Shown here: in pieces, positions 1 to 64,000 of the stretch
How positions within the stretch are numbered: position 1 is the first letter of the stretch
Layout of the letters: each line of letters starts with the position of its first letter
Origin: a phage
Sequence record: OZ346151.1
Length of the DNA: 64,000 nucleotides
Direction: 5' to 3' (one strand)
Position numbers and translations under genes: made by a program
The notes under the pieces: generated by a model
Told to the model about the DNA's origin: nothing
Databases searched by the model: none
Seen by the model: the letters and a program-made list of their open reading frames with translations, nothing else

Positions 1-1
1 T

Positions 2-352
2 ACATCTGACGGTCAAACTGAAAGAATTTATTACTCCAAGGCAAACACCTACCGCCTAGATGTAAGAATTACCTACTCCGGTGCTGCGCTTTCTACAACC
101 GAAAAAGATGCCATTATAGAGGCTCTTTTGCAGGTTGTTAACGGACTGGATGTTGCAGATACGTTGTATAATATCCAATTGGTAGGTGCTGCATCTGCTG
201 CTGTGTCAATAGGCAGATTTAATAGGCTGGTAATTCAAGTTAAATCCGTAGGAGCTTCTGATGAAGCTTACACTACAAACGATATTGTTGCGAACATGAC
301 CGAGGTGTTTGACCTCGACGAAAGTAATATAACTTTCCAACAAACTATTTAA
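2..352 (+). CDS. C-terminal fragment of a virion structural protein continuing from upstream of the window (baseplate-like by position)
   Basis: Frame open from window start with no stop (the 128 start in the ORF track is only a TTG); lies directly upstream of tail-fibre genes; no recognisable motif. Confidence 0.4.
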   Translation, partial: TSDGQTERIYYSKANTYRLDVRITYSGAALSTTEKDAIIEALLQVVNGLDVADTLYNIQLVGAASAAVSIGRFNRLVIQVKSVGASDEAYTTNDIVANMTEVFDLDESNITFQQTI

Positions 353-363
353 GGCGGCGAGAT

Positions 364-1050
364 ATGGCAGAGATTAAGTCGGATGTTAACCACATCCACA
401 CTCTGCCAGATTTTGTTCAGGGAGGTCTTGACTACCTGCCTGGAGATTTTCTGGCTGAGAAGGTTAATTTAGTCACATTCTTAACCGTATACCTTAAAAG
501 GTTGGAGGATGTTGATAAGATGCTGGTAGGTTTGGCTGAAGGAAGATTGCTTAACAATGCCAGCGGAAGATACCTTGACGAAGTTGGTAATCAACTTGGT
601 ATTCTTAGGAATGGACTTTCAGATGCTGATTTTCGTGCCACACTAATTATTCAGCAGGCCGCAGCATCAATGGGCGGGACTCGCGAAGATGTCATCTCCA
701 CCTTGCGACAATTGTTCGGAAGAGACAATTTCGATACGTGGAAAGGAGACAACTTCAGGTTTGACATAAATATTAGAAAAACTTGCTTTGACATATTGCA
801 GTCTATCGATCAGATCTTAGATATGCTACCATTGCCTTGTCATTTGCGTCTTACAGAATCGCAAGGGCAAGCTTTTGGTTTTGAAGGGGACTCTACAGCT
901 CTTGGCTTCGGATCAGTATGGGAAGAAAACCAGTTTGGAGTTGGTGGACTGGCTACTTTGCTGTATGTTCCTGACGTAAGACCTGATTGGGACACCACAA
1001 CCATTTATTGTGAAAGTATTACAGTAAACGCAACTAGACAGGAGGGTTAA
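364..1050 (+). CDS. tail/baseplate structural protein (228 aa)
   Basis: ATG start; stop overlaps next start (TAATG) indicating translational coupling in the structural operon; function inferred from position only. Confidence 0.45.
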   Translation: MAEIKSDVNHIHTLPDFVQGGLDYLPGDFLAEKVNLVTFLTVYLKRLEDVDKMLVGLAEGRLLNNASGRYLDEVGNQLGILRNGLSDADFRATLIIQQAAASMGGTREDVISTLRQLFGRDNFDTWKGDNFRFDINIRKTCFDILQSIDQILDMLPLPCHLRLTESQGQAFGFEGDSTALGFGSVWEENQFGVGGLATLLYVPDVRPDWDTTTIYCESITVNATRQEG

Positions 1051-3122
1051 TGGCAACAGCTGTTTTTAAACCTTACCGTGATTACTCTACAATGGCTGCA
1101 CGGTTTCATTACCGAACAGTTCAGGATACTGCCGTTCCTGGTAGGGATTATGATCATGTTGAGGGCGATGTAACTATCCCAGTTGGGGCAACCAGTATTG
1201 AGATCCCCGTGGAAATTGTTGACAAATTACCCAACAGGTTGCCAAGAAGCTTCTTTATGGAGTTTTCATCAAAATCTCAAGGGGTGATGATTGGAACACA
1301 AAGGGCGAAATGTACAATAGTTTCAGATGAGAATCTTGACAGGATATCTTGGGATACTGTTGAGGAGAGAATGTTTCACCCAAGATATTGGGTTACAACC
1401 ACTCAGCAGACTGAAAGTACCTGTATTGTTGCAGATAACAACTGTTGTATTAACCGTTTAGTGTCAAGAACATATGGAGGTATGGCTGGGTGCATTTGGG
1501 AAACAGTTGACAAGTATGACCATTTCGGTATTGGGTTTGATGATCACTATGAGATGAGAAACACCAAGCTTTGGTTCAGAATGTCAATAACCAACGCCAG
1601 CAACTTCTCCACTCCTGAAAAGATGATTATGACTGTAGACCTTGTTGATGGCACAATCATCTATGTTCCTTTAGCTCAATATGCTGTCAGCATCTCAGAG
1701 GATAAGAATGTTGCAGAAATTCATATTGATTTTGAGGACTGCGTCGGGATGGACCAGAACAACAACATGATGGGTGTTGATCCTCGGCAGGTGAGAAGGA
1801 TTTTAATACCGCTTATGCCTAAAGACTGGGTAAGTAATAGCACAGACCCGAGAACGGAAAATGTAAAGTGTGAGTTGCGCCTAGATCTGCTTCAGCCAGA
1901 CACAGGCTGGAAAATGATGCAACTTAACAATATCCAGGTGAGAGAGCACGATGTTGGGATCTGCACCGCATATGACGATATGTGGAACGTGTCTCCTTTA
2001 AGGGTGTTGAACAATATCAAGCGTCTGGGCTATACCGGAACCATAAACCATTATGTTGGTATGAGTCATTATTATGACTACACATGGTCAGGAACCCAAT
2101 GGTCTATAAACAGAACAGGAGCGCTAAACGCTGCAGCTTATAAATGGCATGATGATTTTATGTACAATGCCAAACGACATAACTTCGACGTTATGCAATC
2201 TGTAAGTTTTGAGCTTTTCAGCGATGCCTGCCCGTTGGAATGGACCCAAAGAGACTGGAACGATAACTACGCTAAAACAGGGTATACACCTTGTAGCTAC
2301 CTCCTGTCTCCAACCATTGAAGAGGGTATGAATTTCCTTACTGCAGTATTTAAGAATTTTGCATCAGCCGCTATGAGAAACAACCTGCCAGTGATTATGC
2401 AGGTTGGTGAACCGTGGTGGTGGTACAATACCGATACTCGTAGACCTTGTATTTATGATTACCCTACAAAACAGGCGTTTTATGATGAGACAGGCGAGTA
2501 TGCATTAGATATTGGGACTATTGACGATCCTAAAACTGGCGGTGTTTACGATAAGTATGTAGCATTTTGTCGTGGTAAGCTTGGCGCTCGTATTGCGGCT
2601 ATTTCAAAGGCAATAAAGGCACACGCTGCATCAGCTCAGATGACAGCTCTGCTGTTTTTCCCAACCATTATGGAAACCGAGCTTACGCAAAAGCTTAACC
2701 TTGCTGACCAATATAAAAAGGAAGCAGGTGCTCTTGATTTCTTCTGCACCGAGTGCTACGATTGGGTGATGCAGGGAGGTATTGAAAAGGCAAAAGAGTC
2801 TGTAAACATACCTATCGTTAAGTTAGGTTGGCAACCGTCTGAAATACAATACCTTGCAGGGTTCGTTCCTAGTAAAGAGCTTGCTCCGGTATATGGCTAC
2901 GACCCAACCAGGAATTACCAAGAATTTTTATGGAGATGTATCTGCGGAAACATGGCAACCATAGAGTATAGATACCCTGAGGTAAAACAGTATGTGTGGG
3001 CATACCCGCAAGTAATGTCTGACAGCATCACTGTTACAGCCAGAGATTCTACCGTGCTTCATATGGGGCAGGTTGCTCTGAAAGGGTATGTAGAAGATGT
3101 TGTCCCTCCAGACTTCTCATAA
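1050..3122 (+). CDS. large tail structural protein (690 aa), possible baseplate or receptor-binding component
   Basis: Long uninterrupted ORF with GGAGGG RBS immediately upstream of tail-fibre genes; no catalytic motif recognised. Confidence 0.45.
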   Translation: MATAVFKPYRDYSTMAARFHYRTVQDTAVPGRDYDHVEGDVTIPVGATSIEIPVEIVDKLPNRLPRSFFMEFSSKSQGVMIGTQRAKCTIVSDENLDRISWDTVEERMFHPRYWVTTTQQTESTCIVADNNCCINRLVSRTYGGMAGCIWETVDKYDHFGIGFDDHYEMRNTKLWFRMSITNASNFSTPEKMIMTVDLVDGTIIYVPLAQYAVSISEDKNVAEIHIDFEDCVGMDQNNNMMGVDPRQVRRILIPLMPKDWVSNSTDPRTENVKCELRLDLLQPDTGWKMMQLNNIQVREHDVGICTAYDDMWNVSPLRVLNNIKRLGYTGTINHYVGMSHYYDYTWSGTQWSINRTGALNAAAYKWHDDFMYNAKRHNFDVMQSVSFELFSDACPLEWTQRDWNDNYAKTGYTPCSYLLSPTIEEGMNFLTAVFKNFASAAMRNNLPVIMQVGEPWWWYNTDTRRPCIYDYPTKQAFYDETGEYALDIGTIDDPKTGGVYDKYVAFCRGKLGARIAAISKAIKAHAASAQMTALLFFPTIMETELTQKLNLADQYKKEAGALDFFCTECYDWVMQGGIEKAKESVNIPIVKLGWQPSEIQYLAGFVPSKELAPVYGYDPTRNYQEFLWRCICGNMATIEYRYPEVKQYVWAYPQVMSDSITVTARDSTVLHMGQVALKGYVEDVVPPDFS

Positions 3123-3134
3123 TCAGGAGATAAA

Positions 3135-4175
3135 ATGTCAAAACCTAGTTTTCCATTAGAGATTTGGGCAGAGGAGGATCAGGTTCTGCCTAACACCCAC
3201 AGACAGAACAGGCTACGCCCGATCGATGATTTGTGGAGAAAAGGTTGGGATCTTGGTCAAAAGCCATCCTGTGAAGAACTTAACTATATTTTCAATATGC
3301 TCGGAACTTGGGCAAAATACATTGCTGACGAGCAGATCCCCGCTCAAGAAGGCCGTTATCTGGTACGTGATAATAACTTGAGCGATCTTTTGAACATCCC
3401 TGTTGCCCGTAGAAACCTTGGGATTATCACTAAGGAAGAGGCAGACGCCAGGTATGTAAAAGTTACAGGTGATACAATGACAGGCCCCTTGGGGTTGCAA
3501 CGTATCAACTTTAAAGCTGCCGAGACAGATAAGGCTTGGATAGAGACAACTATTGGCCCAGATAAGACAACTCTCGACTTTGGGTTAAGTGATAATACCG
3601 GGTCGTTTGATGATGGTGGTACATCTACAGTGGATGCGTTTCGTTGGAGATTCCAGCCAACTCAGCCGGATATTAATCCAGAGTTCACTTTGATGTACCT
3701 TAACGCGATCACGGCTAATCGTGCGCTGTTGAAAGTGGTAGGCAATGTTGAAGTTGTCGATAACATGAGGTGCAATAACCTTACTATCAGCAATACAGCA
3801 ACATTCACCAACTGTAATGTGGCTAGTCAGTTGACGGCTGGGTCAGTATATGTTAATGGTGGTGCAAGTTGTGACAGTATGGTTGTAAGAAGCCAGCACT
3901 GTGTTGTCGGTAACAGAAATGTGGTGCGCTCCGTGAATGGAGTGACGGCTAACGGTAACGGTGATGTAACGATCACTATCCCGCAGACAGGTGTGCAAGA
4001 CATCAGAATCGGTGCAAGACTTGTGGACGGCGTTTCTGAATCTCCAATCCGCAACGGCTACGTTGTCACAGGCTGGCATTTCGGTGACAAAAAAGAGATG
4101 CGTGGTTCAACCTACTGGGCAGGACCCTTACAAAAACTTGTAAATGGTCAATGGATCACTGTTAATTATGCATAG
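3135..4175 (+). CDS. tail fibre protein, paralogue 1 (346 aa)
   Basis: AGGAGA RBS; N-terminus MSKPSFPLEIWAEED and C-terminus QKLVNGQWITVNYA nearly identical to the 5188..6231 paralogue; Gly/Asn/Thr-rich C-terminal half typical of fibres. Confidence 0.55.
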   Translation: MSKPSFPLEIWAEEDQVLPNTHRQNRLRPIDDLWRKGWDLGQKPSCEELNYIFNMLGTWAKYIADEQIPAQEGRYLVRDNNLSDLLNIPVARRNLGIITKEEADARYVKVTGDTMTGPLGLQRINFKAAETDKAWIETTIGPDKTTLDFGLSDNTGSFDDGGTSTVDAFRWRFQPTQPDINPEFTLMYLNAITANRALLKVVGNVEVVDNMRCNNLTISNTATFTNCNVASQLTAGSVYVNGGASCDSMVVRSQHCVVGNRNVVRSVNGVTANGNGDVTITIPQTGVQDIRIGARLVDGVSESPIRNGYVVTGWHFGDKKEMRGSTYWAGPLQKLVNGQWITVNYA

Positions 4176-4189
4176 ATCGGAGGACTAGC

Positions 4190-4774
4190 ATGAAAATACT
4201 TCAAGAGTTTAAACTTTACCAACCAGGATCTGGCGAATACCACTCCAACAAGGAAACCAAGGAGCTGACCCCTCAAGAGGTAGAGGATTACACCGCATAC
4301 ACTGGGTATTTTTTACGTAATGATGATGGTGATTGGTATGTGCAGTCACGAACATTACGACAAGAAAATCCAGGGTGTATCTTCCTACTTGTTGACGAGA
4401 AGGGAATTCTTAAGACATCTACAGAAGAACCTGATGCCTTATGGCCTGCTCCAGGTCTTCGTGTGGTTATCGCCAAAAAAGAAGAGGTACCAGAAAACAT
4501 TATGCTTCACCACGACGCTTTGCGTTTAGTTGGTGATGAATTTGTCACAGACAATGAATTCTTTGTTCAACAGGCAGAGGGTGTCATAGAGACAGAACTT
4601 GCTTGGGCTACTGCTAGAATTGGTGCCTATCAAGACATGATTGACCTTGAATATGATCTTACTGATGACCAGAAACGTAACATCAGAGATTTGAAAATGT
4701 ACAGGGTAAAACTTCTTGAAATAGATACATCTAAAGCCCCTGACATTTTCTTCCCAGAGCGACCTACCCTCTAA
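4190..4774 (+). CDS. hypothetical protein, possible tail-fibre assembly or accessory protein (194 aa)
   Basis: GGAGGA RBS; immediately follows fibre gene; role inferred from position only. Confidence 0.4.
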   Translation: MKILQEFKLYQPGSGEYHSNKETKELTPQEVEDYTAYTGYFLRNDDGDWYVQSRTLRQENPGCIFLLVDEKGILKTSTEEPDALWPAPGLRVVIAKKEEVPENIMLHHDALRLVGDEFVTDNEFFVQQAEGVIETELAWATARIGAYQDMIDLEYDLTDDQKRNIRDLKMYRVKLLEIDTSKAPDIFFPERPTL

Positions 4775-4785
4775 GAGGAGGTGTT

Positions 4786-5100
4786 GTGGAGTTGGATTTG
4801 GCGGCATTGTACGGTATCTGCATGGGTACCGTTGTCCCGATCTGTGTATGGGCTTTCAACCAGTGGCACACCAAATGGAAAGACATTTCCAAGAGGTTGG
4901 ATGAGCTGGAGAAAGACCTCATCTTAGTGAAAAACAGTATGGTTACAAAAGATAAACTTGATTCCGTTATAGAGACCCGGTTAAGCAAGCTAGAGGCCGA
5001 TATTAACGACCTTAAGCAGGATGTCAGGACAGATGTCTCCGGCATCAGAGCCGATGTACAAAAGATTTTGCACATGCTCGTAGAGCATAGTAAAAGGTAA
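4786..5100 (+). CDS. small membrane-anchored coiled-coil protein (about 104 aa, start uncertain)
   Basis: GTG start after AAGAGGAGG; hydrophobic N-terminal segment followed by heptad-like charged region. Confidence 0.4.
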   Translation: MELDLAALYGICMGTVVPICVWAFNQWHTKWKDISKRLDELEKDLILVKNSMVTKDKLDSVIETRLSKLEADINDLKQDVRTDVSGIRADVQKILHMLVEHSKR

Positions 5101-5128
5101 ACAAAGGTCAGAACGGAAAGGACTCCTC

Positions 5129-5157
5129 TTGCATTTTGTTCCCTAAAGTGTTAAAAT
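5129..5157 (+). promoter_or_regulatory. sigma70-like promoter (TTGCAT-17-TGtTAAAAT) upstream of second fibre cassette
   Basis: -35 and extended -10 hexamers with 17 bp spacing read directly from the sequence. Confidence 0.4.
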
Positions 5158-5187
5158 AGTCCTAAGGAATTTTCTCAGGAGAACGTG

Positions 5188-6231
5188 ATGACTAAACCAG
5201 TTATCCCTCTTGATATTTGGGCCAATCAGGATGTTGTGCTTGAAAATACGGGAGAGTTGAATAAGTCTCAACCAAAAAAAGAAGAGAGATTGAAAGGTTG
5301 GGATATGACACAAAGAGTGGCATGTGAAGTTGTTAACTTTGAACTTCACATGCTTTCTGCGTGGTTAAAGCATTTAACAGAAGATGTTGTCCCAGGATGG
5401 GATAATAGATTCTTAAGGGTCACTAATAATCTAGCAGACGTTCCAGACAAAGCTGCTGCACGTCAAGTTCTCAATGTATACTCGCCTGAAGAAATGGACG
5501 ATCTGTATGTTGACAAGTCTGGAGACATAATGACTCAGACTCAAACTTTAGGCCTTCAAAGAATCGAGTTTGCATCTGCGTCAACAGACAATGCGGCAAT
5601 ATATACCACCATAACTCCAGACAAGACGACGATGGACTTCTGGATTATGGACAACATCGGTGGTGCTGACGGCACAGACCTTGATGATCCTTCTCACCAA
5701 ATAGACGGGTTCCGTTGGAGATTTCAACCTTCTGGTGGGCAGCCTGTGTTTTCGGCTATGAAGCTCAATGCTATAACTGCCAACCGTGCAAGACTGGCTA
5801 TCCAAGGAAATCTTGAATGCAACGATGCAAAAAGTTCCTCTGCAAATGCCAATGCGGTCACGATACCAAGAGCCACTGTTAACGGACAACAATCCTGCGG
5901 AAGCGCTCAAATAGGTGGAAGAGTTGATTGTAACGATGAAACCGTTAGAGGCCAATATGCAACCGTTGGTGGAAGAAACGTGGTCCGCAGGGTAAACGGT
6001 AACAGCGCAGACGGTAGTGGTAACCTTACTGTCCCTATGCCCAGTAGAGGGGTTGACGATGTAAGGATAGCGAACCGTTTCAAAACCACCTACAGAGAGT
6101 CAAGGGTCTACCCTGGACATGTGATGTGCTCTGGTAACTACGCTTATAAACACCCTTATCAAGGTGATTACTGGACAGGTGCTATCCAAAAACTTGTAAA
6201 CGGTCAATGGATCACTATATCTTATGCTTAA
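5188..6231 (+). CDS. tail fibre protein, paralogue 2 (about 347 aa)
   Basis: ATG after GGAGAA RBS; shares PLDIWANQD N-terminus, LGLQRIEF, FRWRFQP and QKLVNGQWITISYA C-terminus with 3135..4175. Confidence 0.55.
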   Translation: MTKPVIPLDIWANQDVVLENTGELNKSQPKKEERLKGWDMTQRVACEVVNFELHMLSAWLKHLTEDVVPGWDNRFLRVTNNLADVPDKAAARQVLNVYSPEEMDDLYVDKSGDIMTQTQTLGLQRIEFASASTDNAAIYTTITPDKTTMDFWIMDNIGGADGTDLDDPSHQIDGFRWRFQPSGGQPVFSAMKLNAITANRARLAIQGNLECNDAKSSSANANAVTIPRATVNGQQSCGSAQIGGRVDCNDETVRGQYATVGGRNVVRRVNGNSADGSGNLTVPMPSRGVDDVRIANRFKTTYRESRVYPGHVMCSGNYAYKHPYQGDYWTGAIQKLVNGQWITISYA

Positions 6232-6242
6232 AAAGAGGGTAA

Positions 6243-6509
6243 ATGAAACTAACTCAGTTTTTATGGGGACTGGTTGCGGAATCTGATGACCCTACGAAAG
6301 TATCCCAATCTAAGCTATGGTCGAACATAGGCATGGTGGTGATGACTGGGGTGTTTATTCATATGGGGTATAATGATACGCTTCCTGAATGGTATGCGTG
6401 GATATATGCACCTTCAGTAGCCTGCCCCCAGCTTATTAGCAAATTCATCTCGCTCCGGTGGGGTTGCCAGCACCCTGACCACGTTAAAAACGAAGAGCAA
6501 AAAGCTTAA
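6243..6509 (+). CDS. hypothetical small protein downstream of fibre paralogue 2 (88 aa)
   Basis: AGAGGG RBS and ATG; position analogous to 4190..4774. Confidence 0.4.
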   Translation: MKLTQFLWGLVAESDDPTKVSQSKLWSNIGMVVMTGVFIHMGYNDTLPEWYAWIYAPSVACPQLISKFISLRWGCQHPDHVKNEEQKA

Positions 6510-6518
6510 GGAGAAATC

Positions 6519-8264
6519 ATGGCGCAAGACATGACAAGCTTCGAGCAGGCGGTAGATCAAGTAATTGTTGATTCTGAACGTTTGCACTTGATTGTCAACG
6601 GTAACGCTGTGGATGAAGTTGTCGTAGAGGATGGGACCACTATCCCTACGGTACGAAAAGCCATGCTTGACACCCTTTATTTTAAAACGCCACCAATCCC
6701 TTGGGCGTATGGTGCATCCACAACAGTTTTTAACCAGTTGTATGAGTTTAAAGGGGATACAGGCACTCAGTGGTGGTACGCCCCAGCAGCATCAAAATCT
6801 AACCCGGTTAGAATGCCAGCAGATCCTTCACAATCTCCAAACTGGAGATTATACACCGACTCTGCAGTAATGGCAAAATACTACGCAAAACTTAACAGCC
6901 CAAGGTTCGAAGGTGACCCGCGAGTACCTACACCTCCAATGGACGATAAGTCAGAGTCCATAGCAAACACAGAGTTTGTTGTTGACTATGTTGATAGCAT
7001 ATTTAAAGCCATGGAGGGGATGAAAGTTACTGTAGGATCTTTGGTGGTAAAAGGTCTTACAGAACTCGCTAACACTATAGTTGGTGGCACCCTTACCTTA
7101 CATGGACCTGTTAATGGGGCAGATTCTACTGCACGCTTTAGGAATCTAATCCTCACGGCAAATACTTCTACACTTACTTTTGCGTGGAGCGATCCTAAGC
7201 ATGCAGACTGGAGAAGTACAGAGCTGCAACCTCATGAAGTGTCCACCCACAGGGTTATAGCTGACACTATAACTTCTGGGAAACCAGTGGCTAATAATAA
7301 CGATGTGCATTTTGATGGTCTGGGTAATAACTTTTTTGACTACGTGTACATTCGTGGTAATGCCATGAAGGCAGCAACCGAACCGACATTGCAGGTAGAT
7401 GGGACCACCAGGGTTAAGAACCTTGAGGTGACAGGTACCGTTACAGGGATAACATACTCTGTCGATGGCACCATGATCTACCCTAGCTATATTGAAAGCA
7501 CTGGTGATGCATTGATAAATGGCGATTTGGAGGTTGGCGGGTCTGTAGTTATTCGAGGTACGGCCTCTATCCAAAACATAGCTCTGAATACCTTAAGAGT
7601 CAATGAGCGTGCAACTTTTGAAGGAGAAGGGCTTACAGCCAACAAAGGTGTAATTACCGAGCTGACAACAACCACTTTAACTGCAACAGCTGCAAACTCT
7701 GAAAACTGCAACGTTACCCGCAACTTGCAGGTAAATGGAGATGTCAGTTTAAACGCAGCAGGGCCTGGCACCACCTCTGTTCACAACCTTGAAATATCCG
7801 GCACGGTGACTGGGTGGTTGCCTGACTTCTCTAATGTCACCTTTGTCTGTAATGGCATTAACTCCAGTGGCAAGATAACCACCTCTCAAGAAATTGAGGC
7901 GGGTAAAACCATTACTGCCCCTACTTTCCACGCAGGAAAGGTAGATTTTGATTTAGAGGAGGTTGACGCGTCCAGTGGGACATGGACACCTAACGGGCAG
8001 GCCAGTATGTATGTTGTTCACGCGAAAGGGGATTTTACAATAGGACAGTGGCCTGGGACATCAGCGGAAGATAAACCTTATCCATTCACTGCGGTTATCT
8101 ATGTAATTCAGGATGCTGTAGGTCACAACGTGACTTTGCACGATAAGTATGCTATCCTGTCGGCAACACCTGTTATTAACAACAAGGCTAACAGTGTTAC
8201 CTTGCTGCAATTAACGTATTGTGGTGTTGGTGATATCGTAGACGTAGTAATTGCACAACGTTAA
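6519..8264 (+). CDS. tail fibre protein with conserved side-tail-fibre collar motif (581 aa)
   Basis: AAGGAG RBS; contains NSPRFEGDPRVPTPPMDDKSESIANTEFV, matching the conserved G-x-P-x-APTP...IATTAFV region of lambda Stf, P2 H and Mu S type fibres; Thr/Gly/Asn-rich C-terminal part. Confidence 0.65.
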   Translation: MAQDMTSFEQAVDQVIVDSERLHLIVNGNAVDEVVVEDGTTIPTVRKAMLDTLYFKTPPIPWAYGASTTVFNQLYEFKGDTGTQWWYAPAASKSNPVRMPADPSQSPNWRLYTDSAVMAKYYAKLNSPRFEGDPRVPTPPMDDKSESIANTEFVVDYVDSIFKAMEGMKVTVGSLVVKGLTELANTIVGGTLTLHGPVNGADSTARFRNLILTANTSTLTFAWSDPKHADWRSTELQPHEVSTHRVIADTITSGKPVANNNDVHFDGLGNNFFDYVYIRGNAMKAATEPTLQVDGTTRVKNLEVTGTVTGITYSVDGTMIYPSYIESTGDALINGDLEVGGSVVIRGTASIQNIALNTLRVNERATFEGEGLTANKGVITELTTTTLTATAANSENCNVTRNLQVNGDVSLNAAGPGTTSVHNLEISGTVTGWLPDFSNVTFVCNGINSSGKITTSQEIEAGKTITAPTFHAGKVDFDLEEVDASSGTWTPNGQASMYVVHAKGDFTIGQWPGTSAEDKPYPFTAVIYVIQDAVGHNVTLHDKYAILSATPVINNKANSVTLLQLTYCGVGDIVDVVIAQR

Positions 8265-8273
8265 TATATCTAA

Positions 8274-8298
8274 CCGCTCCTGACGGGGCGGTTTTCTT
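8274..8298 (+). terminator. rho-independent terminator or attenuator between fibre gene and giant gene
   Basis: CCGCTCC-tgac-GGGGCGG hairpin followed by TTTTCTT. Confidence 0.5.
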
Positions 8299-8312
8299 AT
8301 CTGGAGAACACA

Positions 8313-11300
8313 ATGCTTCCAATCCCTTTGCTAAAACTTGGTCGTCATTTCCTCGATAAGAGGGGTGGAATTAAGGAACTTGCTGTTCTGTCATACCCAA
8401 TAGACAACAGTGATGGTACAAGCAACACAGTATCCTATGTAAATAGCTTAGCTATACTTTTTGATGATGGTCAGCTTAATATTACTGGCTATAACAAGTT
8501 CGGAGAGTGCCGCACTGGGGATCGTAGCCCTATAAACTATCCGAGCGAAACAGCCTGGAATGTTGATCATGTGTGGAGAGCAGACCGCGCGTTTGTGATC
8601 CGGACTTTTGATAACCAGTTTTTCTACATCGGCTGCACTGCAGGTCTTATCGGATCCACTGCGGCAGGCGGTAATGATGTTTGCGTAAACGAGTGGACAC
8701 CACTCCCAGAGCAGATTGTTAAAGGATTGCACCTTGACACCCACCCAGAACGCCTTATTGAGGTGATGGGCGGTATTAACAACACTGTCTGGGTTATTGC
8801 AGAGGCAGAAGGTACTGGCATACTTAACCTGTATGGATCTGGTAACAACACCTACGGATCTTTGCATGTAGATAAAAATCAGCATGCAACCCCTGTAAAG
8901 ATTGGTGAGACATCGGAAAATCCTGAAACAGGCCCTTGGAAAAACCCAAGCATCAACTGTGAGGTGCATGACAACTCTGTTATTTTCGGTGGTCCTAGGG
9001 GTTTCTGGATTGCTGGATACGACTTTCTGAGAAATAACAGTAGAAACGACCTTGTTTGGCCTCCTGTGCAGATTACTCGTAACGATTTGAGGGGCATTCC
9101 TGCAGATGAGGAGTGGAAAGGGTTTATGTGTGGTCCTAACGGGGCAGTAATTGCTACACAGAGGATGCATAGACCCGATGACCAGCAGCTTGTTAACGTA
9201 TTTTATGGTCAAAACATTTGGGGAGATGATACATGGCGGGAACTGAATATCACCTACACCCATGAGGTAATGATGGCTCGTGGGTACGGCACAAGTGGCA
9301 TTTTCTTCAATAATGGCACTAAGCAGTATCGTGGGTTCTCTCGCAACTTATGTAATGATATTGGTGCACAATCTGCAAACAATAGTCCTAGGGCCGATTT
9401 TATCCACTATCAAGCTCTTGCTACAGCTAAATATGTTGAGCAACGCCTGCCAGTCAGCTGGACAGAGAGTGTTTATTTCCAAGGCATCCACAGAGAAGGT
9501 TTCTTAGGGACCTTTACTGTTGTTAATGGTAAACTTTGGTGGTCAGGTATCCCAAGGGGAAGTTTTACAGGCTCTAATAACCTGTTTGGCGGCAGACTTA
9601 ATAGTCAGGGGTTCACAGAGGTTCCTGAGAATTGGTATAAAAATGTCCCAGTAGACAGTTGGGGCGTTGATGATATTTTCGACGTTAATGGTGTTAGCAG
9701 TGTTAGCAATATCTACATTGGTGACACGGTCAAGATGAAATTGAAGCCTCAGCCAGAGGGAGCTACGTTCATCATTGACAAGATTGAACTGGTGAATGCT
9801 GCAGGTACGGTTGTTACAGATGCAAATTACCAATTCTCCACCAACTGGAACCACGGCGGGGCCAACGAAGTTGTTGTTACCCAGTATAACAGAAATGTTA
9901 ACAGACGTGGCCTGTACTCTGTAAAAATAACCTATCATGACAAGCATGGCACAGGCAGAACTCACACGACAAGGACTTTGAACTGGAACACCATAGTTCC
10001 TGCGTATCCGTCCAACGGCAAGTGGCATACCGTTGGTAGAAACAAGCAGTTCCATGTTAACGATACTGTATACTTTGGGCTGAATGGGACCCAGCCTGCA
10101 GTAGAAGGGGATACATCGTATATGGTCAGACTCCACAGAATGGATGCTGGATCAGTCACTTATGATGTGACCCAAGAGATCTACGATCAAAGACGCGCCA
10201 CGTATGACAATATTGTGAAAACACAAGCCTTGTGGGAGTTCAATCCTAATGGCAAGGGTGGTAAAATGTTGCAGGTTAATGAGCAGAACGGAACGTCGTT
10301 GACTGTTCACGAACACCCAGACCCTTGGCCTGATCCTGGAAAACCTCACCCGGGAGCTCGTACACTGAAAATTGTCAGCCATGATGCAGGATATTTCGGA
10401 ATACGCTGGGAAGCTACAGTAAGATATGTCGACGGGACAACAAACAACATAGGGATTACACTTGGCGGCACTAGTGAAGATAGCTCGCTGAAAATTGCCT
10501 ACACGCCCAGAGGTATCTCTATTGATAATATGGATGTTGTTCGCAATGGTTACGGCGATGTGAATGTCAAAGTTACTCTTGGCGAACATCTTGGTGGGGA
10601 AAGGATCATCATGTATGCCTTTGATCATGATCCACGCACCAATGGAACTTATGCAAATCAGGCATGGAGTTACCTGATAAATGCACCTGAGCCGAATACT
10701 AAAGAGTTCTACTATGGCATGAAGCGAGATGTGTGCAAGAAAACAGGAACACATGACTGGATTGCTATCTGCGTTAAAGATGAGCGCACAGCTTGGGATG
10801 AGCCTGTTAACAGATGGTTCATAGGTATTCCTACCAGAAGTGATAAGTATGTCGCAGAATATATTGTATGCATGGGCGGTACCAACCTAAACATGTGTTG
10901 GAACGAAGATGTAAACAAATACTCTGATTATGACTATATGAGGGATTACTCTTGTAATTTGTGGTTTAACCAAACTACAGGTTACCCTCCAAGACAGGCG
11001 AGAGTAAACCCTGCAATCTTCACAGACACGCAGGTTTTCTTGACAAAACAGGCCAACGAGGTTCAGACCTTCAAGAATAAATACGATCCTAACAAGTGGT
11101 TCTACAACTGTTACGGCGCATTTTTCTGGGGACCTGGTGAGTTACCTGGTGGTGGATCTTGCTTGAATGAGGCAACTTACGCAAGTGACTACATCATGGG
11201 GCAGGTCAAGAAGTATAAGATAATCCCCGGTCCTGAGACTTTGGGCAATGCCGTTGACCCTTATATCATCATGACTGCACTGAGATCAAACATGGATGGG

Positions 11301-13949
11301 ACATCCATGTCCATGCAAATTCCGGTAACAAACGGATACAAACGTGTTGTGATGATCATTAAGTGCGACCTGATAGGTAAACAAGTTCTTGCAGAAAACG
11401 GGACATCCACACATCCTTTTGAGATCGCTCTGCACTATCAGTTTGCTGACTCACCTTTTGCAGGGGATAAGAGAATATCTGATACAGACGCACAGCGTTG
11501 TAAGAAAGTATTGTTGGGTGCAGGTTGGTGGTGGTATGAGTTTGATTTAACAGACAAATTCACCGACACGTCTAAAGTTGTAACAGGACTTCGTCTAGAC
11601 CTTGGCGAGAACATGCACAAAGCTGTTTGTGATGGCACCTATGGTGACCCTACAATATACCTAAAATATGTTTCTTTTGAGCATCCGGAAGATGTTGTCT
11701 ACGGTCCAAAACTGAGATTGTTTGGCAGCTGGATTGCAAAAGATAGGGTAGGCATGGGTAAGAAGGTAAGAGGGTTCTTGGTTGATGCAGGAACAGAAGA
11801 CATGCTGGTTAATGCAGTATGGCCTGAATTACCTGGGACTCAGTGGGACAACTCAGCCAAATCTATAAACTGGTTTAACATTCATAGGGCCATGTGGACC
11901 ACTAACTGCTACTTGTGGAGAGAGCTTAACGATCAGGCCTTTGGATTCAGCGAGGGTAGAAGGATGGCGATCATTTGCTGGACAACACTGCAAAGATGTT
12001 ATGACCATGACTATGAGATTGGGGGCAGGGCATGGAAAAATATCAGGGATAGAATCATAACCAATTTTGCAGACGACAACGGTGGTGGAGCACATAACTT
12101 TGGCACAAGCCGACTCATCCATTTGAACGGATCCTCAGCCTACAAGAAAGAAGGTTACTCTGGGTCTATGATCGAGCGGGGTCTGGTGAAAGATGCTCGC
12201 GTATTGATGGGCCAGCAACTTGCTGCCGCAGTAGGTCCCAGCGCAGTGCAGTCGGTTAAACCAGCGTGGTTCGATATTCCATTGTGGTCACCCGGAACAC
12301 CGGGAACTGCTGCAATCAACCCTACCACTGGGGATCTGGAAATCTCCTGGGAAGACCTGAAGCAGGTCGGTGGTTGGGACAAAACAGGGTATCAGGTTCA
12401 ATGGTGGAGGGCTGACGGATCTTTAGCCGCTGATGAGTTTGTTAAGGACAATTTCTACACTATGTCCTCTGCAAAAGCACAGCAATTATTTGGTCAGGCA
12501 ACTCCGTCAACGATCACCATGTCTATGTGCTGTAAAGACAACAGGACTGGAGCTTTGGGGCCAAGGGTTGCTAAAGTTTTCTCAGGTATTAAATGGAATC
12601 TACCTGTCCAAAGTATTTCATGGAAGCAAATAGGTGATAACAAGCTGCTGGTTACCCCTGCCTGTCAGTTCAACGCAACTCTTAACGTTGATCCTGCTGT
12701 TGCGGCAAACTCAGCTAAAGCTTCTGACTTCTCTGTGTCTAACACTGCTATGGCAGATGTGAGGAAGATTGACACGCTGAACGCCAGAATTACCTGTAAA
12801 AACACTTATGGCACATTCCAAATCATCAACAACTTCACAGATGCTGATTCTAAGGTAGTGAGGACAGCAAGCCAGACTCTGAGTTTAGGAACTCTGGCCT
12901 ATGCGGCCCTGATCACCGAACAGTCGGCAACACTCCAAGGAGGTGGTGTAGGCAAGTCCATTACAACACCTGTGTGGAAGCCAAATGAGTGGGTTGTGTT
13001 TGATTTGACTGTGGACTTCTCCAGCGATAATAACTGGACATGGGTAAGGAATTGTTTGTCACAGTTGATGGGCGGTCCAAGCTCCGTTAGTGATAGTCAC
13101 GACTCTACTGACCCGAGTGTGTTCCAGGTAGGTAAAACTCACCCAGAGACTGGAGAAACGTTGCCTGACAGGAAGTATGCTTTGGTTTGCATCTCTTACG
13201 GGAAGGCAGATGTCGCCTTCTCAGGGACACACACTTATAACGGAACCTACAACTTCTCAAGGAAGTATAGTCTCAAAGCAGGGAACATTATAGACGAGGT
13301 TGGTGCGCTGTATAATCCGGGCAACGGCATAGGGATTGTTGGTGGTAAACTGCAGATGCAGGAACCTTCTATTACCCCTTCCAACGTATCCGGGATTAGA
13401 AAGACTTGGGAAAGTAGTAATACCAACATTGCAACAGTGGATGCCACCACAGGACTGGTAACATTTAAAGCTACTGGGAATGTCACCATAAAGTTTGTAG
13501 TTACTGATGATGTAGGGCGCAAAACGTCTTCAACATCTTTTACTGTCAAACAGATGGCACCACAGTGGAGAATGTGGATAGGTACAGCAACAAACGGGGC
13601 ATACCCTAATCCGTCAGGTACTTCTGGTATGAAGACTTTCTCTACAAGCAAACCGATGGAGTACGGCAGCGGTCCTAAGGTAGGGCAGATGGTGTACTTT
13701 GGTGCGTATATTCCTGAAATTATAGGGCTTCCTAGAAGTCAGCTTCAGTTGCTGTTTGGGGCTGGTGTTGACGATCTTGCCACTTTCGGGTATAGCGACA
13801 ACATCGAGGCTGCAAGGAGTTCAGGATGGGTAGGGTTCAGAATGGAGTCTGGAAAGGAAGGCAGGATTCTAGGGACAGCCTCTATAGGTGTTATGTTCCC
13901 TGGTGACCAGCAGTATCGTCTAGAAGCCTACGCAACCTTTTCTCGTTAA
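8313..13949 (+). CDS. giant virion-associated protein (1878 aa) with Big_2-type Ig-like domain; probable fibre, spike or host-specificity protein
   Basis: 5.6 kb uninterrupted ORF with GGAGAA RBS; C-terminal segment ATVDATTGLVTFKATGNVTIKFVVTDDVGRK matches the Big_2 pattern; follows fibre genes. Confidence 0.6.
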   Translation: MLPIPLLKLGRHFLDKRGGIKELAVLSYPIDNSDGTSNTVSYVNSLAILFDDGQLNITGYNKFGECRTGDRSPINYPSETAWNVDHVWRADRAFVIRTFDNQFFYIGCTAGLIGSTAAGGNDVCVNEWTPLPEQIVKGLHLDTHPERLIEVMGGINNTVWVIAEAEGTGILNLYGSGNNTYGSLHVDKNQHATPVKIGETSENPETGPWKNPSINCEVHDNSVIFGGPRGFWIAGYDFLRNNSRNDLVWPPVQITRNDLRGIPADEEWKGFMCGPNGAVIATQRMHRPDDQQLVNVFYGQNIWGDDTWRELNITYTHEVMMARGYGTSGIFFNNGTKQYRGFSRNLCNDIGAQSANNSPRADFIHYQALATAKYVEQRLPVSWTESVYFQGIHREGFLGTFTVVNGKLWWSGIPRGSFTGSNNLFGGRLNSQGFTEVPENWYKNVPVDSWGVDDIFDVNGVSSVSNIYIGDTVKMKLKPQPEGATFIIDKIELVNAAGTVVTDANYQFSTNWNHGGANEVVVTQYNRNVNRRGLYSVKITYHDKHGTGRTHTTRTLNWNTIVPAYPSNGKWHTVGRNKQFHVNDTVYFGLNGTQPAVEGDTSYMVRLHRMDAGSVTYDVTQEIYDQRRATYDNIVKTQALWEFNPNGKGGKMLQVNEQNGTSLTVHEHPDPWPDPGKPHPGARTLKIVSHDAGYFGIRWEATVRYVDGTTNNIGITLGGTSEDSSLKIAYTPRGISIDNMDVVRNGYGDVNVKVTLGEHLGGERIIMYAFDHDPRTNGTYANQAWSYLINAPEPNTKEFYYGMKRDVCKKTGTHDWIAICVKDERTAWDEPVNRWFIGIPTRSDKYVAEYIVCMGGTNLNMCWNEDVNKYSDYDYMRDYSCNLWFNQTTGYPPRQARVNPAIFTDTQVFLTKQANEVQTFKNKYDPNKWFYNCYGAFFWGPGELPGGGSCLNEATYASDYIMGQVKKYKIIPGPETLGNAVDPYIIMTALRSNMDGTSMSMQIPVTNGYKRVVMIIKCDLIGKQVLAENGTSTHPFEIALHYQFADSPFAGDKRISDTDAQRCKKVLLGAGWWWYEFDLTDKFTDTSKVVTGLRLDLGENMHKAVCDGTYGDPTIYLKYVSFEHPEDVVYGPKLRLFGSWIAKDRVGMGKKVRGFLVDAGTEDMLVNAVWPELPGTQWDNSAKSINWFNIHRAMWTTNCYLWRELNDQAFGFSEGRRMAIICWTTLQRCYDHDYEIGGRAWKNIRDRIITNFADDNGGGAHNFGTSRLIHLNGSSAYKKEGYSGSMIERGLVKDARVLMGQQLAAAVGPSAVQSVKPAWFDIPLWSPGTPGTAAINPTTGDLEISWEDLKQVGGWDKTGYQVQWWRADGSLAADEFVKDNFYTMSSAKAQQLFGQATPSTITMSMCCKDNRTGALGPRVAKVFSGIKWNLPVQSISWKQIGDNKLLVTPACQFNATLNVDPAVAANSAKASDFSVSNTAMADVRKIDTLNARITCKNTYGTFQIINNFTDADSKVVRTASQTLSLGTLAYAALITEQSATLQGGGVGKSITTPVWKPNEWVVFDLTVDFSSDNNWTWVRNCLSQLMGGPSSVSDSHDSTDPSVFQVGKTHPETGETLPDRKYALVCISYGKADVAFSGTHTYNGTYNFSRKYSLKAGNIIDEVGALYNPGNGIGIVGGKLQMQEPSITPSNVSGIRKTWESSNTNIATVDATTGLVTFKATGNVTIKFVVTDDVGRKTSSTSFTVKQMAPQWRMWIGTATNGAYPNPSGTSGMKTFSTSKPMEYGSGPKVGQMVYFGAYIPEIIGLPRSQLQLLFGAGVDDLATFGYSDNIEAARSSGWVGFRMESGKEGRILGTASIGVMFPGDQQYRLEAYATFSR

Positions 13950-13962
13950 CAAGGGGATAAAT

Positions 13963-13993
13963 AAAAAGGGGCCAAACGGCCCCTTTCTTTTTA
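13963..13993. terminator. bidirectional rho-independent terminator between convergent transcription units
   Basis: AAAAA-GGGGCC-aaac-GGCCCC-TTTCTTTTT hairpin flanked by A-tract and T-tract. Confidence 0.7.
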
Positions 13994-13996
13994 TAG

Positions 13997-14197
13997 TTAG
14001 TAATACTCCCAACATGCCCCATCTTCAGACGGCTTGACGCGCTTACCTTTATGGTCAACATAGGTATAGCCACAACCTTCACAAATAACAGGTGCTGCAT
14101 AGCCTTCCTTCCACTGATCCTCAGTGATCAGACCTTCCAAATCTTTGCAGTCAAAGCCAAACAACTCTTCAGAGCAATCTTTACAAAAATCAGCCAT
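13997..14197 (-). CDS. small Cys-rich zinc-ribbon-like protein (66 aa)
   Basis: ATG with GAGGA RBS; two CxxC pairs (CKDC ... CEGC). Confidence 0.5.
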   Translation of the reverse strand: MADFCKDCSEELFGFDCKDLEGLITEDQWKEGYAAPVICEGCGYTYVDHKGKRVKPSEDGACWEYY

Positions 14198-14200
14198 TTC

Positions 14201-14608
14201 TCAGTCCTCGCATTTAACAAATTTTTCTATAGATCCACCAAGCACAGCTTGTTGTTTGATGGCACTTTCTTCATCATAGTGGATAGACTTATGTTCCGTA
14301 CCTCCAAACTTACCTGTGTGGAAGGTGTGCACCCAAATCTCTTTAGGAAGGGATTTATTCTCTTCCTCCACCAACTCCCACATACCCCACAAGTGATCTG
14401 TGATATCTCTGATGAAATATCCCTCGCCGAGGTTTGTATTCACACTGTAAGCTGATTCGTGATCTCCGCAAATATAACGGAAGGCAGTGTACTCTTTACC
14501 TGGTGTGAAGTGAGTATCCATTAGTATGGCTGTTAAAGAATAAGGGTCTCGAAAGCCCAAGAACTTTAGTTTAACAATTTCGACATTTACATCTGCAAGA
14601 TTATCCAT
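14201..14608 (-). CDS. hypothetical protein (about 136 aa from ATG)
   Basis: ATG preceded by GAGGAG; function unknown. Confidence 0.45.
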   Translation of the reverse strand: MDNLADVNVEIVKLKFLGFRDPYSLTAILMDTHFTPGKEYTAFRYICGDHESAYSVNTNLGEGYFIRDITDHLWGMWELVEEENKSLPKEIWVHTFHTGKFGGTEHKSIHYDEESAIKQQAVLGGSIEKFVKCED

Positions 14609-14769
14609 GACGATCTCCTCTGTTTGGTTGGTGAGAATTATATATAGATCTGGTGGTGGCGTCAAGCTTAATTTTAAGAGATCTGAGAGGGTATTTTATT
14701 CAGGAAGGCAATCGCACAGGGTGGAGAAATTTATGAAGGCACAGGCCTCGTTTGAGGCCTTAAATTCTA

Positions 14770-15150
14770 TTATGACACTTTGACATAGCGCTCTGACAAA
14801 GCTGGGAAGCCAAAAGTAGTGCCTATACTACCATAGGCTATCCACCATTGGAGTTCATCGTGACACCATTTTCCGATCAGGAAGGTGCTGGGATAGCGGG
14901 TCAGTATTTTGGCATAAGCTTTAGGATCTGCATCTTCTGGGATAATGATGCTTGGAATATCTTTGTTATGACCACAGCAGCAGTTTAGCGTTTTCAAACC
15001 TGCTGCCCACAAACTCATGATAGGCTTAGCCATACACTTATCAAGGCACACACGTTTTTTGCCGTCACGAAGATTTTTAGGCACATCAACGATAACATTT
15101 GGATGCTTGGCACCTTTTACTTTCCAATTATAGGATTTACACTTGCACAT
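14770..15150 (-). CDS. Cys-rich hypothetical protein (126 aa)
   Basis: ATG with GGAG RBS; multiple Cys clusters (CKC, CLDKC, CCCGH). Confidence 0.45.
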   Translation of the reverse strand: MCKCKSYNWKVKGAKHPNVIVDVPKNLRDGKKRVCLDKCMAKPIMSLWAAGLKTLNCCCGHNKDIPSIIIPEDADPKAYAKILTRYPSTFLIGKWCHDELQWWIAYGSIGTTFGFPALSERYVKVS

Positions 15151-15376
15151 TTAATCAGTCTCCGTCTAGAAAGCCGCACTATACGTTTTTGAGGTATACT
15201 TTACTTAAAGTCTTTATCACCTGCCACGATTGCATGAATCCACTCATTGTGATGCTCAATAGCGGTGAGATGTAACATGATGTAGTGATCGTCATTGCCA
15301 AACATGATATGATAGGCTTTGGCAGCATTTTGATATAACTTCCACATCAGGTAATGATATCTTCGCCTCATGGCTC

Positions 15377-15841
15377 TTACTCCGGTTCAGGATCTGGGTA
15401 ATCTTCAATAATAAAGGGCCATCCGTTCCGCTTAGCCTCAGACTTATACTCAATCTCCTTCATTGCAAACTCTAACTGATTCTTAGCCGGAATACATGCC
15501 GGAGAATCATCAATCCAGATATCTGGGTAGATATCAAACTGCGCCAGGTAGGCTGCCTTCTGAACACCACCTGTGTAGAACACACCAACATCGAGCTCCT
15601 TGCGCCAATACTCAATGTCTACATTGTCTTGAGTAATGAATCGGAAAGTCACAAGGTAGACTGTCCACCCCTCCTTCTTCAGATCCCTGATCAGGCGGGA
15701 GAAGATGAAAGGGCTCGCATTAAACGTTCCATCAAAGTCGATGGCAATGATGTGCGTGCCGTGGCGAGTCTCATATGGATTGCTCGTGGTAAGATTGCTG
15801 TAATTAAAAGGGACTTCTTCCCCGCAGTAGCTGTAGTCCAT
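15377..15841 (-). CDS. HAD-superfamily phosphatase (nucleotidase or polynucleotide-phosphatase-like)
   Basis: HAD motif I IAIDFDGT (DxDGT) and motif IV IWIDDSP; ATG start abuts upstream stop (TGAatATG). Confidence 0.6.
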   Translation of the reverse strand: MDYSYCGEEVPFNYSNLTTSNPYETRHGTHIIAIDFDGTFNASPFIFSRLIRDLKKEGWTVYLVTFRFITQDNVDIEYWRKELDVGVFYTGGVQKAAYLAQFDIYPDIWIDDSPACIPAKNQLEFAMKEIEYKSEAKRNGWPFIIEDYPDPEPE

Positions 15842-15843
15842 AT

Positions 15844-16119
15844 TCACACCTTCTCGTTGATAAATTTACGGGCGGTTTGGTGAGTTGTTTCTGCTGTCTT
15901 CAGAATGATATTAATTTTATCGTCAAGATCATTCATCTCGGCAGTTAATTCAGGAATCTCTCCGGCATGCATGGTGAAATCATACATAGACATGCCCAAG
16001 ATCTCATTGATGCGGCGGTTGCATTCTGCAGCACGCTGGTTCATTTTCCAAGCTAACACCAAAGCCTCCTGCGTAGCCTCTAGTGCAAAATCTAATACGT
16101 CGGCCTCTTCTTTCGTCAT
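15844..16119 (-). CDS. hypothetical protein (91 aa)
   Basis: ATG with AGGAGAG RBS. Confidence 0.45.
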   Translation of the reverse strand: MTKEEADVLDFALEATQEALVLAWKMNQRAAECNRRINEILGMSMYDFTMHAGEIPELTAEMNDLDDKINIILKTAETTHQTARKFINEKV

Positions 16120-16176
16120 CTTAGTCTCTCCTGTTGTATTGTTGGTAGGTGTATGAATACCTTATAACTCACCTTT

Positions 16177-16743
16177 TTATTCAAACTGCAATAGTAAGTC
16201 CACCACCGCGCTAGGTCTGTCAACAAATTCCCCAGGTCCACATGCCCACAGAGGGTATCCGTCTACATACCGCCAAATCCAACCTGCAGTGTGGAGTTCG
16301 AGCAGGGCAGTACCGTCCTTACTGTCAACCACTCTTTCCCACAGTGTCGGGCAGCGAAGCTTGAGGATCGGATCCCCTCCCTTATACCCATCCATGTAGA
16401 TACCCATTGCAAAGTTCAGCATCATCTTTTTGTGCACTGATCTTTTACTGAGGGTACTCATCACTTCCTCTTTGTGAATGTTTGTAAGCTTCTCCTTGGC
16501 TACCCGCAGATCGTTGCAACCATTGTTCAGCAGATCTTCCAGACACTTGATCCGAAGGTCGTGAATGTCTTTGTCGTGTACCGTTGGCACAGGGTCGTAG
16601 CGGTATAGCACTGTTGATACAAGGTTGCTCGGGTGTGGGTCTGACAGCAACCCATAACCCCAATACTCTTCTGTATCTGAAAGGACAAGACACCCAATGT
16701 CTCTGTCAAGCTTTCCTGTGTTGTAAGCCACATTGACCGCCAT
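16177..16743 (-). CDS. hypothetical protein (188 aa)
   Basis: ATG start in compact leftward operon; no motif recognised. Confidence 0.45.
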   Translation of the reverse strand: MAVNVAYNTGKLDRDIGCLVLSDTEEYWGYGLLSDPHPSNLVSTVLYRYDPVPTVHDKDIHDLRIKCLEDLLNNGCNDLRVAKEKLTNIHKEEVMSTLSKRSVHKKMMLNFAMGIYMDGYKGGDPILKLRCPTLWERVVDSKDGTALLELHTAGWIWRYVDGYPLWACGPGEFVDRPSAVVDLLLQFE

Positions 16744-16745
16744 GA

Positions 16746-16991
16746 CTATAGCTCCACTAGCAAAGTGCTTTCAAAGTGACGTTCATGCAGACCGTTGTAA
16801 GGGACCACTTCCACAACGCCATCACGGACATATGGGGCCATCATGGTGGTATAATCTCCAAACGGGTTGGTATTGTCACTAACCACAACCACCTTCTGCC
16901 CTTCCTTGGCAGAGTGCCAAATAGATCTGCACTTCATCAGGTGTTCGAGAGCCCCAGGTAAAATTTTGTTACGTTCTTTACGGGTCTTCAT
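16746..16991 (-). CDS. hypothetical protein (81 aa)
   Basis: Tightly packed with neighbours, 2-nt intergenic gap. Confidence 0.4.
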   Translation of the reverse strand: MKTRKERNKILPGALEHLMKCRSIWHSAKEGQKVVVVSDNTNPFGDYTTMMAPYVRDGVVEVVPYNGLHERHFESTLLVEL

Positions 16992-17437
16992 AACAGGTAT
17001 AGCTCCTTATGAAAGTGATCTTTTAATTTCTCACTGAGAAACTTCTTGATACCTTCCTCTAAAGTGTTTTCGATGTAGTCCAGCTTAACTGCTTCGATGG
17101 ACATATCATAGATCGCCAGCTCTAAGCTGTCAAGTCCCATCATAGCATGAACCATAAGATTTTCATCTTCAGATACATTCAGGGGACTTCCTATAACATC
17201 TGGAGGCAGAATAGTTTCCCAATTATTCTGGGTGGTAGTTCTCCCTCCCTCTACTTTACGGCGCAGTTCGAATGTGTTCTTAGTGTAGAACACTTCATAA
17301 GAAACGATACGACTGTCGCTCTCGTAATAAACGAAGTTCAGGTAGGAGCCTAGCCGCAGTCGGCAAACTTCTACCCCAAACCATTGTTTCTTATAAGAAT
17401 TCAGGCTAATGCTGTCGCATTCACGTTTGCTCAACAC
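16988..17437 (-). CDS. hypothetical protein (149 aa)
   Basis: Overlaps downstream gene by 4 nt. Confidence 0.45.
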   Translation of the reverse strand: MLSKRECDSISLNSYKKQWFGVEVCRLRLGSYLNFVYYESDSRIVSYEVFYTKNTFELRRKVEGGRTTTQNNWETILPPDVIGSPLNVSEDENLMVHAMMGLDSLELAIYDMSIEAVKLDYIENTLEEGIKKFLSEKLKDHFHKELYLL

Positions 17438-17453
17438 GGCTCTCTCCTTTTTG

Positions 17454-17690
17454 TTAATCTTCGTAAATCAGGATTTCTGCTTTAGGTTTTCGTGCTTTCA
17501 TGTCCAGCTCTATCCAGTGCACCATAGCTGTTTCAAGAAAAACAGCCTGGATGCATCCGTCCTCAGCAGCGTGTCCTAGCAGCATAACAAGATCTTCTCC
17601 TTCGTCATCTGCACCACGAACATACAGAATCTCCCCGGGTTCAAAATCTTTAACAACCTGATTGTTGGATAATTTACGAATTTTCGCCAT
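17454..17690 (-). CDS. small protein, member of tandem paralogue family (78 aa)
   Basis: Shares size and FxPGxxV ... I(L/I)xE C-terminal pattern with the three genes upstream. Confidence 0.45.
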   Translation of the reverse strand: MAKIRKLSNNQVVKDFEPGEILYVRGADDEGEDLVMLLGHAAEDGCIQAVFLETAMVHWIELDMKARKPKAEILIYED

Positions 17691-17691
17691 A

Positions 17692-17955
17692 TTAGAAACC
17701 CTCTAAAAAGCTCTTGTAGAAAATAATTTCAGTATCTACACCAGTCACGATCTTATCGTTCCTGATTTCATCTGTAAGGTAGGTGTCAAAACGCAGAACC
17801 TGTGTGGTGTTGTCACACATCCACTCAGCTGTGACCATTGCGAAAATCTTAGCATCTTCATTATCTGGTGTGAATGTTACCACCTCACCGCACTTAAACT
17901 TTTCGATAGGCTGAGTGTTAGCTTTCGGTTCTGCGATAGTGATTTTTGTGGTCAT
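17692..17955 (-). CDS. small protein, tandem paralogue family (87 aa)
   Basis: Same length class as neighbours; FKCGEVV motif. Confidence 0.45.
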   Translation of the reverse strand: MTTKITIAEPKANTQPIEKFKCGEVVTFTPDNEDAKIFAMVTAEWMCDNTTQVLRFDTYLTDEIRNDKIVTGVDTEIIFYKSFLEGF

Positions 17956-18218
17956 TATTCTCCTCCTTCTTTTGAATAGCTTGTCTCTCCAAGGATGGTA
18001 ATTTTGGTGTCAAGCTCTGTAACTTTCATGTTTGGCGGCAGATCGTACAACTCATTATTTTCTAAATCGAACCCCCACACACAATGTTCTCCTGTTTTGA
18101 CAATCATAACTATGTTTTGAATGCCGTCTCCGTCGCAACTTACCACAGTCCCACACGGAAAGCTGTCTGCACGCTTTTTGTTCTTCACCTTAGAATTGAA
18201 TACAATGCTGGTAGCCAT
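17955..18218 (-). CDS. small protein, tandem paralogue family (87 aa)
   Basis: MAT N-terminus, K-rich segment, PCGTVV, FDL and I-x-I-L-G-E shared with 18218..18481. Confidence 0.5.
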   Translation of the reverse strand: MATSIVFNSKVKNKKRADSFPCGTVVSCDGDGIQNIVMIVKTGEHCVWGFDLENNELYDLPPNMKVTELDTKITILGETSYSKEGGE

Positions 18219-18481
18219 TATTGTTCCTCCACCATAACTTCGCCAATAATTTCTATGCAGGCATCCATTTCTGTAACAACCAAACTGTGAGGTAGTTCTA
18301 CAAACACCTTTCTGAACAGGTCAAATACCCCAACATATATGTTTGCAGGATGTGATTTTACAACAAGTGCTGTATTCACATCCCCAAGTTCATCAACAAA
18401 CATCACCACAGTGCCTGGAGCTACTGAGGACAGATACTTCTTAGTTTTACGGTTTGATGCAAATTTTAACTCTGTTGCCAT
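18218..18481 (-). CDS. small protein, tandem paralogue family (87 aa)
   Basis: MAT N-terminus, PGTVV, FDL, IEIIGE; clear paralogue of 17955..18218. Confidence 0.5.
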   Translation of the reverse strand: MATELKFASNRKTKKYLSSVAPGTVVMFVDELGDVNTALVVKSHPANIYVGVFDLFRKVFVELPHSLVVTEMDACIEIIGEVMVEEQ

Positions 18482-18496
18482 AAATAACCTCCTCTC

Positions 18497-19978
18497 TTAC
18501 TTAGCGTACTCGATTAATTCCACAGTTTTACCAAAGCTCGGGATATAATTTTTATTATACCCCTCAGTGAGGACCCATAGAGTATCGTACTTTTTCCACT
18601 TGTTGTCAACAACCTTTTGTTCAAAGTTATGCTCAAAGTATAGGTCGGTCAGGACGATGACATCTTTTGCATTAGGTATGTTGGCATCCAGATACTCGAA
18701 CACGCAAGCAGCTGTTGTGCCCCATGTTGAGTGGACCTCATAGTTGATCATCTCGTCTATGTTGCCGCGAGTGTATACTTTAACCTCTCCAACCTCAGTT
18801 GACCAACAGAACATTGTAACCTTAAACTCTTTATACAGATTGCACAATCCGGTGATTTCATTGAACATTTTCTTTAAAGTTCTTTGAGAGATCGAGCCAG
18901 AAACGTCTAAAGCCACCACAATATCTATAGTGTTTTCCGGATTACGACCAGGAACAATAACGTGCTGGTTCTTGTTTATAGCCCCAACTTTTCGCATTGT
19001 GCTGGTCAAAGACCCAGATCGGCGACCAGGTTTTCTGTAGGTCAGTTCGGCCTTTCTTTTAGACAACATACGTTGCTTAATGATGTCTATATAGTTGATT
19101 ACAGGCTTACCTCTGTTCTTGACAAACTCACGCACCGCCTCAGGGCAACGGCCTCCGGACGCTTGCATTGCTGCCTCCAGCATATCACCAGAGTCCTGCA
19201 TGGCCTGATCTTTATCAGATTGGCTGATTACAGGTTGTGGCTGATCATACCCCATAGCCTTTCCAAGATTATCACTGGTGCCACCGTTCCCACTCATGTG
19301 ATCATCGGTTTGTCGCTTATCACTTTGAGAGTTCTCACCTTTACCGTTCTTACTTTTACCGTTATTCTGATCTCTTTGCTTATCAAGAACTGCATAAACG
19401 TTCTCAGCAATCCATCCATGAAACTTCATGTCGCAGTAGCAGCTGGCTAAGAAGCCAAAAGGCTTACCTTTCATGAACGTAGTGCTTTTCCCCTTCGGGA
19501 AGAAAACACAAGGGGGTTTGCTAAAGTCAACCACAAGGCCTGTGTTGATAACGTGATCACAAGCAATATTGAACAGTTCCGGCTCAAAGCTTTTACCACG
19601 GACTAGGTGATCACAGATAATATGCCCCACCTCATGTGACAGAAGGAAGGCCACCTCTTTCACAGATTTTGGGGAATAGAAAACTTCAGCCATCTCAAAC
19701 TGCTCGTCAGTTAGAGAAGCCTTAAGAATAGCCTTGCGCTCATCAGCCAATCCCATAATGAACTCAGGACTGTAATAGATGCGTTTATGGTCGGTTGCCA
19801 TGGTGGAGCACCATGTGTGGTTTTCTACGAACTGCAACCCTGACAGTAGTGTGCCATAAAACGGCAGCTTTTCAAGGAGATACATACGTGCAGCCTGCAA
19901 CATTCTCAGGGCATCATCTTTCTGCGAGGCAATGATTTCTGAACTTCTGCTATCCATTAAAACTCCAGAAGGGGCCAT
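18497..19978 (-). CDS. VWA-domain protein with N-terminal HExxH metallopeptidase-like domain (DUF2201-like architecture)
   Basis: HEVGH zinc-binding motif in LLSHEVGHIICDHL; C-terminal VWA MIDAS motif IVVALDVSGSI (DxSGS). Confidence 0.65.
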   Translation of the reverse strand: MAPSGVLMDSRSSEIIASQKDDALRMLQAARMYLLEKLPFYGTLLSGLQFVENHTWCSTMATDHKRIYYSPEFIMGLADERKAILKASLTDEQFEMAEVFYSPKSVKEVAFLLSHEVGHIICDHLVRGKSFEPELFNIACDHVINTGLVVDFSKPPCVFFPKGKSTTFMKGKPFGFLASCYCDMKFHGWIAENVYAVLDKQRDQNNGKSKNGKGENSQSDKRQTDDHMSGNGGTSDNLGKAMGYDQPQPVISQSDKDQAMQDSGDMLEAAMQASGGRCPEAVREFVKNRGKPVINYIDIIKQRMLSKRKAELTYRKPGRRSGSLTSTMRKVGAINKNQHVIVPGRNPENTIDIVVALDVSGSISQRTLKKMFNEITGLCNLYKEFKVTMFCWSTEVGEVKVYTRGNIDEMINYEVHSTWGTTAACVFEYLDANIPNAKDVIVLTDLYFEHNFEQKVVDNKWKKYDTLWVLTEGYNKNYIPSFGKTVELIEYAK

Positions 19979-19990
19979 CGGCCCCTGTCA

Positions 19991-21031
19991 TTATTTAACG
20001 TGTTTGAAAATACCTGCCAACTCGGTCATTGTCATGCGGGTGGTCTTCATAAGATCTGTCATAGCTTTCTCCATAATTGGAGATACTACCATAAAGTTTC
20101 CTTTAGTGAAACCTTTATTCCAGTCGGTCACCAACAGGGGTTTAAGTCCAGCTCCAAGACGTTCACCAGTTAAAGCACAGCATTTGCGAATATACGAACT
20201 CTTAAATTGGCTGAACGACAGATCAACTTTCATACCTACATCGTAGAACGTTTGACAATAGAAAGTGTAAGCTTTGGCAATCTCAACATCATCAGGTAGT
20301 GCAGGAACCTCTTCTGTAAGCTCCTCTTCGACCTCCTGAGTCTCTTTTTCCTCTTCATGCACCTGTTGCGTCATTTCTTCAATCTCTTCTGTGATAGGCT
20401 CGTTTACAATGTCGGAAATGTGCTTCTTGGGTGCACGATAAGTAACTTTAGACATCGGTAGCATATCTTCCTCCTCTTCTTCGTCAAAGAGTGCTAGTTT
20501 ATCCTCTTCCGTTCCATATTGCAAGATGAAATCTTCAAAAGTATAATCACCTTTCAATTTCTCCATACGCTCTTCGCTCAGGTGGAGCATCATCTGCTGG
20601 ACAATTTTTCGATCAGTTTCGTCTTTAATCAAGACTGCAGTCTTTTTATCTACCAGACAGTCCTTTAGAGAGTTGCATCTCAATCCCACCACACAACAGT
20701 TATCAACCGCATAAGGACCTTCATCATCTATCCGCTCCAGAGATGGGTAGAAAGGATTCCCCAGCCCGTTTTCATCTGTGTGCATGTCAAAAGGTATAAG
20801 GGTATAGTCGCATACTCCATCTCCTAAAAGTTTTTTACCAAATAGGAGGTATTCTTCCCATGACAGGTCGAACTCTATATCTCGTTTCCGTGCGTTATTC
20901 TGTTTGCGTCTATATTTTTTGAGCAAGCGCTCTAACTCTTCTGGTGTATAATATTTTTCAAGATTCATGAGTCGTCTCTCGTGCTCTGTAAGTGAAGAAA
21001 TCGTATCAATTGTCTCAACAGATGTCAACAT
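19991..21031 (-). CDS. Glu-rich protein with two internally duplicated Cys-containing domains (degenerate HNH or His-Me-finger-like)
   Basis: N-terminal CDYTLIPF...SLERIDDEGPY...N..K repeated C-terminally as CCALTGERL...LLVTDWNKGF...N; acidic linker; weak RBS so start uncertain. Confidence 0.4.
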   Translation of the reverse strand: MLTSVETIDTISSLTEHERRLMNLEKYYTPEELERLLKKYRRKQNNARKRDIEFDLSWEEYLLFGKKLLGDGVCDYTLIPFDMHTDENGLGNPFYPSLERIDDEGPYAVDNCCVVGLRCNSLKDCLVDKKTAVLIKDETDRKIVQQMMLHLSEERMEKLKGDYTFEDFILQYGTEEDKLALFDEEEEEDMLPMSKVTYRAPKKHISDIVNEPITEEIEEMTQQVHEEEKETQEVEEELTEEVPALPDDVEIAKAYTFYCQTFYDVGMKVDLSFSQFKSSYIRKCCALTGERLGAGLKPLLVTDWNKGFTKGNFMVVSPIMEKAMTDLMKTTRMTMTELAGIFKHVK

Positions 21032-21041
21032 CAAAAACGTG

Positions 21042-21070
21042 TTGACTTTACTCTAACTCCACAATATAGT
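21042..21070 (+). promoter_or_regulatory. sigma70-like promoter (TTGACT-17-TATAGT) in the divergent intergenic region
   Basis: Near-consensus hexamers with 17 bp spacing, about 40 nt upstream of the 21111 ATG. Confidence 0.5.
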
Positions 21071-21110
21071 GCACCCATTCGAAAGAAAACTAACATAGGA
21101 GCACTTACTT

Positions 21111-22010
21111 ATGGCAAATCTTAACAGTTTTAGTACGCGGTGGAAACAGGACATAACAACCAATCTTTCAGCTGGGGACATCCTTTCTGCAATTTACGAG
21201 GCTTTAGATGATAAAGCTACTTCAAAAGCGGTTTGTACCAACCCATTAATTCCTATAGTGATGAAGGTTATTGAGCGTAGATTGGTATCTGGGTCTGATA
21301 AGTGGACATATTTAGATAATGAAGGACACACCTATTCCAATGGGTATGTCGATATAAAAGTAGAATACGCGGTATCATACCGCCGGAGCGGTTCTGTAAC
21401 TTTCAACTTCTCTGGAGGTTTTCGATCTCTGGCTACCTCACCTTTTGTTTCCTCAGAGGAGAAGTATGAGCTGCCATTTCTTTGGATGATGGCTAACGCG
21501 ACAGGAAAAACCCCCGTTAGCATCCGAGTAAAATACAACTACAACGGATCTAGTAAGATCTATGCCGAAAGTGTCTCAGCAAGTTTTTATTTTGTGATGG
21601 GGGATGGAATCCTCAAACATATAAAGATGTGCGATATGCATGATGTTATAAATGAAGTGACTGATAAGAATGTTCTAGTGAAAGACCTCAACAATTTTTA
21701 TACACCTGGAGACTATTACGTCAGCCGTCCACTGTGCATCTTTAATGCCGCACACCCTCTAGGTGAGTATTTGATCGCCAATAGCGATATTGCCAATAAC
21801 CGCTTCGAGGTAGCAAGAGTTCAGAATGAGGTATTGACATCTTGCAAGAGCGGTGATAAGTTTACCGAAGAAGAGATGGGTGTTTTAGAAATGATGGGAT
21901 ATAAGTGTAGCCTTTGGGTAGATGAGGTGTTTAATGATTGCATCTATGGACAGGATATTTACCCATTAAAGAAGTATACTGATACAAGTTTAATTTATGC
22001 GAGGGTTTGA
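21111..22010 (+). CDS. hypothetical protein (299 aa)
   Basis: ATG with AGGAGC RBS; first gene of the rightward unit. Confidence 0.5.
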   Translation: MANLNSFSTRWKQDITTNLSAGDILSAIYEALDDKATSKAVCTNPLIPIVMKVIERRLVSGSDKWTYLDNEGHTYSNGYVDIKVEYAVSYRRSGSVTFNFSGGFRSLATSPFVSSEEKYELPFLWMMANATGKTPVSIRVKYNYNGSSKIYAESVSASFYFVMGDGILKHIKMCDMHDVINEVTDKNVLVKDLNNFYTPGDYYVSRPLCIFNAAHPLGEYLIANSDIANNRFEVARVQNEVLTSCKSGDKFTEEEMGVLEMMGYKCSLWVDEVFNDCIYGQDIYPLKKYTDTSLIYARV

Positions 22011-22285
22011 CTATGATGAAGGCATGTGGTAATGTATATTACGTCGGTGAACATGTTCAGGCAGACAGTGTGTGGAAATCTATTAAGTCCACCACTGACG
22101 ATGCCCTTCTGAGTGGACTATGTTTCCCCAATCCGGGAGACATCCTCCCTCATCCTGGAGATTTTGTTGTCAACAAGATGGACGGTTATACCGTGTGCCT
22201 GATGGTTGAAAAAATCTTTTTAGACACTAGACACAATCACCGTCTTGTGTTAAAATTTCAAGAATGTAAAATGACAATTGCCTAA
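22007..22285 (+). CDS. hypothetical protein (92 aa)
   Basis: Overlaps upstream stop by 4 nt. Confidence 0.4.
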   Translation: MTMMKACGNVYYVGEHVQADSVWKSIKSTTDDALLSGLCFPNPGDILPHPGDFVVNKMDGYTVCLMVEKIFLDTRHNHRLVLKFQECKMTIA

Positions 22286-22298
22286 GGAGACCTTACCG

Positions 22299-22655
22299 AT
22301 GTCTAAAGTTACTTATCGTGCAGCTATTTACTGCAATGAACACCCAATCAATAATGATGGTCACTGCCTTTTTAAAGAAAATCAATTGGGCTGTATTGTC
22401 CTCCCTGATGAAGGGGAAGGTTATCTGATTGCATTGACAGGGTTTGAACCTGAGGCTCTGGAAGCCAATCTGGACTACCTGGTAGAAGAGGGTGCTGCAG
22501 ACCTGGTTGCCAATGGCCTCTCCATAAGCCTTGACGAAGTAGAGCGCTTCATGGGCAATTACCGTGTAGTGCGTGAGTTTACTATCGAGGTGGAAACTCC
22601 CGAGTGGAGTAGCCATGAAACTAATGCCGAAGAAAAAGAAGAGGAGGTAGAATAA
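22299..22655 (+). CDS. acidic hypothetical protein (about 118 aa)
   Basis: ATG after AAGGAG; N-terminus MSKVTYRA lies inside the 29-bp inverted repeat. Confidence 0.5.
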   Translation: MSKVTYRAAIYCNEHPINNDGHCLFKENQLGCIVLPDEGEGYLIALTGFEPEALEANLDYLVEEGAADLVANGLSISLDEVERFMGNYRVVREFTIEVETPEWSSHETNAEEKEEEVE

Positions 22656-22885
22656 TGAAAGTGCAGATCTTGACTAATGCCGAGAAGATGTTTATTGAAG
22701 ATACACCTTTTGAAGCTGGTGAGCTACAGTTCGTTTATTTTGTTGACTTAGATAAGGTGTTTCCTGCACTGAATCTAGGTTTGGATGAAGTTCCTCATAA
22801 GGTTTTGTGCCAAGTTGTTCGTGCCTTAGCGGCAGAGGGGGGAGTTCCACACCCTTCAAGATGTCCAGACCTACGGGTATCTTGA
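22655..22885 (+). CDS. hypothetical protein (76 aa)
   Basis: ATG overlaps upstream stop (TAATG). Confidence 0.4.
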   Translation: MKVQILTNAEKMFIEDTPFEAGELQFVYFVDLDKVFPALNLGLDEVPHKVLCQVVRALAAEGGVPHPSRCPDLRVS

Positions 22886-22915
22886 ACTACAACGAGAAGA
22901 AGAGGTGGACTGATA

Positions 22916-23296
22916 ATGGCTCAGTGGAAGACGACAGTTGACCTTCATGATCAGTGGTTAGGACGCATCACTGAAGACGGGAAGCTAGTGGAGTGGGACA
23001 ATAAGCATGTTAGCGAGTTGGCAAGTATTGTGGCTGGCAAGTTACGCTCCAAGTTCCCTGAACAACTGGATCCTGATAGTTCAAAGTTCGATCCTGAGTT
23101 GGAGGATGTTGTATACTACTTCGATACCGTGGATGACTACGATGCGTGGTTTGCAGCACGGGAGCTTTACCCACAAGGCTCTGCTATGCGCCAGATGGAA
23201 GAAGATTATCCTCCGTGTGAGCAATTCAATAGTGCAATGACTTGCCTCTATGATTGGGCAGATAAGAACCTTGTCTGGATTCGGACTGCATTTTAG
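22916..23296 (+). CDS. hypothetical protein (126 aa)
   Basis: ATG start; no motif recognised. Confidence 0.45.
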   Translation: MAQWKTTVDLHDQWLGRITEDGKLVEWDNKHVSELASIVAGKLRSKFPEQLDPDSSKFDPELEDVVYYFDTVDDYDAWFAARELYPQGSAMRQMEEDYPPCEQFNSAMTCLYDWADKNLVWIRTAF

Positions 23297-23340
23297 TGGG
23301 CAGGAATGGCGGCAAGGATGCCGCTTAAGGAGTAGTAGAG

Positions 23341-23610
23341 ATGTTATACCAGCAATATGAACTTCGTGCAGAAAAAGAGTTAAATTTTGACAAAGATATT
23401 CACAGATATTATTATGGGAAAGTTAGAGGGCAAGCAAGAAAGTGTACTCCAACACTCTTTTATGCCAGCAGACGACTAGCGCCAGAAGAGGCAACAGCAG
23501 AAAGGGTTGCGTACAACTGGAGAGTCACGTATGATATTGACAGATTCGATGTGATATCTGTTTTGGAAAACTTTGAAAACACTTACACACAAGTAGAGGA
23601 CTTTTACTAA
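23341..23610 (+). CDS. hypothetical protein (89 aa)
   Basis: ATG start; stop overlaps next start. Confidence 0.45.
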   Translation: MLYQQYELRAEKELNFDKDIHRYYYGKVRGQARKCTPTLFYASRRLAPEEATAERVAYNWRVTYDIDRFDVISVLENFENTYTQVEDFY

Positions 23611-24794
23611 TGTCAAGAAACGTATTCGAAAGTGGTCAAATCACTGTCCGTGAGTTGCCAGCTATTATTCAGTTTGCCCAACGTCATAGCCGATCTGTCC
23701 TAATTTTGGGACCAATGGGTGTGGGTAAAAGCCAGGTGATGAAGCAGATCGCTGATAATATGTTCGGTGAGCGAGATGACAACCTTGTTGACGTGCGACT
23801 GTCAGATAAAGATCCTGCCGACTTATCTGGGCTACCTATCCCTGTAGAAGCGGATGGAACTACACGTACAGTGTTTGCAATTCCAGAATTTTGGCCTGCG
23901 GATCCTGACTGGAGCGGAATTATCTTTCTGGATGAGCTCACTCATGCAGATAACTACCTGCAAAAGGTTGCAATGCAAATTATGCTTGACCACAAGTGCG
24001 GCACCTATGCATTCCCTAAGGGTTCTGTTTTTGTGGCTGCGGGTAACCGTTCTACAGATGGTGCGGTTCTTTCGGCGCTCGAAGCCCCTCTGGCTAACCG
24101 TTTTATCATTGTAGAGGTTACAAGCAATGCAGAGGTGTTTATTGAGGACTACGCATTCCTCAACGGGGTTCACTCCTCTGTAATTGGGTATCTGAAAAGA
24201 GTTCCATCAGCTATTGATAATTATGAGGCTATGGCTGAGATTAATTGTCCATCTTTTGCCACACCACGATCTTGGGTTGCTGCATCTGACATCTTGCACG
24301 ATTTTGACAGCGGTATTATTTCTGACGCTATGGCCCGTGTTCTTCTGCAAGGTGCTATTGGTCACACTGCAGCGGTAGAGATCTGGACATACCACACCAA
24401 GAAACGCAATTTACCGGAAATCGGTCGGATTATGGCAGGTGGCTGCAAAGAATACGTAGGCCCTAAGCAGCCAGACATTTTGTGGATTCTTGGATCTGAA
24501 GGTTGTATCGCTATTCGTAATATGATGGAAAATGCAAGTATCTCAGACGAAGATCTTGTCAGCTGTGTGGCAAACTTCCTCGATTTCCTTTGGGAAAACT
24601 TCAAGGACGAGAACCGAGATTTTGTATTCTCAGTCTTTATGGCGATGATGAAACCTAATGCCTTAGGAAATGCCTTGCTTATCGGTAAAGGGCGTGACAA
24701 GATTGTTGCTCAGCTGATCAAAGCATACCCAAACCTGATGAAGATTGTAAAAGAGTTTGGTGAAGAGTTTAGCGCCATTTTGGCTAAAGCTTAA
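23610..24794 (+). CDS. MoxR-like AAA+ ATPase
   Basis: Walker A GPMGVGKS, Walker B IIFLDEL, sensor-1-like VAAGN, about 390 aa with a C-terminal helical extension. Confidence 0.7.
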   Translation: MSRNVFESGQITVRELPAIIQFAQRHSRSVLILGPMGVGKSQVMKQIADNMFGERDDNLVDVRLSDKDPADLSGLPIPVEADGTTRTVFAIPEFWPADPDWSGIIFLDELTHADNYLQKVAMQIMLDHKCGTYAFPKGSVFVAAGNRSTDGAVLSALEAPLANRFIIVEVTSNAEVFIEDYAFLNGVHSSVIGYLKRVPSAIDNYEAMAEINCPSFATPRSWVAASDILHDFDSGIISDAMARVLLQGAIGHTAAVEIWTYHTKKRNLPEIGRIMAGGCKEYVGPKQPDILWILGSEGCIAIRNMMENASISDEDLVSCVANFLDFLWENFKDENRDFVFSVFMAMMKPNALGNALLIGKGRDKIVAQLIKAYPNLMKIVKEFGEEFSAILAKA

Positions 24795-24804
24795 GGGGGG
24801 TTGT

Positions 24805-25185
24805 ATGGCTAAAGTAGGTAAGCGGGGAAACTACCTGGTGGTATTGACCGAGGAGCCGGAGAAGGAGTACGAATGCAGCTCCACTTGCGTGATCGATATC
24901 CGAGAAAAAGATGTAGATGAAATCTGGTTTAAAATATTGGACGCTTGCGATAGCAGTGATTATTTCTTCATTTATGTCAACGATAAGGCTGGATTCTTCC
25001 ATGACGACGGAGAGTTGCCGTATGAAATCTATGAACTTGTAGAGGCTTGCCATCGTGGAGATGCGGAGTTGTTTGGCCTACGGCTGAAAAGCGGTAAATT
25101 CTTCTATCAAGATGAGTGCATGAATCTTCATAACTTTGTAGAGGGAACTTGCAACGATGGAGAGATTTTGGCACACTACGATTAA
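24805..25185 (+). CDS. hypothetical protein (about 126 aa)
   Basis: ATG preceded by AAGGGGGG. Confidence 0.45.
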   Translation: MAKVGKRGNYLVVLTEEPEKEYECSSTCVIDIREKDVDEIWFKILDACDSSDYFFIYVNDKAGFFHDDGELPYEIYELVEACHRGDAELFGLRLKSGKFFYQDECMNLHNFVEGTCNDGEILAHYD

Positions 25186-25195
25186 TTTCTAAGAC

Positions 25196-25225
25196 CTCCC
25201 CCGCTTCGGCGGGGATTTTCTATTT
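25196..25225 (+). terminator. rho-independent terminator
   Basis: CCCCCGC-ttcg-GCGGGG hairpin followed by ATTTTCTATTT. Confidence 0.6.
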
Positions 25226-25234
25226 GGAGTCATT

Positions 25235-25735
25235 GTGAAAATTAAGATCTTTGCTATTATTTTGAGCGCACTTTTATCGCTGCCTGTTGTTGCAGCACCA
25301 AAACAAAAAGTATATCATACTTGCAAGCCCTCAGATACTAAGGAAAACATTCTGGCATGCAATATCTACAGGGAGGCTAGAGGGGATGGCACGATGGGTA
25401 TGCTGGCATCAGGGTTTGCCACACTAAACAGGAAATCTCACCCCAAATACCCAGACACTATAAGAAAGATTGTCTACCAACCTAACCAGTTTTCGTGGAC
25501 AAACCACGGCAAAACTTTTAAGGTGACAGAAAAAGATTCATGGGATCACGCTAAAAGTCTTGCAAAGATGCTTCTAAAGGTCTATAATAACAACCATGTT
25601 GCATACATGGCTATGGACATAACAGGTGGAGCAACACACTACCATACAACCAAAGTACGACCGAAATGGGCAAAAAAGATGCAGAGGACAGCTCAATTCG
25701 GGAGTCATATCTACTACAAGGAGCGCAATAAATGA
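25235..25735 (+). CDS. secreted SleB-like cell-wall hydrolase (Hydrolase_2 domain)
   Basis: N-terminal signal peptide MKIKIFAIILSALLSLPVVAAP; motifs NIYREARGDG, ATLNR, VYQPNQFSW, TGGATHYH, QFGSHIYY match the SleB catalytic-domain pattern. Confidence 0.7.
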   Translation: MKIKIFAIILSALLSLPVVAAPKQKVYHTCKPSDTKENILACNIYREARGDGTMGMLASGFATLNRKSHPKYPDTIRKIVYQPNQFSWTNHGKTFKVTEKDSWDHAKSLAKMLLKVYNNNHVAYMAMDITGGATHYHTTKVRPKWAKKMQRTAQFGSHIYYKERNK

Positions 25736-26277
25736 TTGTAAACAGTAATGAAACTAAAGCAGTACTAACCGGAAATATGGAGGTCACCAGGGGCTCAATT
25801 TCTCTGAACAAAGAGACTTTTGGGCTAATCATTAAAGGGATTTACGAAGATAAGGTGCTGGCAAGCTGCCGTGAACCAATCTTCAATGCTGTGGACTCCC
25901 ATGTTGAGTCTGGACGGGGTGATGTACCGATCATCATTCACTCTCCTACAGACCTTGAACCATACTTCTTTGTGCAGGACGTTGGATTGGGCATGTCGGA
26001 AGAGATGGTCCGCAACACTTTCATGAACCTCGGGGAGTCAACCAAGCGCAACAGCAACGCTCTGGTAGGTAATAAAGGTGTAGGTTCAAAGGCCCCGTTC
26101 AGCATGGTGGACACTTTCGATGTGATCAGTGTGCCATACCAACACAACAGTGCTAAGTGCCGTGCATGCCGCTACGAAATAGTAGCAGCACCGGAATCAC
26201 GCAAAGATGGCGATCCGATTGAATACGTAGTTGACCGTGATGGTAACATCATCGACATTATCTACGAGGAGGCGTAA
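25732..26277 (+). CDS. HSP90-like GHKL mini-ATPase (181 aa, Bergerat fold only)
   Basis: N-box REPIFNAVDSH (cf. ELISNASDA), G1 box VQDVGLGMS...NLGES (cf. DTGIGMT...NLGT), G2 box GNKGVGSKAPF; stop overlaps helicase start (TAATGG). Confidence 0.6.
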   Translation: MIVNSNETKAVLTGNMEVTRGSISLNKETFGLIIKGIYEDKVLASCREPIFNAVDSHVESGRGDVPIIIHSPTDLEPYFFVQDVGLGMSEEMVRNTFMNLGESTKRNSNALVGNKGVGSKAPFSMVDTFDVISVPYQHNSAKCRACRYEIVAAPESRKDGDPIEYVVDRDGNIIDIIYEEA

Positions 26278-27647
26278 TGGAAAAAGGGCAGTATGACGTA
26301 GGCACAGATGCTGCCCTCATTGCAATCATGAGTGGTGAGAATGTCTTCGTTTCAGGACCTGCAGGTTGTGGGAAGACGTATCTCATCAACATGATCCAGT
26401 CAATGTATGGAGACTCTTGCATAACGGTTGCCCCGACAGGGGTAGCCGCTTTAAACGTTAATGGAGCAACAGCACACCGAACATTCGATCTTGCAGCAGG
26501 TGTGAGCATGGAGTCGGACTGGACCGCAATAAGGGCAAAAACAGCAAAGCCTTTGAAAAGCAAGGCATTTACCATCCTAATTATCGATGAAATCTCTATG
26601 ATCCGTGCTGATAAGTTTATAGAGATGGATAGGAAACTCCGCTTCCTTCGAAAAAATGACAAACCTTTCGGAGGCATACAGGTCATATTGTTTGGCGATT
26701 TTTACCAGGCACCTCCTGTTGTCTCTTCTATGGAGAAGGAAGCCTACTTCAACTTCTACCATACGGACCTGTGTTGCTACACCGAATCTTGGAAAGAGCT
26801 TGACCTCCACAACATAGCCCTAATAGATCAGTTCCGACAGGAGTCTATTCGATTTGCCACAATGCTTAACTGTGTTCGTGAGGGTCGTCGCATAAAAGAG
26901 GTTGTAGCAGAACTTAATGCTCGCTGTTACAAAGGTGGTGTACCAACAGATGCTCTCACAATTTGCGCCACCAACAAACAAGCAGAGGAAGTAAACAGAA
27001 GGTTCTATGATGCCATCAACGCCCCAGAGAAGGTATACACTGGTGAAATGAAGGGTAAGTTTCCCTCCACCCTGCCAGTTGAGCAGGAGATGAAGTTGAA
27101 AATTGGCATGAAAGTTATGATAACCGCCAACGATGTTGACCCGACGCACAAAGTACCTTATTATGTTAACGGAACACGTGCCACAATTGTTAAATTTAAG
27201 AACAAGGCGGTGGTGGTAGAGCTTGAAGATGGAACACAGGTTGACATAGAGCAGAGGTTGTGGGAGAATAACGAGTATAAGCCCTCTCAGAGATACAACA
27301 TTGCAGAAAGGAAGATGGAGAAGTTTATAGAGAGGGTAGTGATTGGGTCATACAAGCAACTTCCTCTGAAATCTGGGTACGCCGTAACATCTCATAAAAG
27401 TCAAGGACTTACGCTAGATTGTTACAACCTAGACCTTGGAAAGAACGGAGCTTTCTCTCCTGGGATGACGTATGTCGCTTTGAGTAGAGTTAAGACAATA
27501 CAAGGAATAAACTTGTTGCGTCCCCTAAGAGAAGTTGACATTATTGTTGACCCGCGAGTAGTAGAGTTTTACAATACAACATTCCCTGACTTAGACAAAA
27601 TTGTCAGGAAAGATTTTGAAACCAGAGCAGAAGAGGGGGACGTATGA
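26277..27647 (+). CDS. SF1B helicase, Pif1/RecD/Dda-like
   Basis: Walker A GPAGCGKT, Walker B IIDEISM, GDFYQAPPV, TSHKSQGLT and ALSRVKT motifs. Confidence 0.8.
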   Translation: MEKGQYDVGTDAALIAIMSGENVFVSGPAGCGKTYLINMIQSMYGDSCITVAPTGVAALNVNGATAHRTFDLAAGVSMESDWTAIRAKTAKPLKSKAFTILIIDEISMIRADKFIEMDRKLRFLRKNDKPFGGIQVILFGDFYQAPPVVSSMEKEAYFNFYHTDLCCYTESWKELDLHNIALIDQFRQESIRFATMLNCVREGRRIKEVVAELNARCYKGGVPTDALTICATNKQAEEVNRRFYDAINAPEKVYTGEMKGKFPSTLPVEQEMKLKIGMKVMITANDVDPTHKVPYYVNGTRATIVKFKNKAVVVELEDGTQVDIEQRLWENNEYKPSQRYNIAERKMEKFIERVVIGSYKQLPLKSGYAVTSHKSQGLTLDCYNLDLGKNGAFSPGMTYVALSRVKTIQGINLLRPLREVDIIVDPRVVEFYNTTFPDLDKIVRKDFETRAEEGDV

Positions 27648-27985
27648 GTTTGTGGAGAAATATCGTTAACTACGTGTGTGGCAATCCGACTCCTGAAGAG
27701 AAGGATGTTGTGATTCACGATTTTACTAAAAGATCTCGTGAAAAAGATCTACTGCTAACAAAGGTGACTGATAAAGATCCTGCAGTAGGGGACTGGGCAG
27801 GTTTTGCGTTTACATCGGACAAATACACCTTTAACAAAGGTGACTACCTTGTTGTGGATTTTAACGAAGACATTGAGGGTGCTGAACCTTACTATCAAAC
27901 CCTTATTGTTGCAGGGTGTGTTAATCTCTCTGCAGGTATGCACAGTTTGATTCTTTTTGAGCTTGACTCTGAAGACCTTGAGTAG
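27644..27985 (+). CDS. hypothetical protein (113 aa)
   Basis: Overlaps helicase stop by 4 nt. Confidence 0.45.
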   Translation: MSLWRNIVNYVCGNPTPEEKDVVIHDFTKRSREKDLLLTKVTDKDPAVGDWAGFAFTSDKYTFNKGDYLVVDFNEDIEGAEPYYQTLIVAGCVNLSAGMHSLILFELDSEDLE

Positions 27986-28046
27986 TAAGATGTGAGTATA
28001 AAGGGGAGGCACTCCTCCCCACAAAAACTAAGGAGAGCACCAAACG

Positions 28047-29372
28047 ATGAGTAAAACCAAATTAGAACTAACCTGGATAGGTAAAAACGAGCGCAAAAAG
28101 TTAGAGCCGCACATTTTGTTAGAAGATTCTAGCAAGTCTTACCACAGCCAGAAAGTGACCGAAAACGATATTTTTGATAATAAACTGATTTTTGGAGATA
28201 ACTTATTAGCATTGAAGGCGCTAGAGCAAGAGTATGCAGGCAAAGTGAAGTGTGTTTACATAGACCCGCCATTCAATACCGGGAGGGCTTTTGAGCACTA
28301 CGATGATAGCCTGGAGCATTCCATTTGGCTGGGCTTAATGAGGGATAGGTTAGAAATAATTCGTAATCTTCTAAGTGATGATGGGGTAATATTCGTTCAC
28401 TTAGATGATTGCGAAATGGCGTATTTAAAAGTTTTGATGGACGAGATTTTTGGTCGTGCAAATCAGTTAAATACCATATCGATGACCACAAATTCCCCTT
28501 CGGGATTTAAGGCAACAGGAGCCACAGTTTTCTCCACAGCAAACTTTTTGCTTGTATATGCAAAAGATCGCACCCAGAAACCGCTTAATAAAATCTATAT
28601 ACCTAAAGGGTACGATACAGGATATAACAAATACCTATTAAACCCGGATGACCATTATAAAAATTGGACGTGGTGCAGTATTGCCGATGCGTTTGCAAAG
28701 GCCAATGGCTATAAGGATGCAAAAGAAGCCAAGAAAAAACTGCCTGACACATTCGATGATGAATTAGCACAATTCGCAATTGATAATGCAGAACGTGTAT
28801 TTCAATCTGTTGCAATTGGTGGTGGTGCTAAAATAAAGAGAAAAGAAACTATCGAGAAGTCAAAGAAAGATAGGGATAAGGTTTATGTACATCCAAATGA
28901 GGATGTTGAAGGATTTTATATCGCAAATGGTAGGCAAATGGTCTTTTACTCCAATAGGCTTTTGGAAATTGACGGTGAGATGCAACCTGCGGAACTAATA
29001 ACTGATGTTTGGACAGACATTAGTTGGAATGGAATAGCAAATGAAGGCGGCGTTAGTTTCAAAAATGGGAAAAAACCAGAAGCGCTTTTGAAGCGGATTT
29101 TCGAAATGTGTACGCGAGAAGGCGATTTGGTATTGGATTCATTCGGTGGTTCGGGAACTACTGCTGCTGTAGCTCACAAGATGAAAAGACGTTGGATCTC
29201 AATCGAGCTAGGTGATCATTGTCATACCCATATTATTCCGCGCTTGGAAAAAGTGATCGATGGCGAAGATCAAGGTGGTATTTCTAAGTCTGTAAGCTGG
29301 CAAGGTGGTGGTGGCTTCCGTTATTACAAACTCACCCCGGCCTTAGTTGCGAAAGATAAGTCTGATCAATAA
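28047..29372 (+). CDS. DNA methyltransferase, N6-adenine/N4-cytosine class (beta-type, Mod-like)
   Basis: Motif IV VYIDPPF precedes motif I DLVLDSFGGSGTT; AAGGAG RBS; no restriction endonuclease gene adjacent. Confidence 0.8.
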   Translation: MSKTKLELTWIGKNERKKLEPHILLEDSSKSYHSQKVTENDIFDNKLIFGDNLLALKALEQEYAGKVKCVYIDPPFNTGRAFEHYDDSLEHSIWLGLMRDRLEIIRNLLSDDGVIFVHLDDCEMAYLKVLMDEIFGRANQLNTISMTTNSPSGFKATGATVFSTANFLLVYAKDRTQKPLNKIYIPKGYDTGYNKYLLNPDDHYKNWTWCSIADAFAKANGYKDAKEAKKKLPDTFDDELAQFAIDNAERVFQSVAIGGGAKIKRKETIEKSKKDRDKVYVHPNEDVEGFYIANGRQMVFYSNRLLEIDGEMQPAELITDVWTDISWNGIANEGGVSFKNGKKPEALLKRIFEMCTREGDLVLDSFGGSGTTAAVAHKMKRRWISIELGDHCHTHIIPRLEKVIDGEDQGGISKSVSWQGGGGFRYYKLTPALVAKDKSDQ

Positions 29373-29385
29373 AGAGTACAATCAA

Positions 29386-29691
29386 ATGATGAAACGTTAT
29401 AAACCATACACTTTTGAAATCGATTTCGAACTTGACGATATGTTCACTGTGGAAGCTCAGGCAGTTGTCCAGTTGCCAGACCCAGAGTGTCGTGATTCTG
29501 ATGTTGACTATTATGGATTTAGACAGATCACTGATGTGCATGTTTACCACAACGGTGAAGAGGTGGACTTCCACCAATTGCCAAACGATATGCGCCACTC
29601 AATTTACAAACGTGCAGCCCGTGAACTAGAGTCCTATCTGGATGCAGCGACGACAGCAGCTGCATTTGCTGAAGAAGTGGGAGGTTTCTGA
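29386..29691 (+). CDS. hypothetical protein (about 101 aa)
   Basis: First in-frame ATG after the methyltransferase stop. Confidence 0.4.
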   Translation: MMKRYKPYTFEIDFELDDMFTVEAQAVVQLPDPECRDSDVDYYGFRQITDVHVYHNGEEVDFHQLPNDMRHSIYKRAARELESYLDAATTAAAFAEEVGGF

Positions 29692-30086
29692 TGATTACAG
29701 GTGTGAAGATTATCCAATACCACTTAACCAAATTGGAAGATGCTGAAAAAGAGCTTGCAGAAGTTCTAAATAGTGGATATACTTTGCTATCATGCGCCTG
29801 CTCAGACACCTACGCTGTGTGGACACTTATCCGGAAGGAGGAGCCTGCAGGGATCTTGGTGCCAAACCCTAAGATTATCAGTGAAGTGGATGACTGCTCT
29901 CAGGACGGCCTGTCAGAAGACTGGGAAGCATGGGAAGGTGGTGAAAACCCTGCACCAGGTAAGTGGGTAAAATACAAACTACGTAGCGGTGCACAGCACG
30001 CTGGATACTCTGATAACCTGGACTGGAGTCATTCTTCACCGGAATCATTGGTAAGTGCATATGATATCGTTGCTTTTCAGGAATAA
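29691..30086 (+). CDS. hypothetical protein (131 aa)
   Basis: ATG after GGAGG; overlaps upstream stop. Confidence 0.45.
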   Translation: MITGVKIIQYHLTKLEDAEKELAEVLNSGYTLLSCACSDTYAVWTLIRKEEPAGILVPNPKIISEVDDCSQDGLSEDWEAWEGGENPAPGKWVKYKLRSGAQHAGYSDNLDWSHSSPESLVSAYDIVAFQE

Positions 30087-30098
30087 GGAGAGAGTGTT

Positions 30099-30581
30099 AT
30101 GTCAGATTTTATGTGGAAAGTAGGTTATGCCTCTCCTGAAATGTGCGAGGCTTGCTTTGTAAAAATAGGCCGCGAGGATATTGACAAAGTGATCTTTAAG
30201 TTTCGTGATGTATCTGTGATCGGCAACCGAGTGCTTAAGCACTTAAAGAATCTGAAGCTCACCAAAAAGAAGTTCTTCGGACTTTTCGAAGAGAAAGTTG
30301 ATGCTTGGACCCATTGCATTCAGGAAGCTAAATCTCACTACAGTGCTATCGTTACCCCAGAACGGGTAGCCAAGATGGAAGGATTCATCAACAGCACAGA
30401 GTTTGAGTGCCTAAAGGCTGCCCTTAATAGTTATCCAAAGTGCCTCAAACACCTTGACAAGTATGTAGAAAAGGATGGGGAAATGTATCTCACCCTGGAC
30501 GCATATTATGAGATGCAAGAAATTTTAAATTTAGATTTGACATTGGTATCCACCGAGTATACAATAGGTATCCGGGTTTAA
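30099..30581 (+). CDS. hypothetical protein (160 aa)
   Basis: AAGGAGAGAG RBS then ATG. Confidence 0.5.
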   Translation: MSDFMWKVGYASPEMCEACFVKIGREDIDKVIFKFRDVSVIGNRVLKHLKNLKLTKKKFFGLFEEKVDAWTHCIQEAKSHYSAIVTPERVAKMEGFINSTEFECLKAALNSYPKCLKHLDKYVEKDGEMYLTLDAYYEMQEILNLDLTLVSTEYTIGIRV

Positions 30582-30587
30582 CACTAG

Positions 30588-30614
30588 GCCCTGCCCGAAA
30601 GGGTGGGGCTTTTT
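30588..30614 (+). terminator. rho-independent terminator (copy 1 of a repeated terminator)
   Basis: GCCCTGCCCGAAAGGGTGGGG hairpin followed by CTTTTTG; near-identical copy at 41575. Confidence 0.6.
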
Positions 30615-30632
30615 GCATTAGGAGACAGCAAA

Positions 30633-31397
30633 TTGAAATTTATCTACAAAGAACACTACCACAAAGGTGTTGTGTGGAGTCTATTTGACGGGTCTGGTGG
30701 TGCAGTCATTGACTGGGCAAAAGCTGGGTACCTGTGCCTGTGCTTTAATGCAGAAGGCGCTGATCACGGCAGTTATGCAGAGGTTATAACCGATCATCCC
30801 AACATTCACTATGTGGATTATTGGATTGACCCATGGTTCCCTCAGGAAACTTTTTGCATGTACCCAGCTCCAGACTTTATTCTTGCATTTCCTCCGTGCA
30901 CGCATTTAGCGGTATCAGGTGCTGCACATTTTAAGAAAAAGCTGGCTAAGGACCCTCTGATCCAAATTAATGCCGTAAAGGATGCTCGGGTTGCGGAAGA
31001 GCTGGGAGAGATTTACGATTGCCCGTGGCATGTAGAGAATCCTGTGGGTGTTATGTCCACACTGTGGCGCAAACCTGATTACCGTTTTCATCCTTCTGAC
31101 TATGGTGGGTATTTACCGGAGGATGATGTAAACCCTTGGTTTCCTGAATTTATAGCTCCACGTGATGCCTATCCAAAAATAACTTGCGGCTGGATAGGTA
31201 ATGGATTTATAATCCCGCCCACAAAACCTGTCCCGCAAATAGTTGACGCGGTTAGCGGGTATTCTATGCAACACGCCAAGCTGGGTGGAAAGAGTGCAAG
31301 AACGAAGATGATTCGAAGTCTCACACCACGTGGCTGGGCAAAAGCCGTATTCTTAGCAAACGAGCCTGTAGTAAGGAGCAGAATTAATGGGAAGTAA
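30633..31397 (+). CDS. DNA cytosine-5 methyltransferase-like protein (about 254 aa)
   Basis: Motif I-like SLFDGSGG, motif IV-like FPPC (catalytic Cys), motif VI-like VENPVG; likely TTG start after AGGAGA; unusually short for a C5-MTase. Confidence 0.45.
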   Translation: MKFIYKEHYHKGVVWSLFDGSGGAVIDWAKAGYLCLCFNAEGADHGSYAEVITDHPNIHYVDYWIDPWFPQETFCMYPAPDFILAFPPCTHLAVSGAAHFKKKLAKDPLIQINAVKDARVAEELGEIYDCPWHVENPVGVMSTLWRKPDYRFHPSDYGGYLPEDDVNPWFPEFIAPRDAYPKITCGWIGNGFIIPPTKPVPQIVDAVSGYSMQHAKLGGKSARTKMIRSLTPRGWAKAVFLANEPVVRSRINGK

Positions 31398-33465
31398 ATT
31401 TATGGCATCTGCATACAACCGTTTCGGTGAGCCAAACCCGAAAGCAACTAAGTATAAAAGTGGGGGGAGTGTGAAACGAGACTATCGTGATGAAAAAGAA
31501 GTTGAAACTGTAGAGACTGTTTTAGAAAATACTAAAATTGTCCCTGTCCCACAACAAAATATCGGTCTGATGGCTGCACAATATTTTGGTGTGCGATCAG
31601 CATTGTCCCAAGAAGACGGTGTGACAGTCACTGCAACATATTTCCCATATTACGACCGCTACGGAAATCTGTCTGGTTTCAAAAAGCGTGACTGGACTAT
31701 TCCTAAAGAGCAAAGGGGCCATTTCTCCGTTGTTGGCATCGTAAAGGCCAACTCCCAGATGTTTGGTCAAAAGCTGTGTGCATCTTCCAACAACCGTAAG
31801 CAGATTAATGTTTGTGAGGGAGAAGGTGATGTTATTGCAGCATGGCAGGCTGCATATCAAATACAAGTAAAAGGGATTCTCACCAACGCTAAAGCCCCGG
31901 CAAAGGTGAAACAGTGGGCTAAAGAGGTCCAGGACGGGATCGATGCAGTTATCAACGGGGGTGATTTGGCAGGAAAACCCTGCCTGCCTTTTGTTGGAAT
32001 TAACTGTGGATGTGCAAACGCAGTAGATACTTTTGCAAACAATGAGAAATTTATCCGTAGCTACGGAACAGTGGTCCTTGCAATGGACAACGATGCGGCT
32101 AACGAGGTAGAGAAGCAAAAACACGTTATCAAAGGTGTTGAAGCCACACATAATATTGCAGCATTTTTGATGGCTGACAACGTTTACCACGTGGAATATC
32201 CTGGCGAGGTAAACGACCCTGATGGTGTAAAAGATATCCGTGACATGCTGAAGGCTAAAAAGCTGGAAGATATTGTAAACATGTTCCGGCATCCTGTTAA
32301 GTATGTGCCTGATGCTGTGTCGGATTTAGAAGACTTCTCTATCGAATCTTTGCGGAAAAAGACTTCCAACGGGGTAGATATCAGCGCAGAGTTTCCAAAA
32401 CTGCAAAAAATGCTAAAAGGCTTGCACAAAGGGACACTCGTAATGCTTACAGGTCCATCAGGAGGTGGTAAAACAACTGTAGCCAAAAAACTGGAACACT
32501 GTATTGCAAGATACCTAATGGACCCGACATGTCCAAAGGCCGATGACTACGAAGAGGATGATCGTCTATGCATGATTCATCTTGAGGAGGACCCAGAGGA
32601 AGCAATTAACTCCTTGTATGCAAACCAGTTAGGGTTTGATGTTAAAGAGTTTGTTGAAGATCCTAGCCAGTTTTTAACTGATCAAGAACATGCAGAGATT
32701 CACCAATCATGGGCAAAAGCTGGAAAAATCAAAGTGTTCAAACATTTCGGGTCTATTCCAGTGGACGAGTTGATTACCAAGCTTAAGCAAATGGTTTGCC
32801 TGTACCATTGTCGCTATATTGTGCTGGATCACCTGTCTATGGTAATTTCAGGGCTTAATGTTAAAGATGAGCGAAAAGAACTGGACATGGCTATGACTCA
32901 GCTGGCTGCGTTTTGTAAGCAGTTTAACGTGTTTATCTTGGTGATCGCTCACCTCAAACGTACAGAGATTGTGCCTCCTAAGGACAAGGATGGTAACCCA
33001 TTACCTTTCTGGTATCCTGTGCGAAAAGAGAATTTGCGAGGATCGGCTGGGCTTGAACAGTTGAGTTGGGTAGTCATAGGTGTCGAGGCCGAAGAAATGG
33101 TGGATCGTTCTCGTGGGCGTGTCCGTCTGGTAGGTCTTAAAAACCGTCCAGCAAAAACTTTAGGTATTGCTGACACTTTAGTTATGGACCCACATACAGG
33201 TAAGTTCCATGATGCCAGTAATTGGTACTGGGACAAAGAAATGCAGATGTTTACAGACGGAGAAGGTGGGGAGGTTGTTTGGAGACCTCAGGCCATGTTT
33301 GAGGACCAAGAGCATGCAGTTGTAGAAACACCTATGGGCAAGGTTGTAGCCGATAAGGTTGTAACTCCTACTATTAAGCCTGTTGACACGCAGGAAGACC
33401 TTCAGTACGATGATCCATCCTCTGATCCGGTCCCCGGTTTTGAGGATGATGAAACACCTTTTTAA
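31387..33465 (+). CDS. bifunctional DNA primase-helicase (toprim plus DnaB-like SF4 helicase, T7 gp4-like)
   Basis: Toprim acidic motif VVLAMDNDAAN; Walker A LTGPSGGGKT; Walker B-like YIVLDHLSMV; 692 aa. Confidence 0.8.
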   Translation: MGSKFMASAYNRFGEPNPKATKYKSGGSVKRDYRDEKEVETVETVLENTKIVPVPQQNIGLMAAQYFGVRSALSQEDGVTVTATYFPYYDRYGNLSGFKKRDWTIPKEQRGHFSVVGIVKANSQMFGQKLCASSNNRKQINVCEGEGDVIAAWQAAYQIQVKGILTNAKAPAKVKQWAKEVQDGIDAVINGGDLAGKPCLPFVGINCGCANAVDTFANNEKFIRSYGTVVLAMDNDAANEVEKQKHVIKGVEATHNIAAFLMADNVYHVEYPGEVNDPDGVKDIRDMLKAKKLEDIVNMFRHPVKYVPDAVSDLEDFSIESLRKKTSNGVDISAEFPKLQKMLKGLHKGTLVMLTGPSGGGKTTVAKKLEHCIARYLMDPTCPKADDYEEDDRLCMIHLEEDPEEAINSLYANQLGFDVKEFVEDPSQFLTDQEHAEIHQSWAKAGKIKVFKHFGSIPVDELITKLKQMVCLYHCRYIVLDHLSMVISGLNVKDERKELDMAMTQLAAFCKQFNVFILVIAHLKRTEIVPPKDKDGNPLPFWYPVRKENLRGSAGLEQLSWVVIGVEAEEMVDRSRGRVRLVGLKNRPAKTLGIADTLVMDPHTGKFHDASNWYWDKEMQMFTDGEGGEVVWRPQAMFEDQEHAVVETPMGKVVADKVVTPTIKPVDTQEDLQYDDPSSDPVPGFEDDETPF

Positions 33466-33523
33466 TGTTTAACAAAGAGTGGGAGGGGTAGTACAACCGC
33501 CTCCCCTTTAAGGAGAACTGTAT

Positions 33524-35953
33524 ATGAGCATGTGGTCGTTCGACTTTGAGTCATCCGGTTTGCTGGAAGACCCAGATCTTTATTATCACTGCGGCCTGTT
33601 TAAAGAGCTGAATAAGAACCGTTTTATGCTGTTCCTTCCTCTAAATGACCGCACACACTACTCCGAGGAGGATATAGAAAAGGCTAAGAACTTCATTCTG
33701 GCAAAGAAAACTCTTTATAAAGATTTTGAAGTTCGCATAGCAGATTTTTCAGAGTTGGAAGGTTGGCTTACAGGAAATTCTGACTGGTCACCAACAGCTT
33801 TGAACTGCCATAACTGCTACAGTTATGACTTTATGCTGATGGAAAGATTATCTGGTATTCATTTTGATATGTTCCGTGATCCTAAGTGTATGGGGACTAT
33901 CAACGATCACCAGGTTAACCTGTTTGATACGTTGGCGATGAGCCGAATCTTGTGGCCTGATCGCCCTTTACCAAAAGGTTGTCCGGACTCTGTATTCAAC
34001 CCGGTTACTAAGAAAATGCAGCCTGTTGGTCCTCACGGCCTTATGGCATGGGGCTACGCCCTTGGTAACCAGAAAGTTCAAATTGATGACTGGCGCGATC
34101 TTCCGTTATGGAAGTATGTGGATCGTGTATTTGAGGACGTTATCATCCAGGAGCTGCTCTGGAAAGAGCTGGTAGCGGAATCAAAAGGTGTATTCTACGG
34201 CAAATCTGACATGCAGAACTTTATGTACGATCCTGCCAAAGAGAAGCCGAAAGGGTTCAAGAAGATCACCTGGAAGAACGCATTACGTCGAGGCATGTTG
34301 CAGCACTTCCTGATGGAGCTGCAGGCCCGTCAGGGTGTATACTTCGACATAGATGGGGCTATTGCTTTACGTGACCGCTGCGATGCGTGGATGAAAGAGA
34401 TCGCTGATCGTGTTGAACCACAACTGCCTTTAAAAGAGCTGTCAATGTCTCAGCGGCCCAAGTTCCCTGAAAAGCCGTTTAACCAAGATGGGACAATCTC
34501 TAATAATGGTTGGAAATGGTTAAAAGATAAGCTTGGCTATCCTGTGGACATGAGTGCTTTAGAGTTCAAAGCCCCACCTAAGCGAGCATTTACCTCTACA
34601 GGAGATGTCAGTAAGATGGGGATAAAATGGTGTGAAGAGATGGGCTGCAAAGACCACGATAAGATGGCTGATTTCTTGAGAGGTTATATTAAGGGCACCT
34701 CCACACCACAACCTTTACCTAAAGAGCTGATGGATCAGGCAATAAGCGATCTGCAACAGAAGCGAATGCCTGACTGCAAGATACCTATGAAAATCAGCAA
34801 TCAGGACGACATTAAGCGATACCTGATCAGTGCTGGTTGGCTTCCGACAATGTGGAGAACTAAGGATGTAACTAAGGACAGCAAGAAGAAAGCTCTACCT
34901 GATGCAGATGTTGATGCACGAGTATATGCATACATGGACGAGCTTTTAGAGTCAGAGTATTGTGACCTAATTATCAACTTCTGGAACAAAACTGATGCTA
35001 AGTTTCAGACAACAGTGCACAAGTTCCGAAGCTTTCCTAACTCCGAAAGGATTAAAAAGGAAGTGTTCGGGAAAATACGCAGAAAAGCCAGGGCACTTAT
35101 TACTTCTCCGCAACTGAAAGATACGTTTGGACACCTATGTCCGAATCTTGAAAAATTGAACGGAGAGATGGCTAAAGATATCGTCTTGTGGTTATCATTG
35201 CGAAACCGCAGATCGGTCCTTGATCCAATCAAGGAGGATAAGGTTGATACTGGTCTTCTTAATCACCCACGTTTGAAGATTGACCATAAGCTTCCTGCTA
35301 AAAGCTCTGGATTAACAAACACTTCCCGACAGAAACACAGTATTTGTGCAAACATGCCTAAACCATCTCCTAAAGTGGTTATGGGTAAAGAGATGCGTAG
35401 CTTGTGGGGTGTTCCTCCTGGATACTTTGAGATCGGTATTGACGGGTCCAACTTAGAGCAGCTTATCGGGGCTTGGGGTGCCTTTGAGTTCGACAACGGC
35501 TTGTACTATGATGTTGTAAGTAACGGGGACGCACACCAAAACAATGCTGAGGCATATACAAAAGTAGCAGGCAGAGAGGTGTCTCGTAACGACGGTAAAC
35601 CTATCACGTATGGGGTTATGTACGGGGCACAAAAAGATAAAGTTGCAGATATGCTGGATATCTCCCCAGAGTTGGGGCAAAGGGTGATCGATGCACTTTG
35701 GGATGCCAACCCAGGTCTTAAGGGGCGCAAAGAGGATCTGGAGAAATTCTGGGAAGCAACAGGTAAGAAGTTTATCTACTCTTTTGATGGTCATGCTATC
35801 TGGACCCGATCTAAACACTCTTTACTTAATGCATACCAACAAAATGGCGGCGCATCGTTGTGTGACTTAGTTGGGATACTCATGCACCATCAAATGGTGA
35901 AGCGTGGGTGGTACGATGAAGGTGTTCGTCGTATTATCTATTACCATAAATAA
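33524..35953 (+). CDS. family A DNA polymerase, 5' exon (unspliced reading frame ends at 35953)
   Basis: 3'-5' exonuclease Exo I FDFES near N-terminus; motif A EIGIDGSNLEQL and motif B RNDGKPITYGVMYGAQ (cf. T7 RDNAKTFIYGFLYGAG); frame stops 1-2 codons into the intron. Confidence 0.8.
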   Translation: MSMWSFDFESSGLLEDPDLYYHCGLFKELNKNRFMLFLPLNDRTHYSEEDIEKAKNFILAKKTLYKDFEVRIADFSELEGWLTGNSDWSPTALNCHNCYSYDFMLMERLSGIHFDMFRDPKCMGTINDHQVNLFDTLAMSRILWPDRPLPKGCPDSVFNPVTKKMQPVGPHGLMAWGYALGNQKVQIDDWRDLPLWKYVDRVFEDVIIQELLWKELVAESKGVFYGKSDMQNFMYDPAKEKPKGFKKITWKNALRRGMLQHFLMELQARQGVYFDIDGAIALRDRCDAWMKEIADRVEPQLPLKELSMSQRPKFPEKPFNQDGTISNNGWKWLKDKLGYPVDMSALEFKAPPKRAFTSTGDVSKMGIKWCEEMGCKDHDKMADFLRGYIKGTSTPQPLPKELMDQAISDLQQKRMPDCKIPMKISNQDDIKRYLISAGWLPTMWRTKDVTKDSKKKALPDADVDARVYAYMDELLESEYCDLIINFWNKTDAKFQTTVHKFRSFPNSERIKKEVFGKIRRKARALITSPQLKDTFGHLCPNLEKLNGEMAKDIVLWLSLRNRRSVLDPIKEDKVDTGLLNHPRLKIDHKLPAKSSGLTNTSRQKHSICANMPKPSPKVVMGKEMRSLWGVPPGYFEIGIDGSNLEQLIGAWGAFEFDNGLYYDVVSNGDAHQNNAEAYTKVAGREVSRNDGKPITYGVMYGAQKDKVADMLDISPELGQRVIDALWDANPGLKGRKEDLEKFWEATGKKFIYSFDGHAIWTRSKHSLLNAYQQNGGASLCDLVGILMHHQMVKRGWYDEGVRRIIYYHK

Positions 35954-36765
35954 CATTGTGGCTTCGTGCAGTGATGCACGTCGAAAACCTCTTTAATTGA
36001 CGGGAAGGCTAAGTTGACTTTTACACCTAAACATGGTAAAAGCTCAATATGCTAATCCGCAGCGAAGACTAAAGGGGTGTAGTTAAAATGGCTAGATCAG
36101 TTGAGTATCACGGATATACCGTGTTTGATGATGGAACAATACCTTTATCGAAACGTGATCATACAACAATGTTTTGTTTTGATAATGGTCGAGGTTACCT
36201 TTGCGTAACCATGTTCATCGAGGGGAAGCAGTGCACAAAAGGTGTCCACCACTTGGTTGCTGAATGCTTTGTATCAAACCCTGATCCTGAAAGGCTCACA
36301 TGGGTGAACCATAAGGACGGAAACAAATACAACAATGCATACTGGAACCTTGAATGGACCACCCCTGGTGGAAATATCAAACACGCTTATGATAATGACC
36401 TCAGAGTAAGGCCAGTCGGTGAGTATAATGCCAACGCTGTACTGACCGAGGATGAGGTAACGGAGATTTGCGAACTGTTACAAAGTGGTTTACGACAATG
36501 CGAGATTAGGGATCTTGGGTATCCTTATGAGACGGTCAGAGCCATAAAGCAAAGAAGACAGTGGAAACATATCTCTAAAAACTACACCTGGTAGTAACGT
36601 TCAGAGACTATCGAAAGCATAGCGCCAACATAAATTGGTGCGAAGAAGCGAGTAGAGTAGACCAGCAAGTGCGGTCGAAATGGGAGGTGCCTTGGTAACA
36701 AGGTAGTGAGATAGTCCGATCCATACAGGAAACTGTATGGCTGTGCACGTAATGGTGCGGGGTAG
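35948..36765 (+). mobile_element. group I self-splicing intron (boundaries approximate) carrying an HNH homing endonuclease ORF
   Basis: Core elements present: P-like AATTGACGGGAAGG (about 35997), Q AATCCGCAGC (about 36053), R GTTCAGAGACTAT (about 36597), S GAGATAGTCC (about 36708); ORF sits between Q and R; downstream exon has no start codon. Confidence 0.65.
36088..36594 (+). CDS. HNH homing endonuclease (intron-encoded)
   Basis: HNH motif HHLVAECF...VNHKDGNKYNNAYWNLEWTT typical of phage intron HNH_3 endonucleases; own RBS. Confidence 0.75.
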   Translation: MARSVEYHGYTVFDDGTIPLSKRDHTTMFCFDNGRGYLCVTMFIEGKQCTKGVHHLVAECFVSNPDPERLTWVNHKDGNKYNNAYWNLEWTTPGGNIKHAYDNDLRVRPVGEYNANAVLTEDEVTEICELLQSGLRQCEIRDLGYPYETVRAIKQRRQWKHISKNYTW

Positions 36766-37143
36766 CTTAACGACCTACCTGAACTATTGGATGAGTACCA
36801 ACTTCAAGTCCCTGACACACCGAAGTATAAGACTGTGTACACCTTCGACACAATCGAAGAACTGGAAGCATTTAAGGCAGAGCAGGAGGCCAAACTTCAT
36901 GTGTTCGACGGTCATAAGTACAAAAAGGCACGCAAGGATGAGGACGGAAACGAAGTGGTTGACAGAGACGGAAACACGGTGTACGATCCTATCCTGAACG
37001 ATGACGGAAAGCTTGAACTTATCTGGAGCCCTGTGGGTGAAATGGTGGTGCATTGCTTCTGGCAAGCTTCTAAAATGATGGGCGTCCCGTTCCAGATCAC
37101 GGGTGAATACCTGTGTGGTCGTAATTGGGGTGATTGTCACTAA
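36766..37143 (+). CDS. family A DNA polymerase, 3' exon (C-terminal about 125 aa)
   Basis: Frame open from just after the intron core with no in-frame ATG for about 100 codons; C-terminus GRNWGDCH matches Pol I/T7 Pol termini (GENWDQAH, GPNWAICH). Confidence 0.55.
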   Translation, partial: LNDLPELLDEYQLQVPDTPKYKTVYTFDTIEELEAFKAEQEAKLHVFDGHKYKKARKDEDGNEVVDRDGNTVYDPILNDDGKLELIWSPVGEMVVHCFWQASKMMGVPFQITGEYLCGRNWGDCH

Positions 37144-37192
37144 TGTAAACTATCAACACATGGAAGTGTTGTTGAGCAAAGAGGAGACTTTT

Positions 37193-37477
37193 ATGGTAGT
37201 AGAACCAACAAAAACATTTACATCCATGACTATCCCTGTTATTATGCAGGTGGAGTGTGTTCAGGTATCTCAAGTGTGGCCTGGCACCAAAATCCCGACA
37301 GGGCCTGATTTCTTTCAGGTTGGCAAAGTGTACAATGTCTGGAAGGCACCAGATTGTTACCCTTTCATCAAAGATGACCGTGGGATGCTGTGGTATCTTG
37401 GAAATGATTTGACACTGCACCTTGGGAATGCTATTATTGCAGTATTCAGACTTAACAAGAAGGAGACTGATCAATGA
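37193..37477 (+). CDS. hypothetical protein (about 94 aa)
   Basis: ATG after AGAGGAG. Confidence 0.4.
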   Translation: MVVEPTKTFTSMTIPVIMQVECVQVSQVWPGTKIPTGPDFFQVGKVYNVWKAPDCYPFIKDDRGMLWYLGNDLTLHLGNAIIAVFRLNKKETDQ

Positions 37478-37701
37478 CGACTTTGGTTAAAGCTACCTTT
37501 GTAGAAGAAAAGATGACAGACCTGTCATTCTTTAAAGAAGGAAAGACCTACGAGGTTTATTACGATAAAGCTCGTGCAAATAAAATGATTAAAGACGAGG
37601 AAGGGGTTGCCTGGTTTATCTCCCATCTGGCAAACGGTGAGTATCATATCTACGGAACCACCCTGCTTGCCAAGTTTGTAGCTGTTGAAGAGGACCTATG
37701 A
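37474..37701 (+). CDS. hypothetical protein (75 aa)
   Basis: AGGAGA RBS; overlapping stop/start. Confidence 0.45.
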   Translation: MTTLVKATFVEEKMTDLSFFKEGKTYEVYYDKARANKMIKDEEGVAWFISHLANGEYHIYGTTLLAKFVAVEEDL

Positions 37702-37892
37702 AAGTAAAGTATCTGGCTGAGGGTATGAGTAGGTATTTCACCCTTGGTGAAGAATATTGGCCATTTACAAGCAACGGCGATGTCTACGTGAAAGATAATT
37801 TCGGCACGCCATGGTTTTTGCACCCTAACGGGTTAGGGTATTCTATTTATCGCAGTGCAATGAGCGACACAACCCTTGCAGAGTTTGTATAG
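37698..37892 (+). CDS. hypothetical protein (64 aa)
   Basis: GAGGA RBS; overlapping stop/start. Confidence 0.4.
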   Translation: MKVKYLAEGMSRYFTLGEEYWPFTSNGDVYVKDNFGTPWFLHPNGLGYSIYRSAMSDTTLAEFV

Positions 37893-37902
37893 AGGAGGTA
37901 GA

Positions 37903-38274
37903 ATGTTAGTAAAAGGTACTCACACAGTCAAACAACGTATCGAAGTTGAGATCGATGACTGCGAGCTGAAGCATATTTTACGGTCATGTTCCAACGTTTT
38001 GCTCCTTAGTATTCTCCAGGAGCGAGCGGAGAACGAGTTCTTAAATGCACTGGCAGGCCGCCCTGGTGATTTCTGTGTGCGTAAGCGTGGTGACAACAAG
38101 TCATGGCTGTGGGAGATAGACGCAGAATGGGATTACCATAAAAATGAGGGTATAGATGAACCTATTCGTGAATTGACGGACAACGAGGTTCAGATGTACA
38201 ATGAAGTTTGTCAGTGGGCAAAAAGTCAACAAACTTATCTTGATCCTTGGTGGATGATCGAAAATAGTCGTTGA
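37903..38274 (+). CDS. hypothetical protein (about 123 aa)
   Basis: ATG after AGAGGAGG. Confidence 0.45.
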   Translation: MLVKGTHTVKQRIEVEIDDCELKHILRSCSNVLLLSILQERAENEFLNALAGRPGDFCVRKRGDNKSWLWEIDAEWDYHKNEGIDEPIRELTDNEVQMYNEVCQWAKSQQTYLDPWWMIENSR

Positions 38275-38350
38275 CAGGAAGTAAGATTAGATATAAGATG
38301 CTTCACACAAACAGAGCGTTGATTGTTTAACACTTAAGGAGACCGCTAAG

Positions 38351-38605
38351 ATGAAAATTACTCTGAAGCCAGAATGCGTTGAAAATGACCGAGCTTTTAA
38401 AGATTGCACAATCGGTGCAATTTATGAAGCAGAGTTTTGTGAGAACCCTTTGGTAAAAGCCCTTCTGGAAGAAGGAGCTCCTCTATCACAGGAAGAGCTT
38501 GATGAGTTGGAAAACTCAGCACAGTGCCTTACCTTTAAAGATGATGAAGGAGACTCTGTCTGGTGCACTGTTAATGAAGTAGTTTTTGTAAAACCTGAAC
38601 ATTAA
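38351..38605 (+). CDS. small acidic protein, paralogue pair member (84 aa)
   Basis: AAGGAG RBS; shares AF(K/R)DCT and KDD(E/Q)GD...CT motifs with 38669..38941. Confidence 0.45.
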   Translation: MKITLKPECVENDRAFKDCTIGAIYEAEFCENPLVKALLEEGAPLSQEELDELENSAQCLTFKDDEGDSVWCTVNEVVFVKPEH

Positions 38606-38668
38606 TGCTTGACAACAGTCATAGGGCCTACTATAATGGCCCTATCAAAACGAAAGGGGACCACAGCA

Positions 38669-38941
38669 ATGACCAAACAATATCAACGAATTAAAGCCAA
38701 GGTTAAGCCAGACTATCTGGAGAAGGACTCTGCTTTTCGGGACTGCACAGCTGACAAAGTTTACACAGGGGCCGTCCTGTTGAACGATGAACTTGAAGTA
38801 GATATTCTGGGTAAAGAGGCCACTATTAAGGACGACCAAGGCGATTATGTTTGCTGCACCACACGTGAGCTAGAAATCTTAGAATACTTCGGTGAAATCT
38901 TCACCTCTCTTGATGATTACTTAGATGATGAGGAAGCGTGA
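38669..38941 (+). CDS. small acidic protein, paralogue pair member (about 90 aa)
   Basis: ATG after AAAGGGGA; paralogous to 38351..38605. Confidence 0.45.
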   Translation: MTKQYQRIKAKVKPDYLEKDSAFRDCTADKVYTGAVLLNDELEVDILGKEATIKDDQGDYVCCTTRELEILEYFGEIFTSLDDYLDDEEA

Positions 38942-39330
38942 TGAAAAATATTTGGGATATCGATATCTTTGAAGCCTCTAAGCTTGATGGTGCTGATGGA
39001 GTGATTATGGTGTCTGATGGCAAAGCAACACTAACTTCCGGAGATATCATCTATGCCTTGGACGAGCTGGCGCTTCTGAAATCTACCGGTAACACTTTAG
39101 AGGAGCGTCTTCAAGGCTTCGCCTTCAAAGAAGGCACAAATACCGCCATGATGTGCACCACACGGACAGTTCAAGTTGGTAACGGTGTCTATATGATCAT
39201 TGCTGTGTGTCCTAAATTCAGCAACGTCAACAAAGATGATGCTGACGCTGTCAACGATGTGGTTGTTCTCTTCGTGGGTGACGCTATGGCAGATCTGATG
39301 AATGCAGGAGAAGCAGCAAATGAAGACTGA
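38941..39330 (+). CDS. hypothetical protein (about 129 aa)
   Basis: ATG start; no motif recognised. Confidence 0.45.
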   Translation: MKNIWDIDIFEASKLDGADGVIMVSDGKATLTSGDIIYALDELALLKSTGNTLEERLQGFAFKEGTNTAMMCTTRTVQVGNGVYMIIAVCPKFSNVNKDDADAVNDVVVLFVGDAMADLMNAGEAANED

Positions 39331-39622
39331 AAACATCACCCCCGCAGGGTTCTTAAAAGTATACCGTGAACTGCTATATACTACAGAGGACAGTGTTCTA
39401 GAGTATCCAGAATATCTTTTGCTGTATAAGTATCTGCAGGAGGCTGGTGAAAATCTGCCAGTTAGTGCAGAAGGTGGTCCGAACTGGATATACAGCGCAT
39501 GGAGAAAGGTTGACATTCTCCCAGATCCGGGTAAAGATATGGTAGTTTGGCAGCTTATCAACAACATCGGGATTCCAATCTTTGATGAAGCTGTTAAAAT
39601 CTATTTTGAACTTGACGATTAA
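39320..39622 (+). CDS. hypothetical protein (about 100 aa)
   Basis: ATG after GGAGAAG. Confidence 0.45.
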   Translation: MKTENITPAGFLKVYRELLYTTEDSVLEYPEYLLLYKYLQEAGENLPVSAEGGPNWIYSAWRKVDILPDPGKDMVVWQLINNIGIPIFDEAVKIYFELDD

Positions 39623-39639
39623 TATCAGGAGACCTTAAG

Positions 39640-39885
39640 ATGGCTGAAGTAGTTGCTCGCGCAGGACAGAAAGTACGTTGTGTGGAAGTAGGTTTTGGTG
39701 GCAAAGGGTGTCAAAACTTGACTCAAGGTAAGGAATACGCTGTTATTTCTGGTGGTGGCGACGAGAGTATTGTGTTCGAGGGCCACATCCTGGATGCTGA
39801 AAACTTTGAAATCTTTGACGACGATGGAGATCCGATCACCTGCCTGCTGGACGGGAATTGGGGAACTTTCGAAGTGATTGGCTAA
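39640..39885 (+). CDS. hypothetical Gly-rich protein (81 aa)
   Basis: AGGAGA RBS and ATG. Confidence 0.45.
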   Translation: MAEVVARAGQKVRCVEVGFGGKGCQNLTQGKEYAVISGGGDESIVFEGHILDAENFEIFDDDGDPITCLLDGNWGTFEVIG

Positions 39886-39968
39886 CAAATACCTATTGTA
39901 ATTTACAGAAGGGGATGCTAAAATAGTGTCTCCTTCTATGTTGTTCAAATAAAATCGGAGATTCCATA

Positions 39969-40334
39969 ATGGAACAAATGAACGATCAAGCGTCGGTTGC
40001 GATGAACGAGCAAGAACAACCTCAAGAATTTTTCTTAGGGTTAAGTAAAGATCAAGTGTCTCTTCTGCTAGTGCTTTCTTCTTTCATGGGAAGACTTCAG
40101 GAGCTCACACAACAGCCAGAGGCTGAACAATTATTCCAAGCTTTGCGTGAAGAAGAAAAATATCGTCGTTTGGACTATGCCTTAGGTTGGGTAGCTCAAC
40201 AACGAGATATGCTGATGGCCCTCTCTGGGACCACAAGTTTTGCAATGGGGCTGTTGGCTCAAGTTCAGGACAAATTAATTCAAGCAGGGTTTGCACACAC
40301 GGCAAACACTAACGAAGAACAAGGAGACAAATAA
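39969..40334 (+). CDS. hypothetical protein (121 aa)
   Basis: GGAGA RBS; stop overlaps next start. Confidence 0.45.
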   Translation: MEQMNDQASVAMNEQEQPQEFFLGLSKDQVSLLLVLSSFMGRLQELTQQPEAEQLFQALREEEKYRRLDYALGWVAQQRDMLMALSGTTSFAMGLLAQVQDKLIQAGFAHTANTNEEQGDK

Positions 40335-41560
40335 TGAGCGTTATTCAACAATTCGCTAACCCGATGAATCCGCGTGAAACTGTTTTACTGGCTCACGGCA
40401 TGATTAAACGTGTCAGCATCAAGCCTATCAAAGGTGCTGATCCTACAACAGGTATTAAAACCACTGTGTGGCAAGGTAAGAAAATTGAATCCAGCCACAC
40501 CATCTCTTTACTGATTTCTGAACTGGATTCCTCTGATAACCTGCTTCAAGGTGGTGAAGAAGTTTGGATCAGCATGGGTGATAAGCTGCTTAAACCTGGT
40601 CATCAAGACTCTGTCTCTGTTAAAATTGATGACAAGTGGGAAACCGTAACGCCGGGATGGATCGTAAATATTCCTTTGAAGGCAAACGAGCATAACGGTA
40701 AGACCTATTACAAAGGCTCACTGGCTAAGATGGTCAAGCTGGGTGCAGGAGAGGCTCCAGCAGCGACTCAGCAGCAAAAACAGCAACAAGGTGCACAATC
40801 ACAAGGCCAGAAGCAGAAACCTCAGCAGAATGCCAATCAGGACGTTTTACGCATCTATGGTGATGTGACTCAGATTGTTGGCAACGTGGTTACTGTTAAT
40901 GACCACAAGATTGGCGAAGGTGCTATGGTTGTAACTGATGAGCAGCTTAAAGACCTGGTGGTAGGTGGTCGTGTTGCAGCCATTGTTGACAAAGACACCG
41001 GAAACATTATCAGTGGTTTCAAGGCCTATCCTCCTAAGGCAGAGAACGGCACTCAAGGCTCTGGTGGCAAGCGTAAATCCTCTTACGACCCTATCGGTGT
41101 GGAAACGGGGCATAGCATCAATGCGTTGCAGATCATCCTGGATCGCGGGTTTAAGGTAGACGACCCACTGGGCGTGGCTAAAACACTGCACGTAGTCACC
41201 ATTGAGCTTAAGAAAGAGTATGCTCAAGCCACCAACCGAGCTGAAGATGAAGTAGGTGCCAGTGTCGGTAATGCGGTGTTGAACGCTTGTCGCCGTATTG
41301 ACAAGAAAACGAAAGTTGATGATTTTGCAGTGGCAATTACTGCAGAAGCAAAAGATGTCTTGACTAATCTAGCTGAGCCGTTGTACGATTGGATCAAGAA
41401 CGGTGCTGAGTCCACTGACCATCAAGAACCTCAGGCTGCCAAACAGGAAGCAGCTCCACAGCAAAACACTGTAGACGCTCCTCCTGTAAATGATGCGGAA
41501 GATGACCCAATGGATCAGAATCCAGCACAGTACGTCTTTGATGATGACATCCCATTTTAA
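40334..41560 (+). CDS. SSB-like single-stranded DNA-binding protein with Gln-rich linker and acidic C-terminal tail (408 aa)
   Basis: C-terminus DDDIPF is identical to the bacterial SSB protein-interaction tail; Q-rich low-complexity linker; sits in the replication module. Confidence 0.55.
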   Translation: MSVIQQFANPMNPRETVLLAHGMIKRVSIKPIKGADPTTGIKTTVWQGKKIESSHTISLLISELDSSDNLLQGGEEVWISMGDKLLKPGHQDSVSVKIDDKWETVTPGWIVNIPLKANEHNGKTYYKGSLAKMVKLGAGEAPAATQQQKQQQGAQSQGQKQKPQQNANQDVLRIYGDVTQIVGNVVTVNDHKIGEGAMVVTDEQLKDLVVGGRVAAIVDKDTGNIISGFKAYPPKAENGTQGSGGKRKSSYDPIGVETGHSINALQIILDRGFKVDDPLGVAKTLHVVTIELKKEYAQATNRAEDEVGASVGNAVLNACRRIDKKTKVDDFAVAITAEAKDVLTNLAEPLYDWIKNGAESTDHQEPQAAKQEAAPQQNTVDAPPVNDAEDDPMDQNPAQYVFDDDIPF

Positions 41561-41574
41561 CATTTAGTTAACAT

Positions 41575-41603
41575 AGCCCTGCCAGAAAGGGTGGGGTATT
41601 TTT
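41575..41603 (+). terminator. rho-independent terminator (copy 2 of repeated terminator)
   Basis: GCCCTGCCAGAAAGGGTGGGG hairpin followed by TATTTTTG. Confidence 0.6.
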
Positions 41604-41622
41604 GTATAAGGAGATCTAAAAA

Positions 41623-42039
41623 ATGACATTAGAAGATATCATTGTTAAACCTGAGAACTATGACCAATACAACCTGTCAACTCAATCTGTAGACCTTGGA
41701 TGCGCCACGGTCAGTGCGTGGCTGGTTAACGGAAAAGAGCTGGATAAATGCTTAGAAGCTCACATGTCTATTAACAAGTTTCTGGATGAAAATACTCACT
41801 GGCTTGAGGGTGCAGGAGTATATGCTTCATGGTTGGAAAGTATGGGATTCGACTACCAATCTGAAGAAGGGTGGTGGAGCTATTTAGCTATCTGCCCAGA
41901 GACGCTGCAATGCTTCATGAAATATTCTGAAGATTTGGAGTACCGGGCGGTGGTTGATAGTGCTATTGCCCGTTATAGCCGTAAACCTTTTTCCCACGAC
42001 ATTAAAACTGTGGAAGAGTTTGTTGAAGTTTTCTGTTGA
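41623..42039 (+). CDS. hypothetical protein (138 aa)
   Basis: AAGGAGA RBS and ATG. Confidence 0.45.
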   Translation: MTLEDIIVKPENYDQYNLSTQSVDLGCATVSAWLVNGKELDKCLEAHMSINKFLDENTHWLEGAGVYASWLESMGFDYQSEEGWWSYLAICPETLQCFMKYSEDLEYRAVVDSAIARYSRKPFSHDIKTVEEFVEVFC

Positions 42040-42135
42040 CACAGGTGGAAAGGTGTGCAATTATAACTTCATAGAACGGGAGGACGTGATGAACGAAGAA
42101 AACTGGGATGTATAACTAACAGGAGGCCACTGCCC

Positions 42136-42333
42136 ATGATTTATCGAATCCGTGTAAGAGAAGATGCACCAGGCTGTTACTTTGACTGGCGTGGGTGGTG
42201 GTTTCTCCACCCAATGGATGGACTCACAGATAGAATGCTGGATGCTGCCCTTTATACAGATACCGACATAGAATATAATCTCTATCTGAAGGACGGTATA
42301 GATAACGGCCTGTTTGAAGCAATTCCTGTGTAA
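42136..42333 (+). CDS. hypothetical protein (65 aa)
   Basis: AGGAGG RBS and ATG. Confidence 0.4.
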   Translation: MIYRIRVREDAPGCYFDWRGWWFLHPMDGLTDRMLDAALYTDTDIEYNLYLKDGIDNGLFEAIPV

Positions 42334-42401
42334 GAGACTGTAATAGCTATGTTTTATGATCTTCCTGTAGCACCACCACCTGTTGAACCCGGAGAACTAA
42401 G

Positions 42402-42827
42402 ATGATCTATGAAATGCCAAAACTGATTCGTGACGATGCCCAAAACGCCCACACCTTTATCATGGGCAAGCGCATGGATATTATTTGTCATAAAGATTTC
42501 TGGGAAGGTAGTTACTTCACAGAATATTTTGGTAAACTGGATAATGGTCTGCTGATCCAGTTCTACACCGATGCGGAAAACAATATCTGCTGGGAGTTCG
42601 AAACTGAAGATATCCATAAACTTTTCACCTTCCTAGGTATTAAGGTTGAGGCCAAGTTTGAAGAAGGCGAGTGCGACGATTGTGGATTCTACGAGGTAAC
42701 AGATTTCTATCTCCCAAGTGGTGAGAACCTTTACTATGAAAGCCACTTCGGCAACTCAAATATGCCACAAGGTTGGGATGAGTTTTTTGAAATTGCGGAA
42801 GAGGAGCTGACATACCGTGATTATTGA
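42402..42827 (+). CDS. hypothetical protein (141 aa)
   Basis: GGAGAA RBS; stop overlaps macrodomain gene start. Confidence 0.45.
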   Translation: MIYEMPKLIRDDAQNAHTFIMGKRMDIICHKDFWEGSYFTEYFGKLDNGLLIQFYTDAENNICWEFETEDIHKLFTFLGIKVEAKFEEGECDDCGFYEVTDFYLPSGENLYYESHFGNSNMPQGWDEFFEIAEEELTYRDY

Positions 42828-43275
42828 TACTGTAGCGGGAGATTTAATCTCCCTTTTTAAGAGCGGTGCTGGTCACCTGATCCACGGTTGTAACTGCTTT
42901 CATACAATGGGTGCAGGCATAGCGAAAGATATTGCCCGTGAGTTCCCTCAAGCACTGGCAGCCGACAAAGAGACTGCCTATGGTAATCTGGACAAGCTGG
43001 GTATGTTTTCTTGTTGGGAGCATTTTGCCAAGAACAGGGTCGTATATGGAATCAACCTGTATACCCAGTTCTACCCAGGGCCCAATGCTGAATACTTCTC
43101 AATAATGAAAGGTTTTGAGCGAGTCAACGAGGTATTCAAAGGTGTGTCATTGCCGTTCTACATTCCTAAAATTGGATGCGGTATTGGCGGTCTAAAGTGG
43201 GAACATGTAGAAGATGTAATTAATCTTGCAACCACAGATATTGATGTGGTTGTAGTAGAGTACAAAAAGTGTTGA
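42817..43275 (+). CDS. macrodomain protein (TARG1/DarG-like ADP-ribose-binding or hydrolase fold)
   Basis: IHGCNCFHTMGAGIAKDIAREFP matches the HC(N/I)S...MGAGIA signature of TARG1/DarG-type macrodomains; 152 aa; GTG start overlapping upstream stop. Confidence 0.6.
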   Translation: MIIDTVAGDLISLFKSGAGHLIHGCNCFHTMGAGIAKDIAREFPQALAADKETAYGNLDKLGMFSCWEHFAKNRVVYGINLYTQFYPGPNAEYFSIMKGFERVNEVFKGVSLPFYIPKIGCGIGGLKWEHVEDVINLATTDIDVVVVEYKKC

Positions 43276-43526
43276 CGACCATCTTCTGAGGTGATATAGT
43301 TTCCACAACAACTAAGAGAGGAGAGCACTGTGGAGACTAAAATCTTAATTCTTGCTGTGGTAGATACAACCGAAGGAGCTATATTCGAATCTGCAGGGAG
43401 GTATTTCTACCTACCATACGGAAAAAGAACTTCCGAGCCAAGTAAAGATTCAATCCTCAAGGTGTTCCCGTGTGCTTTCTGGCTGGAGATTTTGGTATAA
43501 GATTGCAGAGGATTTGGGAGAGAATT

Positions 43527-43721
43527 ATGAGAAACAAGAAAGAGCTTTACTCTGGTGAGTGGATCAACGATCAACAGGTGGGAGAGGTAACCTGCTTCCG
43601 ATGTTTTACCAGGTACAATCTTAAAACTGCACCAAAAAGTGTTCCAAAGACTGACGGTTATTACATAAAAGAACCTCATTGCCCAAAATGTAAATGCCGA
43701 TTATACTGGAGTAACCTGTAA
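43527..43721 (+). CDS. small zinc-ribbon protein (about 64 aa)
   Basis: ATG after GGGAGAG; CFRC ... CPKCKC pattern. Confidence 0.4.
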   Translation: MRNKKELYSGEWINDQQVGEVTCFRCFTRYNLKTAPKSVPKTDGYYIKEPHCPKCKCRLYWSNL

Positions 43722-43784
43722 AAGATTGACATCTGAAAACTGCAGTGTATAATATATGCATAAACTAACAGAGAGTGATGTATT

Positions 43785-43976
43785 ATGGTAATTTTTAACC
43801 GGGATGGTATCATAGTTAGACAGCACCCGTTCCTTGAATACTATCAAATTGAGCAATGGTGCTACGGGGATTGCAGTCACTCCTATGGGCAAAGTTGGGG
43901 ATATCGTACAGTTTTTGAATCCACAGACCTTGACAAAGTAAAACAGAAAGTTTTAGAACTTCTTAACAACAAGTGA
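43785..43976 (+). CDS. hypothetical protein (63 aa)
   Basis: ATG start; small ORF. Confidence 0.35.
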   Translation: MVIFNRDGIIVRQHPFLEYYQIEQWCYGDCSHSYGQSWGYRTVFESTDLDKVKQKVLELLNNK

Positions 43977-43986
43977 GTATCGTGCC

Positions 43987-44319
43987 ATGGTAACATTGGA
44001 AAGACGTAAAGCTATTGCCGCCACACTGGCAGACATCTTTTGGGATTGTAATTTAAAATCTACCCGAAATTGTGGTGCATCTGTAGATGTATTATTCCCA
44101 CGGCCTACTATTGTTGCAATGGGCAACCTGCTCGATGTGGTATATGGAGCATGGGACAAGGAAGGTGGATTCTATATCTGGCAACCTGACTACGGGACTT
44201 GGAAAGAGGTTAGTGGTTCTTCGGACTTCACTCCTGCAGTGGCTAAAATGGATGGCTGGAAAATCTATGTCGGTAACGACATGGAACTGAAAGGCGAAAT
44301 TGTTTACTGGTTACCTTAA
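43987..44319 (+). CDS. hypothetical protein (110 aa)
   Basis: ATG start. Confidence 0.45.
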   Translation: MVTLERRKAIAATLADIFWDCNLKSTRNCGASVDVLFPRPTIVAMGNLLDVVYGAWDKEGGFYIWQPDYGTWKEVSGSSDFTPAVAKMDGWKIYVGNDMELKGEIVYWLP

Positions 44320-44340
44320 GAAAGTCCAGGAGATAAAGTT

Positions 44341-44586
44341 ATGAACAAAGGGTGGACATTTGTAGACGGCGTTAAAAACATGCCTCTAGGAAAGTATATT
44401 GTAGCCATGGCAGATGAGAATGGCAAGGTTGATTTCGGAGTTTGCGAGGTTGTTCTTGCAGGATCTGGTGACTATGCTCACAAAACTGGGATAATTAACG
44501 GTCATTTCTACTTTGATTACAACCCTGTTGTGGCGTATATGGCTATGCCAGAGTTCGAGCTCCCAAAGGAAGGTGCAGATGTTTAA
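44341..44586 (+). CDS. hypothetical protein (81 aa)
   Basis: AGGAGA RBS and ATG. Confidence 0.4.
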   Translation: MNKGWTFVDGVKNMPLGKYIVAMADENGKVDFGVCEVVLAGSGDYAHKTGIINGHFYFDYNPVVAYMAMPEFELPKEGADV

Positions 44587-44776
44587 GCTTAAATCTGCAT
44601 GGAACATCGCTGTGGGGGACGAGATCCGTATCCCAGGTGGAAAGACCATTATGAAAATATCTCGTATCGAGTACGAAGGTGATCGTGTATTTCATATCTT
44701 TGCAGAAGATGGTCGAGAGATTTATATACAGGTAGGATCTCACATCTATATTCGTAAGAAAGGGGAGGACAAATGA
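44582..44776 (+). CDS. hypothetical protein (about 64 aa)
   Basis: ATG after AAGGAAGG; overlaps upstream stop. Confidence 0.4.
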   Translation, partial: FKLKSAWNIAVGDEIRIPGGKTIMKISRIEYEGDRVFHIFAEDGREIYIQVGSHIYIRKKGEDK

Positions 44777-45102
44777 CAGAGATCATCATTTCAACTGCAG
44801 GGTATGTATTCCTGACAATCATTGCACTGGCTATTTTGGTGACAGTGTATGGGTTTGTTATCCTTCCTATCCTTGAGACATTTAGTTTGTGTCGGTGTTG
44901 GAGAAAAGCTTACGGTCCACAACCATGGAAGGACTGGCCCCACCTGGTGCGCTTAGCGTTCTCTTATGCTTACGATCACTCCAGTAGTGCATGCATAACC
45001 GGATACCACGCCCACAACTGGAGCTGGGAAGGGTTGAGGAAATGGAATGTTACAAAGACCATACCTCTGCGCATGTACAAACCTAAAAACAAAGACAACT
45101 GA
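44773..45102 (+). CDS. membrane protein (109 aa)
   Basis: GGGGAGG RBS; N-terminal hydrophobic helix IISTAGYVFLTIIALAILVTVYGFVILPIL. Confidence 0.45.
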   Translation: MTEIIISTAGYVFLTIIALAILVTVYGFVILPILETFSLCRCWRKAYGPQPWKDWPHLVRLAFSYAYDHSSSACITGYHAHNWSWEGLRKWNVTKTIPLRMYKPKNKDN

Positions 45103-45410
45103 TACTTGAAAATTCCTGGCATATCAAGTATAAGGGGGATTTCTAAAATGGATTTCCTCCTTTTGATATTTCACCGGGCTGGATATTTTAAAATTCTTAG
45201 AAAATCAGAAAATGGATCGAAAACTAAAATGGATTTTTCAGAGTAGGCGCGACAAGCTGAATAACTCATCCTATCGTTTGCACCATATTCCAGGCCACCA
45301 TTATAGATTTCCCACACATGCTAACCTCTCCCTACTAGAACTTCCTCCACTTACCCTTGACCTTCTATGGTAACAATCTAACCGCTATCTTGAAGTTGCG
45401 GTGCAGCTTT

Positions 45411-45600
45411 CCAGGTACTCGATCTACTTTTCATTTCAGGGCTTGGATTTTCTGAAAATTTTTCTCGATAAATTTCTCAGTACTCGATCTGTTTTTCGTT
45501 TTCTGAATCGGATTTTCTGGAAATCGTTCCGGCTCTCAACCTGAAATTTTTGGGGACGAAATCGATTTTTCGTTTTCAGAAATGGATTTTTAAAATTTCT
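45411..45600. repeat. iteron-like imperfect tandem direct repeats (about 64-bp unit, 2 full copies plus a partial one)
   Basis: CAGGTACTCGATCTACTTTTCATTTCAGG...GGATTTTCTGAAAAT recurs as CAGTACTCGATCTGTTTTTCGTTTTCTG...GGATTTTCTGGAAAT, then a partial CGATTTTTCGTTTTCAG...GGATTTTTAAAAT. Confidence 0.5.
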
Positions 45601-45705
45601 ATATGGGAATATTTTAGTGGATACTGTTTTATAGGAAATTGTTACGGAGGGTAATTAGCATGCTAATTAAATTTATTAAATGCGAGGAGTTCTCATTTAG
45701 AATTT

Positions 45706-45930
45706 TGAATGATAATCATTCTCGTTTGCAGAATAACGGGCAGGCCCGGTGATTGTCTCCCGGCCCCTGTTGCCCCGGCTTGTTATTATAGTATCACACA
45801 GGACAAAGAAAGCAAGGACTTTTTGCATAAATTTTTAAATGATAATGATAACCGTTCTCATTTTATGCAGCGCCCATCCCCGGTGGTTGTCTCCCCCGTC
45901 ACCGGTGCCTGCCGTCCTTTCGATATGTAT
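45706..45930. repeat. pair of about 85-bp imperfect direct repeats in non-coding DNA
   Basis: GATAATCATTCTCGTTTGCAG...CCCGGTGATTGTCTCCCGGCCCC recurs about 130 bp downstream as GATAACCGTTCTCATTTTATGCAG...CCCGGTGGTTGTCTCCCCCGTC. Confidence 0.4.
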
Positions 45931-46286
45931 ATTGTGCCACCTGGCGGGGCCGCTGTCAACACTTTTCAAAAAATTTTTCTAACCTGGTGCGCTAACCGTT
46001 GCAACCTGGCGGGGCCAGCCTGGCAGGACCTAACTGACCAGGTAGGGGAGAATGAAGGCTTGTAAACCTGGTGGGCCTATGCTACAGGATAGGTAACAAT
46101 TGAAGAGGAGGTACAAAAATGATATGATCCCCCTGGAAAATGTAGCTATTAATGACTCTGAGGCTATCGCCCTGGTTGAAAAGGCTATGGCGGGAGCGTT
46201 GGAACATAAAGAAGAGTACGAAAATGGTGGTTAACCTGGCGGGGGCGGCAGGTGGATTCTATCATAAAAATAATTTAAAATAGTAG

Positions 46287-46314
46287 TTGACAACAAGGTT
46301 AATCATGGTATTAT
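46287..46314 (+). promoter_or_regulatory. sigma70-like promoter (TTGACA-16-TATTAT)
   Basis: Consensus -35 with good -10, upstream of the 46365 gene. Confidence 0.5.
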
Positions 46315-46364
46315 TACCCTACAAGGTGAACAACACCGCACTAACCAGTAAAGAGGATAAATTT

Positions 46365-46562
46365 ATGAACGCATACGGGATCAAAGTACGTCGCAACACT
46401 CGCCAGGTGGTCACCAATCAAGTGATTTGCCGGGTGGATGTAACCATCAACAACGGGCAAGGCCTTTATAAATTTCGTCGCGGTCATAGCTATACCCTGC
46501 AACAGCTTAATCGTTGCGCCCTGACAAAAGGTCAGATCAACCACTGGTTTAATAAAAAATAA
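46365..46562 (+). CDS. small basic hypothetical protein (about 65 aa)
   Basis: ATG after AGAGGATAAA; first of a run of small rightward genes. Confidence 0.45.
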   Translation: MNAYGIKVRRNTRQVVTNQVICRVDVTINNGQGLYKFRRGHSYTLQQLNRCALTKGQINHWFNKK

Positions 46563-46565
46563 GTA

Positions 46566-46594
46566 TTGACATACAGTCAGACACCAAATACACT
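46566..46594 (+). promoter_or_regulatory. sigma70-like promoter (TTGACA-17-TACACT)
   Basis: Consensus -35 and TAnnnT -10 upstream of the 46627 gene. Confidence 0.45.
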
Positions 46595-46626
46595 AAAAGC
46601 ACAAAAGACACTAAGAGGATAAAATC

Positions 46627-46812
46627 ATGAAAACCACTACCTTTAATTTTGATAATGCAGACTTTTCTTTTTCTGATGTCAAGAACTGCCGCCGTGATCG
46701 TGGATTTTACAAGGCTTATAATCTGGTGGGCCTGGACGATGACAATAATTTGCACGAAGTAGCTGAGATCCAGCTTGACAGATTGGACGGGAAAGTACTA
46801 AAAACTTATTGA
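46627..46812 (+). CDS. hypothetical protein (61 aa)
   Basis: AAGAGGATAAAATC then ATG. Confidence 0.45.
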   Translation: MKTTTFNFDNADFSFSDVKNCRRDRGFYKAYNLVGLDDDNNLHEVAEIQLDRLDGKVLKTY

Positions 46813-46814
46813 GT

Positions 46815-46860
46815 TTATTTTTAGATGGCCTTGACACCAGGGCCATCAATAAAGTAAACT
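46815..46860 (+). promoter_or_regulatory. 46-bp palindrome-containing promoter element, copy 1
   Basis: TTATTTTTAGATGGCCTTGACACCAGGGCCATCAATAAAGTAAACT; TTGACA sits in the loop of a GATGGCC/GGCCATC inverted repeat. Confidence 0.5.
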
Positions 46861-47012
46861 AACCACAGTTGAGCGGAAAAGGAGGCTTAAAGATGAGCAC
46901 TACACGCCAGCACACAAAGGTAACCATCATCGTTTGCATCATTGGGTACATCCTGGCGCAAATGTTGATGGGTAGCGCCAACGGTGTCGCAAAATTTTTC
47001 TTAAACTTTTAA

Positions 47013-47040
47013 TTGACAAGCTAACTTAAATCGATATAAT
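47013..47040 (+). promoter_or_regulatory. sigma70 promoter (TTGACA-16-TATAAT)
   Basis: Perfect consensus hexamers upstream of the 47092 gene. Confidence 0.55.
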
Positions 47041-47091
47041 AAGCACATAAACGGGAAAACTTCCCAGAACACACAAAAGGAGAAAAACACC

Positions 47092-47433
47092 ATGACTACT
47101 ATGACCGCCTCAGAAAAAGCTATGCAGATCGCTGAACTGAAAAAACAGATCGCAGACCTTGAGAATAAGATCGATAACTTTGAAATCGACGAGGACAAGT
47201 ACGACGAAAACTATGATGAATGGTTAGACGAGATCTACGGCGAAATTATGATCGGAAACATTTCTTTTCTTCCGTCGCGTATCCTCAAGGAGCTAGATCC
47301 TATCGCTTACCGCTGCGGATTTAGCGACTACATCGACAGCCTGGATATTGAGGACGATGAAGAATACCAGGAATTACAGACAGAGTTAGAAGAAGCAAAA
47401 GAAGAGCTTGCGGAGCTGGAAGAAAACGAGTAA
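47092..47433 (+). CDS. highly acidic coiled-coil protein (113 aa)
   Basis: AAAGGAGAAAAACACC then ATG; E/D-rich heptad-like sequence. Confidence 0.5.
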   Translation: MTTMTASEKAMQIAELKKQIADLENKIDNFEIDEDKYDENYDEWLDEIYGEIMIGNISFLPSRILKELDPIAYRCGFSDYIDSLDIEDDEEYQELQTELEEAKEELAELEENE

Positions 47434-47435
47434 GC

Positions 47436-47481
47436 TTATTTTTAGATGGCCTTGACACCAGGGCCATCAATAAAGTAAACT
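47436..47481 (+). promoter_or_regulatory. 46-bp palindrome-containing promoter element, copy 2 (identical to copy 1)
   Basis: Exact repeat of the 46815 element immediately after the stop of the preceding gene. Confidence 0.5.
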
Positions 47482-47522
47482 TTATACTGTTAACACTGAA
47501 CTAATGCATAGGAGTTAAAACC

Positions 47523-47768
47523 ATGGCAGCACTAATCACCAAATATTATGCCCCTACCAACACCAAAAGCGCCCGTATCATGGTAAAAGGCTTCGGACGT
47601 AAAAAGGTGTACACCTGGGATTATGCCTTAGACACGGAAGACAACTACACCAACGCAATGACCGATTTTATTAATGAACTAAATAAGCAGATCTTGACAA
47701 GTTATAAAGTGACCGATATTGCTTATATAGGTGAAGGCGGGATCTGTTTTGTAGGCATTGTGAAATAG
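47523..47768 (+). CDS. hypothetical protein (81 aa)
   Basis: TAGGAGTTAAAACC then ATG (same 20-nt RBS/start context as the 51767 gene). Confidence 0.45.
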   Translation: MAALITKYYAPTNTKSARIMVKGFGRKKVYTWDYALDTEDNYTNAMTDFINELNKQILTSYKVTDIAYIGEGGICFVGIVK

Positions 47769-47815
47769 TTATTTTTTCGGTGGTCCTGGTTGCAGGGCCA
47801 TCTATAAAGATAATT
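47768..47815 (+). promoter_or_regulatory. diverged variant of the palindromic promoter element
   Basis: GGTCCTGGTTGCAGGGCCATCTATAAAGATAAT: same architecture with GTTGCA in place of TTGACA. Confidence 0.35.
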
Positions 47816-47842
47816 TATTAACACCATGAAAGGAGAAAGTAC

Positions 47843-48196
47843 ATGATCAGCGGGGCAAGTTTTATTATTGGCGCTATTGCTACGGCTTTAATTGTAAATA
47901 AGATCCAGGATAAAAAGGAAAGAGGAAGTACCGCCCTTGCAGAATATCCATTTTGGGCATTCAACGATAACGAAGATTATATTATAAAGTATAAAAATAA
48001 AGAAGGTGACCAAGTAACACCGCGACCGATCCCGGCTTACAAAATGCAGGAAACACTATACCGCCTGGAGGCGGGTGGCGCAAAAATTGTAGACTTTTGG
48101 GGATACGACCACACAGATCAGGAAGTTATAAAGCGCCGTATCCGGGCTATTCAGGCCAATATTGAAGTTAGCAAGGGGGGAATATATGAAAATTAA
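47843..48196 (+). CDS. membrane-anchored hypothetical protein (117 aa)
   Basis: AAAGGAGAAAG RBS; N-terminal hydrophobic helix ISGASFIIGAIATALIV. Confidence 0.45.
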   Translation: MISGASFIIGAIATALIVNKIQDKKERGSTALAEYPFWAFNDNEDYIIKYKNKEGDQVTPRPIPAYKMQETLYRLEAGGAKIVDFWGYDHTDQEVIKRRIRAIQANIEVSKGGIYEN

Positions 48197-48383
48197 TTTC
48201 GAGAAAATTGTAAAGCGCCCTCATGATTCCGAAGAGCTGCCAGAACGCCGCCAGCGTAACAATAAACTGAATAAGCCAAAAAGGTTTGGGAAGATCTGGC
48301 GTAATCATTATGATCGTAAATTGCCCGGCCTACTTTTGGAACGTGAACGACAGGCAGAACGATACCGCCATAAAGACAAATAA
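48186..48383 (+). CDS. small highly basic protein (about 65 aa)
   Basis: ATG after AAGGGGGG; Arg/Lys-rich. Confidence 0.4.
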   Translation: MKINFEKIVKRPHDSEELPERRQRNNKLNKPKRFGKIWRNHYDRKLPGLLLERERQAERYRHKDK

Positions 48384-48391
48384 CAACCAAC

Positions 48392-48420
48392 GCCCCGCCA
48401 TTGTGCGGGGCTTTTTATTT
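48392..48420 (+). terminator. rho-independent terminator
   Basis: GCCCCGC-cattgt-GCGGGGC hairpin followed by TTTTTATTT. Confidence 0.65.
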
Positions 48421-48540
48421 CTATCCTACGAATAGCGCCCCTGGTTGGCCCTGTAAGCGCCAAAAAGGCCCCCACCTATGCAATCGCCCCTTTAACCTGA
48501 AAACATCGCCCAGGGCCGTTTCATGGCGTTAAAAATATCA

Positions 48541-48568
48541 TTGACATCGTCAACAGGTTAGCTATACT
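48541..48568 (+). promoter_or_regulatory. sigma70-like promoter (TTGACA-16-TATACT)
   Basis: Near-consensus hexamers upstream of the 48601 gene. Confidence 0.5.
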
Positions 48569-48600
48569 AACCACATCAAAGAGAGAAAGGAGTAAACGCC

Positions 48601-48861
48601 ATGCGTAAATTAAAAAATTTTGATAAAGTTGATGTTATCCTGAATAATTTTTACTACTGCAACAACAAGGCTATTTGGTGGCGTGATAGTTCCACCGATA
48701 AAGTCAGGGCGCGCTTTCTTCAGGGGCACTGGCAAGGCCGCCCAGTGATTAAAATCATGGGGCAATCGGTAGCGTTTAAAAATTGCCGCCGTGTTGATGA
48801 CGTTGAGGAGATTTTAAACATTTTGCGCCACAATAATTTAAAAAATAGTGTTGACAAGTAA
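48601..48861 (+). CDS. hypothetical protein (86 aa)
   Basis: AAAGGAGTAAACGCC then ATG. Confidence 0.45.
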   Translation: MRKLKNFDKVDVILNNFYYCNNKAIWWRDSSTDKVRARFLQGHWQGRPVIKIMGQSVAFKNCRRVDDVEEILNILRHNNLKNSVDK

Positions 48862-48878
48862 GCCTCAATAAGTATACT
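48851..48878 (+). promoter_or_regulatory. sigma70-like promoter (TTGACA-16-TATACT) overlapping the 3' end of the preceding gene
   Basis: Same hexamer pair as the 48541 promoter. Confidence 0.45.
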
Positions 48879-48935
48879 TAAACACACAGGCGGGAAAACT
48901 TCCCGCCACTAACAAAGAAAATAGGAGAAAATATC

Positions 48936-49559
48936 ATGACCACCGTTAACATTACCGCAGGTTACAATTTATCTTTCGACGTGCTGACCGACGAACAAAA
49001 AGAAAAAGCCGTTGAAATGGTCCGCGAAAGAGAAGAACACAGCGGGGATAACTTTTTTGCAGAAAGTGTAATTGAATACTATAAAGAATATGTTTTTCCA
49101 GAGTATGGCCTTGAAGATACCGAAGTACATTGGTCAGGCTTTTGGTGCCAGGGTGACGGCGCGTCAATCAGTGCTGAAAACGTGGATTTAGAAAAATTTT
49201 TACGTAAAGTAAAGGCCCTGACCAAGTTCCGATCAATTCGTCACTTGTTCGGCACAATGCACGATGGCGAGTTATCAGCCAGTGTTGAACGCGACAAGTA
49301 CAGCCATTACAGCCATGAAAACACTGTAAGCGGGTACATTGATACCACTTGGCTAGATCTGACCGCCAAACAAGAAAACAAAGTGGAAGACCTGGAAGAA
49401 CTGATCACCGAGACGGTACGGGAGCTATCCCGCAAGGTTTACGTAGACCTGGAGGAGGCCTATCTAGAACAGTTCACCGCAGAAAACCTGATCGGCCTTA
49501 TCGAGGCCAATGATTGGCGGTTTGATGTCGATGAATATGGTGAGATGACTTTTTCATAA
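48936..49559 (+). CDS. acidic hypothetical protein (207 aa)
   Basis: AATAGGAGAAAATATC then ATG; no confident family assignment. Confidence 0.5.
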   Translation: MTTVNITAGYNLSFDVLTDEQKEKAVEMVREREEHSGDNFFAESVIEYYKEYVFPEYGLEDTEVHWSGFWCQGDGASISAENVDLEKFLRKVKALTKFRSIRHLFGTMHDGELSASVERDKYSHYSHENTVSGYIDTTWLDLTAKQENKVEDLEELITETVRELSRKVYVDLEEAYLEQFTAENLIGLIEANDWRFDVDEYGEMTFS

Positions 49560-49567
49560 ATAAAGTG

Positions 49568-49595
49568 TTGCAATAACCTAAAAACCTGCTATATT
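49568..49595 (+). promoter_or_regulatory. sigma70-like promoter (TTGCAA-16-TATATT)
   Basis: Hexamers read directly upstream of the 49650 gene. Confidence 0.4.
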
Positions 49596-49649
49596 AAAAC
49601 TCAAGGGGGCAAGACGTTTGCCCCAACACAAAACAAAGAGGATAACATC

Positions 49650-50030
49650 ATGAAAAACACTACCAAGGCTATTGACACCGTTATGTTTAACCTGGTTACA
49701 TTCCGTGAAGATATGAAAGATCTTCCTCGTGAAACAGTGTGCGACCATATCGAAAACTATCGCAAACTAATCAAAGAGTTGCCTTTAAAACGTGATCAAT
49801 ATGCGGCTAACGCCATGCTTAATGCCATGATCAAAAAGATGATCCAGTGTGATTTAACCCTGGCCTATGATTATGCAGGCGGTCGTTTTGCAGTATACAA
49901 TCAGCCCGTGCCCGGTATGAGCACCACCGAAGAATTGCACGCGCTCAATCTAAAACAAGACGTGTGGGATAGTATGCCTCGCGTGGTGGTATGGGTAGAA
50001 AGCGGAAAGATTTACGGCGATAATTTTTAA
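49650..50030 (+). CDS. hypothetical protein (126 aa)
   Basis: AAGAGGATAACATC then ATG. Confidence 0.45.
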   Translation: MKNTTKAIDTVMFNLVTFREDMKDLPRETVCDHIENYRKLIKELPLKRDQYAANAMLNAMIKKMIQCDLTLAYDYAGGRFAVYNQPVPGMSTTEELHALNLKQDVWDSMPRVVVWVESGKIYGDNF

Positions 50031-50037
50031 TCAGGTA

Positions 50038-50067
50038 GCAGGCGGCATATTTGCCGCCTTATTGTTA
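50038..50067 (+). terminator. rho-independent terminator
   Basis: GGCGGCA-tattt-TGCCGCC hairpin followed by TTATTGTT. Confidence 0.55.
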
Positions 50068-50094
50068 ATCAGAACTGTAAAAGAGGTACATAGA

Positions 50095-50466
50095 ATGGAA
50101 TTTATTATTTTGGCTGTATTGGTTGCCTTGTTTAACGCCTGGATCGCTGGCAAGATGGGAAGATCCGCCTTTTTATGGTTTATTATATCTATTTTCCTGG
50201 GGGTGGTTGCAACTATTGTATTGGTTATCCTTGCAATTGTTGACAAGGGGAATAATAGAAAGGGTAAAGTATTTTCAGACCTGTACGACGCTCAAACGTT
50301 TGTCAACGCCTATTATAGTGATCTTCCAGTCTCCCTACGTTGCAGCCTTGCACAACAGGTTTTCGATGAAGCTAAAACCAGAGATCACGCCCATGAGATT
50401 TGTTTAACTGAGGCGGATCGCCTATTTGAGAGGAATAGAAAATATGTGGACCAGCCGTTTAAATAA
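50095..50466 (+). CDS. membrane protein with two predicted TM helices (about 123 aa)
   Basis: ATG after AAAGAGG; hydrophobic segments FIILAVLVALFNAWIAG and FLWFIISIFLGVVATIVLVILAIV. Confidence 0.45.
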   Translation: MEFIILAVLVALFNAWIAGKMGRSAFLWFIISIFLGVVATIVLVILAIVDKGNNRKGKVFSDLYDAQTFVNAYYSDLPVSLRCSLAQQVFDEAKTRDHAHEICLTEADRLFERNRKYVDQPFK

Positions 50467-50576
50467 TGCCACGTTAATTAACCCCTTTAGTAAAGATTTG
50501 AAGCCAGCCGCCTGGCGGGATGGATTCAATAACGAACGCTTTATTTTCAGGCCTGATCTTGAGGAATTTTATAACA

Positions 50577-50804
50577 ATGGATCGAACAACAGCGGAGATA
50601 ATTTTTCTTGTGGTGTGTGTCGTGATAGGACTCCTGGGGGCCATTGTAGATCGCGTCACTACTACCAGAAGGAAAGGGGAGACGATGACAACCAAGGATA
50701 AGCCCCGCACCGATAAGGTGCGCCGTGTTATGGTATGGCTTGAGATCATCGCCCTTGAAATATTGTTAGGCGTAGGGATGTATTTTATCTCTGTAAGTAA
50801 CTGA
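50577..50804 (+). CDS. small membrane protein with two TM helices (about 75 aa)
   Basis: ATG after GAGGAA; hydrophobic N- and C-terminal segments; preferred over the overlapping alternative frame 50426..50701. Confidence 0.4.
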   Translation: MDRTTAEIIFLVVCVVIGLLGAIVDRVTTTRRKGETMTTKDKPRTDKVRRVMVWLEIIALEILLGVGMYFISVSN

Positions 50805-50947
50805 TAACGGCCCCCGATCCCTGGGGGGCCTAACTTTTTTCAAAAAATTTTTCTTCCGGGGTGTTGCAATCCGGTCCTGAATATGGATAATAACAATCAA
50901 CGGGGAAACATCCCCACCAACACAAAAACCAGAAAGGAGAAACAAAA

Positions 50948-51148
50948 ATGAGCAACAATATCCGCGTTATTAACTTCAAAAAAGAAGAAAAAATTGCCGT
51001 GCTGATTGACGGTCAAGAAATCTTCAAGGGCGACTATGAAGATCATCAAACGGCGATTAGTATCACTCGCGTGATTGGTTACCATAATTTTTACCCCCAA
51101 GGCGCTGAGGCGGCGGTTAAACGAATCAAAGAGATTGTAGGCCTGTAA
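50948..51148 (+). CDS. hypothetical protein (66 aa)
   Basis: GAAAGGAGAAACAAAA then ATG. Confidence 0.45.
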   Translation: MSNNIRVINFKKEEKIAVLIDGQEIFKGDYEDHQTAISITRVIGYHNFYPQGAEAAVKRIKEIVGL

Positions 51149-51151
51149 AAT

Positions 51152-51197
51152 TTATTTTTAGATGGCCTTGACTCTAGGGCCATCAATAAAGTAAATT
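51152..51197 (+). promoter_or_regulatory. 46-bp palindrome-containing promoter element, copy 3
   Basis: TTTATTTTTAGATGGCCTTGACTCTAGGGCCATCAATAAAGTAAAT; a few substitutions relative to copies 1 and 2. Confidence 0.5.
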
Positions 51198-51241
51198 TAA
51201 ACCCTGTTAAAATACCACGCAGTTAACAAGGAGTAATGATC

Positions 51242-51541
51242 ATGTTTATCCAGGCTAATAATCTTTATTTCTTTGATGGTCAGATCGTAGATGGTGTGGA
51301 AGTGGAGATCACTGGGTGCCCTGGTGGTCAGGCTATGACTTTTCGGAATAATGCCTTTGATGATTCTCATATCGTTATGAGAATGGAAGTTACAAAGCTG
51401 GACGACAAGAAAACGCTCATTGACTATTCCGTGAAAGATCATCCAGACTACCACATGATCTATGGTGATTTGTGCATTGTTGACCGTGACAAGGTGGGCG
51501 GCATTGTGATCGCTATTGTGAACGATGTTTTCTCTGTATAG
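51242..51541 (+). CDS. hypothetical protein (about 99 aa)
   Basis: ATG after AAGGAG. Confidence 0.45.
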   Translation: MFIQANNLYFFDGQIVDGVEVEITGCPGGQAMTFRNNAFDDSHIVMRMEVTKLDDKKTLIDYSVKDHPDYHMIYGDLCIVDRDKVGGIVIAIVNDVFSV

Positions 51542-51766
51542 TTCCGGCAAATGATGCAAAATAAGGCCCCTAGCAGGGCCTACAGCGATATAATCACATA
51601 AAGGCCATGCAACCGCATGGCCTTTATTATTTTGGCGTTACAGCGGCCCCAAGGCGCTTAAAAATTTTTTAAAGAAGTACTTGCATCAAGCCCTACAATA
51701 TGGATAATAGGACGTGTCAGGGGGGGGAGGCCCCAATCATTAACCGGATAGATAGGAGTTAAAACC

Positions 51767-52051
51767 ATGGCTATTGTTACCGCTGGCGATGTAGTAGAAA
51801 TGGAAGCAAAATACTTAAAAGCGGGTATGCATATCCTACGCAACGATCTTGAACTGGTCCTGACAATGGTTGACTATAACCCAGGGCAAGATTATCCAAG
51901 TGTTGACTACTTTTTTGAGTATGTTGATGAAGAGTTGAAAGAGGATGAGGCCTATTGCGGTGAGTTCTGCAACTTCTTTTGTCCTGATGAGGTTGTAAAG
52001 GTTATCTATCAACCTGGCGTAGCTTTCCCGCTGCACGCTATCAATAAATAA
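51767..52051 (+). CDS. hypothetical acidic protein (94 aa)
   Basis: TAGGAGTTAAAACC then ATG. Confidence 0.45.
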   Translation: MAIVTAGDVVEMEAKYLKAGMHILRNDLELVLTMVDYNPGQDYPSVDYFFEYVDEELKEDEAYCGEFCNFFCPDEVVKVIYQPGVAFPLHAINK

Positions 52052-52055
52052 ACCT

Positions 52056-52080
52056 GGCGGGGGCCTTTTCGGCCCCCGCC
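52056..52080. terminator. strong GC hairpin, terminator candidate (weak T-tract on + strand)
   Basis: GGCGGGGGCC-tttt-GGCCCCCGCC perfect 10-bp stem; shares the AACCTGGCGGGG motif found four times in 45.9-46.3 kb. Confidence 0.35.
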
Positions 52081-52114
52081 TGAAATTATGAAAAATAAAA
52101 AGAGGCAAACTATC

Positions 52115-52348
52115 ATGATGGAACAAATTAAACGCGCTGAGGCTATTAATGGCAATGTAATCTATTTTGTCAGCAAAAACGAAAAAGGCGTACCCTATGC
52201 GGCGGTAATAGTACAGCCTGACGGCGATTATTGGTGCACTGTGTACGGCGCTTATTCTTTTGGGCGTCCAGTGCATGATAAAATTTTGAAAGTAGCGAAC
52301 CCTACCGGGAAAAATATTACAGCAGAAAAATTTTTTGAAAAAAGTTGA
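52115..52348 (+). CDS. hypothetical protein (about 77 aa)
   Basis: ATG after AAAGAGG. Confidence 0.45.
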   Translation: MMEQIKRAEAINGNVIYFVSKNEKGVPYAAVIVQPDGDYWCTVYGAYSFGRPVHDKILKVANPTGKNITAEKFFEKS

Positions 52349-52424
52349 CATGACCATATAAAACTGTAGTATATAAATCAAAGGGGGCAACAAGCCCCAC
52401 CAACCACAAAGAGGATAAAAAATC

Positions 52425-52604
52425 ATGGCTATTATTGCAAAGACCGAGATCGTAGGCTTAGATTCTATTCTCCTCGCATATGAGGAAGCTATAGAAATGT
52501 ATGTGGTTTCCTATGGTGAGTATATCCGTGAATATGAATCTATTGATCTAGCTTTTGAATGTTATATTCGCCAGGTTAATAAAGCGTACGATGATTATCG
52601 TTAA
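52425..52604 (+). CDS. small hypothetical protein (59 aa, below the ORF-track cutoff)
   Basis: AAGAGGATAAAAAATC then ATG; fits the spacing of the surrounding small-gene array; coordinates hand-counted. Confidence 0.35.
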   Translation: MAIIAKTEIVGLDSILLAYEEAIEMYVVSYGEYIREYESIDLAFECYIRQVNKAYDDYR

Positions 52605-52695
52605 AATAGTTTGACAACAAACAACCATCTAACAAAGCATAATACATAAGGTGGTAGAATGATCCGCCACCCGGAACAAAGAAGAGGTAAACACC

Positions 52696-52941
52696 ATGAA
52701 AAGCAATAAAGGTTATAACGGTTACAAAAACAAAACTCATTGGAATGTAAGCCTTTGGATTAATAACGATGAGTCATTGTACCGGTTGGCCCAAGGATTT
52801 ATTAACGCTAATGCTAATCGTAATGATGCGGCGCGGGATATGATGCTTTTTCTGGAGCTAACCGGACAAGATAAGACCCCGGACGGCTTCAAGTACAGCA
52901 CTACGGCGATCCGTGCCGCGATGGTTGGAATGAAACACTAA
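52696..52941 (+). CDS. hypothetical protein (81 aa)
   Basis: AGAAGAGGTAAACACC then ATG. Confidence 0.45.
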   Translation: MKSNKGYNGYKNKTHWNVSLWINNDESLYRLAQGFINANANRNDAARDMMLFLELTGQDKTPDGFKYSTTAIRAAMVGMKH

Positions 52942-53259
52942 AAGCACATAGCCGCCAGATCTCAGAATTTACGTACGCTCACCAGTCTATAGCCTGCTAA
53001 GTATTTATTCCAACCATAGAATAACGGAATAGTCAATACCTGCATAAAATAATTATTCGTGTAAACTGCATAACATAAATCGGCTAGGATGTCAACATTT
53101 TTCGTAAACAGCTCGAAATTATAACGGTGAGTTATAATAAACAGAGAAATCTTTAGTCGTCTAATGTTTACTGTACATTACTATACTGACTGGAATCATT
53201 AGATGACTAAGAGAAAGATAAGAAATCATTAACAATGCAATTGTTTTATTCGTAACAAT

Positions 53260-53454
53260 AAGGCAACTATGCAAACGGATGGCATGGCGCGACGGAGTCG
53301 CGACATAATATAAAAGCAGTAACCATCACCCCCGTGATAGTTTGTCTGCAAACTATTAATCAGATCATAGTTGCCTTGTATTTAGTTAATCATGACATAA
53401 CAAGCAAGGCAACTATAGATCTGCTAATAGTTGCCCTGCTTTTATATTATGTCA
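53260..53454. repeat. nested inverted repeats forming a large imperfect palindrome
   Basis: 18-bp perfect inverted repeat GACATAATATAAAAGCAG at 53302-53319 and 53437-53454 enclosing the 12-bp inverted repeat ATAGTTGCCTTG / CAAGGCAACTAT (53367-53378, 53405-53416); the AAGGCAACTAT motif occurs 4 times in alternating orientation. Confidence 0.55.
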
Positions 53455-54984
53455 TAGATTATTAGCCTGTTAATTGTTAGTCAGTCAAATCAACAACGTT
53501 ATCATTTCAGTCTTTATTGTTGTTGATCGTTATTGTTATCATGCAAACGAATGGCATGGCTTATCATTTTTGAGTAAACAATCTATACGTGAACAGTGAG
53601 GCATGCAATAGTAAGGGCGGGAATAATGAGAGTGTAAACTGTCAAGGGTAATGTCAATTATATCAATCGTGTCAGTTATGTCACCATTATGTCAGCAGAG
53701 TTTTTCTCCTCTTTGTCAAGTGCTGCATGCCCACACAAATAGTAAGAAATATAATTGTTATGTGCGTAAACAGTAACTCATGTTATCAATCCCTGTATGT
53801 ATCGCCAGTGGTGCGCATAATGGGTATTATGTTAAATTGCCCGTAATGATAATGGTTCTCACAATGATAGGTATTCTCATTCCCCCACACAAAATAGATT
53901 GCAAATGTTGTGCCACTATGTGAACGGCCTCACCTATTAATTTGCCTCACTGCCTCGATATTTGAGAATTATCATAAGAATGAGAAGTATTCCCATTTCG
54001 TCCGCCTGGCAGCACTCCAGTCGCTACGGCTCAGAACAGGGCAGAATTGTGTCCATTCAGATATTTCTGTCTGGCTCTTCAGGTCTGTGTGGGAAAAGTC
54101 CACCTCTCTGGCGGGGCATGGGGTCATGACGGGAAAATTGCAGGTCAATTAAAAAATTTACGTGGTGTATGAAGCGCTCTTCAGGTAAGGCATGTATTAT
54201 GGGATGAAACCCTCTTCAGGCAATGATATTTGTGGGTGTGATATTTGCTGGAAAGCCAGATATGACGGGACTCCCGGCGGGGCAGGGGTAGTACAGACAG
54301 GGGAAATATGGAGGATGTGGTTAGGTGAATTGATCAGACAGGTAGAGTATGGAATATGTTACAGGTATGTTAAATAGGGCGGCTGAATATCTGTAGGATT
54401 TGTGTGTAAAATCAAAGACTTAAGTGGTGTTGTGGTATTTTCTATAAATAATTCAAGTTTAATAGGTAATATTTGTCTCTATTCGCTTTGTGTGGTAAAC
54501 AGATTCAGATGAGATTGGTTTACAAGCGTATACATAATATACAAATTAAAGATACAAGAAACCCCCCTCCCCCTTCGGCTACCATTCACCTTTTCCTCTG
54601 ACTGGTACTTAAACACTTATTCAGACTCTTCAGGTTATCACCCATATATCATATGGCAGTGACTGGTGTCCTCCGGCCCCTCTTTCGTCACCCGTCCGCT
54701 TCGCCATGCTAATGCCATAGCCAATGGTTCGGTTGTTCACCCTGTTCACTCAGGTGTATCTCCATACCCCTTCAAAACGAAGAGAACAGAAAACCCGAAT
54801 TACTCGGTAAAAGAAAAGAGAAGAACTTAATTTTATCAGGATAGGCAAGAATGTCAAGGCATGACTGCTCACTAAACAAGCAAACAGTCATGTGTGGGAG
54901 GTAAGTGATTGTGGTGGTAGGAAATTTAGTTGAAAGATGTGTTATAGGTGCTTCCAGCACTTTAGCCGGGCAGCTAATTGTGTG

Positions 54985-55200
54985 TCAGTCCAGCGGTTCA
55001 TCCTCTACTTCACTGAAATCAATGTTCATGGTCTCTTCCCAACCATCGATCTCAGCACAAGAGTGGAGTTCTTTAGGGTTTACTCCTAAAGCCTCAGCAA
55101 CAGAGTCTATATTTAACACCTCTGGCAGGTATGATTCATCAAATTCAAGGTAAATCAGGCCACGAGTGTTGTCAGCTCCACCAAATATTTCTATCTTCAT
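54985..55200 (-). CDS. small acidic protein (71 aa)
   Basis: ATG start; last gene of the leftward small-gene array. Confidence 0.4.
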   Translation of the reverse strand: MKIEIFGGADNTRGLIYLEFDESYLPEVLNIDSVAEALGVNPKELHSCAEIDGWEETMNIDFSEVEDEPLD

Positions 55201-55321
55201 AAAATCTCCTCTGGAAATGAGAGTGTGAACAGGGTTTTATACGTCCCAATGCACAGGAATTATGCACGTTTTCCTCTTCAGGCCATGCTTTAGCATGAGG
55301 AACCTGTGTGGGCTCGGTGCT

Positions 55322-55534
55322 TCATAGTCTACCACCTCTGAACTCTTCGTGCTCAGGCATAATAGAGAACCAGATATCTACGATGTCCTCCCACGTCAGG
55401 TCATCAGCCTCAGGATCTGTCTGGGACGAAGATGAAGAGTCCTCAGAATCTAAGTTTTCCTCTTTAACTGGCTCATCCAAGGGACATATGGTCACTCCTT
55501 CGGATGTCTCTTCAGATGCATGTGTGTTGATCAT
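55322..55534 (-). CDS. small acidic Ser-rich protein (70 aa)
   Basis: ATG start overlapping the stop of an upstream small TM ORF. Confidence 0.4.
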   Translation of the reverse strand: MINTHASEETSEGVTICPLDEPVKEENLDSEDSSSSSQTDPEADDLTWEDIVDIWFSIMPEHEEFRGGRL

Positions 55535-55894
55535 GTTCCACCCGTGAGTATTCCGGCAACAGCTGCTATGGACGTAATGATCATCAGGATCACCACTAAA
55601 ACTTCGGACAATGTTCTCATTGTGTACTCCATATTCTACAAACTATGTGTGGATACTATCACTGGATCGGTAATGTGTCAACAGAAACGCCGCGAGGGTT
55701 TGGTTAAAATCCGAGCGTATGGTGATTTGGGTCAAAACGGACGTGCGTTCTCGCTACGCTCGAAAGAGAGATTTGTTTGTAGGAAGCTCTTAAACGCTCT
55801 GTAATGAGATTATCTGTCCAAGGTATGCAATCGTGCACCAGATAAAGAAAAGGACGCCACAGAGCGTCCTAGGTGTCTTAAATTTGATATTTTG

Positions 55895-56194
55895 CTATAC
55901 CCATGAGGGCTTATCAAGGTTGGAGTAGCTGAAAGGTGTCAAAAGGTGACTGTCAAAATCTCTCAAACTATCTAAATCTTTTTCCTCGTCCTGACACCAT
56001 CTGTGCCTACATTTATTGTTGTAGTGCATAGAATGCATAGCGTTCTGCAACTTAACAGGTACAAGTGATTCAGGAGTAGATAGTATTGTTGGGTATGCCA
56101 GAATCACCTCAAACAGTGGAAACACATCGAAACTAAAGTCTACCTCTGCAGAGGTTGATGGCATATAGGAGTATTTAGCCGCCTTTGTAGACAT
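55895..56194 (-). CDS. hypothetical protein (about 99 aa)
   Basis: ATG after GAGGTGG. Confidence 0.4.
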   Translation of the reverse strand: MSTKAAKYSYMPSTSAEVDFSFDVFPLFEVILAYPTILSTPESLVPVKLQNAMHSMHYNNKCRHRWCQDEEKDLDSLRDFDSHLLTPFSYSNLDKPSWV

Positions 56195-56202
56195 AATCCA
56201 CC

Positions 56203-56529
56203 TCACACAGGTTTGATAATACCTTTACCGAATAATTCTTCGTATCTAATCTTATCCGGATCCCACTCTTGGATAATTTCGAAGACAATATCCAACCCAG
56301 GGATAATCACTTCTCCAGTGTCAAGTTTGGCAAGAACAAAACCAGAAGGCTGAATGGTTTCCCAGTTGCGCCGATTGGAATAGAAGACCTCGAAAATATC
56401 GCCGACCTTTATCTGTTGATCAAGATGTTCAAGATTCTCTTTCATATAGACGCAGCGGATTTTTCGTGCAGGCCATAGACCACCTGCATCACGTTCATTT
56501 AGCTCTTTTACAGTAATCGGTATACCCAT
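56203..56529 (-). CDS. hypothetical protein (108 aa)
   Basis: ATG start; followed downstream by terminator hairpin. Confidence 0.45.
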   Translation of the reverse strand: MGIPITVKELNERDAGGLWPARKIRCVYMKENLEHLDQQIKVGDIFEVFYSNRRNWETIQPSGFVLAKLDTGEVIIPGLDIVFEIIQEWDPDKIRYEELFGKGIIKPV

Positions 56530-56552
56530 CTCAAATCTCCTTCATAGATAGT

Positions 56553-56582
56553 AAAAAGAGGGGCCCAAGCCCCCCTCTTTGT
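56553..56582 (-). terminator. rho-independent terminator within the leftward array
   Basis: GAGGGG...CCCCTC hairpin flanked by A-tract and T-tract, just downstream of the 56585 gene stop. Confidence 0.5.
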
Positions 56583-56584
56583 CA

Positions 56585-56890
56585 TCATTCTACAGAGCGT
56601 TTGAACAGAATGTCTGCCTCAGACATGTGCTCAACCTCTTCTTCGATTTTAGCGCGACGTTTTTCAGCCTCATAGCGAATATCGAACTCGGTAGCCACCA
56701 GAGATTTGATGAATTTAGGAGAATACAGGTGATCCTGCTTCTCAACGAGAATGATATCCTTAATGGCATCTTTCAGATCTTTAATCTGAAGTTGGAGTTC
56801 TACCAGTTCTTCGATTGTTTTGCGAAGGCGATCACGCTCTGCAGTGTCAGAAGGAAGAGAGGTGAACAGTTCAACTTTAGATTTAGCCAT
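56585..56890 (-). CDS. coiled-coil hypothetical protein (101 aa)
   Basis: ATG start; charged heptad-rich sequence. Confidence 0.45.
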   Translation of the reverse strand: MAKSKVELFTSLPSDTAERDRLRKTIEELVELQLQIKDLKDAIKDIILVEKQDHLYSPKFIKSLVATEFDIRYEAEKRRAKIEEEVEHMSEADILFKRSVE

Positions 56891-56918
56891 AGTAAGAGTC
56901 TCCTTATGTTGTTTTAAA

Positions 56919-57170
56919 TTAACGTTCTACAAAAATACCGTTCAGTTCAATAACCAGGAATTTCTGGTCTTCACTATCGTCTCGTGCCAGCACCTCACAG
57001 ACGTATCGGTCATCCCCATCATCATCGCAGTCAAATACAAGACTGAGGACTTTATCATGGTAAACCTTCGCCACTACCGCCTCGTAAGTATTGCCGATTG
57101 TGAATCCAAGATAATCTCCGATGCATTTGACAACAACATGGTCTCCAGCATTTAAGTCAATCTTCGTCAT
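56919..57170 (-). CDS. hypothetical protein (about 83 aa from ATG)
   Basis: ATG (MTKIDLNAGDHVV) coupled to an upstream small ORF. Confidence 0.4.
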   Translation of the reverse strand: MTKIDLNAGDHVVVKCIGDYLGFTIGNTYEAVVAKVYHDKVLSLVFDCDDDGDDRYVCEVLARDDSEDQKFLVIELNGIFVER

Positions 57171-57325
57171 TACTGCGCTCCTTGGGTAATAATACTGTAT
57201 GTAAAACTTTAACCAGAGATGTGAATAACGCCCCAAAACACACCGATAGCGCTAAAACAGACAAGGCCATCATTAAAGCTTCAGTAAAATCAGTCATTCC
57301 TCACCTCTTGTTAGCCACTATACTA

Positions 57326-57589
57326 TCATTTATCCTTTTCGTCAAGAACTTTTTTAAATCTTTCAGGGATATCTCCCGTTCTTAGATAGTTCATGACCTC
57401 GCAAGGTTCCCACTTGAATTTCTTACAGAGCAGGGCGGCTGAGATTGTTTCATTGCGAAAAGAAAGGATATTAATATCCCACTCTGAGAACCCCAACTTC
57501 CGAAGGGTAGCTACAGAAATCCTCACCGCAACCCAGCAGCAAAAACATGCAACAAACGCCACTGCTACAACCCACATCAGGATGTTCAT
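57326..57589 (-). CDS. small membrane protein (87 aa)
   Basis: N-terminal hydrophobic helix ILMWVVAVAFVACFCCWVAV. Confidence 0.45.
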   Translation of the reverse strand: MNILMWVVAVAFVACFCCWVAVRISVATLRKLGFSEWDINILSFRNETISAALLCKKFKWEPCEVMNYLRTGDIPERFKKVLDEKDK

Positions 57590-57678
57590 ATAAGCACCTT
57601 ACTGAAATACAAGACACAGTGTTAAGGTTACTGACCAGCAAATAATTAGCAGGACCATTGCAACCTTGGCAAGATTTA

Positions 57679-57966
57679 TCATAGTGCCTCTAAGATTTCA
57701 TATCCTTCAGGTCGAAATACAAGCCACTCCGTGGCTCCGTTTGGTCGATACGCTTTATACAGAACAACCTGATCTCGGCACATGCACATGGCTACATAGT
57801 TTTCATCCACACCTGCAGCCTGCATTGCATCTTCTTCTCCGGCAACTGCTTTGCTTACAACTTCCTTGGTAGGTAGGTGTGCGATCAGCTCGTCACCATC
57901 ATTAATTCCAAAATGACTGAGTTCTCCATTGGTATCTTTAATCTTAATCTTAACCAGATCTTTCAT
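57679..57966 (-). CDS. small protein of the MK-start / acidic-C-terminus family (95 aa)
   Basis: N-terminus MKDLVKIKIK, C-terminus YEILEAL; overlapping stop/start with neighbour. Confidence 0.45.
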   Translation of the reverse strand: MKDLVKIKIKDTNGELSHFGINDGDELIAHLPTKEVVSKAVAGEEDAMQAAGVDENYVAMCMCRDQVVLYKAYRPNGATEWLVFRPEGYEILEAL

Positions 57967-58295
57967 TAGTCTTTCTCCAGGTTCAAAGGTCCTAAGATTT
58001 CATATGCCAGATTAGAAGTTACCAGAGGGTCTTCTGCATCTTTAGTATTGTACCACCCGTGAATAACCAGAGTCCCACTTTGTTTCATATCCAACTGGAA
58101 CTGTTCTGCAGTTTCCTCATCCAGCTCCAAGATTTCCATAAGGTATTTGATGTTAGGAAGGTATGCAGCTGTTACAGTTCCCTCCACCAAACCTTCGGGC
58201 CAACCTACATCCGGATGACAAGTAGGAACCAGGTTGGTCAACTTAATGGTGTACGCTTTTTCTGCACGAGCCTTCAGTAACGGGTCAATCTTCAT
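57966..58295 (-). CDS. hypothetical protein (109 aa)
   Basis: Overlapping stop/start on both sides. Confidence 0.45.
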   Translation of the reverse strand: MKIDPLLKARAEKAYTIKLTNLVPTCHPDVGWPEGLVEGTVTAAYLPNIKYLMEILELDEETAEQFQLDMKQSGTLVIHGWYNTKDAEDPLVTSNLAYEILGPLNLEKD

Positions 58296-58645
58296 TATTC
58301 GTCCTCCTCTTCGGTGCCTGCTTCCAGTAATAAGTTAAGAATATCTTCTGCACAAGGCTCATAGAACTCTTGGCCTTCATTATCGATGATTTTGTAGTCA
58401 TCTCCACGAATAATCAGGGGATCACTCTCAAAATTATCGAGACCTTTAACAACGACAACACGATCGATTGCCATCATTGTAAGAACTTTATCGACATCTT
58501 CCTCTGCTACACCATACTGCAGCAGAATGTCTTTGGTAGGAGGAACAGCATCCACCACAACGCCGTTACCAAAACCTTCTGGAAGTTTAGCTAAAATATC
58601 TTCCGGAACCACATTCACATCAAAACCGGTAATTTCTACTTTCAT
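58295..58645 (-). CDS. small acidic protein (116 aa)
   Basis: N-terminus MKVEITGFDV; acidic C-terminus. Confidence 0.45.
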   Translation of the reverse strand: MKVEITGFDVNVVPEDILAKLPEGFGNGVVVDAVPPTKDILLQYGVAEEDVDKVLTMMAIDRVVVVKGLDNFESDPLIIRGDDYKIIDNEGQEFYEPCAEDILNLLLEAGTEEEDE

Positions 58646-58906
58646 TTACAGCACCTCTTCGTCAACTACTTCATAAAAATGGCCTGGGATTGCAATAGCG
58701 TTCTCACCTTCACCTGCAAACACAGTTCCGTCAAGAATCAACATCATAAGAATTTCTGTAATATCCTCTTCCGGAACGTTGCCAAAACCTTTAATCAGCT
58801 CGTAGGTTGGAATATTTACATCTAAGATGTCACCATCTTTAGAACGGAAATCAACACCGTCCTGAATCTCTGCCGTTTCAAGGTTTTTCAATTTAATCTT
58901 CATCAA
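58646..58906 (-). CDS. small acidic protein (86 aa)
   Basis: N-terminus MMKIKLKNLE, C-terminus YEVVDEEVL. Confidence 0.45.
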   Translation of the reverse strand: MMKIKLKNLETAEIQDGVDFRSKDGDILDVNIPTYELIKGFGNVPEEDITEILMMLILDGTVFAGEGENAIAIPGHFYEVVDEEVL

Positions 58907-58982
58907 TCGGTCTCCTGTCTTGTTAAGATGAAGGTATTATTTCACACAGGGTTGGCGTTGTCAACACCTGTGTGCAAGAAAA

Positions 58983-59378
58983 TTACTGAAACAGTGCGGA
59001 TAAATTACCTTCTGGTGGGAACTTATCTGCCAAAAACGGTGTTAGCACAGTAGCCTTCTGAAGATCTGGGGTCCACTCGTTGTTCAGAACATCCCAGTAG
59101 TACGCAATGTTGCTGTGTGGGTGCCGCATTACGAACTTTTTCCCTTCGTAGTCGTCTGAAACCTCTACAGAAGAAATAACAACAGAATCTTCAAGGGTTT
59201 CTTCATAGAAAGATCCCCCTTCAAATTTCCAACGAGATGCAAGAGCCCCTGCCTTGAACGCTGCAGATAACGGACTGTCGGCAAGAACATACATTTCTTG
59301 CACTCTGTCGCTGCGATCTTTGCTTCTTACGTTGTATACAGTATCTGAGCTATACTCAACACGGTATAGGCTTACCAT
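58983..59378 (-). CDS. hypothetical protein, paralogue of 61190..61588 (131 aa)
   Basis: Shares H-P-x-S ... YW ... W-T-P segment with 61190..61588. Confidence 0.5.
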   Translation of the reverse strand: MVSLYRVEYSSDTVYNVRSKDRSDRVQEMYVLADSPLSAAFKAGALASRWKFEGGSFYEETLEDSVVISSVEVSDDYEGKKFVMRHPHSNIAYYWDVLNNEWTPDLQKATVLTPFLADKFPPEGNLSALFQ

Positions 59379-59710
59379 TACCGCACCTCCTCAATAACTT
59401 CCACATCTGAACCTACCACAAATGCAAAAGGACAGGTTTCATGAAAGACATCTGGATCGCCGCCAAGCTTGCTAACAATCTCTCCACCACTAATAAACAC
59501 AAGCTCACCGATATTCATCAGATTGCTGAAATAGTACCCATAATGATTAAAGAATGCAGCAGGGTCAGGTAGACTGGTAGCCTCAAGCACTACATCGGTT
59601 GAGGTTACTTTCTTATCATAACCTCTCGCCTTTTGAGATGCAAGATCTGCAGAATCCTCAGGAGACCGGAGATGCACAGGAATTGTTTCACCAATAAAGC
59701 GTACTTTCAT
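59378..59710 (-). CDS. hypothetical protein (about 110 aa from second ATG)
   Basis: Preferred start gives MKVRFIGE, matching the family N-terminal pattern. Confidence 0.4.
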   Translation of the reverse strand: MKVRFIGETIPVHLRSPEDSADLASQKARGYDKKVTSTDVVLEATSLPDPAAFFNHYGYYFSNLMNIGELVFISGGEIVSKLGGDPDVFHETCPFAFVVGSDVEVIEEVR

Positions 59711-59714
59711 ATTA

Positions 59715-59978
59715 TCACCCAACAACCATAGCTTCAAAAGGAGTCATGAACGAATAAACGGCATCATCATCTGCTTCAGGGAATGCTCCCAAAGACTTCA
59801 TATCTGAACCCTTGACAAATACAAGGTTTTGATCAAAGGCTTCTTGGGGGTCAATCCGATACATATTTCGTAGAATATCGCTTACCTCCTCATCAAGAGG
59901 TGAGTATGCTGTGCACGTTTTTCCGATCAAGCTTTGAGAATCAGGGTATCCACCTGAAGTTTTAAAATAAACAATCAT
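59715..59978 (-). CDS. hypothetical protein (87 aa)
   Basis: ATG start in compact array. Confidence 0.4.
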   Translation of the reverse strand: MIVYFKTSGGYPDSQSLIGKTCTAYSPLDEEVSDILRNMYRIDPQEAFDQNLVFVKGSDMKSLGAFPEADDDAVYSFMTPFEAMVVG

Positions 59979-60069
59979 ATAGTATCACCTCTGGTAAGAG
60001 ATTGGGATTCCTTTCCCACAAATAATTACAAATCTTCCTTATCGAGGAAGTATGCTAATCCAAGCAGGA

Positions 60070-60339
60070 TTATTCCTCTACAATCTCATACACATCAGGA
60101 GTTACAATCAACTCTTCTCCGTTACCCGGTGCAACAAACACCACCAAACCTTCAGGTGTGTGCTTTTTAGCCATCTCGATAACATCTTCTCGCAGAGCTG
60201 GCTCCATCAGATCAAAACCTTCACCCAGGGCATCACGAACCACCTTCATATAGTCAACTGGTTGTGCTTCAACAATCATGCCTTCAACCAGTCCACAGTT
60301 TTTGTCTGCCAGCTCAGTTTTGAATAATTTAATTTTCAT
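60070..60339 (-). CDS. small acidic protein (89 aa)
   Basis: N-terminus MKIKLFKTE, C-terminus YEIVEE. Confidence 0.45.
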   Translation of the reverse strand: MKIKLFKTELADKNCGLVEGMIVEAQPVDYMKVVRDALGEGFDLMEPALREDVIEMAKKHTPEGLVVFVAPGNGEELIVTPDVYEIVEE

Positions 60340-60476
60340 TTAGAGGTCTCCTCAATTATTTGATATTAATAGCCGTAACCTAACACATTAACTACAACTG
60401 CGATTGCAAACATAATTTCAAAGCATGCAATCTCTACATTTGGGACTAATTTCTTAATCACACCCATTGTAGCACC

Positions 60477-60797
60477 TCATTCTCCAAAGTCAATCTTTAC
60501 TTTGCCTTTCCCCTTACCTTTCTTTCCACCGCATTTAGCCAGCTGACGTGCTGCAACATCTACCATACGGTCAGTTGCCTCGTAAGCATCACTGCCTTTA
60601 GCCTTGGCAATAACTTCTTTTCCAGAATTGTCAAAAATGAACGCCATAACTTCCTGGTGATCATTTTCAACTTTTACACTTACACGTGCATAGTTAACAG
60701 AGGGATGTAAACGCTCCAGCTTGGACATTTTGCGGGAAATAAAAGATACCATACCTTCTGTGATTTCTACATTGTTGCCAGTGATTTCAATTTGCAT
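60477..60797 (-). CDS. hpf: ribosome hibernation promoting factor / RaiA (YfiA) family homologue
   Basis: N-terminus MQIEITGNNVEITEGM closely matches bacterial HPF MQLNITGNNVEITEAL; length 106 aa with KLERL, V-x-V-K-V-E and ARQLAK segments at corresponding positions; Lys/Gly-rich C-terminal tail. Confidence 0.7.
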   Translation of the reverse strand: MQIEITGNNVEITEGMVSFISRKMSKLERLHPSVNYARVSVKVENDHQEVMAFIFDNSGKEVIAKAKGSDAYEATDRMVDVAARQLAKCGGKKGKGKGKVKIDFGE

Positions 60798-60881
60798 AAC
60801 GTGTTCCTTTTAAGGAAGAGGGAATAACTATCTCTCTTTGAAAACAATGATACTAAATCTGAAGCGTTGTGTCAACAGTTT

Positions 60882-61172
60882 TTACAGCTTGTTGTCGATA
60901 GTTTTTAAAATATCCACAGCAAGATCTGCCATTTTTCGAACATACTCTGCAAACTCAACAGGATCCTTGATCAAAGAATTCACAGGGTCGTACCCTAGAG
61001 CGTTTAAAATGGCTGCAGCATCTACAACCTTCTCATCATTTGCGAAGATCTCTCCGTCAAACTTGTAGGTCCATTTTGAGTCAACCTTAGCAGAGCAGGG
61101 TTTGTCCATGCTTGTTACACCATCGTCTTTAAACTCTCCTGCGTTATCAATATTTAGAATTAAATCCATCAT
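60882..61172 (-). CDS. hypothetical protein (96 aa)
   Basis: ATG start in compact array. Confidence 0.45.
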   Translation of the reverse strand: MMDLILNIDNAGEFKDDGVTSMDKPCSAKVDSKWTYKFDGEIFANDEKVVDAAAILNALGYDPVNSLIKDPVEFAEYVRKMADLAVDILKTIDNKL

Positions 61173-61189
61173 GGTGACACCTCACTGTT

Positions 61190-61588
61190 TCAGTTTAGCT
61201 TTTCTTCAACAACCCCATAACTTGGGGCAGAGTCAAGAGCTTTCTGGTTTAAAAGTGGCGTAGCAGAATCTGCAAACGGTGTCCAAGTTTTTGTTCTGGA
61301 ATTCCAGTAATGCTTCACTCTGGAATCTGGATGCACTATAACAAAAACTTTTTCACTTGTCAACACATTAATTTCTTCTACACCCTTGCTGATAATTTCT
61401 CCGTCATAGCCCCCAGTCTGGTATCCTTCGTACCAGGTTCTTGCATAGGCATAGCCAGCCTGCCAGCATGCAGCCTCCTCCGAGGTGGAGACTACGTAGA
61501 AGTCTTTCTCAAATTCCGGAATACGCCCTTGCTTTACGCTCCAAGCTCCGCGAATTTTCATTGTTACTTTGAAAAGCTTGTTCTTCAT
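61190..61588 (-). CDS. hypothetical protein, paralogue of 58983..59378 (132 aa)
   Basis: VHPDSRVKHYWNSRTKTWTP parallels RHPHSNIAYYWDVLNNEWTP. Confidence 0.5.
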   Translation of the reverse strand: MKNKLFKVTMKIRGAWSVKQGRIPEFEKDFYVVSTSEEAACWQAGYAYARTWYEGYQTGGYDGEIISKGVEEINVLTSEKVFVIVHPDSRVKHYWNSRTKTWTPFADSATPLLNQKALDSAPSYGVVEEKLN

Positions 61589-61589
61589 A

Positions 61590-61844
61590 CTACCGCTCTA
61601 CAATCTCTACGTCTGTTCCTACACCGAAGGCATAGTAATGTTCTTCCCCAAAGTAATACTTGGGGACACCCGCTTTGATCAGATCTAACCCGCGAATAAA
61701 TACCACACCGTGTGATACAGTGGAATGCTTCTGACGCACAGGATCGTTGTCAGGCAACCATTCAAAGTACACCGCAGGTACAACCTTTCCCTTCAGGAAG
61801 GATTGTCCCAAGTAGACGTTAGAATCAAGAATTTTAACCTTCAT
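61590..61844 (-). CDS. small protein, paralogue of 61834..62061 (84 aa)
   Basis: MKVKILDSNVYLGQ ... TDVEIVER versus MKVKVLDSSFYIGQ ... EDAEIVED. Confidence 0.5.
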   Translation of the reverse strand: MKVKILDSNVYLGQSFLKGKVVPAVYFEWLPDNDPVRQKHSTVSHGVVFIRGLDLIKAGVPKYYFGEEHYYAFGVGTDVEIVER

Positions 61845-62061
61845 TCTCGTCCTCCACTATCTCTGCATCCTCACCAAGGGCAAAGTTGTAGGTCCACTGG
61901 CTGTCAAAGCAGTCCTGAGATGCACCAGCGGCAATAAGATCTGCACCTTTTATTTTTAAAAGGTCAGGATAATCTTCGTTAGGGATAGCGGTAAACACTT
62001 TCCCCACTAAGGGCTCCTGACCAATATAGAAGCTTGAATCTAAAACTTTAACTTTCATCAA
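61834..62061 (-). CDS. small protein, paralogue of 61590..61844 (75 aa)
   Basis: See paralogue; overlapping stop/start. Confidence 0.5.
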   Translation of the reverse strand: MMKVKVLDSSFYIGQEPLVGKVFTAIPNEDYPDLLKIKGADLIAAGASQDCFDSQWTYNFALGEDAEIVEDENEG

Positions 62062-62345
62062 CGGTCTCCCTCAGGCGGTTGTGGGACGTAAACACTGTTA
62101 CGAATATCGTCAGCAGTGTAGTAATAAGTGGTTCCAACCCTATCTCGGGCTGCAATGTACTCTGCTATACCAACAAGTGCCATTGATTTGGTGGCGTATC
62201 TTCCCCACTCGTTAGCTCCCCAGTAGAATTTAGACCAGTAGGGAATAAGACCGAACAAATATACCTTTTGACGAACTTCCCAGTAAGTGCCTTTTCCGAC
62301 AAGTTTAAACTCTACTTCACTACTGTTAATCTTTTTCATTATCAA
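62058..62345 (-). CDS. hypothetical protein (95 aa)
   Basis: Overlapping stop/start with neighbours. Confidence 0.45.
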   Translation of the reverse strand: MIMKKINSSEVEFKLVGKGTYWEVRQKVYLFGLIPYWSKFYWGANEWGRYATKSMALVGIAEYIAARDRVGTTYYYTADDIRNSVYVPQPPEGDR

Positions 62346-62638
62346 TCTCCCTCTACCGTGGTCGGATTGTCAGTAAGAAATTGAGCATTGGCTGGAGGCA
62401 CGCCTGACATTTTCCACACAACCATAAGTTTATAACCAGGCACTCTATTAAGTGCAGATCGAGTAGAGTTTGTGCACGTATACTTTCGCTTTCCAAACCC
62501 GTTCTCCATCATAATCCAGTACCCAGTATCTTTGTCACCAGGTATCGGTAGACCACCTTCATCAACCCACTGAATTGACCACGGCACGATGGCTACAGCT
62601 TTATATTTAAACTTTTTAAACCACTCAAAAAGTTTCAT
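62342..62638 (-). CDS. hypothetical protein (98 aa)
   Basis: ATG start coupled to an upstream small TM ORF. Confidence 0.45.
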   Translation of the reverse strand: MKLFEWFKKFKYKAVAIVPWSIQWVDEGGLPIPGDKDTGYWIMMENGFGKRKYTCTNSTRSALNRVPGYKLMVVWKMSGVPPANAQFLTDNPTTVEGD

Positions 62639-62938
62639 AATTCAGCCCCGCATAGACATAATCACTATAAATAGGCAAACAATGAATCCGAATGCCACGC
62701 CACCCATAAACGTTAATATTGATGCAATCATAGTCAATCAGCCTCGCCTGGCAACTCTTCTACCTTAACATGCCGAAAAGTGTTACCGTAATGGTTGATC
62801 CATGACATCAGCTCACTTTCTTGCTCTTCCTCTGGGATGAACTCTCGAATACTGACAAGTTTTAAGAAAACCTAATCACAATCTGCACCCATTCTACCAG
62901 ACAGACAATAGTGCTTCATAAAAACCCTCCCGCCCGGT

Positions 62939-63133
62939 TTAGAATATTGCTTCTTCCATTGCGCCTGAGAGCAACAAAGAGGTGATCTGGCTAACATTCA
63001 TCTCAGACTCTACTTCCTCCCCTTTGAAAGGTTCGCGGCAGAATAGGACTGTTTCAGGACTTTTACTTCGAACAATATAATACAAATCATTCAATGTGTT
63101 GTAGTAATAAGTGTTAAAACGTAAGTTTTTCAT
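62939..63133 (-). CDS. hypothetical protein (64 aa)
   Basis: Stop overlaps next start. Confidence 0.4.
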   Translation of the reverse strand: MKNLRFNTYYYNTLNDLYYIVRSKSPETVLFCREPFKGEEVESEMNVSQITSLLLSGAMEEAIF

Positions 63134-63417
63134 TTTCTAGTCCTCTTCTTAGATTTTTGGGGAGAAACGCTTTCTGCAATACGAGACAGACGTTCTTCTG
63201 AAGCCTTACCTACTCCAGGTTTTTTGAGTGGATTATCTTTATGACCACAATCCAACTGGATATTGGATACCTCTCCAACTTTGTAAGTCAATTCTAGCAA
63301 AAGGTTGTCGTCCTTGTCAAATGTTTTTACGATAAATTTTTTATCGTTCTCCTGAACTTCATATCTGGTACCTGCAGTATACAGCATGGTGCCATCAGCA
63401 TAGGATATCCAGATCAT
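63130..63417 (-). CDS. hypothetical protein with basic C-terminal tail (95 aa)
   Basis: Overlapping stop/start; Lys/Arg-rich C-terminus. Confidence 0.45.
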   Translation of the reverse strand: MIWISYADGTMLYTAGTRYEVQENDKKFIVKTFDKDDNLLLELTYKVGEVSNIQLDCGHKDNPLKKPGVGKASEERLSRIAESVSPQKSKKRTRK

Positions 63418-63761
63418 TGAGCCTCCTTTTGCTGCAACAGCATTAACTCTTTGTTAGAGATCTTTACTGCTGTTTTTATTGTTCCATCTTCACGAAACCA
63501 CGACCAGAACTCTACAGTGTCACCACTATCAAGTAAAGCATGCCCATGGTAAAAATCTTTGTCCTTAGACAGTTTCTCATCTATATCTGCATCAACACAT
63601 TCGTGATCCAGAGCATTTTGCCTGAACGCATCGGTTATGCCAATGCACGCCTTGCTCTCAAGACTGGTATATCCGATATCTTTTAATTCAGTTTCCCAAG
63701 TCCAGTACCCTATAAAAGCTAAAACAGCTACCCACAGTAATAACGTTTTAATCTTTGGCAT
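63414..63761 (-). CDS. membrane-anchored or secreted protein (115 aa)
   Basis: AGAGGTAGAGAGA then ATG; N-terminal hydrophobic helix KTLLLWVAVLAFIGYW; first gene of the leftward array. Confidence 0.5.
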   Translation of the reverse strand: MPKIKTLLLWVAVLAFIGYWTWETELKDIGYTSLESKACIGITDAFRQNALDHECVDADIDEKLSKDKDFYHGHALLDSGDTVEFWSWFREDGTIKTAVKISNKELMLLQQKEAQ

Positions 63762-64000
63762 TCTCTCTACCTCTTTCTTAGTTTATTTCACTATGGCACA
63801 TCCTTTGTGCCATATCTCAACTACTACTTAAATAGTAGTTCAAAATAGTGCAAAATTAACAGAAGTTGAACTACACCTAGTGCAACGGCGAGTATGTTAA
63901 TCTTAGAATCGAAAAACTTCTTAACTTTTACTCTAAAAGGTTCCTTAATGTCCTTTACGATCCTATCTATAGATGACCTCATATCTCTGATTACCATCCT

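What the first reader, a model, noticed from the sequence alone, without database searches (positions are those of the whole stretch)
42817..43275. TARG1/DarG-like macrodomain protein, candidate counter to ADP-ribosylation-based immunity
The HGCNC...MGAGIAKDIA signature is the ADP-ribose-binding loop of TARG1/DarG-type macrodomains, which remove ADP-ribose from protein or DNA. Host systems such as DarT-like toxins ADP-ribosylate DNA during phage attack; a phage macrodomain next to the replication genes is a plausible anti-defence factor. It is translationally coupled to the upstream 141-aa ORF.
Basis: partly seen in the sequence, partly recalled or inferred. Interest (0 to 1): 0.6.

Follow-up and report, generated by a model that had tools for sequence, protein, structure and literature searches.

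The report
Phage macrodomain, likely anti-DarT2 (AdfM-type)

Summary

The protein is 39% identical over its full length to T4 Tk.4. A 2025 preprint renamed Tk.4 AdfM because deleting it makes T4 sensitive to DarTG2. A Krischvirus gene in the tk.4 slot is 69% identical to the window protein.

It is replaced by Gln84, found in 254 of 258 family members with no lysine in any of them. SCO6735 has the same substitution; there the glutamine is essential, and the enzyme removes ADP-ribose from thymidine in ssDNA.

The protein is not a DarG. It has no C-terminal DarT-binding domain, no adjacent darT, and scores 47 bits against a 250-bit cutoff.

Some relatives are fused to NADAR, the guanine-ADPr eraser. 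T5, which is DarTG2-sensitive, has no such gene.

Most likely function: an orphan "antitoxin-like" eraser of DarT2 marks on replicating phage DNA. This has not been tested for this phage.

Verdict: a new member of a known kind, of modest interest.

The parts
42817..43275 (+). Macrodomain gene (152 aa, GTG start, TGA stop). It is the orthologue of T4 tk.4/adfM.
42801..42806 (+). Shine-Dalgarno-like GAGGAG, 10 nt upstream of the GTG start.
   Evidence: Read directly from the sequence. Phage Murica annotates the same RBS.
42402..42827 (+). Upstream 141-aa ORF of unknown function (phrog_8157). Its last 11 nt overlap the start of the macrodomain gene.
   Evidence: Homologues occur only in Vequintavirus and Krischvirus, and I found no homologue beside the macrodomain gene in Krischvirus UPWr_E1 (only one candidate ORF was tested). 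AF2 pLDDT is 67 and there is no fold match.
42883..42897 (+). Codons for H23-G-C-N26-C. N26 corresponds to SCO6735 Asn27 and PhiKZ AdfM Asn23, an active-site Asn that is required in both of those enzymes.
   Evidence: N26 is present in 257 of 258 family members and H23 in 250 of 258. Literature.
42907..42924 (+). Codons for M31-G-A-G-I-A36, the first Gly-rich diphosphate-binding loop.
   Evidence: G34 is present in 255 of 258 members. The loop is identical to MGAGIA of TARG1.
43054..43068 (+). Codons for N80-L-Y-T-Q84. Gln84 occupies the position of the catalytic Lys84 of TARG1 and Lys80 of DarG.
   Evidence: Q84 is present in 254 of 258 members and none has K. PhiKZ Lys and TARG1 Lys84 fall in the same HMM column. 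The profile alignment pairs NlYtQ with NMIGQ of BT1257 and with LITK of TARG1. The Gln85 numbering of SCO6735 was recovered from the alignment.
43165..43191 (+). Codons for P117-K-I-G-C-G-I-G-G125, the second Gly-rich phosphate-binding loop. G124 stands where TARG1 has Asp125.
   Evidence: P117, G120 and G122 are present in 254-255 of 258 members. Alignments.
42837..42853 (+). 7-bp hairpin followed by TTTTT, 20 nt inside the ORF. Phage Murica annotates it as a terminator. Its function is uncertain.
   Evidence: MFE is -10.1 kcal/mol with z -1.65, which is not significant. There is one compensatory A-U to C-G change in the Krischvirus orthologue.
43272..43300 (+). Sigma-70-like promoter match TTGACG-17-TATAGT with an extended -10 TG, overlapping the stop codon of the macrodomain gene. 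It probably starts the next transcription unit.
   Evidence: Consensus scan, 10 of 12 matches. This is a pattern match only.
42917..43330 (.). Divergence island. Here two Vequintavirus alleles of the macrodomain gene differ (71-78% nt identity), while the flanks are mostly 87-100% identical to 366V (L008); against A6-1 the upstream ORF also drops to 72-82%.
   Evidence: Sliding identity against phages 366V and A6-1. dS is about 1.05 and dN/dS 0.11. Identity bands across records.

Best explanation
The gene encodes a stand-alone macrodomain ADP-ribosyl glycohydrolase of the Tk.4/AdfM type, which acts as an orphan antitoxin-like enzyme.

Proposed mechanism. When the phage infects a cell carrying a DarTG2-type system, the DarT2 toxin ADP-ribosylates thymidines in single-stranded phage DNA at replication forks and so blocks replication. 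The phage macrodomain is made early, together with the replication genes. It binds the ADP-ribose through its two Gly-rich loops (MGAGIA and PKIGCGIGG) and hydrolyses the thymine-N3 to ribose-C1'' bond. This releases free ADP-ribose and restores the DNA.

Catalysis most likely follows the lysine-independent route described for SCO6735. In that route Gln84, held in place by Asn26, positions the distal ribose and a water-mediated step breaks the bond. This differs from the Lys-based chemistry of TARG1 and DarG.

What is shown here: the gene is real, its fold and class, the motif conservation, and homology to T4 Tk.4.
What is shown in the literature, for homologues only: Tk.4 is needed on DarTG2 hosts; SCO6735 and PhiKZ AdfM cleave T-ADPr DNA.
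What is inferred: this protein has the same activity and role; expression timing; the Gln mechanism.

For: 2. Orthology to an experimentally implicated gene. The protein is 39% identical and 65% similar to T4 Tk.4 over the full length, E 1e-43. The gene in the syntenic regB-vs-[tk.4]-tk slot of a Krischvirus is 69% identical to the window protein. The T4 tk.4 knockout is sensitised to DarTG2, and tk.4 was the single significant hit in the transposon screen.

3. Active site. Q84, N26, H23 and both Gly loops are near-invariant in 258 family members. SCO6735 has Gln85 and Asn27 at the same positions. Q85A and N27S abolish its activity, it cleaves DarT-made T-ADPr on ssDNA faster than DarG or TARG1, and it rescues E. 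coli from DarT.

4. Domain fusions. Tk.4-type macrodomains with the same NAYTQ motif are fused to NADAR, the guanine-ADPr DNA hydrolase of DarG1/AdfN. This was seen in 3 of the 10 long members tested.

5. Consistent phyletic pattern. T5, which is DarTG2-sensitive, has no such gene: best hit 9.8 bits against 165 and 205 bits for the controls.

6. Selection and context. The gene is under purifying selection, dN/dS 0.11. It lies on the same strand as, and downstream of, the primase, polymerase and SSB genes.
Against: - No experiment exists for any Vequintavirus macrodomain. The HIDEN-SEQ study screened the Vequintavirus Bas54 on clinical isolates and did not report this gene.
- For T4 Tk.4 only genetics is available; its enzymatic activity was inferred, not measured.
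- At 39% identity, a shift in substrate is possible.
- The SCO6735 'mobile loop' with Lys89, credited with its high DNA activity, is missing here: there is a 6-residue gap against BT1257. SCO6735 Lys34 corresponds to Ala33 in this allele.
- The protein is mildly acidic (pI 5.9), which is not what one expects for a DNA-binding surface.
- The NADAR and DUF4326 fusions were read by Iyer et al. as acting on soluble ADPr derivatives.
- Macrodomains of this class are promiscuous. Known substrates include protein Glu/Asp-ADPr, U-ADPr RNA, OAADPr and Appr1p.
Confidence: 0.65

Rival explanations
1. The protein processes small-molecule ADP-ribose derivatives. It would act on soluble compounds and not on DNA. 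Candidates are ADP-ribose-1''-phosphate (Poa1p-like phosphatase, the source of the 'phosphatase' annotation), O-acetyl-ADP-ribose from a phage or host sirtuin, or ADPr-derived immune signals.
For: - PHROG 335, the RefSeq T4 record and the rV5 record name the family 'phosphatase / A1pp motif'.
- Poa1p His23 and Ser30, the residues mutated in its PDB entries, align with H23 and T30 here.
- Iyer et al. favour soluble ADPr substrates for phage Macro, NADAR and DUF4326 proteins, and note a sirtuin plus RNA-repair neighbourhood in V5-type phages.
Against: - In T4 the orthologue shows a specific genetic phenotype on DarTG2, whose toxin modifies DNA.
- The 'phosphatase' name is inherited from homology and was never tested.
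- No sirtuin, Tpt1 or RNA-ligase gene was found in the window ORFs scanned.
- The two activities are not mutually exclusive.
Confidence: 0.15
2. The protein erases a different macromolecular ADP-ribosylation. This could be uracil-ADPr on RNA, or protein (Glu/Asp) ADP-ribosylation. The modifying enzyme would be another host toxin or a phage ADP-ribosyltransferase, with DarT2 marks only a side activity.
For: - SCO6735, TARG1 and DarG also reverse U-ADPr on ssRNA.
- SCO6735 and TARG1 de-modify protein substrates.
- About 18,000 clusters match the family profile at E <= 1e-3 (1241 at E <= 1e-30), including a chromosomal member with no DarT nearby, which suggests uses beyond DarTG.
Against: - No RNA-uracil ADP-ribosylating defence system is known in E. 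coli.
- No ART gene was seen near the macrodomain gene.
- The T4 genetics point to DarTG2.
Confidence: 0.12
3. The protein acts without catalysis. It would bind DarT2 directly and inhibit it, or sequester ADP-ribosylated DNA or ADPr ligands, without hydrolysing anything.
For: Catalytically dead SCO6735, DarG and TARG1 all inhibit DarT in vitro by 'interaction-inhibition', and SCO6735 does so most strongly. The canonical catalytic Lys is absent here.
Against: - The residues essential for hydrolysis in SCO6735 (Gln and Asn) are near-invariant across 258 members. That fits selection for catalysis.
- The protein lacks the DarG C-terminal domain that mediates DarT binding.
Confidence: 0.05

Closest known systems
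T4 Tk.4 = AdfM (anti-DarT factor Macrodomain), bioRxiv 10.1101/2025.11.20.689424
   Same: A full-length single-domain protein of the same size (155 against 152 aa), 39% identical and 65% similar. It has the same invariant motifs HGCNCFHTMG-G-A, NLYTQ-PGPN and P-IG-GIG. It is an early-region phage gene that overlaps the stop codon of the gene before it. A Krischvirus gene in the tk.4 slot is 69% identical to the window protein.
   Different: The genomic neighbourhood differs: tk.4 lies between vs and tk in T-even phages, whereas this gene lies downstream of the SSB-like genes and a Vequintavirus-specific ORF. The anti-DarTG2 phenotype has been shown only for T4. Biochemistry has been shown for neither protein.
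Streptomyces coelicolor SCO6735 and Bacteroides BT1257 (Gln-type ALC1-like macrodomains; PDB 5E3B, 2FG1/2AFC)
   Different: Sequence identity is only about 22%. The 5-6-residue extension of the mobile loop that carries SCO6735 Lys89 is absent, and Lys34 is Ala33 in this allele. The phage family has its own invariant residues, D50, N80 and Y82. It is phage-borne, not chromosomal.
DarG antitoxin of DarTG2 (PDB 5M3I, 5M31, 7OMU)
   Different: The catalytic Lys80 is replaced by Gln. There is no C-terminal DarT-binding domain (152 aa, matching only positions 4-144 of the 338-position model, 47 bits against a cutoff of 250). There is no adjacent darT.
PhiKZ gp104 = AdfM (chimallivirus DarG2-like macrodomain; PMC13309987)
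   Same: A phage-encoded orphan macrodomain of similar size. It was shown to remove DarT2 ADP-ribose from DNA and to be needed against DarTG2. It therefore plays the same proposed role.
   Different: A separate lineage. It is 22% identical (E 8e-5), it is Lys-type (FPTKD), and it scores 133-138 bits on the DarG models against 47-49 bits here. It is imported into the phage nucleus, which Vequintaviruses do not have.
Human TARG1/OARD1 and yeast Poa1p
   Different: The TARG1 Lys84/Asp125 dyad is absent, replaced by Gln84 and Gly124. The Poa1p substrate Appr1p has no evident source in this phage context.

Membership tests
Macrodomain superfamily (Pfam PF01661) | Three-layer alpha/beta/alpha macro fold | tested here: met
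Macrodomain superfamily (Pfam PF01661) | Score above the Pfam gathering threshold | tested here: met
   25.9 bits against a cutoff of 22, but only residues 22-53 align. The model represents this subclass poorly.
Macrodomain superfamily (Pfam PF01661) | Two Gly-rich ADP-ribose diphosphate-binding loops | tested here: met
   MGAGIA (31-36) and PKIGCGIGG (117-125). G34, G120 and G122 are invariant or nearly so in 258 relatives.
ALC1-like / TARG1-like macrodomain class | Nearest structural neighbours are TARG1, DarG, SCO6735/BT1257 and Poa1p, and not MacroD, PARG or viral X-domains | tested here: met
TARG1 (OARD1) | Catalytic Lys84-Asp125 dyad | tested here: not met
   Gln84 and Gly124 occupy these positions.
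DarG antitoxin (NCBIfam NF048014, PADLOC DarG) | Catalytic Lys80 in the macrodomain | tested here: not met
   Gln84 aligns to the Lys of Mtb DarG (FPTKK) and of PhiKZ gp104.
DarG antitoxin (NCBIfam NF048014, PADLOC DarG) | C-terminal DarT-binding domain and a full-length model score | tested here: not met
   The protein is 152 aa and covers model positions 4-144 of 338. It scores 47.3 bits against a cutoff of 250. PADLOC covers 9-143 of 329.
DarG antitoxin (NCBIfam NF048014, PADLOC DarG) | Encoded next to a darT toxin gene | tested here: not met
   The neighbouring ORFs are phage-specific PHROGs with no Pfam hit. Relatives annotate only hypothetical proteins there.
Gln-type ALC1-like macrodomains (SCO6735/BT1257 subclass) | Gln in place of the catalytic Lys, supported by the conserved Asn of the H-x-C-N motif | tested here: met
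   Q84 in 254 of 258 members and N26 in 257 of 258. NlYtQ aligns with NMIGQ of BT1257. SCO6735 Gln85 and Asn27 were mapped from the alignment and from the paper.
Gln-type ALC1-like macrodomains (SCO6735/BT1257 subclass) | Extended mobile loop after the Gln, carrying basic residues (SCO6735 Lys89) | tested here: not met
   The profile alignment needs a 6-residue insertion in BT1257 relative to the phage family. Here the loop reads QFYPGPNAEY.
Gln-type ALC1-like macrodomains (SCO6735/BT1257 subclass) | Hydrolysis of thymidine-linked ADP-ribose on ssDNA | not testable with these tools
   This needs an enzyme assay on a DarT2-modified oligonucleotide.
AdfM, T4 Tk.4 type | Full-length sequence homology to T4 Tk.4 with the family motifs | tested here: met
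   39% identical, E 1e-43, residues 1-150 aligned. Same PHROG 335. All invariant positions are shared.
AdfM, T4 Tk.4 type | Orthology supported by synteny | tested here: inconclusive
   A Krischvirus gene in the regB-vs-tk.4-tk slot is 69% identical to the window protein. In Vequintavirus, however, the gene sits in a different neighbourhood.
AdfM, T4 Tk.4 type | Required for phage growth on DarTG2-expressing hosts | not testable with these tools
   Shown only for T4. The absence of the gene from DarTG2-sensitive T5 is consistent with the requirement.
AdfM, PhiKZ gp104 type (DarG2-like) | Close DarG-like macrodomain with the catalytic Lys | tested here: not met
   22% identity, E 8e-5. gp104 scores 133-138 bits on the DarG models against 47-49 bits here. 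It is Lys-type, this protein is Gln-type.
Poa1p-type ADP-ribose-1''-phosphate phosphatase | Conserved His23 and Ser30 of the Poa1p active site, and Appr1p phosphatase activity | tested here: inconclusive
   H23 is conserved and Ser30 aligns with Thr30. The residue of Poa1p at the Gln84 position could not be read from the outputs. The activity is not testable here.

The most novel reading that the evidence does not exclude
The phage Tk.4-type macrodomains, including this one, form a third lineage of DNA-base ADP-ribose erasers that is mechanistically distinct. They have an invariant Gln in place of the Lys, they lack the DNA-gripping loop of SCO6735, and they carry their own invariant Asp50, Asn80 and Tyr82. 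On this reading, the sharply divergent allele cassette inside otherwise near-identical Vequintavirus genomes, together with the fusions to NADAR and DUF4326, would reflect an ongoing arms race with diverse DarT-like toxins. That race could involve substrates beyond thymidine-ADPr.
Probability: 0.3. Interest if true: 0.5.

Novelty: new member of a known kind. Interest (0 to 1): 0.3.

Why it matters
Homologues of this gene occur in about 5% of deposited phage genomes (2742 of 50,697 records). The family profile matches 1241 protein clusters at E <= 1e-30 (about 18,000 at E <= 1e-3, which reaches into the wider macrodomain class).

If the whole Tk.4-type clade erases DarT2 marks, DNA ADP-ribosylation is a widespread pressure on large lytic phages. 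Vequintaviruses, which are candidates for phage therapy, would then carry built-in resistance to DarTG2.

The practical value here is correcting annotation. The family is still widely labelled 'phosphatase' or 'hypothetical'. It also uses a Gln-based active site, not the DarG/TARG1 Lys-based one, which matters for mutant design (Q84A or N26A, not a Lys mutant) and for inhibitor work.

The biology itself is already published for homologues, so the discovery value is modest.

Tried and rejected
1. Functional link to the upstream 141-aa ORF. It has no Pfam or NCBIfam hit and only 4 homologue clusters. Homologues occur only in Vequintavirus and Krischvirus. The one candidate ORF I tested near the macrodomain gene in Krischvirus UPWr_E1 is not a homologue. 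AF2 gave pLDDT 67 with the other four models at 42-48, and Foldseek found nothing at E<=1e-3. No link was established.

2. DarG membership. Rejected: below the model cutoff, no C-terminal domain, no Lys, no darT.

3. Companion ADPr genes in the window. tblastn with NADAR and DUF4326 segments found nothing. A Pfam scan of ten ORFs at 14-25 kb found no sirtuin or RNA-repair genes.

4. RNA elements. There are no Rfam families or tRNAs in the window.

5. The intragenic 'terminator' hairpin. Its folding energy is not significant against shuffles (z -1.65). It was kept only as a side note.

6. The gene-poor region around 56-59 kb. The repeat scan showed only short two-copy matches, and my coordinate transfer from JLBYU08 did not hold there. 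Dropped.

7. Evidence on Vequintavirus and DarTG2 in the literature and in the HIDEN-SEQ supplements. None was found. The LeRoux 2022 paper is not held in the library.

8. The Poa1p residue at the Gln84 position. It could not be read, because the alignments printed covered only the ends of Poa1p.
Full report
**1. The observation**

An ORF runs from 42817 to 43275 on the + strand. It starts with GTG, ends with TGA and encodes 152 aa. It contains HGCNC at residues 23-27 and MGAGIAKDIA at residues 31-40.

The GTG start lies 11 nt before the end of the upstream 141-aa ORF (42402-42827). A GAGGAG sequence sits 10 nt upstream of the start. The curated Murica record annotates the same start and RBS. 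Alignments to homologues begin at residue 1, which supports the start codon.

The gene is real:
- It matches PHROG 335 at 1.4e-59.
- tblastn finds homologues in 2742 of 50,697 phage records.
- Comparison with a divergent allele gives dN/dS of 0.11.

**2. Where the window comes from**

The 4.9 kb around the gene is 99.5% identical to Escherichia phage JLBYU08 (Vequintavirus murica) and 96-98% identical to about 110 other rV5-like phages.

In JLBYU08 the same strand carries, upstream, a cytosine methyltransferase, primase, DNA polymerase and two putative SSB genes. Three small ORFs follow, then the gene annotated 'putative macro domain-containing protein'.

Consensus scans suggest a promoter near 42036, and another at 43272-43300 that overlaps the stop codon. 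These are pattern matches only.

**3. What the protein is**

Sequence searches:
- Pfam Macro is just above threshold at 25.9 bits against a cutoff of 22, and only the N-terminal part aligns.
- phmmer against PDB sequences finds M. tuberculosis DarG, Poa1p, SCO6735, BT1257 and TARG1.
- A 75-sequence profile raises these to E 1e-15 to 1e-11.

Structure:
- AlphaFold2 gives a confident model, pLDDT 94.8 and pTM 0.90.

**4. The catalytic-lysine check**

The position of TARG1 Lys84 and DarG Lys80 is occupied by Gln84, within the motif N80-L-Y-T-Q84. TARG1 Asp125 corresponds to Gly124.

I aligned 258 family members to the family HMM:

| Position | Members with this residue (of 258) |
|---|---|
| Gln84 | 254 (none has Lys) |
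| Asn26 | 257 |
| Asp50 | 256 |
| Asn80 | 256 |
| Tyr82 | 255 |

The Lys residues of PhiKZ gp104 and TARG1 fall in the Gln84 column. T4 Tk.4 has the same NLYTQ motif.

This arrangement matches SCO6735 and BT1257 (NMIGQ). For SCO6735, Hlousek-Kasun et al. (PMC9411070) showed the following:
- Gln85 sits at the Lys position.
- Q85A, Q85E and N27S abolish activity.
- The enzyme removes DarT-made ADP-ribose from thymidine in ssDNA more efficiently than DarG or TARG1.
- It rescues E. coli from DarT.

The missing lysine therefore does not argue against hydrolase activity. It does move the protein from 'TARG1/DarG-type' to the Gln-type subclass.

There are also differences from SCO6735. The extended mobile loop with Lys89 is absent. 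Lys34 corresponds to Ala33 in this allele.

**5. Link to anti-defence**

Three sets of published findings bear on the proposed role:
- The T-even homologue is Tk.4. It is 39% identical and 65% similar over the full length, E 1e-43. A 2025 preprint (bioRxiv 10.1101/2025.11.20.689424) found tk.4 as the single significant transposon-screen hit on DarTG2 hosts. It confirmed that a clean knockout sensitises T4, and named the gene adfM. Enzymatic activity was inferred there, not measured.
- Independently, the chimallivirus macrodomain PhiKZ gp104 was also named AdfM. It was shown in vitro to remove DarT2 ADP-ribose from DNA and to be needed against DarTG2 (PMC13309987). That protein is a different, Lys-type, DarG-like lineage: 22% identity to the window protein, and 133-138 bits on the DarG models against 47-49 bits here.
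- Phage NADAR proteins (AdfN) play the analogous role against DarTG1 (PMC11825919).

- A Krischvirus gene in the syntenic regB-vs-[tk.4]-tk slot is 69% identical to the window protein. This bridges the Vequintavirus and T-even genes.
- Among ten long family members tested, three are Macro+NADAR fusions, one of which also carries DUF4326, and a fourth is a DUF4326+Macro fusion. All keep the NAYTQ motif. These fusions join a presumed thymine-ADPr eraser to the known guanine-ADPr eraser.
- T5, which is sensitive to DarTG2, has no Tk.4-type macrodomain anywhere in its genome. Its best hit is 9.8 bits, against 165 and 205 bits for the T4 and window controls.

**6. What it is not**

It is not a DarG antitoxin. 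It covers only the macrodomain part of the DarG models and scores 47 bits against a cutoff of 250. It has no DarT-binding domain and no neighbouring darT.

It is not a TARG1, because the dyad is missing.

The widespread label 'phosphatase' (PHROG, RefSeq T4, rV5) is inherited from Poa1p/A1pp homology and has never been tested.

**7. Caveats and rivals**

Caveats on the main explanation:
- No Vequintavirus macrodomain has been tested. The HIDEN-SEQ study included the Vequintavirus Bas54 but did not report this gene.
- The protein is mildly acidic, pI 5.9, and it lacks the basic loop of SCO6735.
- Iyer et al. (PMC9503650) read phage Macro/NADAR/DUF4326 combinations as acting on soluble ADPr derivatives.
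- Enzymes of this class also act on U-ADPr RNA and on protein ADPr.
- A chromosomal member in Pelagimonas is an orphan among housekeeping genes.

My estimates for each explanation:

| Explanation | Estimate |
|---|---|
| DarT2-mark eraser as the main role | about 0.65 |
| Small-molecule ADPr processing | about 0.15 |
| Other macromolecular ADPr substrates | about 0.12 |
| Non-catalytic inhibition | about 0.05 |

**8. Side observations**

- The gene body is a divergence island. Against phages 366V and A6-1, nucleotide identity falls to 71-78% between 42917 and 43330. The flanks against 366V are mostly 87-100% identical; against A6-1 the upstream 141-aa ORF (42417-42816) is also diverged, at 72-82%. 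dS is about 1.05.
- About 30 records carry the window's allele and about 75 carry the other one. The other allele reads MGKGIA, as in DarG and SCO6735.
- The first 45 nt or so of the ORF are almost identical even in the Krischvirus orthologue. They contain a hairpin that Murica annotates as a terminator. It shows one compensatory change.
- The upstream 141-aa ORF remains of unknown function.

**9. Verdict**

It needs one refinement: this is a Gln-type, SCO6735-like orphan macrodomain orthologous to T4 Tk.4/AdfM, and not a Lys-type TARG1 or DarG.

The homologue's role against DarTG2 is already published, and relatives are already annotated as macro-domain proteins. This is therefore a new member of a known kind. 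Interest is about 0.3.

Noticed in passing
window 42917-43330: The body of the macrodomain gene, plus the short spacer after it, is a divergence island inside otherwise near-identical Vequintavirus genomes. Nucleotide identity to phages 366V and A6-1 is 71-78% here, against mostly 87-100% in the flanks of 366V (in A6-1 the upstream ORF is also diverged). dS is about 1.05 and dN/dS 0.11. Two alleles circulate: about 30 records carry the window type and about 75 carry the other type, which has MGKGIA in place of MGAGIA. This suggests cassette-like exchange of an anti-defence gene.
   Followed up: partly
window 42837-42853 (+): A hairpin GGGAGAT-TTA-ATCTCCC followed by TTTTTAAG lies 20 nt inside the macrodomain ORF. 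The Murica record annotates it as a terminator. The Krischvirus orthologue keeps the stem through a compensatory A-U to C-G change but has a weaker T-tract. The folding energy is not significant against shuffles (z -1.65). The first 45 nt or so of the ORF are unusually conserved at the nucleotide level between the two phage groups.
   Followed up: partly
window 43272-43300 (+): A near-consensus sigma-70 promoter match, TTGACG-17-TATAGT with an extended -10 TG, overlaps the stop codon of the macrodomain gene. The macrodomain gene may therefore be the last gene of its transcription unit.
   Followed up: no
window 42402-42827 (+): The 141-aa ORF that overlaps the macrodomain start (phrog_8157) is restricted to Vequintavirus and Krischvirus phages. 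It has a conserved C-x-x-C (ECDDCG) and many aromatic and acidic residues, and no recognisable domain or fold (AF2 pLDDT 67, no Foldseek hit). One metagenomic protein (P0017, 121 aa) matches both this ORF and the macrodomain, perhaps through a frameshift or fusion.
   Followed up: partly
metagenomic proteins P0168, P0226, P0249, P0184 (relatives, not in the window): Tk.4-type macrodomains occur fused to NADAR (Macro-NADAR-DUF4326, 472 aa; two further Macro+NADAR fusions) and to DUF4326 alone. All keep the Gln motif. They may be dual erasers of thymine- and guanine-linked DNA ADP-ribosylation, or processors of soluble ADPr derivatives.
   Followed up: partly
window 40300-45200, compared with public records: Sixteen records named 'Campylobacter phage' (for example C2, C5, A112b; host C. 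jejuni) are 96-98% identical to this E. coli Vequintavirus region. These are probably mislabelled or contaminating coliphages.
   Followed up: no
window 40300-45200, in relatives H3, H6, H9, H22, H23, H25: Several close relatives carry an extra insertion of about 0.55-0.6 kb in this 4.9-kb stretch, annotated as a homing endonuclease or endonuclease VII. The neighbourhood is therefore a site of mobile-endonuclease gain and loss. The window lacks the insertion.
   Followed up: no
locus L010 (Pelagimonas phthalicica chromosome), 6001-6459: A 152-aa Tk.4-type macrodomain (40% identical to the window protein) sits as an orphan among housekeeping genes on a 1.6-Mb bacterial contig, with no DarT nearby. 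This resembles the stand-alone 'guardian' role proposed for SCO6735.
   Followed up: no

Follow-up and report, generated by a model that had tools for sequence, protein, structure and literature searches.

A conserved, repeat-rich non-coding region of rV5-like phages carries AT-rich tandem repeats, predicted Fur boxes and predicted leftward promoters, and is a possible origin or control region

In phage T7, the primary origin has an AT-rich segment behind the tandem promoters phi1.1A/B, and the T4 origins oriF and oriG are likewise made of a promoter and a downstream unwinding element. From bacteria, the Fur site of E. coli fhuA has been confirmed by gel shift, a Xanthomonas Fur consensus has been derived from nine Fur-repressed genes, and Fur recognition is conserved between distant bacteria. 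In the T5-like phages, the so-called injection stop region (iss) is a conserved untranslated stretch of repeats and palindromes, 1.2–1.7 kb long and located at ~8% of the genome, which is not thought to be an origin (Davison, bioRxiv 10.1101/866236). For the rV5-like phages, the rV5 genome paper marked a “non-coding” box on its map, and its skew analysis failed to locate the origin.

Here we describe a locus of this last group in a 64,000-nucleotide stretch of phage DNA (the window; sequence record OZ346151.1), which belongs to a Vequintavirus, i.e., an rV5-like E. coli phage, with 99% identity to phage EdH4. A preliminary description had singled out 45110–46285 as a repeat-rich non-coding region that could be a replication origin, a packaging site or a dense regulatory region. 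This region is a gap of ~1.2 kb between genes, flanked as proposed by two rightward gene blocks, and it forms the border between a replication-gene block upstream, where a gp4-like primase/helicase and a family-A polymerase indicate a T7-type replisome, and a terminal block of small genes downstream. All four classes of repeats attributed to it are present above chance and at or near the places assigned to them, with some corrections given below, whereas its character as AT-rich holds for the left two-thirds and not for the remainder. No tRNAs were found in the 64-kb window, and a search for GATC/Dam clustering showed no enrichment of GATC in it. Phage KpS8 and other relatives have many GATC sites within their repeats.

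Judged by codon statistics and comparison with relatives, the region is genuinely non-coding, as had been claimed, with the exception of a mini-ORF at 46124–46234 inside its right edge. The ORFs that various submitters annotated here in relatives contain frameshifts or stops and lack third-position bias (22/27/20 and 13/9/15, vs. 13/9/44 in the flanking gene). The mini-ORF itself (46124..46234, + strand) is dispensable: it encodes 36 aa in the window and 57 aa in EdH4, in the window copy, 7 bp are deleted at the 5' end, and the tail is thrown out of frame by a variable A-run. Its core is intact in 7/10 genomes, and its product has no Pfam match.

The left part of the region is dominated by three imperfect AT-rich direct repeats, or “iterons”, at 45405–45469, 45470–45543 and 45544–45612; the imperfect tandem repeats first seen at 45411–45600 are real, and their period, given as about 64 bp, is corrected to 65 and 74 bp. 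Each unit contains GTACTCGATC..TTTTC..(T/C)GGATTTT..AAAATTT, and the core GTACTCGATCTNNTTTTC occurs exactly in this repeat block only. In pairwise local alignments, the units are 76–88% identical and score 24–42; shuffled sequences scored ~14 on average and 25 at most, a range that includes the score of units 1 vs. 3, the weakest pair. Left of the iterons, the short repeats ending in T or C that had been reported at 45145–45230 were recovered as three exact copies of AAAATGGAT(T/C) at 45145, 45209 and 45226 (span 45145..45235), which are the only matches in the 64 kb and all lie on the + strand; the block 45193–45222 among them is 99% conserved within the genus. Right of the first two iterons, the third one and the spacer up to the first predicted Fur box (Fur box A, below) make up the least stable duplex, a candidate DNA unwinding element at 45573..45722, with the lowest stability among all 100- and 150-bp stretches of the 64-kb window. 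Its equivalent is the second least stable site in the whole 136-kb EdH4 genome; the lowest one lies elsewhere, at 96.1 kb, and this counts against an origin at this place, as does the length of the repeat units (65–74 bp), which is three to four times that of classical iterons.

This arrangement is shared well beyond the genus. The iteron block is 93–99% conserved within Vequintavirus, the iterons and the two modules described below are 93–100% identical within the genus, a higher degree of conservation than in the flanking genes, and homologous triple repeats stand at the same position in Seunavirus, Mydovirus, Henunavirus and Certrevirus, making five genera with Vequintavirus. The same order of elements was found in 11 phages of six genera (the five Vequintavirinae genera plus Phapecoctavirus), the other DNA of which has diverged, and the shared architecture comprises three AT-rich repeats of 65–74 bp, the least stable duplex, one to three Fur-consensus palindromes and a predicted leftward sigma70 promoter. 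The low-stability block to the left of the module is kept in all of the genera compared. Two features of other genera, an extra conserved element (CTACCGGCGATCCACC...) and a small leftward gene of the PVP-SE1 gp201 type, are not present in the window. An exact-match search of IMG/VR with a longer core returned two known isolates only.

To the right of the AT-rich block, a pair of direct repeats of about 85 bp had been proposed at 45706–45930. The repeat exists, not as a simple one but as a diverged duplication, in Vequintavirus, of a Fur-box/promoter module: ~90 columns align between modules A and B at an offset of 134–136 bp, and two blocks, the Fur box and CCCGGTGnTTGTCT, are near-identical. 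The predicted Fur box A (45708..45726; AATGATAAT-C-ATTCTCGTT) has one mismatch to the 7-1-7 core, matches the Xanthomonas Fur consensus AATGAgAATcATTctCATT at 17/19 positions (19/19 for the boxes of relatives) and has the 16-mer ATAATCATTCTCGTTT in common with the fhuA Fur site of E. coli. The predicted Fur box B (45841..45862) is made of overlapping sites inside GATAATGATAACCGTTCTCATT, with a 7-1-7 match at 45846, and it is the sole match in the 64 kb to the E. coli 19-mer at <=3 mismatches, where 0.01 would be expected. The match to the Fur consensus, either as the 19-bp 9-1-9 or as the 15-bp 7-1-7 form, is well above chance for the boxes of the region. Both modules also contain the invariant motif CGGTGATTGTCTC (45747..45759 in module A and 45881–45893 in module B), which is kept in all genera and reads GAGACA, a −35-like hexamer, on the minus strand; no conserved RNA pairing was found to account for it. 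A T7-primase recognition site (TTGTC) inside this motif was considered and set aside, its strand logic being a misfit. A host or plasmid source of the module was also rejected, with 0 matches in E. coli chromosomes, the sole “plasmid” match being a Vequintavirus genome that had been deposited as a plasmid.

Each module has, in addition, a predicted leftward sigma70 promoter on the − strand. In module A (45785..45815), it has the −35 hexamer TTGCTT at 45815–45810 and TACTAT or TATAAT at 45793–45785 as −10, and it points into the AT-rich block, with Fur box A on the way. The module B promoter (45931..45959; TTGACA-17-TGgCACAAT) reaches a score of 14.7, the best in the region, and its spacer is the first copy of a GC motif discussed below. 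The top-scoring promoter takes the same strand and position in 11/11 module instances, with hexamers that differ between genera. These promoters are antisense to the flanking genes, and each stands ~55–60 bp to the right of its Fur box; a box lying ~55–60 nt downstream of a strong leftward start is not the usual repression geometry. Leftward transcription is real in Seunavirus and Mydovirus, as a diverging leftward gene shows, and no terminator for leftward transcripts was found in the region. On the + strand, a weak promoter is predicted at 45705..45734 (TTGAAT-18-CAGAAT; score 9.0), the spacer of which is Fur box A; it recurs at this position in 7/11 module instances and is missing from module B, KpS8 and Phapecoctavirus. 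A strong one is predicted at 46287..46314 (+ strand; TTGACA-16-TGgTATTAT; 11/12 matches plus an extended −10), which opens the downstream small-gene block and is the first of a run of strong rightward promoters at the right edge of the region. The two operators of Fur-consensus type, the leftward sigma70 promoters, which are conserved, and this rightward run support the dense regulatory region of the preliminary description; of its other two options, the origin is plausible, and the packaging site is not supported.

The same elements also fit the main rival to the Fur-gated origin or control region that we propose below, namely a purely transcriptional boundary or insulator with no replication role. 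Here, the leftward promoters and Fur operators would serve only to stop or modulate read-through at the junction of the replication-gene operon, upstream, with the block of small genes, downstream, each with its own strong promoter, and the AT-rich repeats would be bent DNA, weak terminators or regulator sites. The location between co-directional blocks, with the strong sigma70 promoter run from 46287, agrees with this, and so do the conserved antisense promoters and the nature of Fur boxes as classical transcriptional operators, found at the +1 of strong promoters in other phages; besides, each iteron has T-run/A-run inverted repeats followed by T-tracts, and one of them scored as terminator-like. 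However, AU-only stems are poor terminators, and a boundary accounts neither for long repeats and a melting minimum kept across genera beyond the genes, nor for Fur-type boxes in a terminal repeat devoid of promoters. We regard a boundary without a role in replication as possible but somewhat unlikely.

A Fur box beside promoter-like hexamers also resembles the layout of a Fur-regulated sRNA gene, and the predicted facing promoters would yield overlapping transcripts; the region might encode one or more small non-coding RNAs, for example a Fur-regulated sRNA like RyhB or antisense RNAs from these promoters. In agreement with this, the fold of the module A RNA from the minus strand is somewhat better than those of shuffled sequences (z = −2.9), but most single-sequence folds were at chance level, those of module B and of the + strand RNA included, and neither module is followed by an intrinsic terminator. 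Rfam scans of the window region and four distant loci gave 0 matches, and RNAalifold on the module gave 0 pairs on the + strand and, on the − strand, only the Fur palindrome with no covariation. Small RNAs are a quite improbable explanation, and a structured non-coding RNA gene, having neither an Rfam match nor a covarying structure, was rejected. A conserved hairpin spotted by eye, with the loop GTGnTTGTCTC, was dropped since it was not recovered as a consensus structure. The pseudo-ToxI antitoxin repeats of the rV5-like phage phiTE were considered as well and discarded: the region has no ToxI-like repeats of 36 nt, and the phiTE locus lies in another part of the genome beside tRNA genes and the terminase gene.

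The GC motif ACCTGGCGGGG had been listed in four copies and as part of the functional arrangement. Exact copies are found at 45939, 46004 and 46234, and near 46065 there is only a degenerate version (ACCTGGTGGGC). With a further exact copy at 52052, beyond the region, the total is four vs. 0.47 expected. Most of the copies in the region fall within a GC-rich variable stretch (45939..46092, + strand; ACCTGGCGGGG at 45939 and 46004, degenerate copies at 45982 and 46066), which is the least conserved part of the region (0.49–0.78), folds at shuffled level (z = −0.06) and has suffered independent deletions of 69, 48, 24 and 14 bp in relatives, one of them running exactly from copy 1 to copy 2. Copy 3 (46234..46244, + strand) belongs to a small hairpin, ACCTG-N10-CAGGT (z = −1.8), just 5' of the next promoter, and the copy at 52052 is an arm of a perfect GC hairpin immediately past a stop codon. 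The GC motif copies are hairpin arms in a dispensable, deletion-prone spacer and not core parts of the arrangement.

As for the packaging site, a repeat-rich layout resembles some pac sites, boxes of the same type lie beside the true terminus, and the GenBank record of the Seunavirus EC152 breaks within repeat 1, with 8 nt missing, all of which could suggest that the region is a packaging initiation site or a genome terminus. Against this, EdH4 has defined ends with a 459-bp terminal redundancy (bases 1–459 = last 459), EdH4 and HdK5 agree on 458–459 bp, and the redundancy of EdH4 maps to window ~53,670–54,006, ~8 kb downstream of the region, with the EdH4 terminase gene ~80 kb from it. The EC152 record has no terminal redundancy at its break, which may have arisen when the assembly was interrupted by a repeat. 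With the termini ~8 kb and the terminase gene ~80 kb away, by comparison with EdH4, we consider packaging at this place highly improbable.

The genome ends are of interest for another reason. Two tandem pairs of Fur-type boxes lie at 53843..53997, inside the segment homologous to the terminal redundancy, and in EdH4 the first of these boxes starts 12 nt from the physical end; genome-wide, 12/15 Fur-type matches of EdH4 fall in the terminal repeats, the first 2 kb, or this region. No promoter is expected at the four boxes of the terminal repeat, so the boxes may do something other than control transcription, which counts against the reading proposed below. Fur-consensus palindromes are also found in unrelated phage contigs, with 173 unique phage sites, 80% of them intergenic, and the box covers the +1 in 18 of the 21 sites that have a strict upstream promoter. 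No common gene was found behind such promoters in other phages, many of these units preceding non-coding DNA. In unrelated contigs, Fur boxes lie between DnaA-box clusters and direct repeats, and in one of them the cluster is 1.9 kb upstream of a gp4-like primase/helicase gene. In T5-like phages, the same palindrome, together with a ~270-bp array of full and half sites, occurs in the injection stop region; we did not find in the searchable literature the recurrence of perfect Fur-consensus palindromes in conserved untranslated regions of many virulent phages, the T5 injection stop included.

These last observations raise the alternative that the region is an entry or takeover boundary like that of T5, the DNA between the physical end and the region (~8% of the genome) being a first-acting host-takeover block. 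The region and the terminal-repeat boxes would then bind an abundant host protein and so pause, anchor or protect the incoming DNA, or soak up Fur. By homology, the region lies 8.1–9.0% from the physical left end of EdH4, close to the ~8% of the T5 iss, and both are untranslated DNA of repeats and palindromes; the Fur palindrome and array of the T5-like phages, the concentration of EdH4 matches at these places (12/15) and the small genes with strong promoters of the terminal block also agree with such a role. On the other hand, two-step injection is not known for rV5-like myoviruses, and the paired DnaA boxes and long terminal repeat of the T5 type are absent here: the terminal repeat measures only 459 bp, vs. 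~10 kb, and lies 8 kb away. The region shows no similarity to that of the T5-like phages beyond the Fur boxes, and an entry boundary is in our opinion improbable.

Our preferred, though still tentative, reading is that the rV5-like phages have here a cis-acting origin or control region that is gated by Fur and activated by transcription, which we would place a little under an even chance. An origin role is plausible, strengthened by the cross-genus repeats, the adjacent duplex instability and the promoters that point into this duplex. Leftward transcripts would cross the Fur box and then enter the AT-rich repeat block; Fe2+-Fur bound to the boxes would gate this transcription and, additionally, the weaker rightward promoter that has a box as its spacer. 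Transcription into easily unwound AT-rich repeats near a T7-type replisome would be, by analogy, the layout of a transcription-activated phage origin, and because of this match we suggest an iron-gated origin or control switch. The predicted promoters of 11/11 modules aim at the melting minimum, a matching replisome is encoded, and a conserved direct-repeat array adjoins an AT-rich unwinding element, as in iteron origins. No initiator domains were recognisable in the flanking proteins, and no DnaA boxes were seen on reading the sequence of the region.

More broadly, several unrelated virulent phage lineages, i.e., rV5-like, phAPEC8-like, T5-like and many uncultivated phages, may have co-opted the host Fur as a binder of their own DNA, a generalization that we regard as doubtful at present; its sites may mark key cis-acting places, such as genome termini, origin-like regions and entry/takeover boundaries. 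If it were true, DNA entry, early transcription or replication initiation would be tied to the iron status of the cell through Fur binding or, alternatively, the multiplying phage DNA would soak up Fur and so derepress host iron uptake. In that case, the palindromes of the long-enigmatic T5 injection stop would be Fur sites and would offer a way into a region that has gone for decades without a molecular explanation. The rV5-like phages are widely used candidates for therapy and biocontrol, and the map of this region bears on their origins and early control. Fur gating predicts that phage transcription or replication depends on host Fur and iron, which, if true, would be relevant in the iron-limited gut or at infection sites.

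Compared with the described systems, the palindromes of the region have the 7-1-7 / 9-1-9 form of bacterial Fur-repressed promoters such as E. coli fhuA, and in both, the sites form overlapping or tandem arrays. In contrast to the fhuA type, the phage boxes belong to a virulent phage and lie in non-coding DNA that is not followed by any iron-related gene. The strongest predicted phage promoter has its start ~55–60 nt from the box, which it reads through, and more boxes lie in the terminal repeat, where promoters are not expected. The T5 injection stop resembles the region in being ~1.2 kb or so of conserved untranslated repeat/palindrome DNA at ~8% from one end, and in its Fur-consensus palindrome, but it is part of a terminal repeat of ~10 kb and contains eight paired DnaA boxes, and neither of these applies to the rV5-like region. 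Plasmid and lambdoid iteron origins share with it direct repeats that adjoin an easily melted AT-rich segment and are conserved above the neighbouring genes, whereas their iterons measure ~17–22 bp vs. 65–74 bp here, and neither an initiator gene nor a DnaA box turned up next to the phage repeats. With respect to the T7 primary origin and T4 oriF/oriG, the region differs in having three long repeats and predicted host sigma70 promoters with Fur operators instead of phage-polymerase promoters, and it resembles them in that promoters, here those of the tandem modules B and A, lead into a minimally stable AT-rich segment. The phage is, moreover, T7-like in its gp4-type primase/helicase and family-A polymerase, and the placement of the region, within the first ~10% of a linear genome with short terminal repeats, is T7-like as well.

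The window comes from a Vequintavirus, one of the rV5-like myoviruses of E. coli, and by nucleotide search the 44500-47000 segment is 99.1% identical to EdH4, the closest relative, with at least 80% of this query held by 113 phage records. The repeat-rich region at 45110-46285 is colinear with EdH4 (11.0-12.2 kb there); it follows a 109-aa gene ending at 45102 and precedes a series of small genes, each with its own strong predicted sigma70 promoter (46287 for the first of them). Upstream, in the orientation of the genes beside the region, are genes for a gp4-like primase/helicase (31387-33465) and for a family-A DNA polymerase (33524-35953), and in EdH4 the transcription unit runs from ~38 kb to ~1.5 kb in the order rIIA/B, helicases, methylase, polymerase and this region. 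The map in the rV5 genome paper has a “non-coding” box, and the skew analysis of that paper did not locate an origin. About 17 “Campylobacter phage” records (MG0656xx), ~91-97% identical to the window's E. coli phage group, and CP057073.1 (137.6 kb), a Vequintavirus genome listed as an E. coli “plasmid”, are probably mislabelled or carry-over sequences. Further right, ~685 bp of EdH4 (record L001, 5283-5966) is absent at ~46771, so that a 132-aa gene, a putative acetyltransferase in the JLBYU08 annotation, has lost its 3' part, the gene after it has lost its 5' part, and a fused ORF is left at 46627-46812; additionally, a 49-bp intergenic segment with a TTGACA-18-TAAACT promoter is near-exactly duplicated at 46812-46860 and 47433-47481, 621 bp apart, and looks like a reused promoter cassette.

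The region had been described as non-coding, and comparison with relatives bears this out: variation in a flanking gene falls 13/9/44 by codon position, with the expected third-position excess, which is not found in the submitter-annotated ORFs inside the region (22/27/20 and 13/9/15), and these ORFs are disrupted in relatives by frameshifts or stops. Only the mini-ORF spanning 46124-46234, whose EdH4 version has 57 aa, has an intact core, in seven of ten genomes; its start is shortened in the window by a 7-bp deletion (46119-46127), and its tail frame differs among relatives at an A-run of 5-7 bases near 46220. A coding reading is poorly supported, and so is an RNA gene, given that the region has no Rfam match, that RNAalifold pairs nothing on the plus strand and, on the minus strand, just the palindrome, which shows no covariation, and that most single-sequence folds are at chance level.

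All the repeat classes named in the preliminary description are present in the window. The three AT-rich tandem units (45405-45612) repeat at 65 and 74 bp and align locally at 76-88% identity; the pairing of units 1 and 3, the weakest, scores inside the shuffle range, and the other two pairings score far over shuffled sequences. The short AAAATGGAT[TC] repeats have just three copies in 64 kb, all within 45145-45235. The supposed 85-bp direct repeat is indeed repeated, being really a diverged duplication offset by 134-136 bp, whose copies, modules A and B, each hold a putative Fur box and a predicted promoter. Three of the four reported copies of the GC motif ACCTGGCGGGG are exact (45939, 46004 and 46234) and the one at 46065 is degenerate; with a further exact copy at 52052, the window has four exact matches against 0.47 expected. 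The copy at 52052 makes up the left arm of GGCGGGGGCC-TTTTC-GGCCCCCGCC (52040-52085), a perfect GC hairpin immediately past a stop codon; a T-rich tract lies on the opposite strand, so this hairpin may act as a terminator in both directions or on the minus strand. Copy 1 forms the spacer of the predicted module-B promoter, and copy 3 belongs to a small hairpin that precedes the promoter at 46287. The DNA between copies is dispensable and folds no better than chance; one 69-bp deletion in relatives spans copy 1 to copy 2, and 45973-46092, with copy 2 and the degenerate copies, bears independent deletions among relatives.

Within the genus, this last stretch and 45253-45402 are variable, and conservation stands at 93-100% across the iterons (45433-45612) and the two modules (45643-45942), higher than in the flanking genes. 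Beyond it, a sensitive search found a 60-150-nt core of 72-88% identity in Seunavirus, Mydovirus, Henunavirus, Certrevirus and Phapecoctavirus, each time inside an unannotated 700-900-bp gap in a co-directional small-gene block. The aligned loci share one order: three ~70-bp AT-rich repeats, one to three palindromes, TTTGCAGAAT, CGGTGnTTGTCTC, then CGCTATGT with a TATAAT-like box and, ~17 nt past these, CAAG as the last element. Other genera also have a conserved non-coding element, CTACCGGCGATCCACCTTCC...GTTAGCCCCGCC...GGGGTGGCG, right of the module and downstream of a predicted leftward promoter (loci L006 2630-2760, L007 2690-2780, L008 2650-2740 and L009 2680-2770), with no Rfam match and not in the window.

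The sequence of the conserved palindrome marks it as a putative Fur box. The E. coli Fur 19-mer, with up to three mismatches, has one match in 64 kb, at 45841 (box B, 45841-45862; 0.01 expected), and 16 nt of box A (45708-45726) are identical to ATAATCATTCTCGTTT in the E. coli K-12 fhuA promoter, a site listed as gel-shift confirmed by Chen et al., who also report that distantly related bacteria conserve Fur recognition and that clustered sites are offset by 3 or 6 bp. The palindrome of PVP-SE1, Hena1 and DU_PP_I, AATGAGAATCATTCTCATT, equals in every letter the Xanthomonas Fur consensus of Blanvillain et al., which was drawn from nine genes with experimental Fur repression and which they show to be in agreement with the Fur boxes of B. 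subtilis and Shewanella. The 15-bp core form, 7-1-7, has seven matches in the window against 1.4 expected, four of them as two tandem pairs within the terminal-repeat homologue, and of the 15 that the EdH4 genome has in all, 12 fall within its terminal repeats, its initial 2 kb or the equivalent of our region. Our literature search found no paper connecting Fur boxes with phage genomes.

With a simple sigma70 scoring matrix, the best-scoring predicted promoter of all 11 module instances lies on the minus strand and always at the same position, its hexamers varying by genus (TTGCTT, TTGACA, TTGATC, TTGACC, TTGCAA), and a weaker predicted plus-strand promoter, TTGAAT-18-CAGAAT, has the Fur box as its spacer in seven. 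Leftward transcription is real in Seunavirus and Mydovirus, because a 60-aa minus-strand gene right of the module, absent from the window, has diverged there to 50-55% identity. The least stable 100- and 150-bp duplexes of the window start at 45573-45581 and cover the third repeat and the spacer up to box A; their equivalent ranks second for low stability across the 136 kb of EdH4, and in other genera the lowest-stability stretches of each locus likewise lie 100-650 bp left of the module. The least stable 100-300-bp duplex of EdH4, at ~96,015-96,390 and outside the window, lies in a 375-bp intergenic gap close to a divergent strand switch and a candidate alternative origin. This is, then, a real, conserved, non-coding region in which Fur-consensus sites and conserved promoter-like elements aimed into AT-rich repeats accompany a melting minimum, and the main rival to a replication origin here is a purely transcriptional boundary.

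A packaging site had also been proposed. Korf et al. reported 458-bp terminal redundancies in EdH4 and HdK5, and bases 1-459 of the EdH4 record, equal to its last 459, map to window ~53,670-54,006, the region itself corresponding to EdH4 11.0-12.2 kb; on this mapping the region is not the terminus, and the packaging reading is poorly supported. The terminal redundancy holds two tandem pairs of Fur-type boxes (window 53843-53997; EdH4 nt 12-160, both copies), the first just 12 nt from the physical end of EdH4, at a convergent gene junction where a promoter is not expected. The linear record of Enterobacter phage EC152 (PP681140.1; L015 nt 1, L196 end) breaks within repeat 1 of the homologous region, with 8 nt (TACTCGAT) missing relative to GAP31 and without terminal redundancy; either the assembly broke at a repeat or this may be a genuine end.

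The palindrome pattern recurs in at least 120-plus IMG/VR contigs, and a perfect Fur palindrome in 50 more. Among 173 unique sites in the matches listed, 80% fall outside ORFs, the non-coding background being 29%, and a strict strong promoter precedes 21, its -10 ending 9-13 nt upstream of the box in 18. DnaA boxes are about five-fold enriched near these sites, an enrichment owed to six loci. DnaA-box clusters on one side and short direct repeats on the other flank the box in L115, L061 and L078, and in L061 a gp4-like primase/helicase lies 1.9 kb downstream of the cluster. The IMG/VR loci L023-L190 hold more than 170 unique perfect or near-perfect palindromes on very diverse viral contigs, with a recurrent unit, TTGACA-N17-TAAAAT-CGGCGCC-AAATGAGAATGATTCTCATT, at times several per contig and often with palindrome-rich non-coding DNA following it.

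T5-like phages carry the same palindrome, together with an array of full and half sites ~270 bp long, in their terminal-repeat regions; in T5-like DT571/2 (L065 6360-6990, left terminal repeat) the array has a ~23-bp period and lies beside DnaA-type boxes, and the same arrangement was noted in L028, L068, L084, L093, L095, L121 and L129. These are the regions in which Davison places the injection-stop region, conserved, untranslated and unexplained, at ~8% of the genome, in a text from which the term “iron” is absent. For our region, an entry or takeover boundary of the T5 kind is a weaker rival, intriguing because of the ~8% position and the Fur-type boxes at the terminus. The reading we tentatively prefer is a replication origin, in which Fur would gate the transcription running through the boxes and this gated transcription would in turn activate the origin, by analogy with T7 and T4 origins.

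Follow-up and report, generated by a model that had tools for sequence, protein, structure and literature searches.

A variable array of small genes with host-type promoters, and a conserved 49-nt hairpin that doubles as a promoter, in an rV5-like phage

Genes of the array and their genomic context

The 64,000-nt stretch of phage DNA analysed here (the window; OZ346151.1) comes from an rV5-like Vequintavirus, and its region 46287–52941 shares 93–97% nucleotide identity with more than 100 Vequintavirus genomes. Tail genes occupy 1–14 kb and a replication module 21–36 kb, followed on the same strand by small genes; the array comes after the replication genes, as the last part of a 32-kb unit, and forms part of the rV5 unit '10-1-238-164' (genes gp196 to gp174). 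Since small genes and strong + strand promoters are already present from ~36 kb, the left boundary at 46287 is arbitrary. The region matches rV5 gp174–gp196, with genes, promoters (P174, P185, P186, P192, P194, P195 and P195A) and terminators (t177, t181 and t184) mapping one-to-one, and for the type phage rV5 the majority of these promoters and terminators had been predicted before (Kropinski et al., 2013).

We count 19 small coding sequences, all on the + strand (46365–52941), rather than the approximately 17 of an earlier note on this DNA. Every gene starts with ATG and has the strong Shine–Dalgarno sequence (SD) claimed there, of the AGGAG/GAGG type and 5–10 nt upstream.

46365..46562, +, g1: 65 aa, pI 11.0; rV5 gp196; phrog_7119; pN/pS 0.14
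46627..46812, +, g2: 61-aa remnant, N-terminus of Murica gp102 fused to the last 15 codons of gp103
46893..47012, +, g3: 39 aa, one transmembrane (TM) segment; rV5 gp193; phrog_16391
47092..47433, +, g4: 113 aa, pI 4.1, 36 D/E, coiled-coil N-terminus; rV5 gp192; phrog_9294
47523..47768, +, g5: 81 aa; rV5 gp191; phrog_3199
47843..48196, +, g6: 117 aa, N-terminal TM segment; rV5 gp190; phrog_12734
48186..48383, +, g7: 65 aa, pI 10.6, T7 gene 1.1-like; rV5 gp189; 11-nt overlap with g6
48601..48861, +, g8: 86 aa, pI 9.9; rV5 gp186; phrog_11241
48936..49559, +, g9: 207 aa, pI 4.5, the largest product; rV5 gp185
49650..50030, +, g10: 126 aa; rV5 gp184; phrog_7352
50095..50466, +, g11: 123 aa, two N-terminal TM helices; rV5 gp183; phrog_13090; no promoter of its own
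50444..50701, +, g12: 85 aa; 23-nt overlap with g11; phrog_12060
50685..50804, +, g13: 39 aa, TM segment; rV5 gp181; overlaps g12; phrog_13629
50948..51148, +, g14: 66 aa; rV5 gp179; phrog_12347
51242..51541, +, g15: 99 aa, pI 4.5; phrog_7366
51767..52051, +, g16: 94 aa, pI 4.2; rV5 gp176; phrog_12610
52115..52348, +, g17: 77 aa; rV5 gp175; phrog_9227; no promoter of its own
52425..52604, +, g18: 59 aa, pI 4.2; rV5 gp174; phrog_9374
52696..52941, +, g19: 81 aa, DUF7249 (Pfam E 7.1e-13); final gene ahead of a non-coding region

These are real genes, as judged by purifying selection (array pN/pS 0.14 against Murica and 0.10 against JLBYU08) and by membership of a PHROG family in all 19 cases. 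The description of the products as small membrane, acidic or basic proteins lacking enzymatic motifs agrees with our results: g3, g6, g11 and g13 carry TM segments, g4, g9, g15, g16 and g18 are acidic (pI 4.1–4.5), g1, g3, g7, g8, g13 and g19 are basic (pI 9.5–11), and no enzymatic Pfam domain was found among the 19. None has a match among known proteins of host takeover, anti-defence or defence, homology assigns a function to none (the only matches being T7 gp1.1-like, Phage_1_1 in g7 with E 2.6e-11, and DUF7249), and the products are absent from the rV5 virion mass spectrometry (MS) data. A PDB sequence search with g4 gave no match; g9, whose homologues occur in Vequintavirus and, at ~60% identity, on contigs of ~356–360 kb (jumbo-phage size), gave a confident structure model (pLDDT 87.5) that matched no known fold in a PDB search. 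The C-terminus of g12 is altered by a 1-nt indel relative to Murica and JLBYU08, the two relatives compared.

Promoters

46287..46314, +, g1 promoter: TTGACA-16-TATTAT with TG, 11/12; likely rV5 P195A
46566..46594, +, g2 promoter: TTGACA-17-TACACT, 10/12; rV5 P195; hexamers invariant
47013..47040, +, g4 promoter: TTGACA-16-TATAAT, 12/12; rV5 P192
48541..48568, +, g8 promoter: TTGACA-16-TATACT, 11/12
48851..48878, +, g9 promoter: TTGACA-16-TATACT, 11/12; rV5 P185; −35 within the end of g8
49568..49595, +, g10 promoter: TTGCAA-16-TATATT with TG, 9/12; kept in 4 genomes
50864..50891, +, g14 promoter: TTGCAA-16-GATAAT, 9/12; conserved island in 4 genomes
51683..51710, +, g16 probable promoter: TTGCAT-16-GATAAT, read from the sequence
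52345..52372, +, g18 promoter: TTGACA-16-TAGTAT, 10/12; rV5 P174
52611..52646, +, g19 possible promoter: TTGACA; −10 doubtful (AAGCAT at 18 nt or CATAAT at 21 nt)

On the + strand of 46240–52941, nine sites have at least 10 of 12 matches against 1.3 ± 1.1 expected from 500 dinucleotide shuffles, none of which reached nine, and the − strand has no such site. Eight of the nine are intergenic, although intergenic DNA makes up 24.6% of the sequence; a second promoter scan gave 39 sites (23.5 ± 5.4 expected). Strong TTGACA promoters precede g1, g2, g3, g4, g5, g8, g9 and g18, and weaker, conserved ones g10, g14, g15 and probably g16 and g19. The earlier statement that 'nearly every' gene has its own promoter is thus too broad, the count being 11–13 out of 19: g6 follows a promoter-dead cassette (see below), g7, g12 and g13 each overlap the gene before them, and g11 and g17 follow hairpins that have no promoter.

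The hexamers are kept relative to rV5 and relatives, while spacers and flanks diverge. The g1 −35 is retained in Murica and MiataMamis with a divergent spacer, the g8 promoter has hexamers identical to those of rV5 P186 around a different spacer (MiataMamis keeps the hexamers only), and the g16 promoter area is a conserved island, 'CTTGCATCA...ACAATATGGATAATA', in 4 genomes.

Terminators, leader hairpins and the 49-nt element

48392..48421, +, intrinsic terminator after g7: 7 GC pairs, then TTTTTATTT
50040..50067, +, terminator after g10: rV5 t184; T tail weak
50809..50840, +, terminator after g13: rV5 t181
51598..51637, +, terminator after g15: rV5 t177; 13-pair stem, then TTATTATTTT
52056..52080, +, GC hairpin after g16: no + strand T tract; loop inverted relative to relatives
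47053..47065, +, g4 5'-UTR hairpin CGGGAAAACTTCCCG, then a CA-rich leader: z −2.5; invariant in 4 genomes
48889..48907, +, g9 5'-UTR hairpin GGCGGGAAAACTTCCCGCC: −14.6 kcal/mol, z −5.2
49606..49624, +, g10 5'-UTR hairpin GGGGCAAGACGTTTGCCCC: −12.5 kcal/mol, z −3.3
50902..50915, +, g14 5'-UTR hairpin: GGGG/CCCC stem kept, loop differing among genomes
52384..52398, +, g18 5'-UTR hairpin GGGGCAACAAGCCCC: −10.5 kcal/mol

The 5'-UTR hairpins begin at about +5 to +7 of the predicted transcripts, several with z of only −1.9 to −2.7. Distinct from these is a two-tier hairpin of 49 nt, present in four copies (a–d), three of which carry the promoter of the next gene.

46812..46860, +, cassette a: TTGACA at 46831, −10 TAAACT ending at 46860; predicted to drive g3; −24.0 kcal/mol, z −8.1
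47433..47481, +, cassette b: −35 TTGACA at 47452; predicted to drive g5; −19.8 kcal/mol, z −5.7
47767..47815, +, cassette c: fold kept, −22.0 kcal/mol; TTGACA box lost; upstream of g6
51149..51197, +, cassette d: TTGACT-18-TAAATT; predicted to drive g15; −19.6 kcal/mol, z −5.7

The four folds (−19.6 to −24.0 kcal/mol, z −5.7 to −8.1) are 3.5–14 kcal/mol more stable on the sense than on the antisense strand, which for copy c reaches only −8.1 kcal/mol. Pairing is kept at 98.7% over 28 copies from 7 genomes, with four compensatory pairs (slid controls 35–55%); because these genomes are closely related and the copies paralogous, the independent covariation events are few. Promoter and fold are separable: copy c has the fold without the promoter, and rV5 P194, the counterpart of copy a, the promoter without the hairpin arms.

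That the hairpins are ordinary rho-independent terminators in which the TTGACA is incidental we regard as very improbable. They do begin at the stop codon that ends the preceding gene, the Murica annotation calls two of them (c and d) 'terminator', and the similar PeSL stem-loops (below) lowered read-through in reporter assays (PMC2839356); however, neither strand has a U tract after the stem (its 3' flank reads AAUAAAGUAAACU, and the T run is on the 5' side), a terminator scan calls none of the four, three copies keep TTGAC(A/T) and a −10 spaced at 18 nt across the 7 genomes, and P194 is listed as a promoter in rV5 although it lacks the hairpin.

Gene gain, loss and exchange

Relative to Murica, four indels leave ~4 kb of array genes missing from the OZ346151.1 phage, among them the 685-nt deletion with GAGATCC microhomology that created g2 (a match to positions 1–50 of phrog_7028 and to the end of phrog_13245) and the loss of gp116, which follows the g15 counterpart. 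MiataMamis has four additional genes between g7 and g8. The g19 slot is replaced in MiataMamis and CM1 and its gene is not evident in rV5, whose gene table has no 81-aa counterpart; the g19 coding sequence occurs in Phapecoctavirus and Asteriusvirus at 83–92% nucleotide identity. Single ORFs have moved to or from Phapecoctavirus, Asteriusvirus and Krischvirus, and comparison with JLBYU08 gives an identity mosaic. This variation indicates that the array genes are individually dispensable, and for this reason 'accessory' fits them better than 'takeover machinery'.

The 49-nt cassettes resemble the PeSL cassettes of T4-like phages, which lie between ORFans of a variable region and combine a strong sigma-70 promoter, an AT-rich upstream tract and polyG/polyC stem-loops that overlap the −35 or sit just downstream of the −10 (PMC2839356). 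It is conceivable, if doubtful, that the promoter/hairpin repeats are likewise primarily linkers for DNA recombination, through which ORFan cassettes are inserted, deleted and exchanged, perhaps via mini-circles, the expression signals being a by-product. Besides the fit to that description, several homology boundaries would suit such a role: a patch divergent from JLBYU08 (48571–48767) begins 3 nt past the g8 −10 and ends ahead of the g9 promoter, homology to MiataMamis picks up again at the −35 ahead of g8 and, at the replaced g19, breaks off 2 nt past the TTGACA, and single-ORF homology with RB49-type phages ends at the SD/ATG. Yet three of the four Murica indels have breakpoints within genes or non-coding DNA, with 6–7-nt microhomology, and not at cassettes; a second patch divergent from JLBYU08 (50.7–52.2 kb) ignores cassette boundaries; the 49-nt element is limited to four copies at positions fixed in all 7 genomes; and the changes in it keep the sense-strand RNA paired by way of G.U, which DNA recombination would not select. 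The conserved hexamers may simply be functional islands instead of crossover points.

Expression timing

Judged by promoter type, the array is probably early. Promoter type alone gives no timing here, since in rV5 sigma-70-like promoters occur across the whole genome, before late genes too, and its authors doubt polymerase reprogramming (PMC3606486); a literature search found no transcriptome for any member of the Vequintavirinae. Expression throughout infection, or mainly in its middle or late phase, would accord with those promoters and with the annotation of the g11 counterpart in AlexBoehm as 'putative holin', but we consider it unlikely: the array shows no enrichment of TGGTAAAATA, the proposed late motif (one match with 1 mismatch, at 51205, the others lying mainly in the structural region), virion MS data for rV5 give no evidence of the products, and the equivalent region of the sister genus Certrevirus was called a 'likely early gene region' (PMC7344957). 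The membrane-protein sub-operon g11–g13 may be regulated differently, since it has no sigma-70 promoter and follows a terminator.

Discussion

What the sequence comparisons show directly are the gene models and the selection on them, the enrichment and conservation of promoters, covariation in the hairpin and differences in gene content. As the probable explanation we favour that the array is the distal part of the replication-side unit, a variable block of horizontally exchanged accessory genes driven by the host polymerase, with the hairpin acting at two levels. It would comprise ~13 self-contained expression units, each running from an AT-rich tract through a sigma-70 −35/−10 and often a short G/C hairpin (starting ~5–7 nt into the predicted transcript) to a CA-rich unstructured leader, a strong SD and ATG, with four intrinsic terminators and the four 49-nt hairpins, exactly at stop codons, partitioning the whole. 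Unmodified E. coli RNA polymerase would read these promoters. As to timing, protein roles and hairpin action, we infer that transcription may proceed from the start of infection with no phage factor needed, that the products may be non-structural accessory proteins directed at the host, host defences or rival phages, each gene being dispensable and gained, lost or swapped between phages, and that the 49-nt element may work both as DNA and as RNA. As DNA it would provide the next gene's promoter in three of four copies, the T-rich lower arm being UP-like, the apex of the stem holding the −35 and the 3' lower arm the −10; in RNA form, which occurs only in read-through transcripts from the upstream gene, its ~20-bp stem may end, process or stabilize the upstream message.

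The earlier note had likened the array to the early host-shutoff regions of large virulent phages. Its architecture (sigma-70 promoters preceded by AT-rich tracts, strong SDs, very small ORFan products with no enzymatic motifs and one homologue of T7 gene 1.1) does resemble the early accessory regions of such phages, so that this part of the comparison survives, but a role in host shut-off or 'host takeover' is conjectural. A dedicated module, most of whose 19 products directly inhibit the host in the first minutes (its transcription, replication, division or nucleases), on the pattern of T7 class I, T5 pre-early and T4 immediate-early genes, seems to us unlikely. The same promoters and SDs, the very small size of the acidic, basic or membrane products, and g7 as an early-gene homologue would suit it, and host toxicity is common among early phage proteins (PMC13250531). 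Against it, no product is homologous to a characterized takeover protein, and the array sits past the replication genes; its free loss, truncation and replacement among near-identical E. coli phages would be unexpected for core takeover functions. Moreover, T7 gene 1.1 itself has, to our knowledge, no established function.

The array is, then, a well-conserved small-gene block of rV5-like E. coli phages in which many genes have their own host-type promoter. Since the block was described in 2013 for the type phage it is ordinary, with the exception of the conserved 49-nt hairpin doubling as a promoter, which is the new detail.

Genomic setting and gene content

The array at 46287–52941 is a series of short, mostly monocistronic units with host-type predicted promoters. 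The earlier note had seen about 17 genes there; 19 were found (g1–g19, numbered from left to right along the + strand), encoding products of 39–207 aa, and its picture of an array of small + strand genes is borne out. Gene boundaries follow the annotations of the related phages Murica, AlexBoehm and JLBYU08 together with rV5 Table S3. All 19 genes start with ATG and all 19 carry, 5–10 nt before the start, the strong Shine–Dalgarno (SD) site (AGGAG/GAGG) that the note had remarked on. Each falls in a PHROG family, all of 'unknown function', and pN/pS summed over the array is 0.14 against Murica and 0.10 against JLBYU08; judged by these two measures, the ORFs are real genes.

In a nucleotide search 46287–52941 matched 278 phage records, and about 100 genomes, almost all of Escherichia Vequintavirus (rV5-like myoviruses of ~135–140 kb), cover at least 80 % of it at 90–97 % identity; where 88–100 % of the query is covered, again in about 100 genomes, identity is 93–97 %, and to rV5-type genomes it is 93–95 %. 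Gene order is that of gp174–gp196 of the type phage rV5, with size and pI agreeing gene by gene (rV5 Table S3; Kropinski et al. 2013, Virol J 10:76, PMC3606486). That table gives gp174–gp196 as small and without homologues, except for gp185 (a weak 2e-05 match to a hypothetical protein) and gp189 (PF08200, Phage_1_1) (PMC3606486). The phage studied here differs from rV5 in having a truncated gp195/gp194 fusion (g2) and the gene g19 (DUF7249), and it lacks equivalents of Murica gp116 and gp121–128 (rV5 gp164–172).

Tail and structural genes occupy 1–14 kb (+) of the window and a − strand block 14–21 kb. A long + strand unit opens at ~21 kb with a replication module (PIF1-like helicase, DNA methylase, DnaB-like helicase and family-A polymerase) and consists of small genes only from ~36 kb to 52941; beyond lie an ORF-free AT-rich stretch to ~55500, past which GC skew switches sign, and a convergent − strand small-gene array. 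No tRNA genes were found in the 64-kb window. This is the published layout of rV5, in which two of four transcription units, '10-1-238-164' and '82-163', converge on a 'non-coding' box (PMC3606486). The left boundary drawn by the note at 46287 is arbitrary, since small genes are already found from ~36 kb on, with + strand promoters just as dense; spacing is tighter there, the upstream genes of Murica lying mostly 0–70 nt apart against a median of ~75 nt in the array.

The products are diverse in the way that had been read from the sequence: four have TM segments (g3, g6, g11 and g13), five have a pI of 4.1–4.5 (g4, g9, g15, g16 and g18) and six a pI of 9.5–11 (g1, g3, g7, g8, g13 and g19). Only g7 (Phage_1_1, T7 gene 1.1, E 2.6e-11) and g19 (DUF7249, E 7.1e-13) pass Pfam thresholds, both for families without assigned function, and no enzymatic domain was found by Pfam in any array product. 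PADLOC returned no defence or anti-defence homologues, g4, g9, g10 and g19 had no PDB sequence matches, and no homologue of a known inhibitor of host functions emerged from Pfam, PHROGs, PADLOC or PDB sequence and fold searches. Host shut-off, the function proposed in the note, thus gains no support from homology or data; a literature search found neither a Vequintavirinae transcriptome nor a functional screen of array genes. The expectation that the products are not virion components is upheld, in that there is no MS-supported structural protein among rV5 gp164–gp212, which is weak evidence given that only a handful of proteins are confirmed in the proteome (PMC3606486).

Homologues of the largest product, g9, occur among Vequintaviruses and, at ~60 % identity, on contigs of ~356–360 kb (jumbo-phage size); its metagenomic relatives reach as low as 26 % identity. 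Residues G58, G68, F69, Q72, G73, D74, G75, A76, H127, R162, Y169 and L172 are invariant in an 18-sequence alignment, and the AlphaFold model is confident (pLDDT 87.5, pTM 0.78). Within 50444–50804, g12 differs from both Murica and JLBYU08 by a 1-nt indel, which gives it a longer C-terminus and makes it overlap g13 further. The g13 frame also holds an alternative ORF of 75 aa with two TM segments (50577–50804), of which a PHROG matches the last 39 residues alone.

Promoters and terminators

Sites matching the sigma-70 consensus at 10 or more of 12 positions number nine on the + strand of the array, against 1.3 ± 1.1 expected from 500 dinucleotide shuffles (0/500 reached nine), and zero on the − strand. 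Eight of the nine are intergenic, although intergenic DNA makes up 24.6 % of the sequence, and over the whole window strong sites track the coding strand. The promoter enrichment claimed earlier is therefore real, but its extent, 'nearly every gene', was overstated: 11–13 of the 19 genes have a promoter of their own.

Promoter status of the array genes (+ strand) and corresponding rV5 signals (rV5 Table S4)
g1, g2, g3, g4, g5, g8, g9, g18 (8 genes): TTGACA with a good −10
g10: TTGCAA-16-TATATT
g14: TTGCAA-16-GATAAT
g15: TTGACT-18-TAAATT
g16, g19: doubtful yet conserved promoter elements
g6: behind a promoter-dead cassette
g7, g12, g13: each overlaps the preceding gene
g11, g17: behind hairpins, without a promoter
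rV5 P174, P185, P186, P192, P194, P195: the sites found at g18, g9, g8, g4, g3 and g2, respectively
rV5 P195A: likely the g1 site
rV5 t177, t181, t184: the terminators found at 51598, 50809 and 50040, respectively

Intrinsic terminators follow g7, g10, g13 and g15. In four-genome alignments the promoter hexamers stand out as islands of identity amid diverged spacers and flanks at g1, g8, g14 and g16, and rV5 P186 and P194 share their hexamers with the g8 and g3 promoters, with different spacers; such conservation supports function for the predicted promoters. A search for the late promoter motif TGGTAAAATA before g11–g13 or elsewhere in the array gave a single 1-mismatch match, at 51205; a near-match before g11 overlaps the g11 SD.

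The E. coli sigma-70 holoenzyme would be expected to read these promoters without phage factors, so that expression should begin at infection. We consider it reasonable, from the promoter sequences, to view the array as a set of early, host-polymerase-driven accessory genes, and the step from small ORFs behind sigma-70 promoters to an early region has already been taken for the subfamily (PMC7344957). In Certrevirus, also of the Vequintavirinae, sigma-70-like promoters with an UP-like A tract were described in a short-ORF 'likely early gene region' (Buttimer et al. 2020, PMC7344957). The two genera are alike in concentrating consensus sigma-70 promoters among many short hypothetical ORFs; Certrevirus, however, is a separate genus with the consensus TGTTGAC-N19-TATAAT, and the hairpin element considered below was not described there (PMC7344957).

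A 49-nt element with a promoter inside a hairpin

Four intergenic sites, which we term type A cassettes, carry copies of a 49-nt repeat, each starting where the preceding gene has its stop codon:
46812: copy a
47433: copy b
47767: copy c
51149: copy d

The predicted fold has two tiers, at −19.6 to −24.0 kcal/mol (z −5.7 to −8.1): 10 bp rich in A/U form the lower stem and 10 bp rich in G/C the upper one, with a 2x3 internal loop between them and a loop of 4 nt at the top. Three of the four copies have a −35 box, TTGAC(A/T), that straddles the border between the upper 5' arm and this top loop, with a −10 box, TAAACT/TAAATT, in the lower arm on the 3' side; on the 5' side, the T-rich lower arm occupies the position of an UP element. 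Copy c (47767) has lost its −35 box with its fold intact (−22.0 kcal/mol), and conversely rV5 P194 has kept the promoter and lacks the hairpin arms that surround the gp193 promoter here. Considering these two cases together, we conclude that promoter and hairpin are separable and separately maintained.

All six relatives examined have four copies at the same positions. In a set of 28 copies, 19 of them distinct, 98.7 % of cells are paired, against 35–55 % when partners are slid as a control. Compensatory double changes occur at four lower-stem pairs, changes in the upper stem are all one-sided and preserve G.U pairing, and the loop is the most variable part of the element. A covariance model run with filters off recovered the four known copies and no further ones in the 64-kb window, BLAST found the element only in Vequintavirus-type records, and Rfam gave nothing in the array or its flanks, either at the gathering threshold over the whole window or at E ≤ 0.1 over 45.0–55.9 kb.

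Such a hairpin might be a rho-independent terminator, and two of the copies are annotated as 'terminator' in Murica. However, the stem is followed on its 3' side by AAUAAAGUAAACU, neither strand has a T run there that could supply a U tract, and a terminator scan makes no call, so that the element is not a canonical terminator. A palindrome might also serve in duplex DNA as a protein operator or cruciform; this is disfavoured because G.U pairs are kept on the sense strand only and the sense RNA fold is 3.5–14 kcal/mol more stable than the antisense one, which points to a role in the + strand transcript. Transcription is predicted to start beyond the element, so the hairpin would be present only in read-through transcripts from the upstream gene.

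We suggest, from the fold and its position, that the hairpin may insulate neighbouring units at the RNA level, and this could occur through attenuation, through stabilisation of the 3' end by the stem, or through processing by RNase III. The geometry of an RNase III signal is predicted, namely an irregular, covariation-supported helix of ~20 bp (10 + 10 bp with a 2x3 internal loop) in an intercistronic position; this two-tier shape and placement resemble the early RNase III signals of T7 (R1.1 type). Tentatively, and as something we regard as possible rather than probable, we propose a dual use for the 49-nt element, private to Vequintaviruses: as DNA it would be a promoter and, in read-through RNA, a hairpin that is cleaved in RNase III-like fashion or in some other way ends or stabilises the upstream message.

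A second arrangement (type B cassettes) consists of a promoter, a short polyG/polyC hairpin 10–12 nt past the −10, a CA-rich leader and the SD. It is present at g4, g9, g10, g14 and g18, less clearly at g19, and at g14 the stem is constant among genomes while the loop varies. Stem-loops at the 5' terminus are established stabilisers of E. coli mRNAs. The type B hairpins may likewise protect transcript 5' ends; their predicted position, +5 to +7, is borderline.

Gene exchange and the comparison with PeSLs

Four indels separate the window from Murica:

Indels of the window relative to Murica, breakpoints inspected at the nucleotide level
46072–46232: extra ~160 nt, absent from Murica, with a 36–44-aa acidic ORF (phrog_21957) and flanking direct repeats AAACCTGGYGGG
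685-nt deletion: gp102 and gp103 reduced to the remnant g2; microhomology GAGATCC
Loss of gp116: breakpoint inside gp116
Junction 52948–52956: ~3.0 kb lost just past g19; ATAGCC microhomology

The ~160-nt module is the only examined indel bounded by a repeated motif. The ~3.0-kb deletion, which removes eight or nine small genes (Murica gp121–128, rV5 gp164–172), is confirmed by ~3.1 kb of extra spacing in MaxTheCat and rV5_ev158; along with the 0.7-kb loss at g2, this natural deletion shows the genes to be dispensable in part. Further variation is found between relatives: MiataMamis has four extra genes within the 217-nt g7–g8 gap, the g19 slot holds another gene in MiataMamis and CM1, and the rV5 gene table has no counterpart of the 81-aa product. 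Identity to JLBYU08 is mosaic (100 % for g1–g7, 93.9 % for g8, ~100 % for g9–g11 and 87–95 % for g13–g16). The divergent patch at g8 (48571–48767) starts 3 nt past the g8 −10 and ends before the g9 promoter; a second one, at 50.7–52.2 kb, disregards cassette boundaries. Additionally, the g19 CDS (52696–52941) has 83–92 % nucleotide identity to sequences in Phapecoctavirus and 121Q-like Asteriusvirus, and a CDS at 43781–43980, homologous to rV5 gp205, has ~85 % identity in RB49-type Krischviruses; all of these are unrelated large coliphages, and for both CDSs homology begins a few nucleotides before the ATG and stops at the stop codon. In agreement, homologues in RB49, phi1 and JSE have been noted for rV5 gp205, gp206, gp209 and gp210 (PMC3606486). 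Taken together, the indels, slot replacements, mosaic identity and shared CDSs mark the array as a hyperplastic accessory region in which single genes pass between large coliphages.

At 52056–52080, just past g16, the G/C hairpin is longer in the stem than in Murica, JLBYU08 and MiataMamis and its loop is inverted (TTTTC instead of GAAAAG), so that it looks as though the palindrome had been flipped.

Such regions are known in T4-like phages, where PeSLs, defined in RB49/phi1, combine a strong sigma-70 promoter, an AT-rich upstream tract and a polyG/polyC stem-loop that may overlap the −35 or −10 or sit just past the −10 (PMC2839356). Placed between ORFans in hyperplastic regions, they serve as attenuators and also mediate the formation of indels and mini-circles (PMC2839356; PMC4122927), and the cassettes occur in RB49/phi1, PST and nt-1 (Arbiol 2010, PMC2839356; Comeau 2014, PMC4122927). 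Here, too, sigma-70 promoters with AT-rich upstream tracts stand between variable-region ORFs, some of them common to RB49-type phages, with a stem-loop by the promoter (overlapping the −35 in the 49-nt element, 10–12 nt past the −10 in type B), so that, as sequences, both cassette types fit the structural description of PeSLs. Against this, the present phage belongs to another subfamily, and the 49-nt element is a long two-tier structure in four fixed copies, in contrast to dozens of short GGGG/CCCC stems.

Recombination of the PeSL type could then have shaped the gene content of the array, and some gene-content boundaries do fall at a promoter or SD, with the g8 patch, the g7–g8 insertion and the g19 slot bounded at promoter hexamers. 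Most of the examined indels, however, are microhomology deletions away from the elements: three of the four Murica breakpoints (GAGATCC, ATAGCC and the one inside gp116) lie off the cassettes, which argues against PeSL recombination as the cause of these differences. Some boundaries sit at hexamers, most indels lie elsewhere and the second divergent patch ignores cassettes; a role for recombination is only partly borne out. The array thus appears to work like a PeSL-rich hyperplastic region, and we do not extend the likeness to recombination or mini-circles.

The class I early region of T7 (genes 0.3–1.3) offers a second comparison, with small non-essential genes that are read by E. coli polymerase and separated by RNase III sites, and the array holds a homologue of T7 gene 1.1 (g7); the promoters here are predicted ones. 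T7, on the other hand, uses three tandem left-end promoters to make one long transcript and does not have one promoter per gene, and RNase III cleavage in the present phage is an inference. More generally, phage accessory regions have been described as fast-changing, non-essential clusters of exchanged small genes between conserved genes (Silas et al. 2023, 10.1101/2023.04.06.535777), and the array is alike as an exchanged small-gene cluster; 'Vequinta' and 'rV5' are absent from the main text of that study.

Neighbouring regions and database records

Several features outside the array were observed:
35938–36739 (+): group I intron-like RNA (Rfam RF00028, full-length model match, E 3e-8; 39.1 bits, below the gathering score of 50), directly following the family-A DNA polymerase ORF (33524–35953)
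36088–36594: HNH-like ORF within that RNA
45100–46280: ORF-poor repeat region just upstream of the array, with four copies of the motif AAATGGATTT; phage isim has a repeat_region annotated under the match (position approximate)
45405–45590: periodic repeats of 65–74 nt
About 45941, 46006, 46236, and again 52048: motif AACCTGGCGGGG
52942–55500: ORF-free stretch between the two convergent small-gene arrays (the rV5 'non-coding' box), GC 0.38, 94–95 % conserved in relatives
53302–53319 and 53436–53453: perfect 18-nt inverted repeat
53651–53694: tandem repeat of ATGTCAATT, 4.7 copies
53684–53657 and 54857–54830: strong − strand sigma-70-like sites

From the model match and the ORF, it is probable that an intron encoding a homing endonuclease splits the polymerase gene. 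Rfam gave no match in 52942–55500 even at E ≤ 0.1; this stretch could be an origin or a source of unannotated RNAs. About 20 GenBank records (MG0656xx, 'Campylobacter phage A135, A13b, A142, C14' and others) are 92–100 % identical to this E. coli Vequintavirus over the regions searched, and are probably mislabelled or contaminant assemblies.

Implications

Because the array and its signals have already been described for rV5, their finding here is a rediscovery, and with genes, promoters and terminators published it adds little in itself; the covariation-supported 49-nt element with its promoter inside a hairpin is a modest new detail. The practical value of the array is that of a catalogue of 19 conserved, individually dispensable small proteins from a phage genus in therapeutic use, with activity against E. 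coli O157. Some genes of the region are exchanged with jumbo, phAPEC8-like and RB49-like coliphages, and it would be reasonable to enter these proteins in screens for host interaction or anti-defence activity.

The hairpin-embedded promoter is a small, testable case of one sequence selected both as DNA and as RNA, and extends the PeSL idea past T4-like phages. If the dual-use reading is true, the element would insulate neighbouring accessory genes from each other, and an unrelated phage subfamily would have its own covariation-supported equivalent of the T4-type PeSLs, distinct in structure; this would suggest that placing promoters in hairpin cassettes is a general way to organise plug-in gene arrays.
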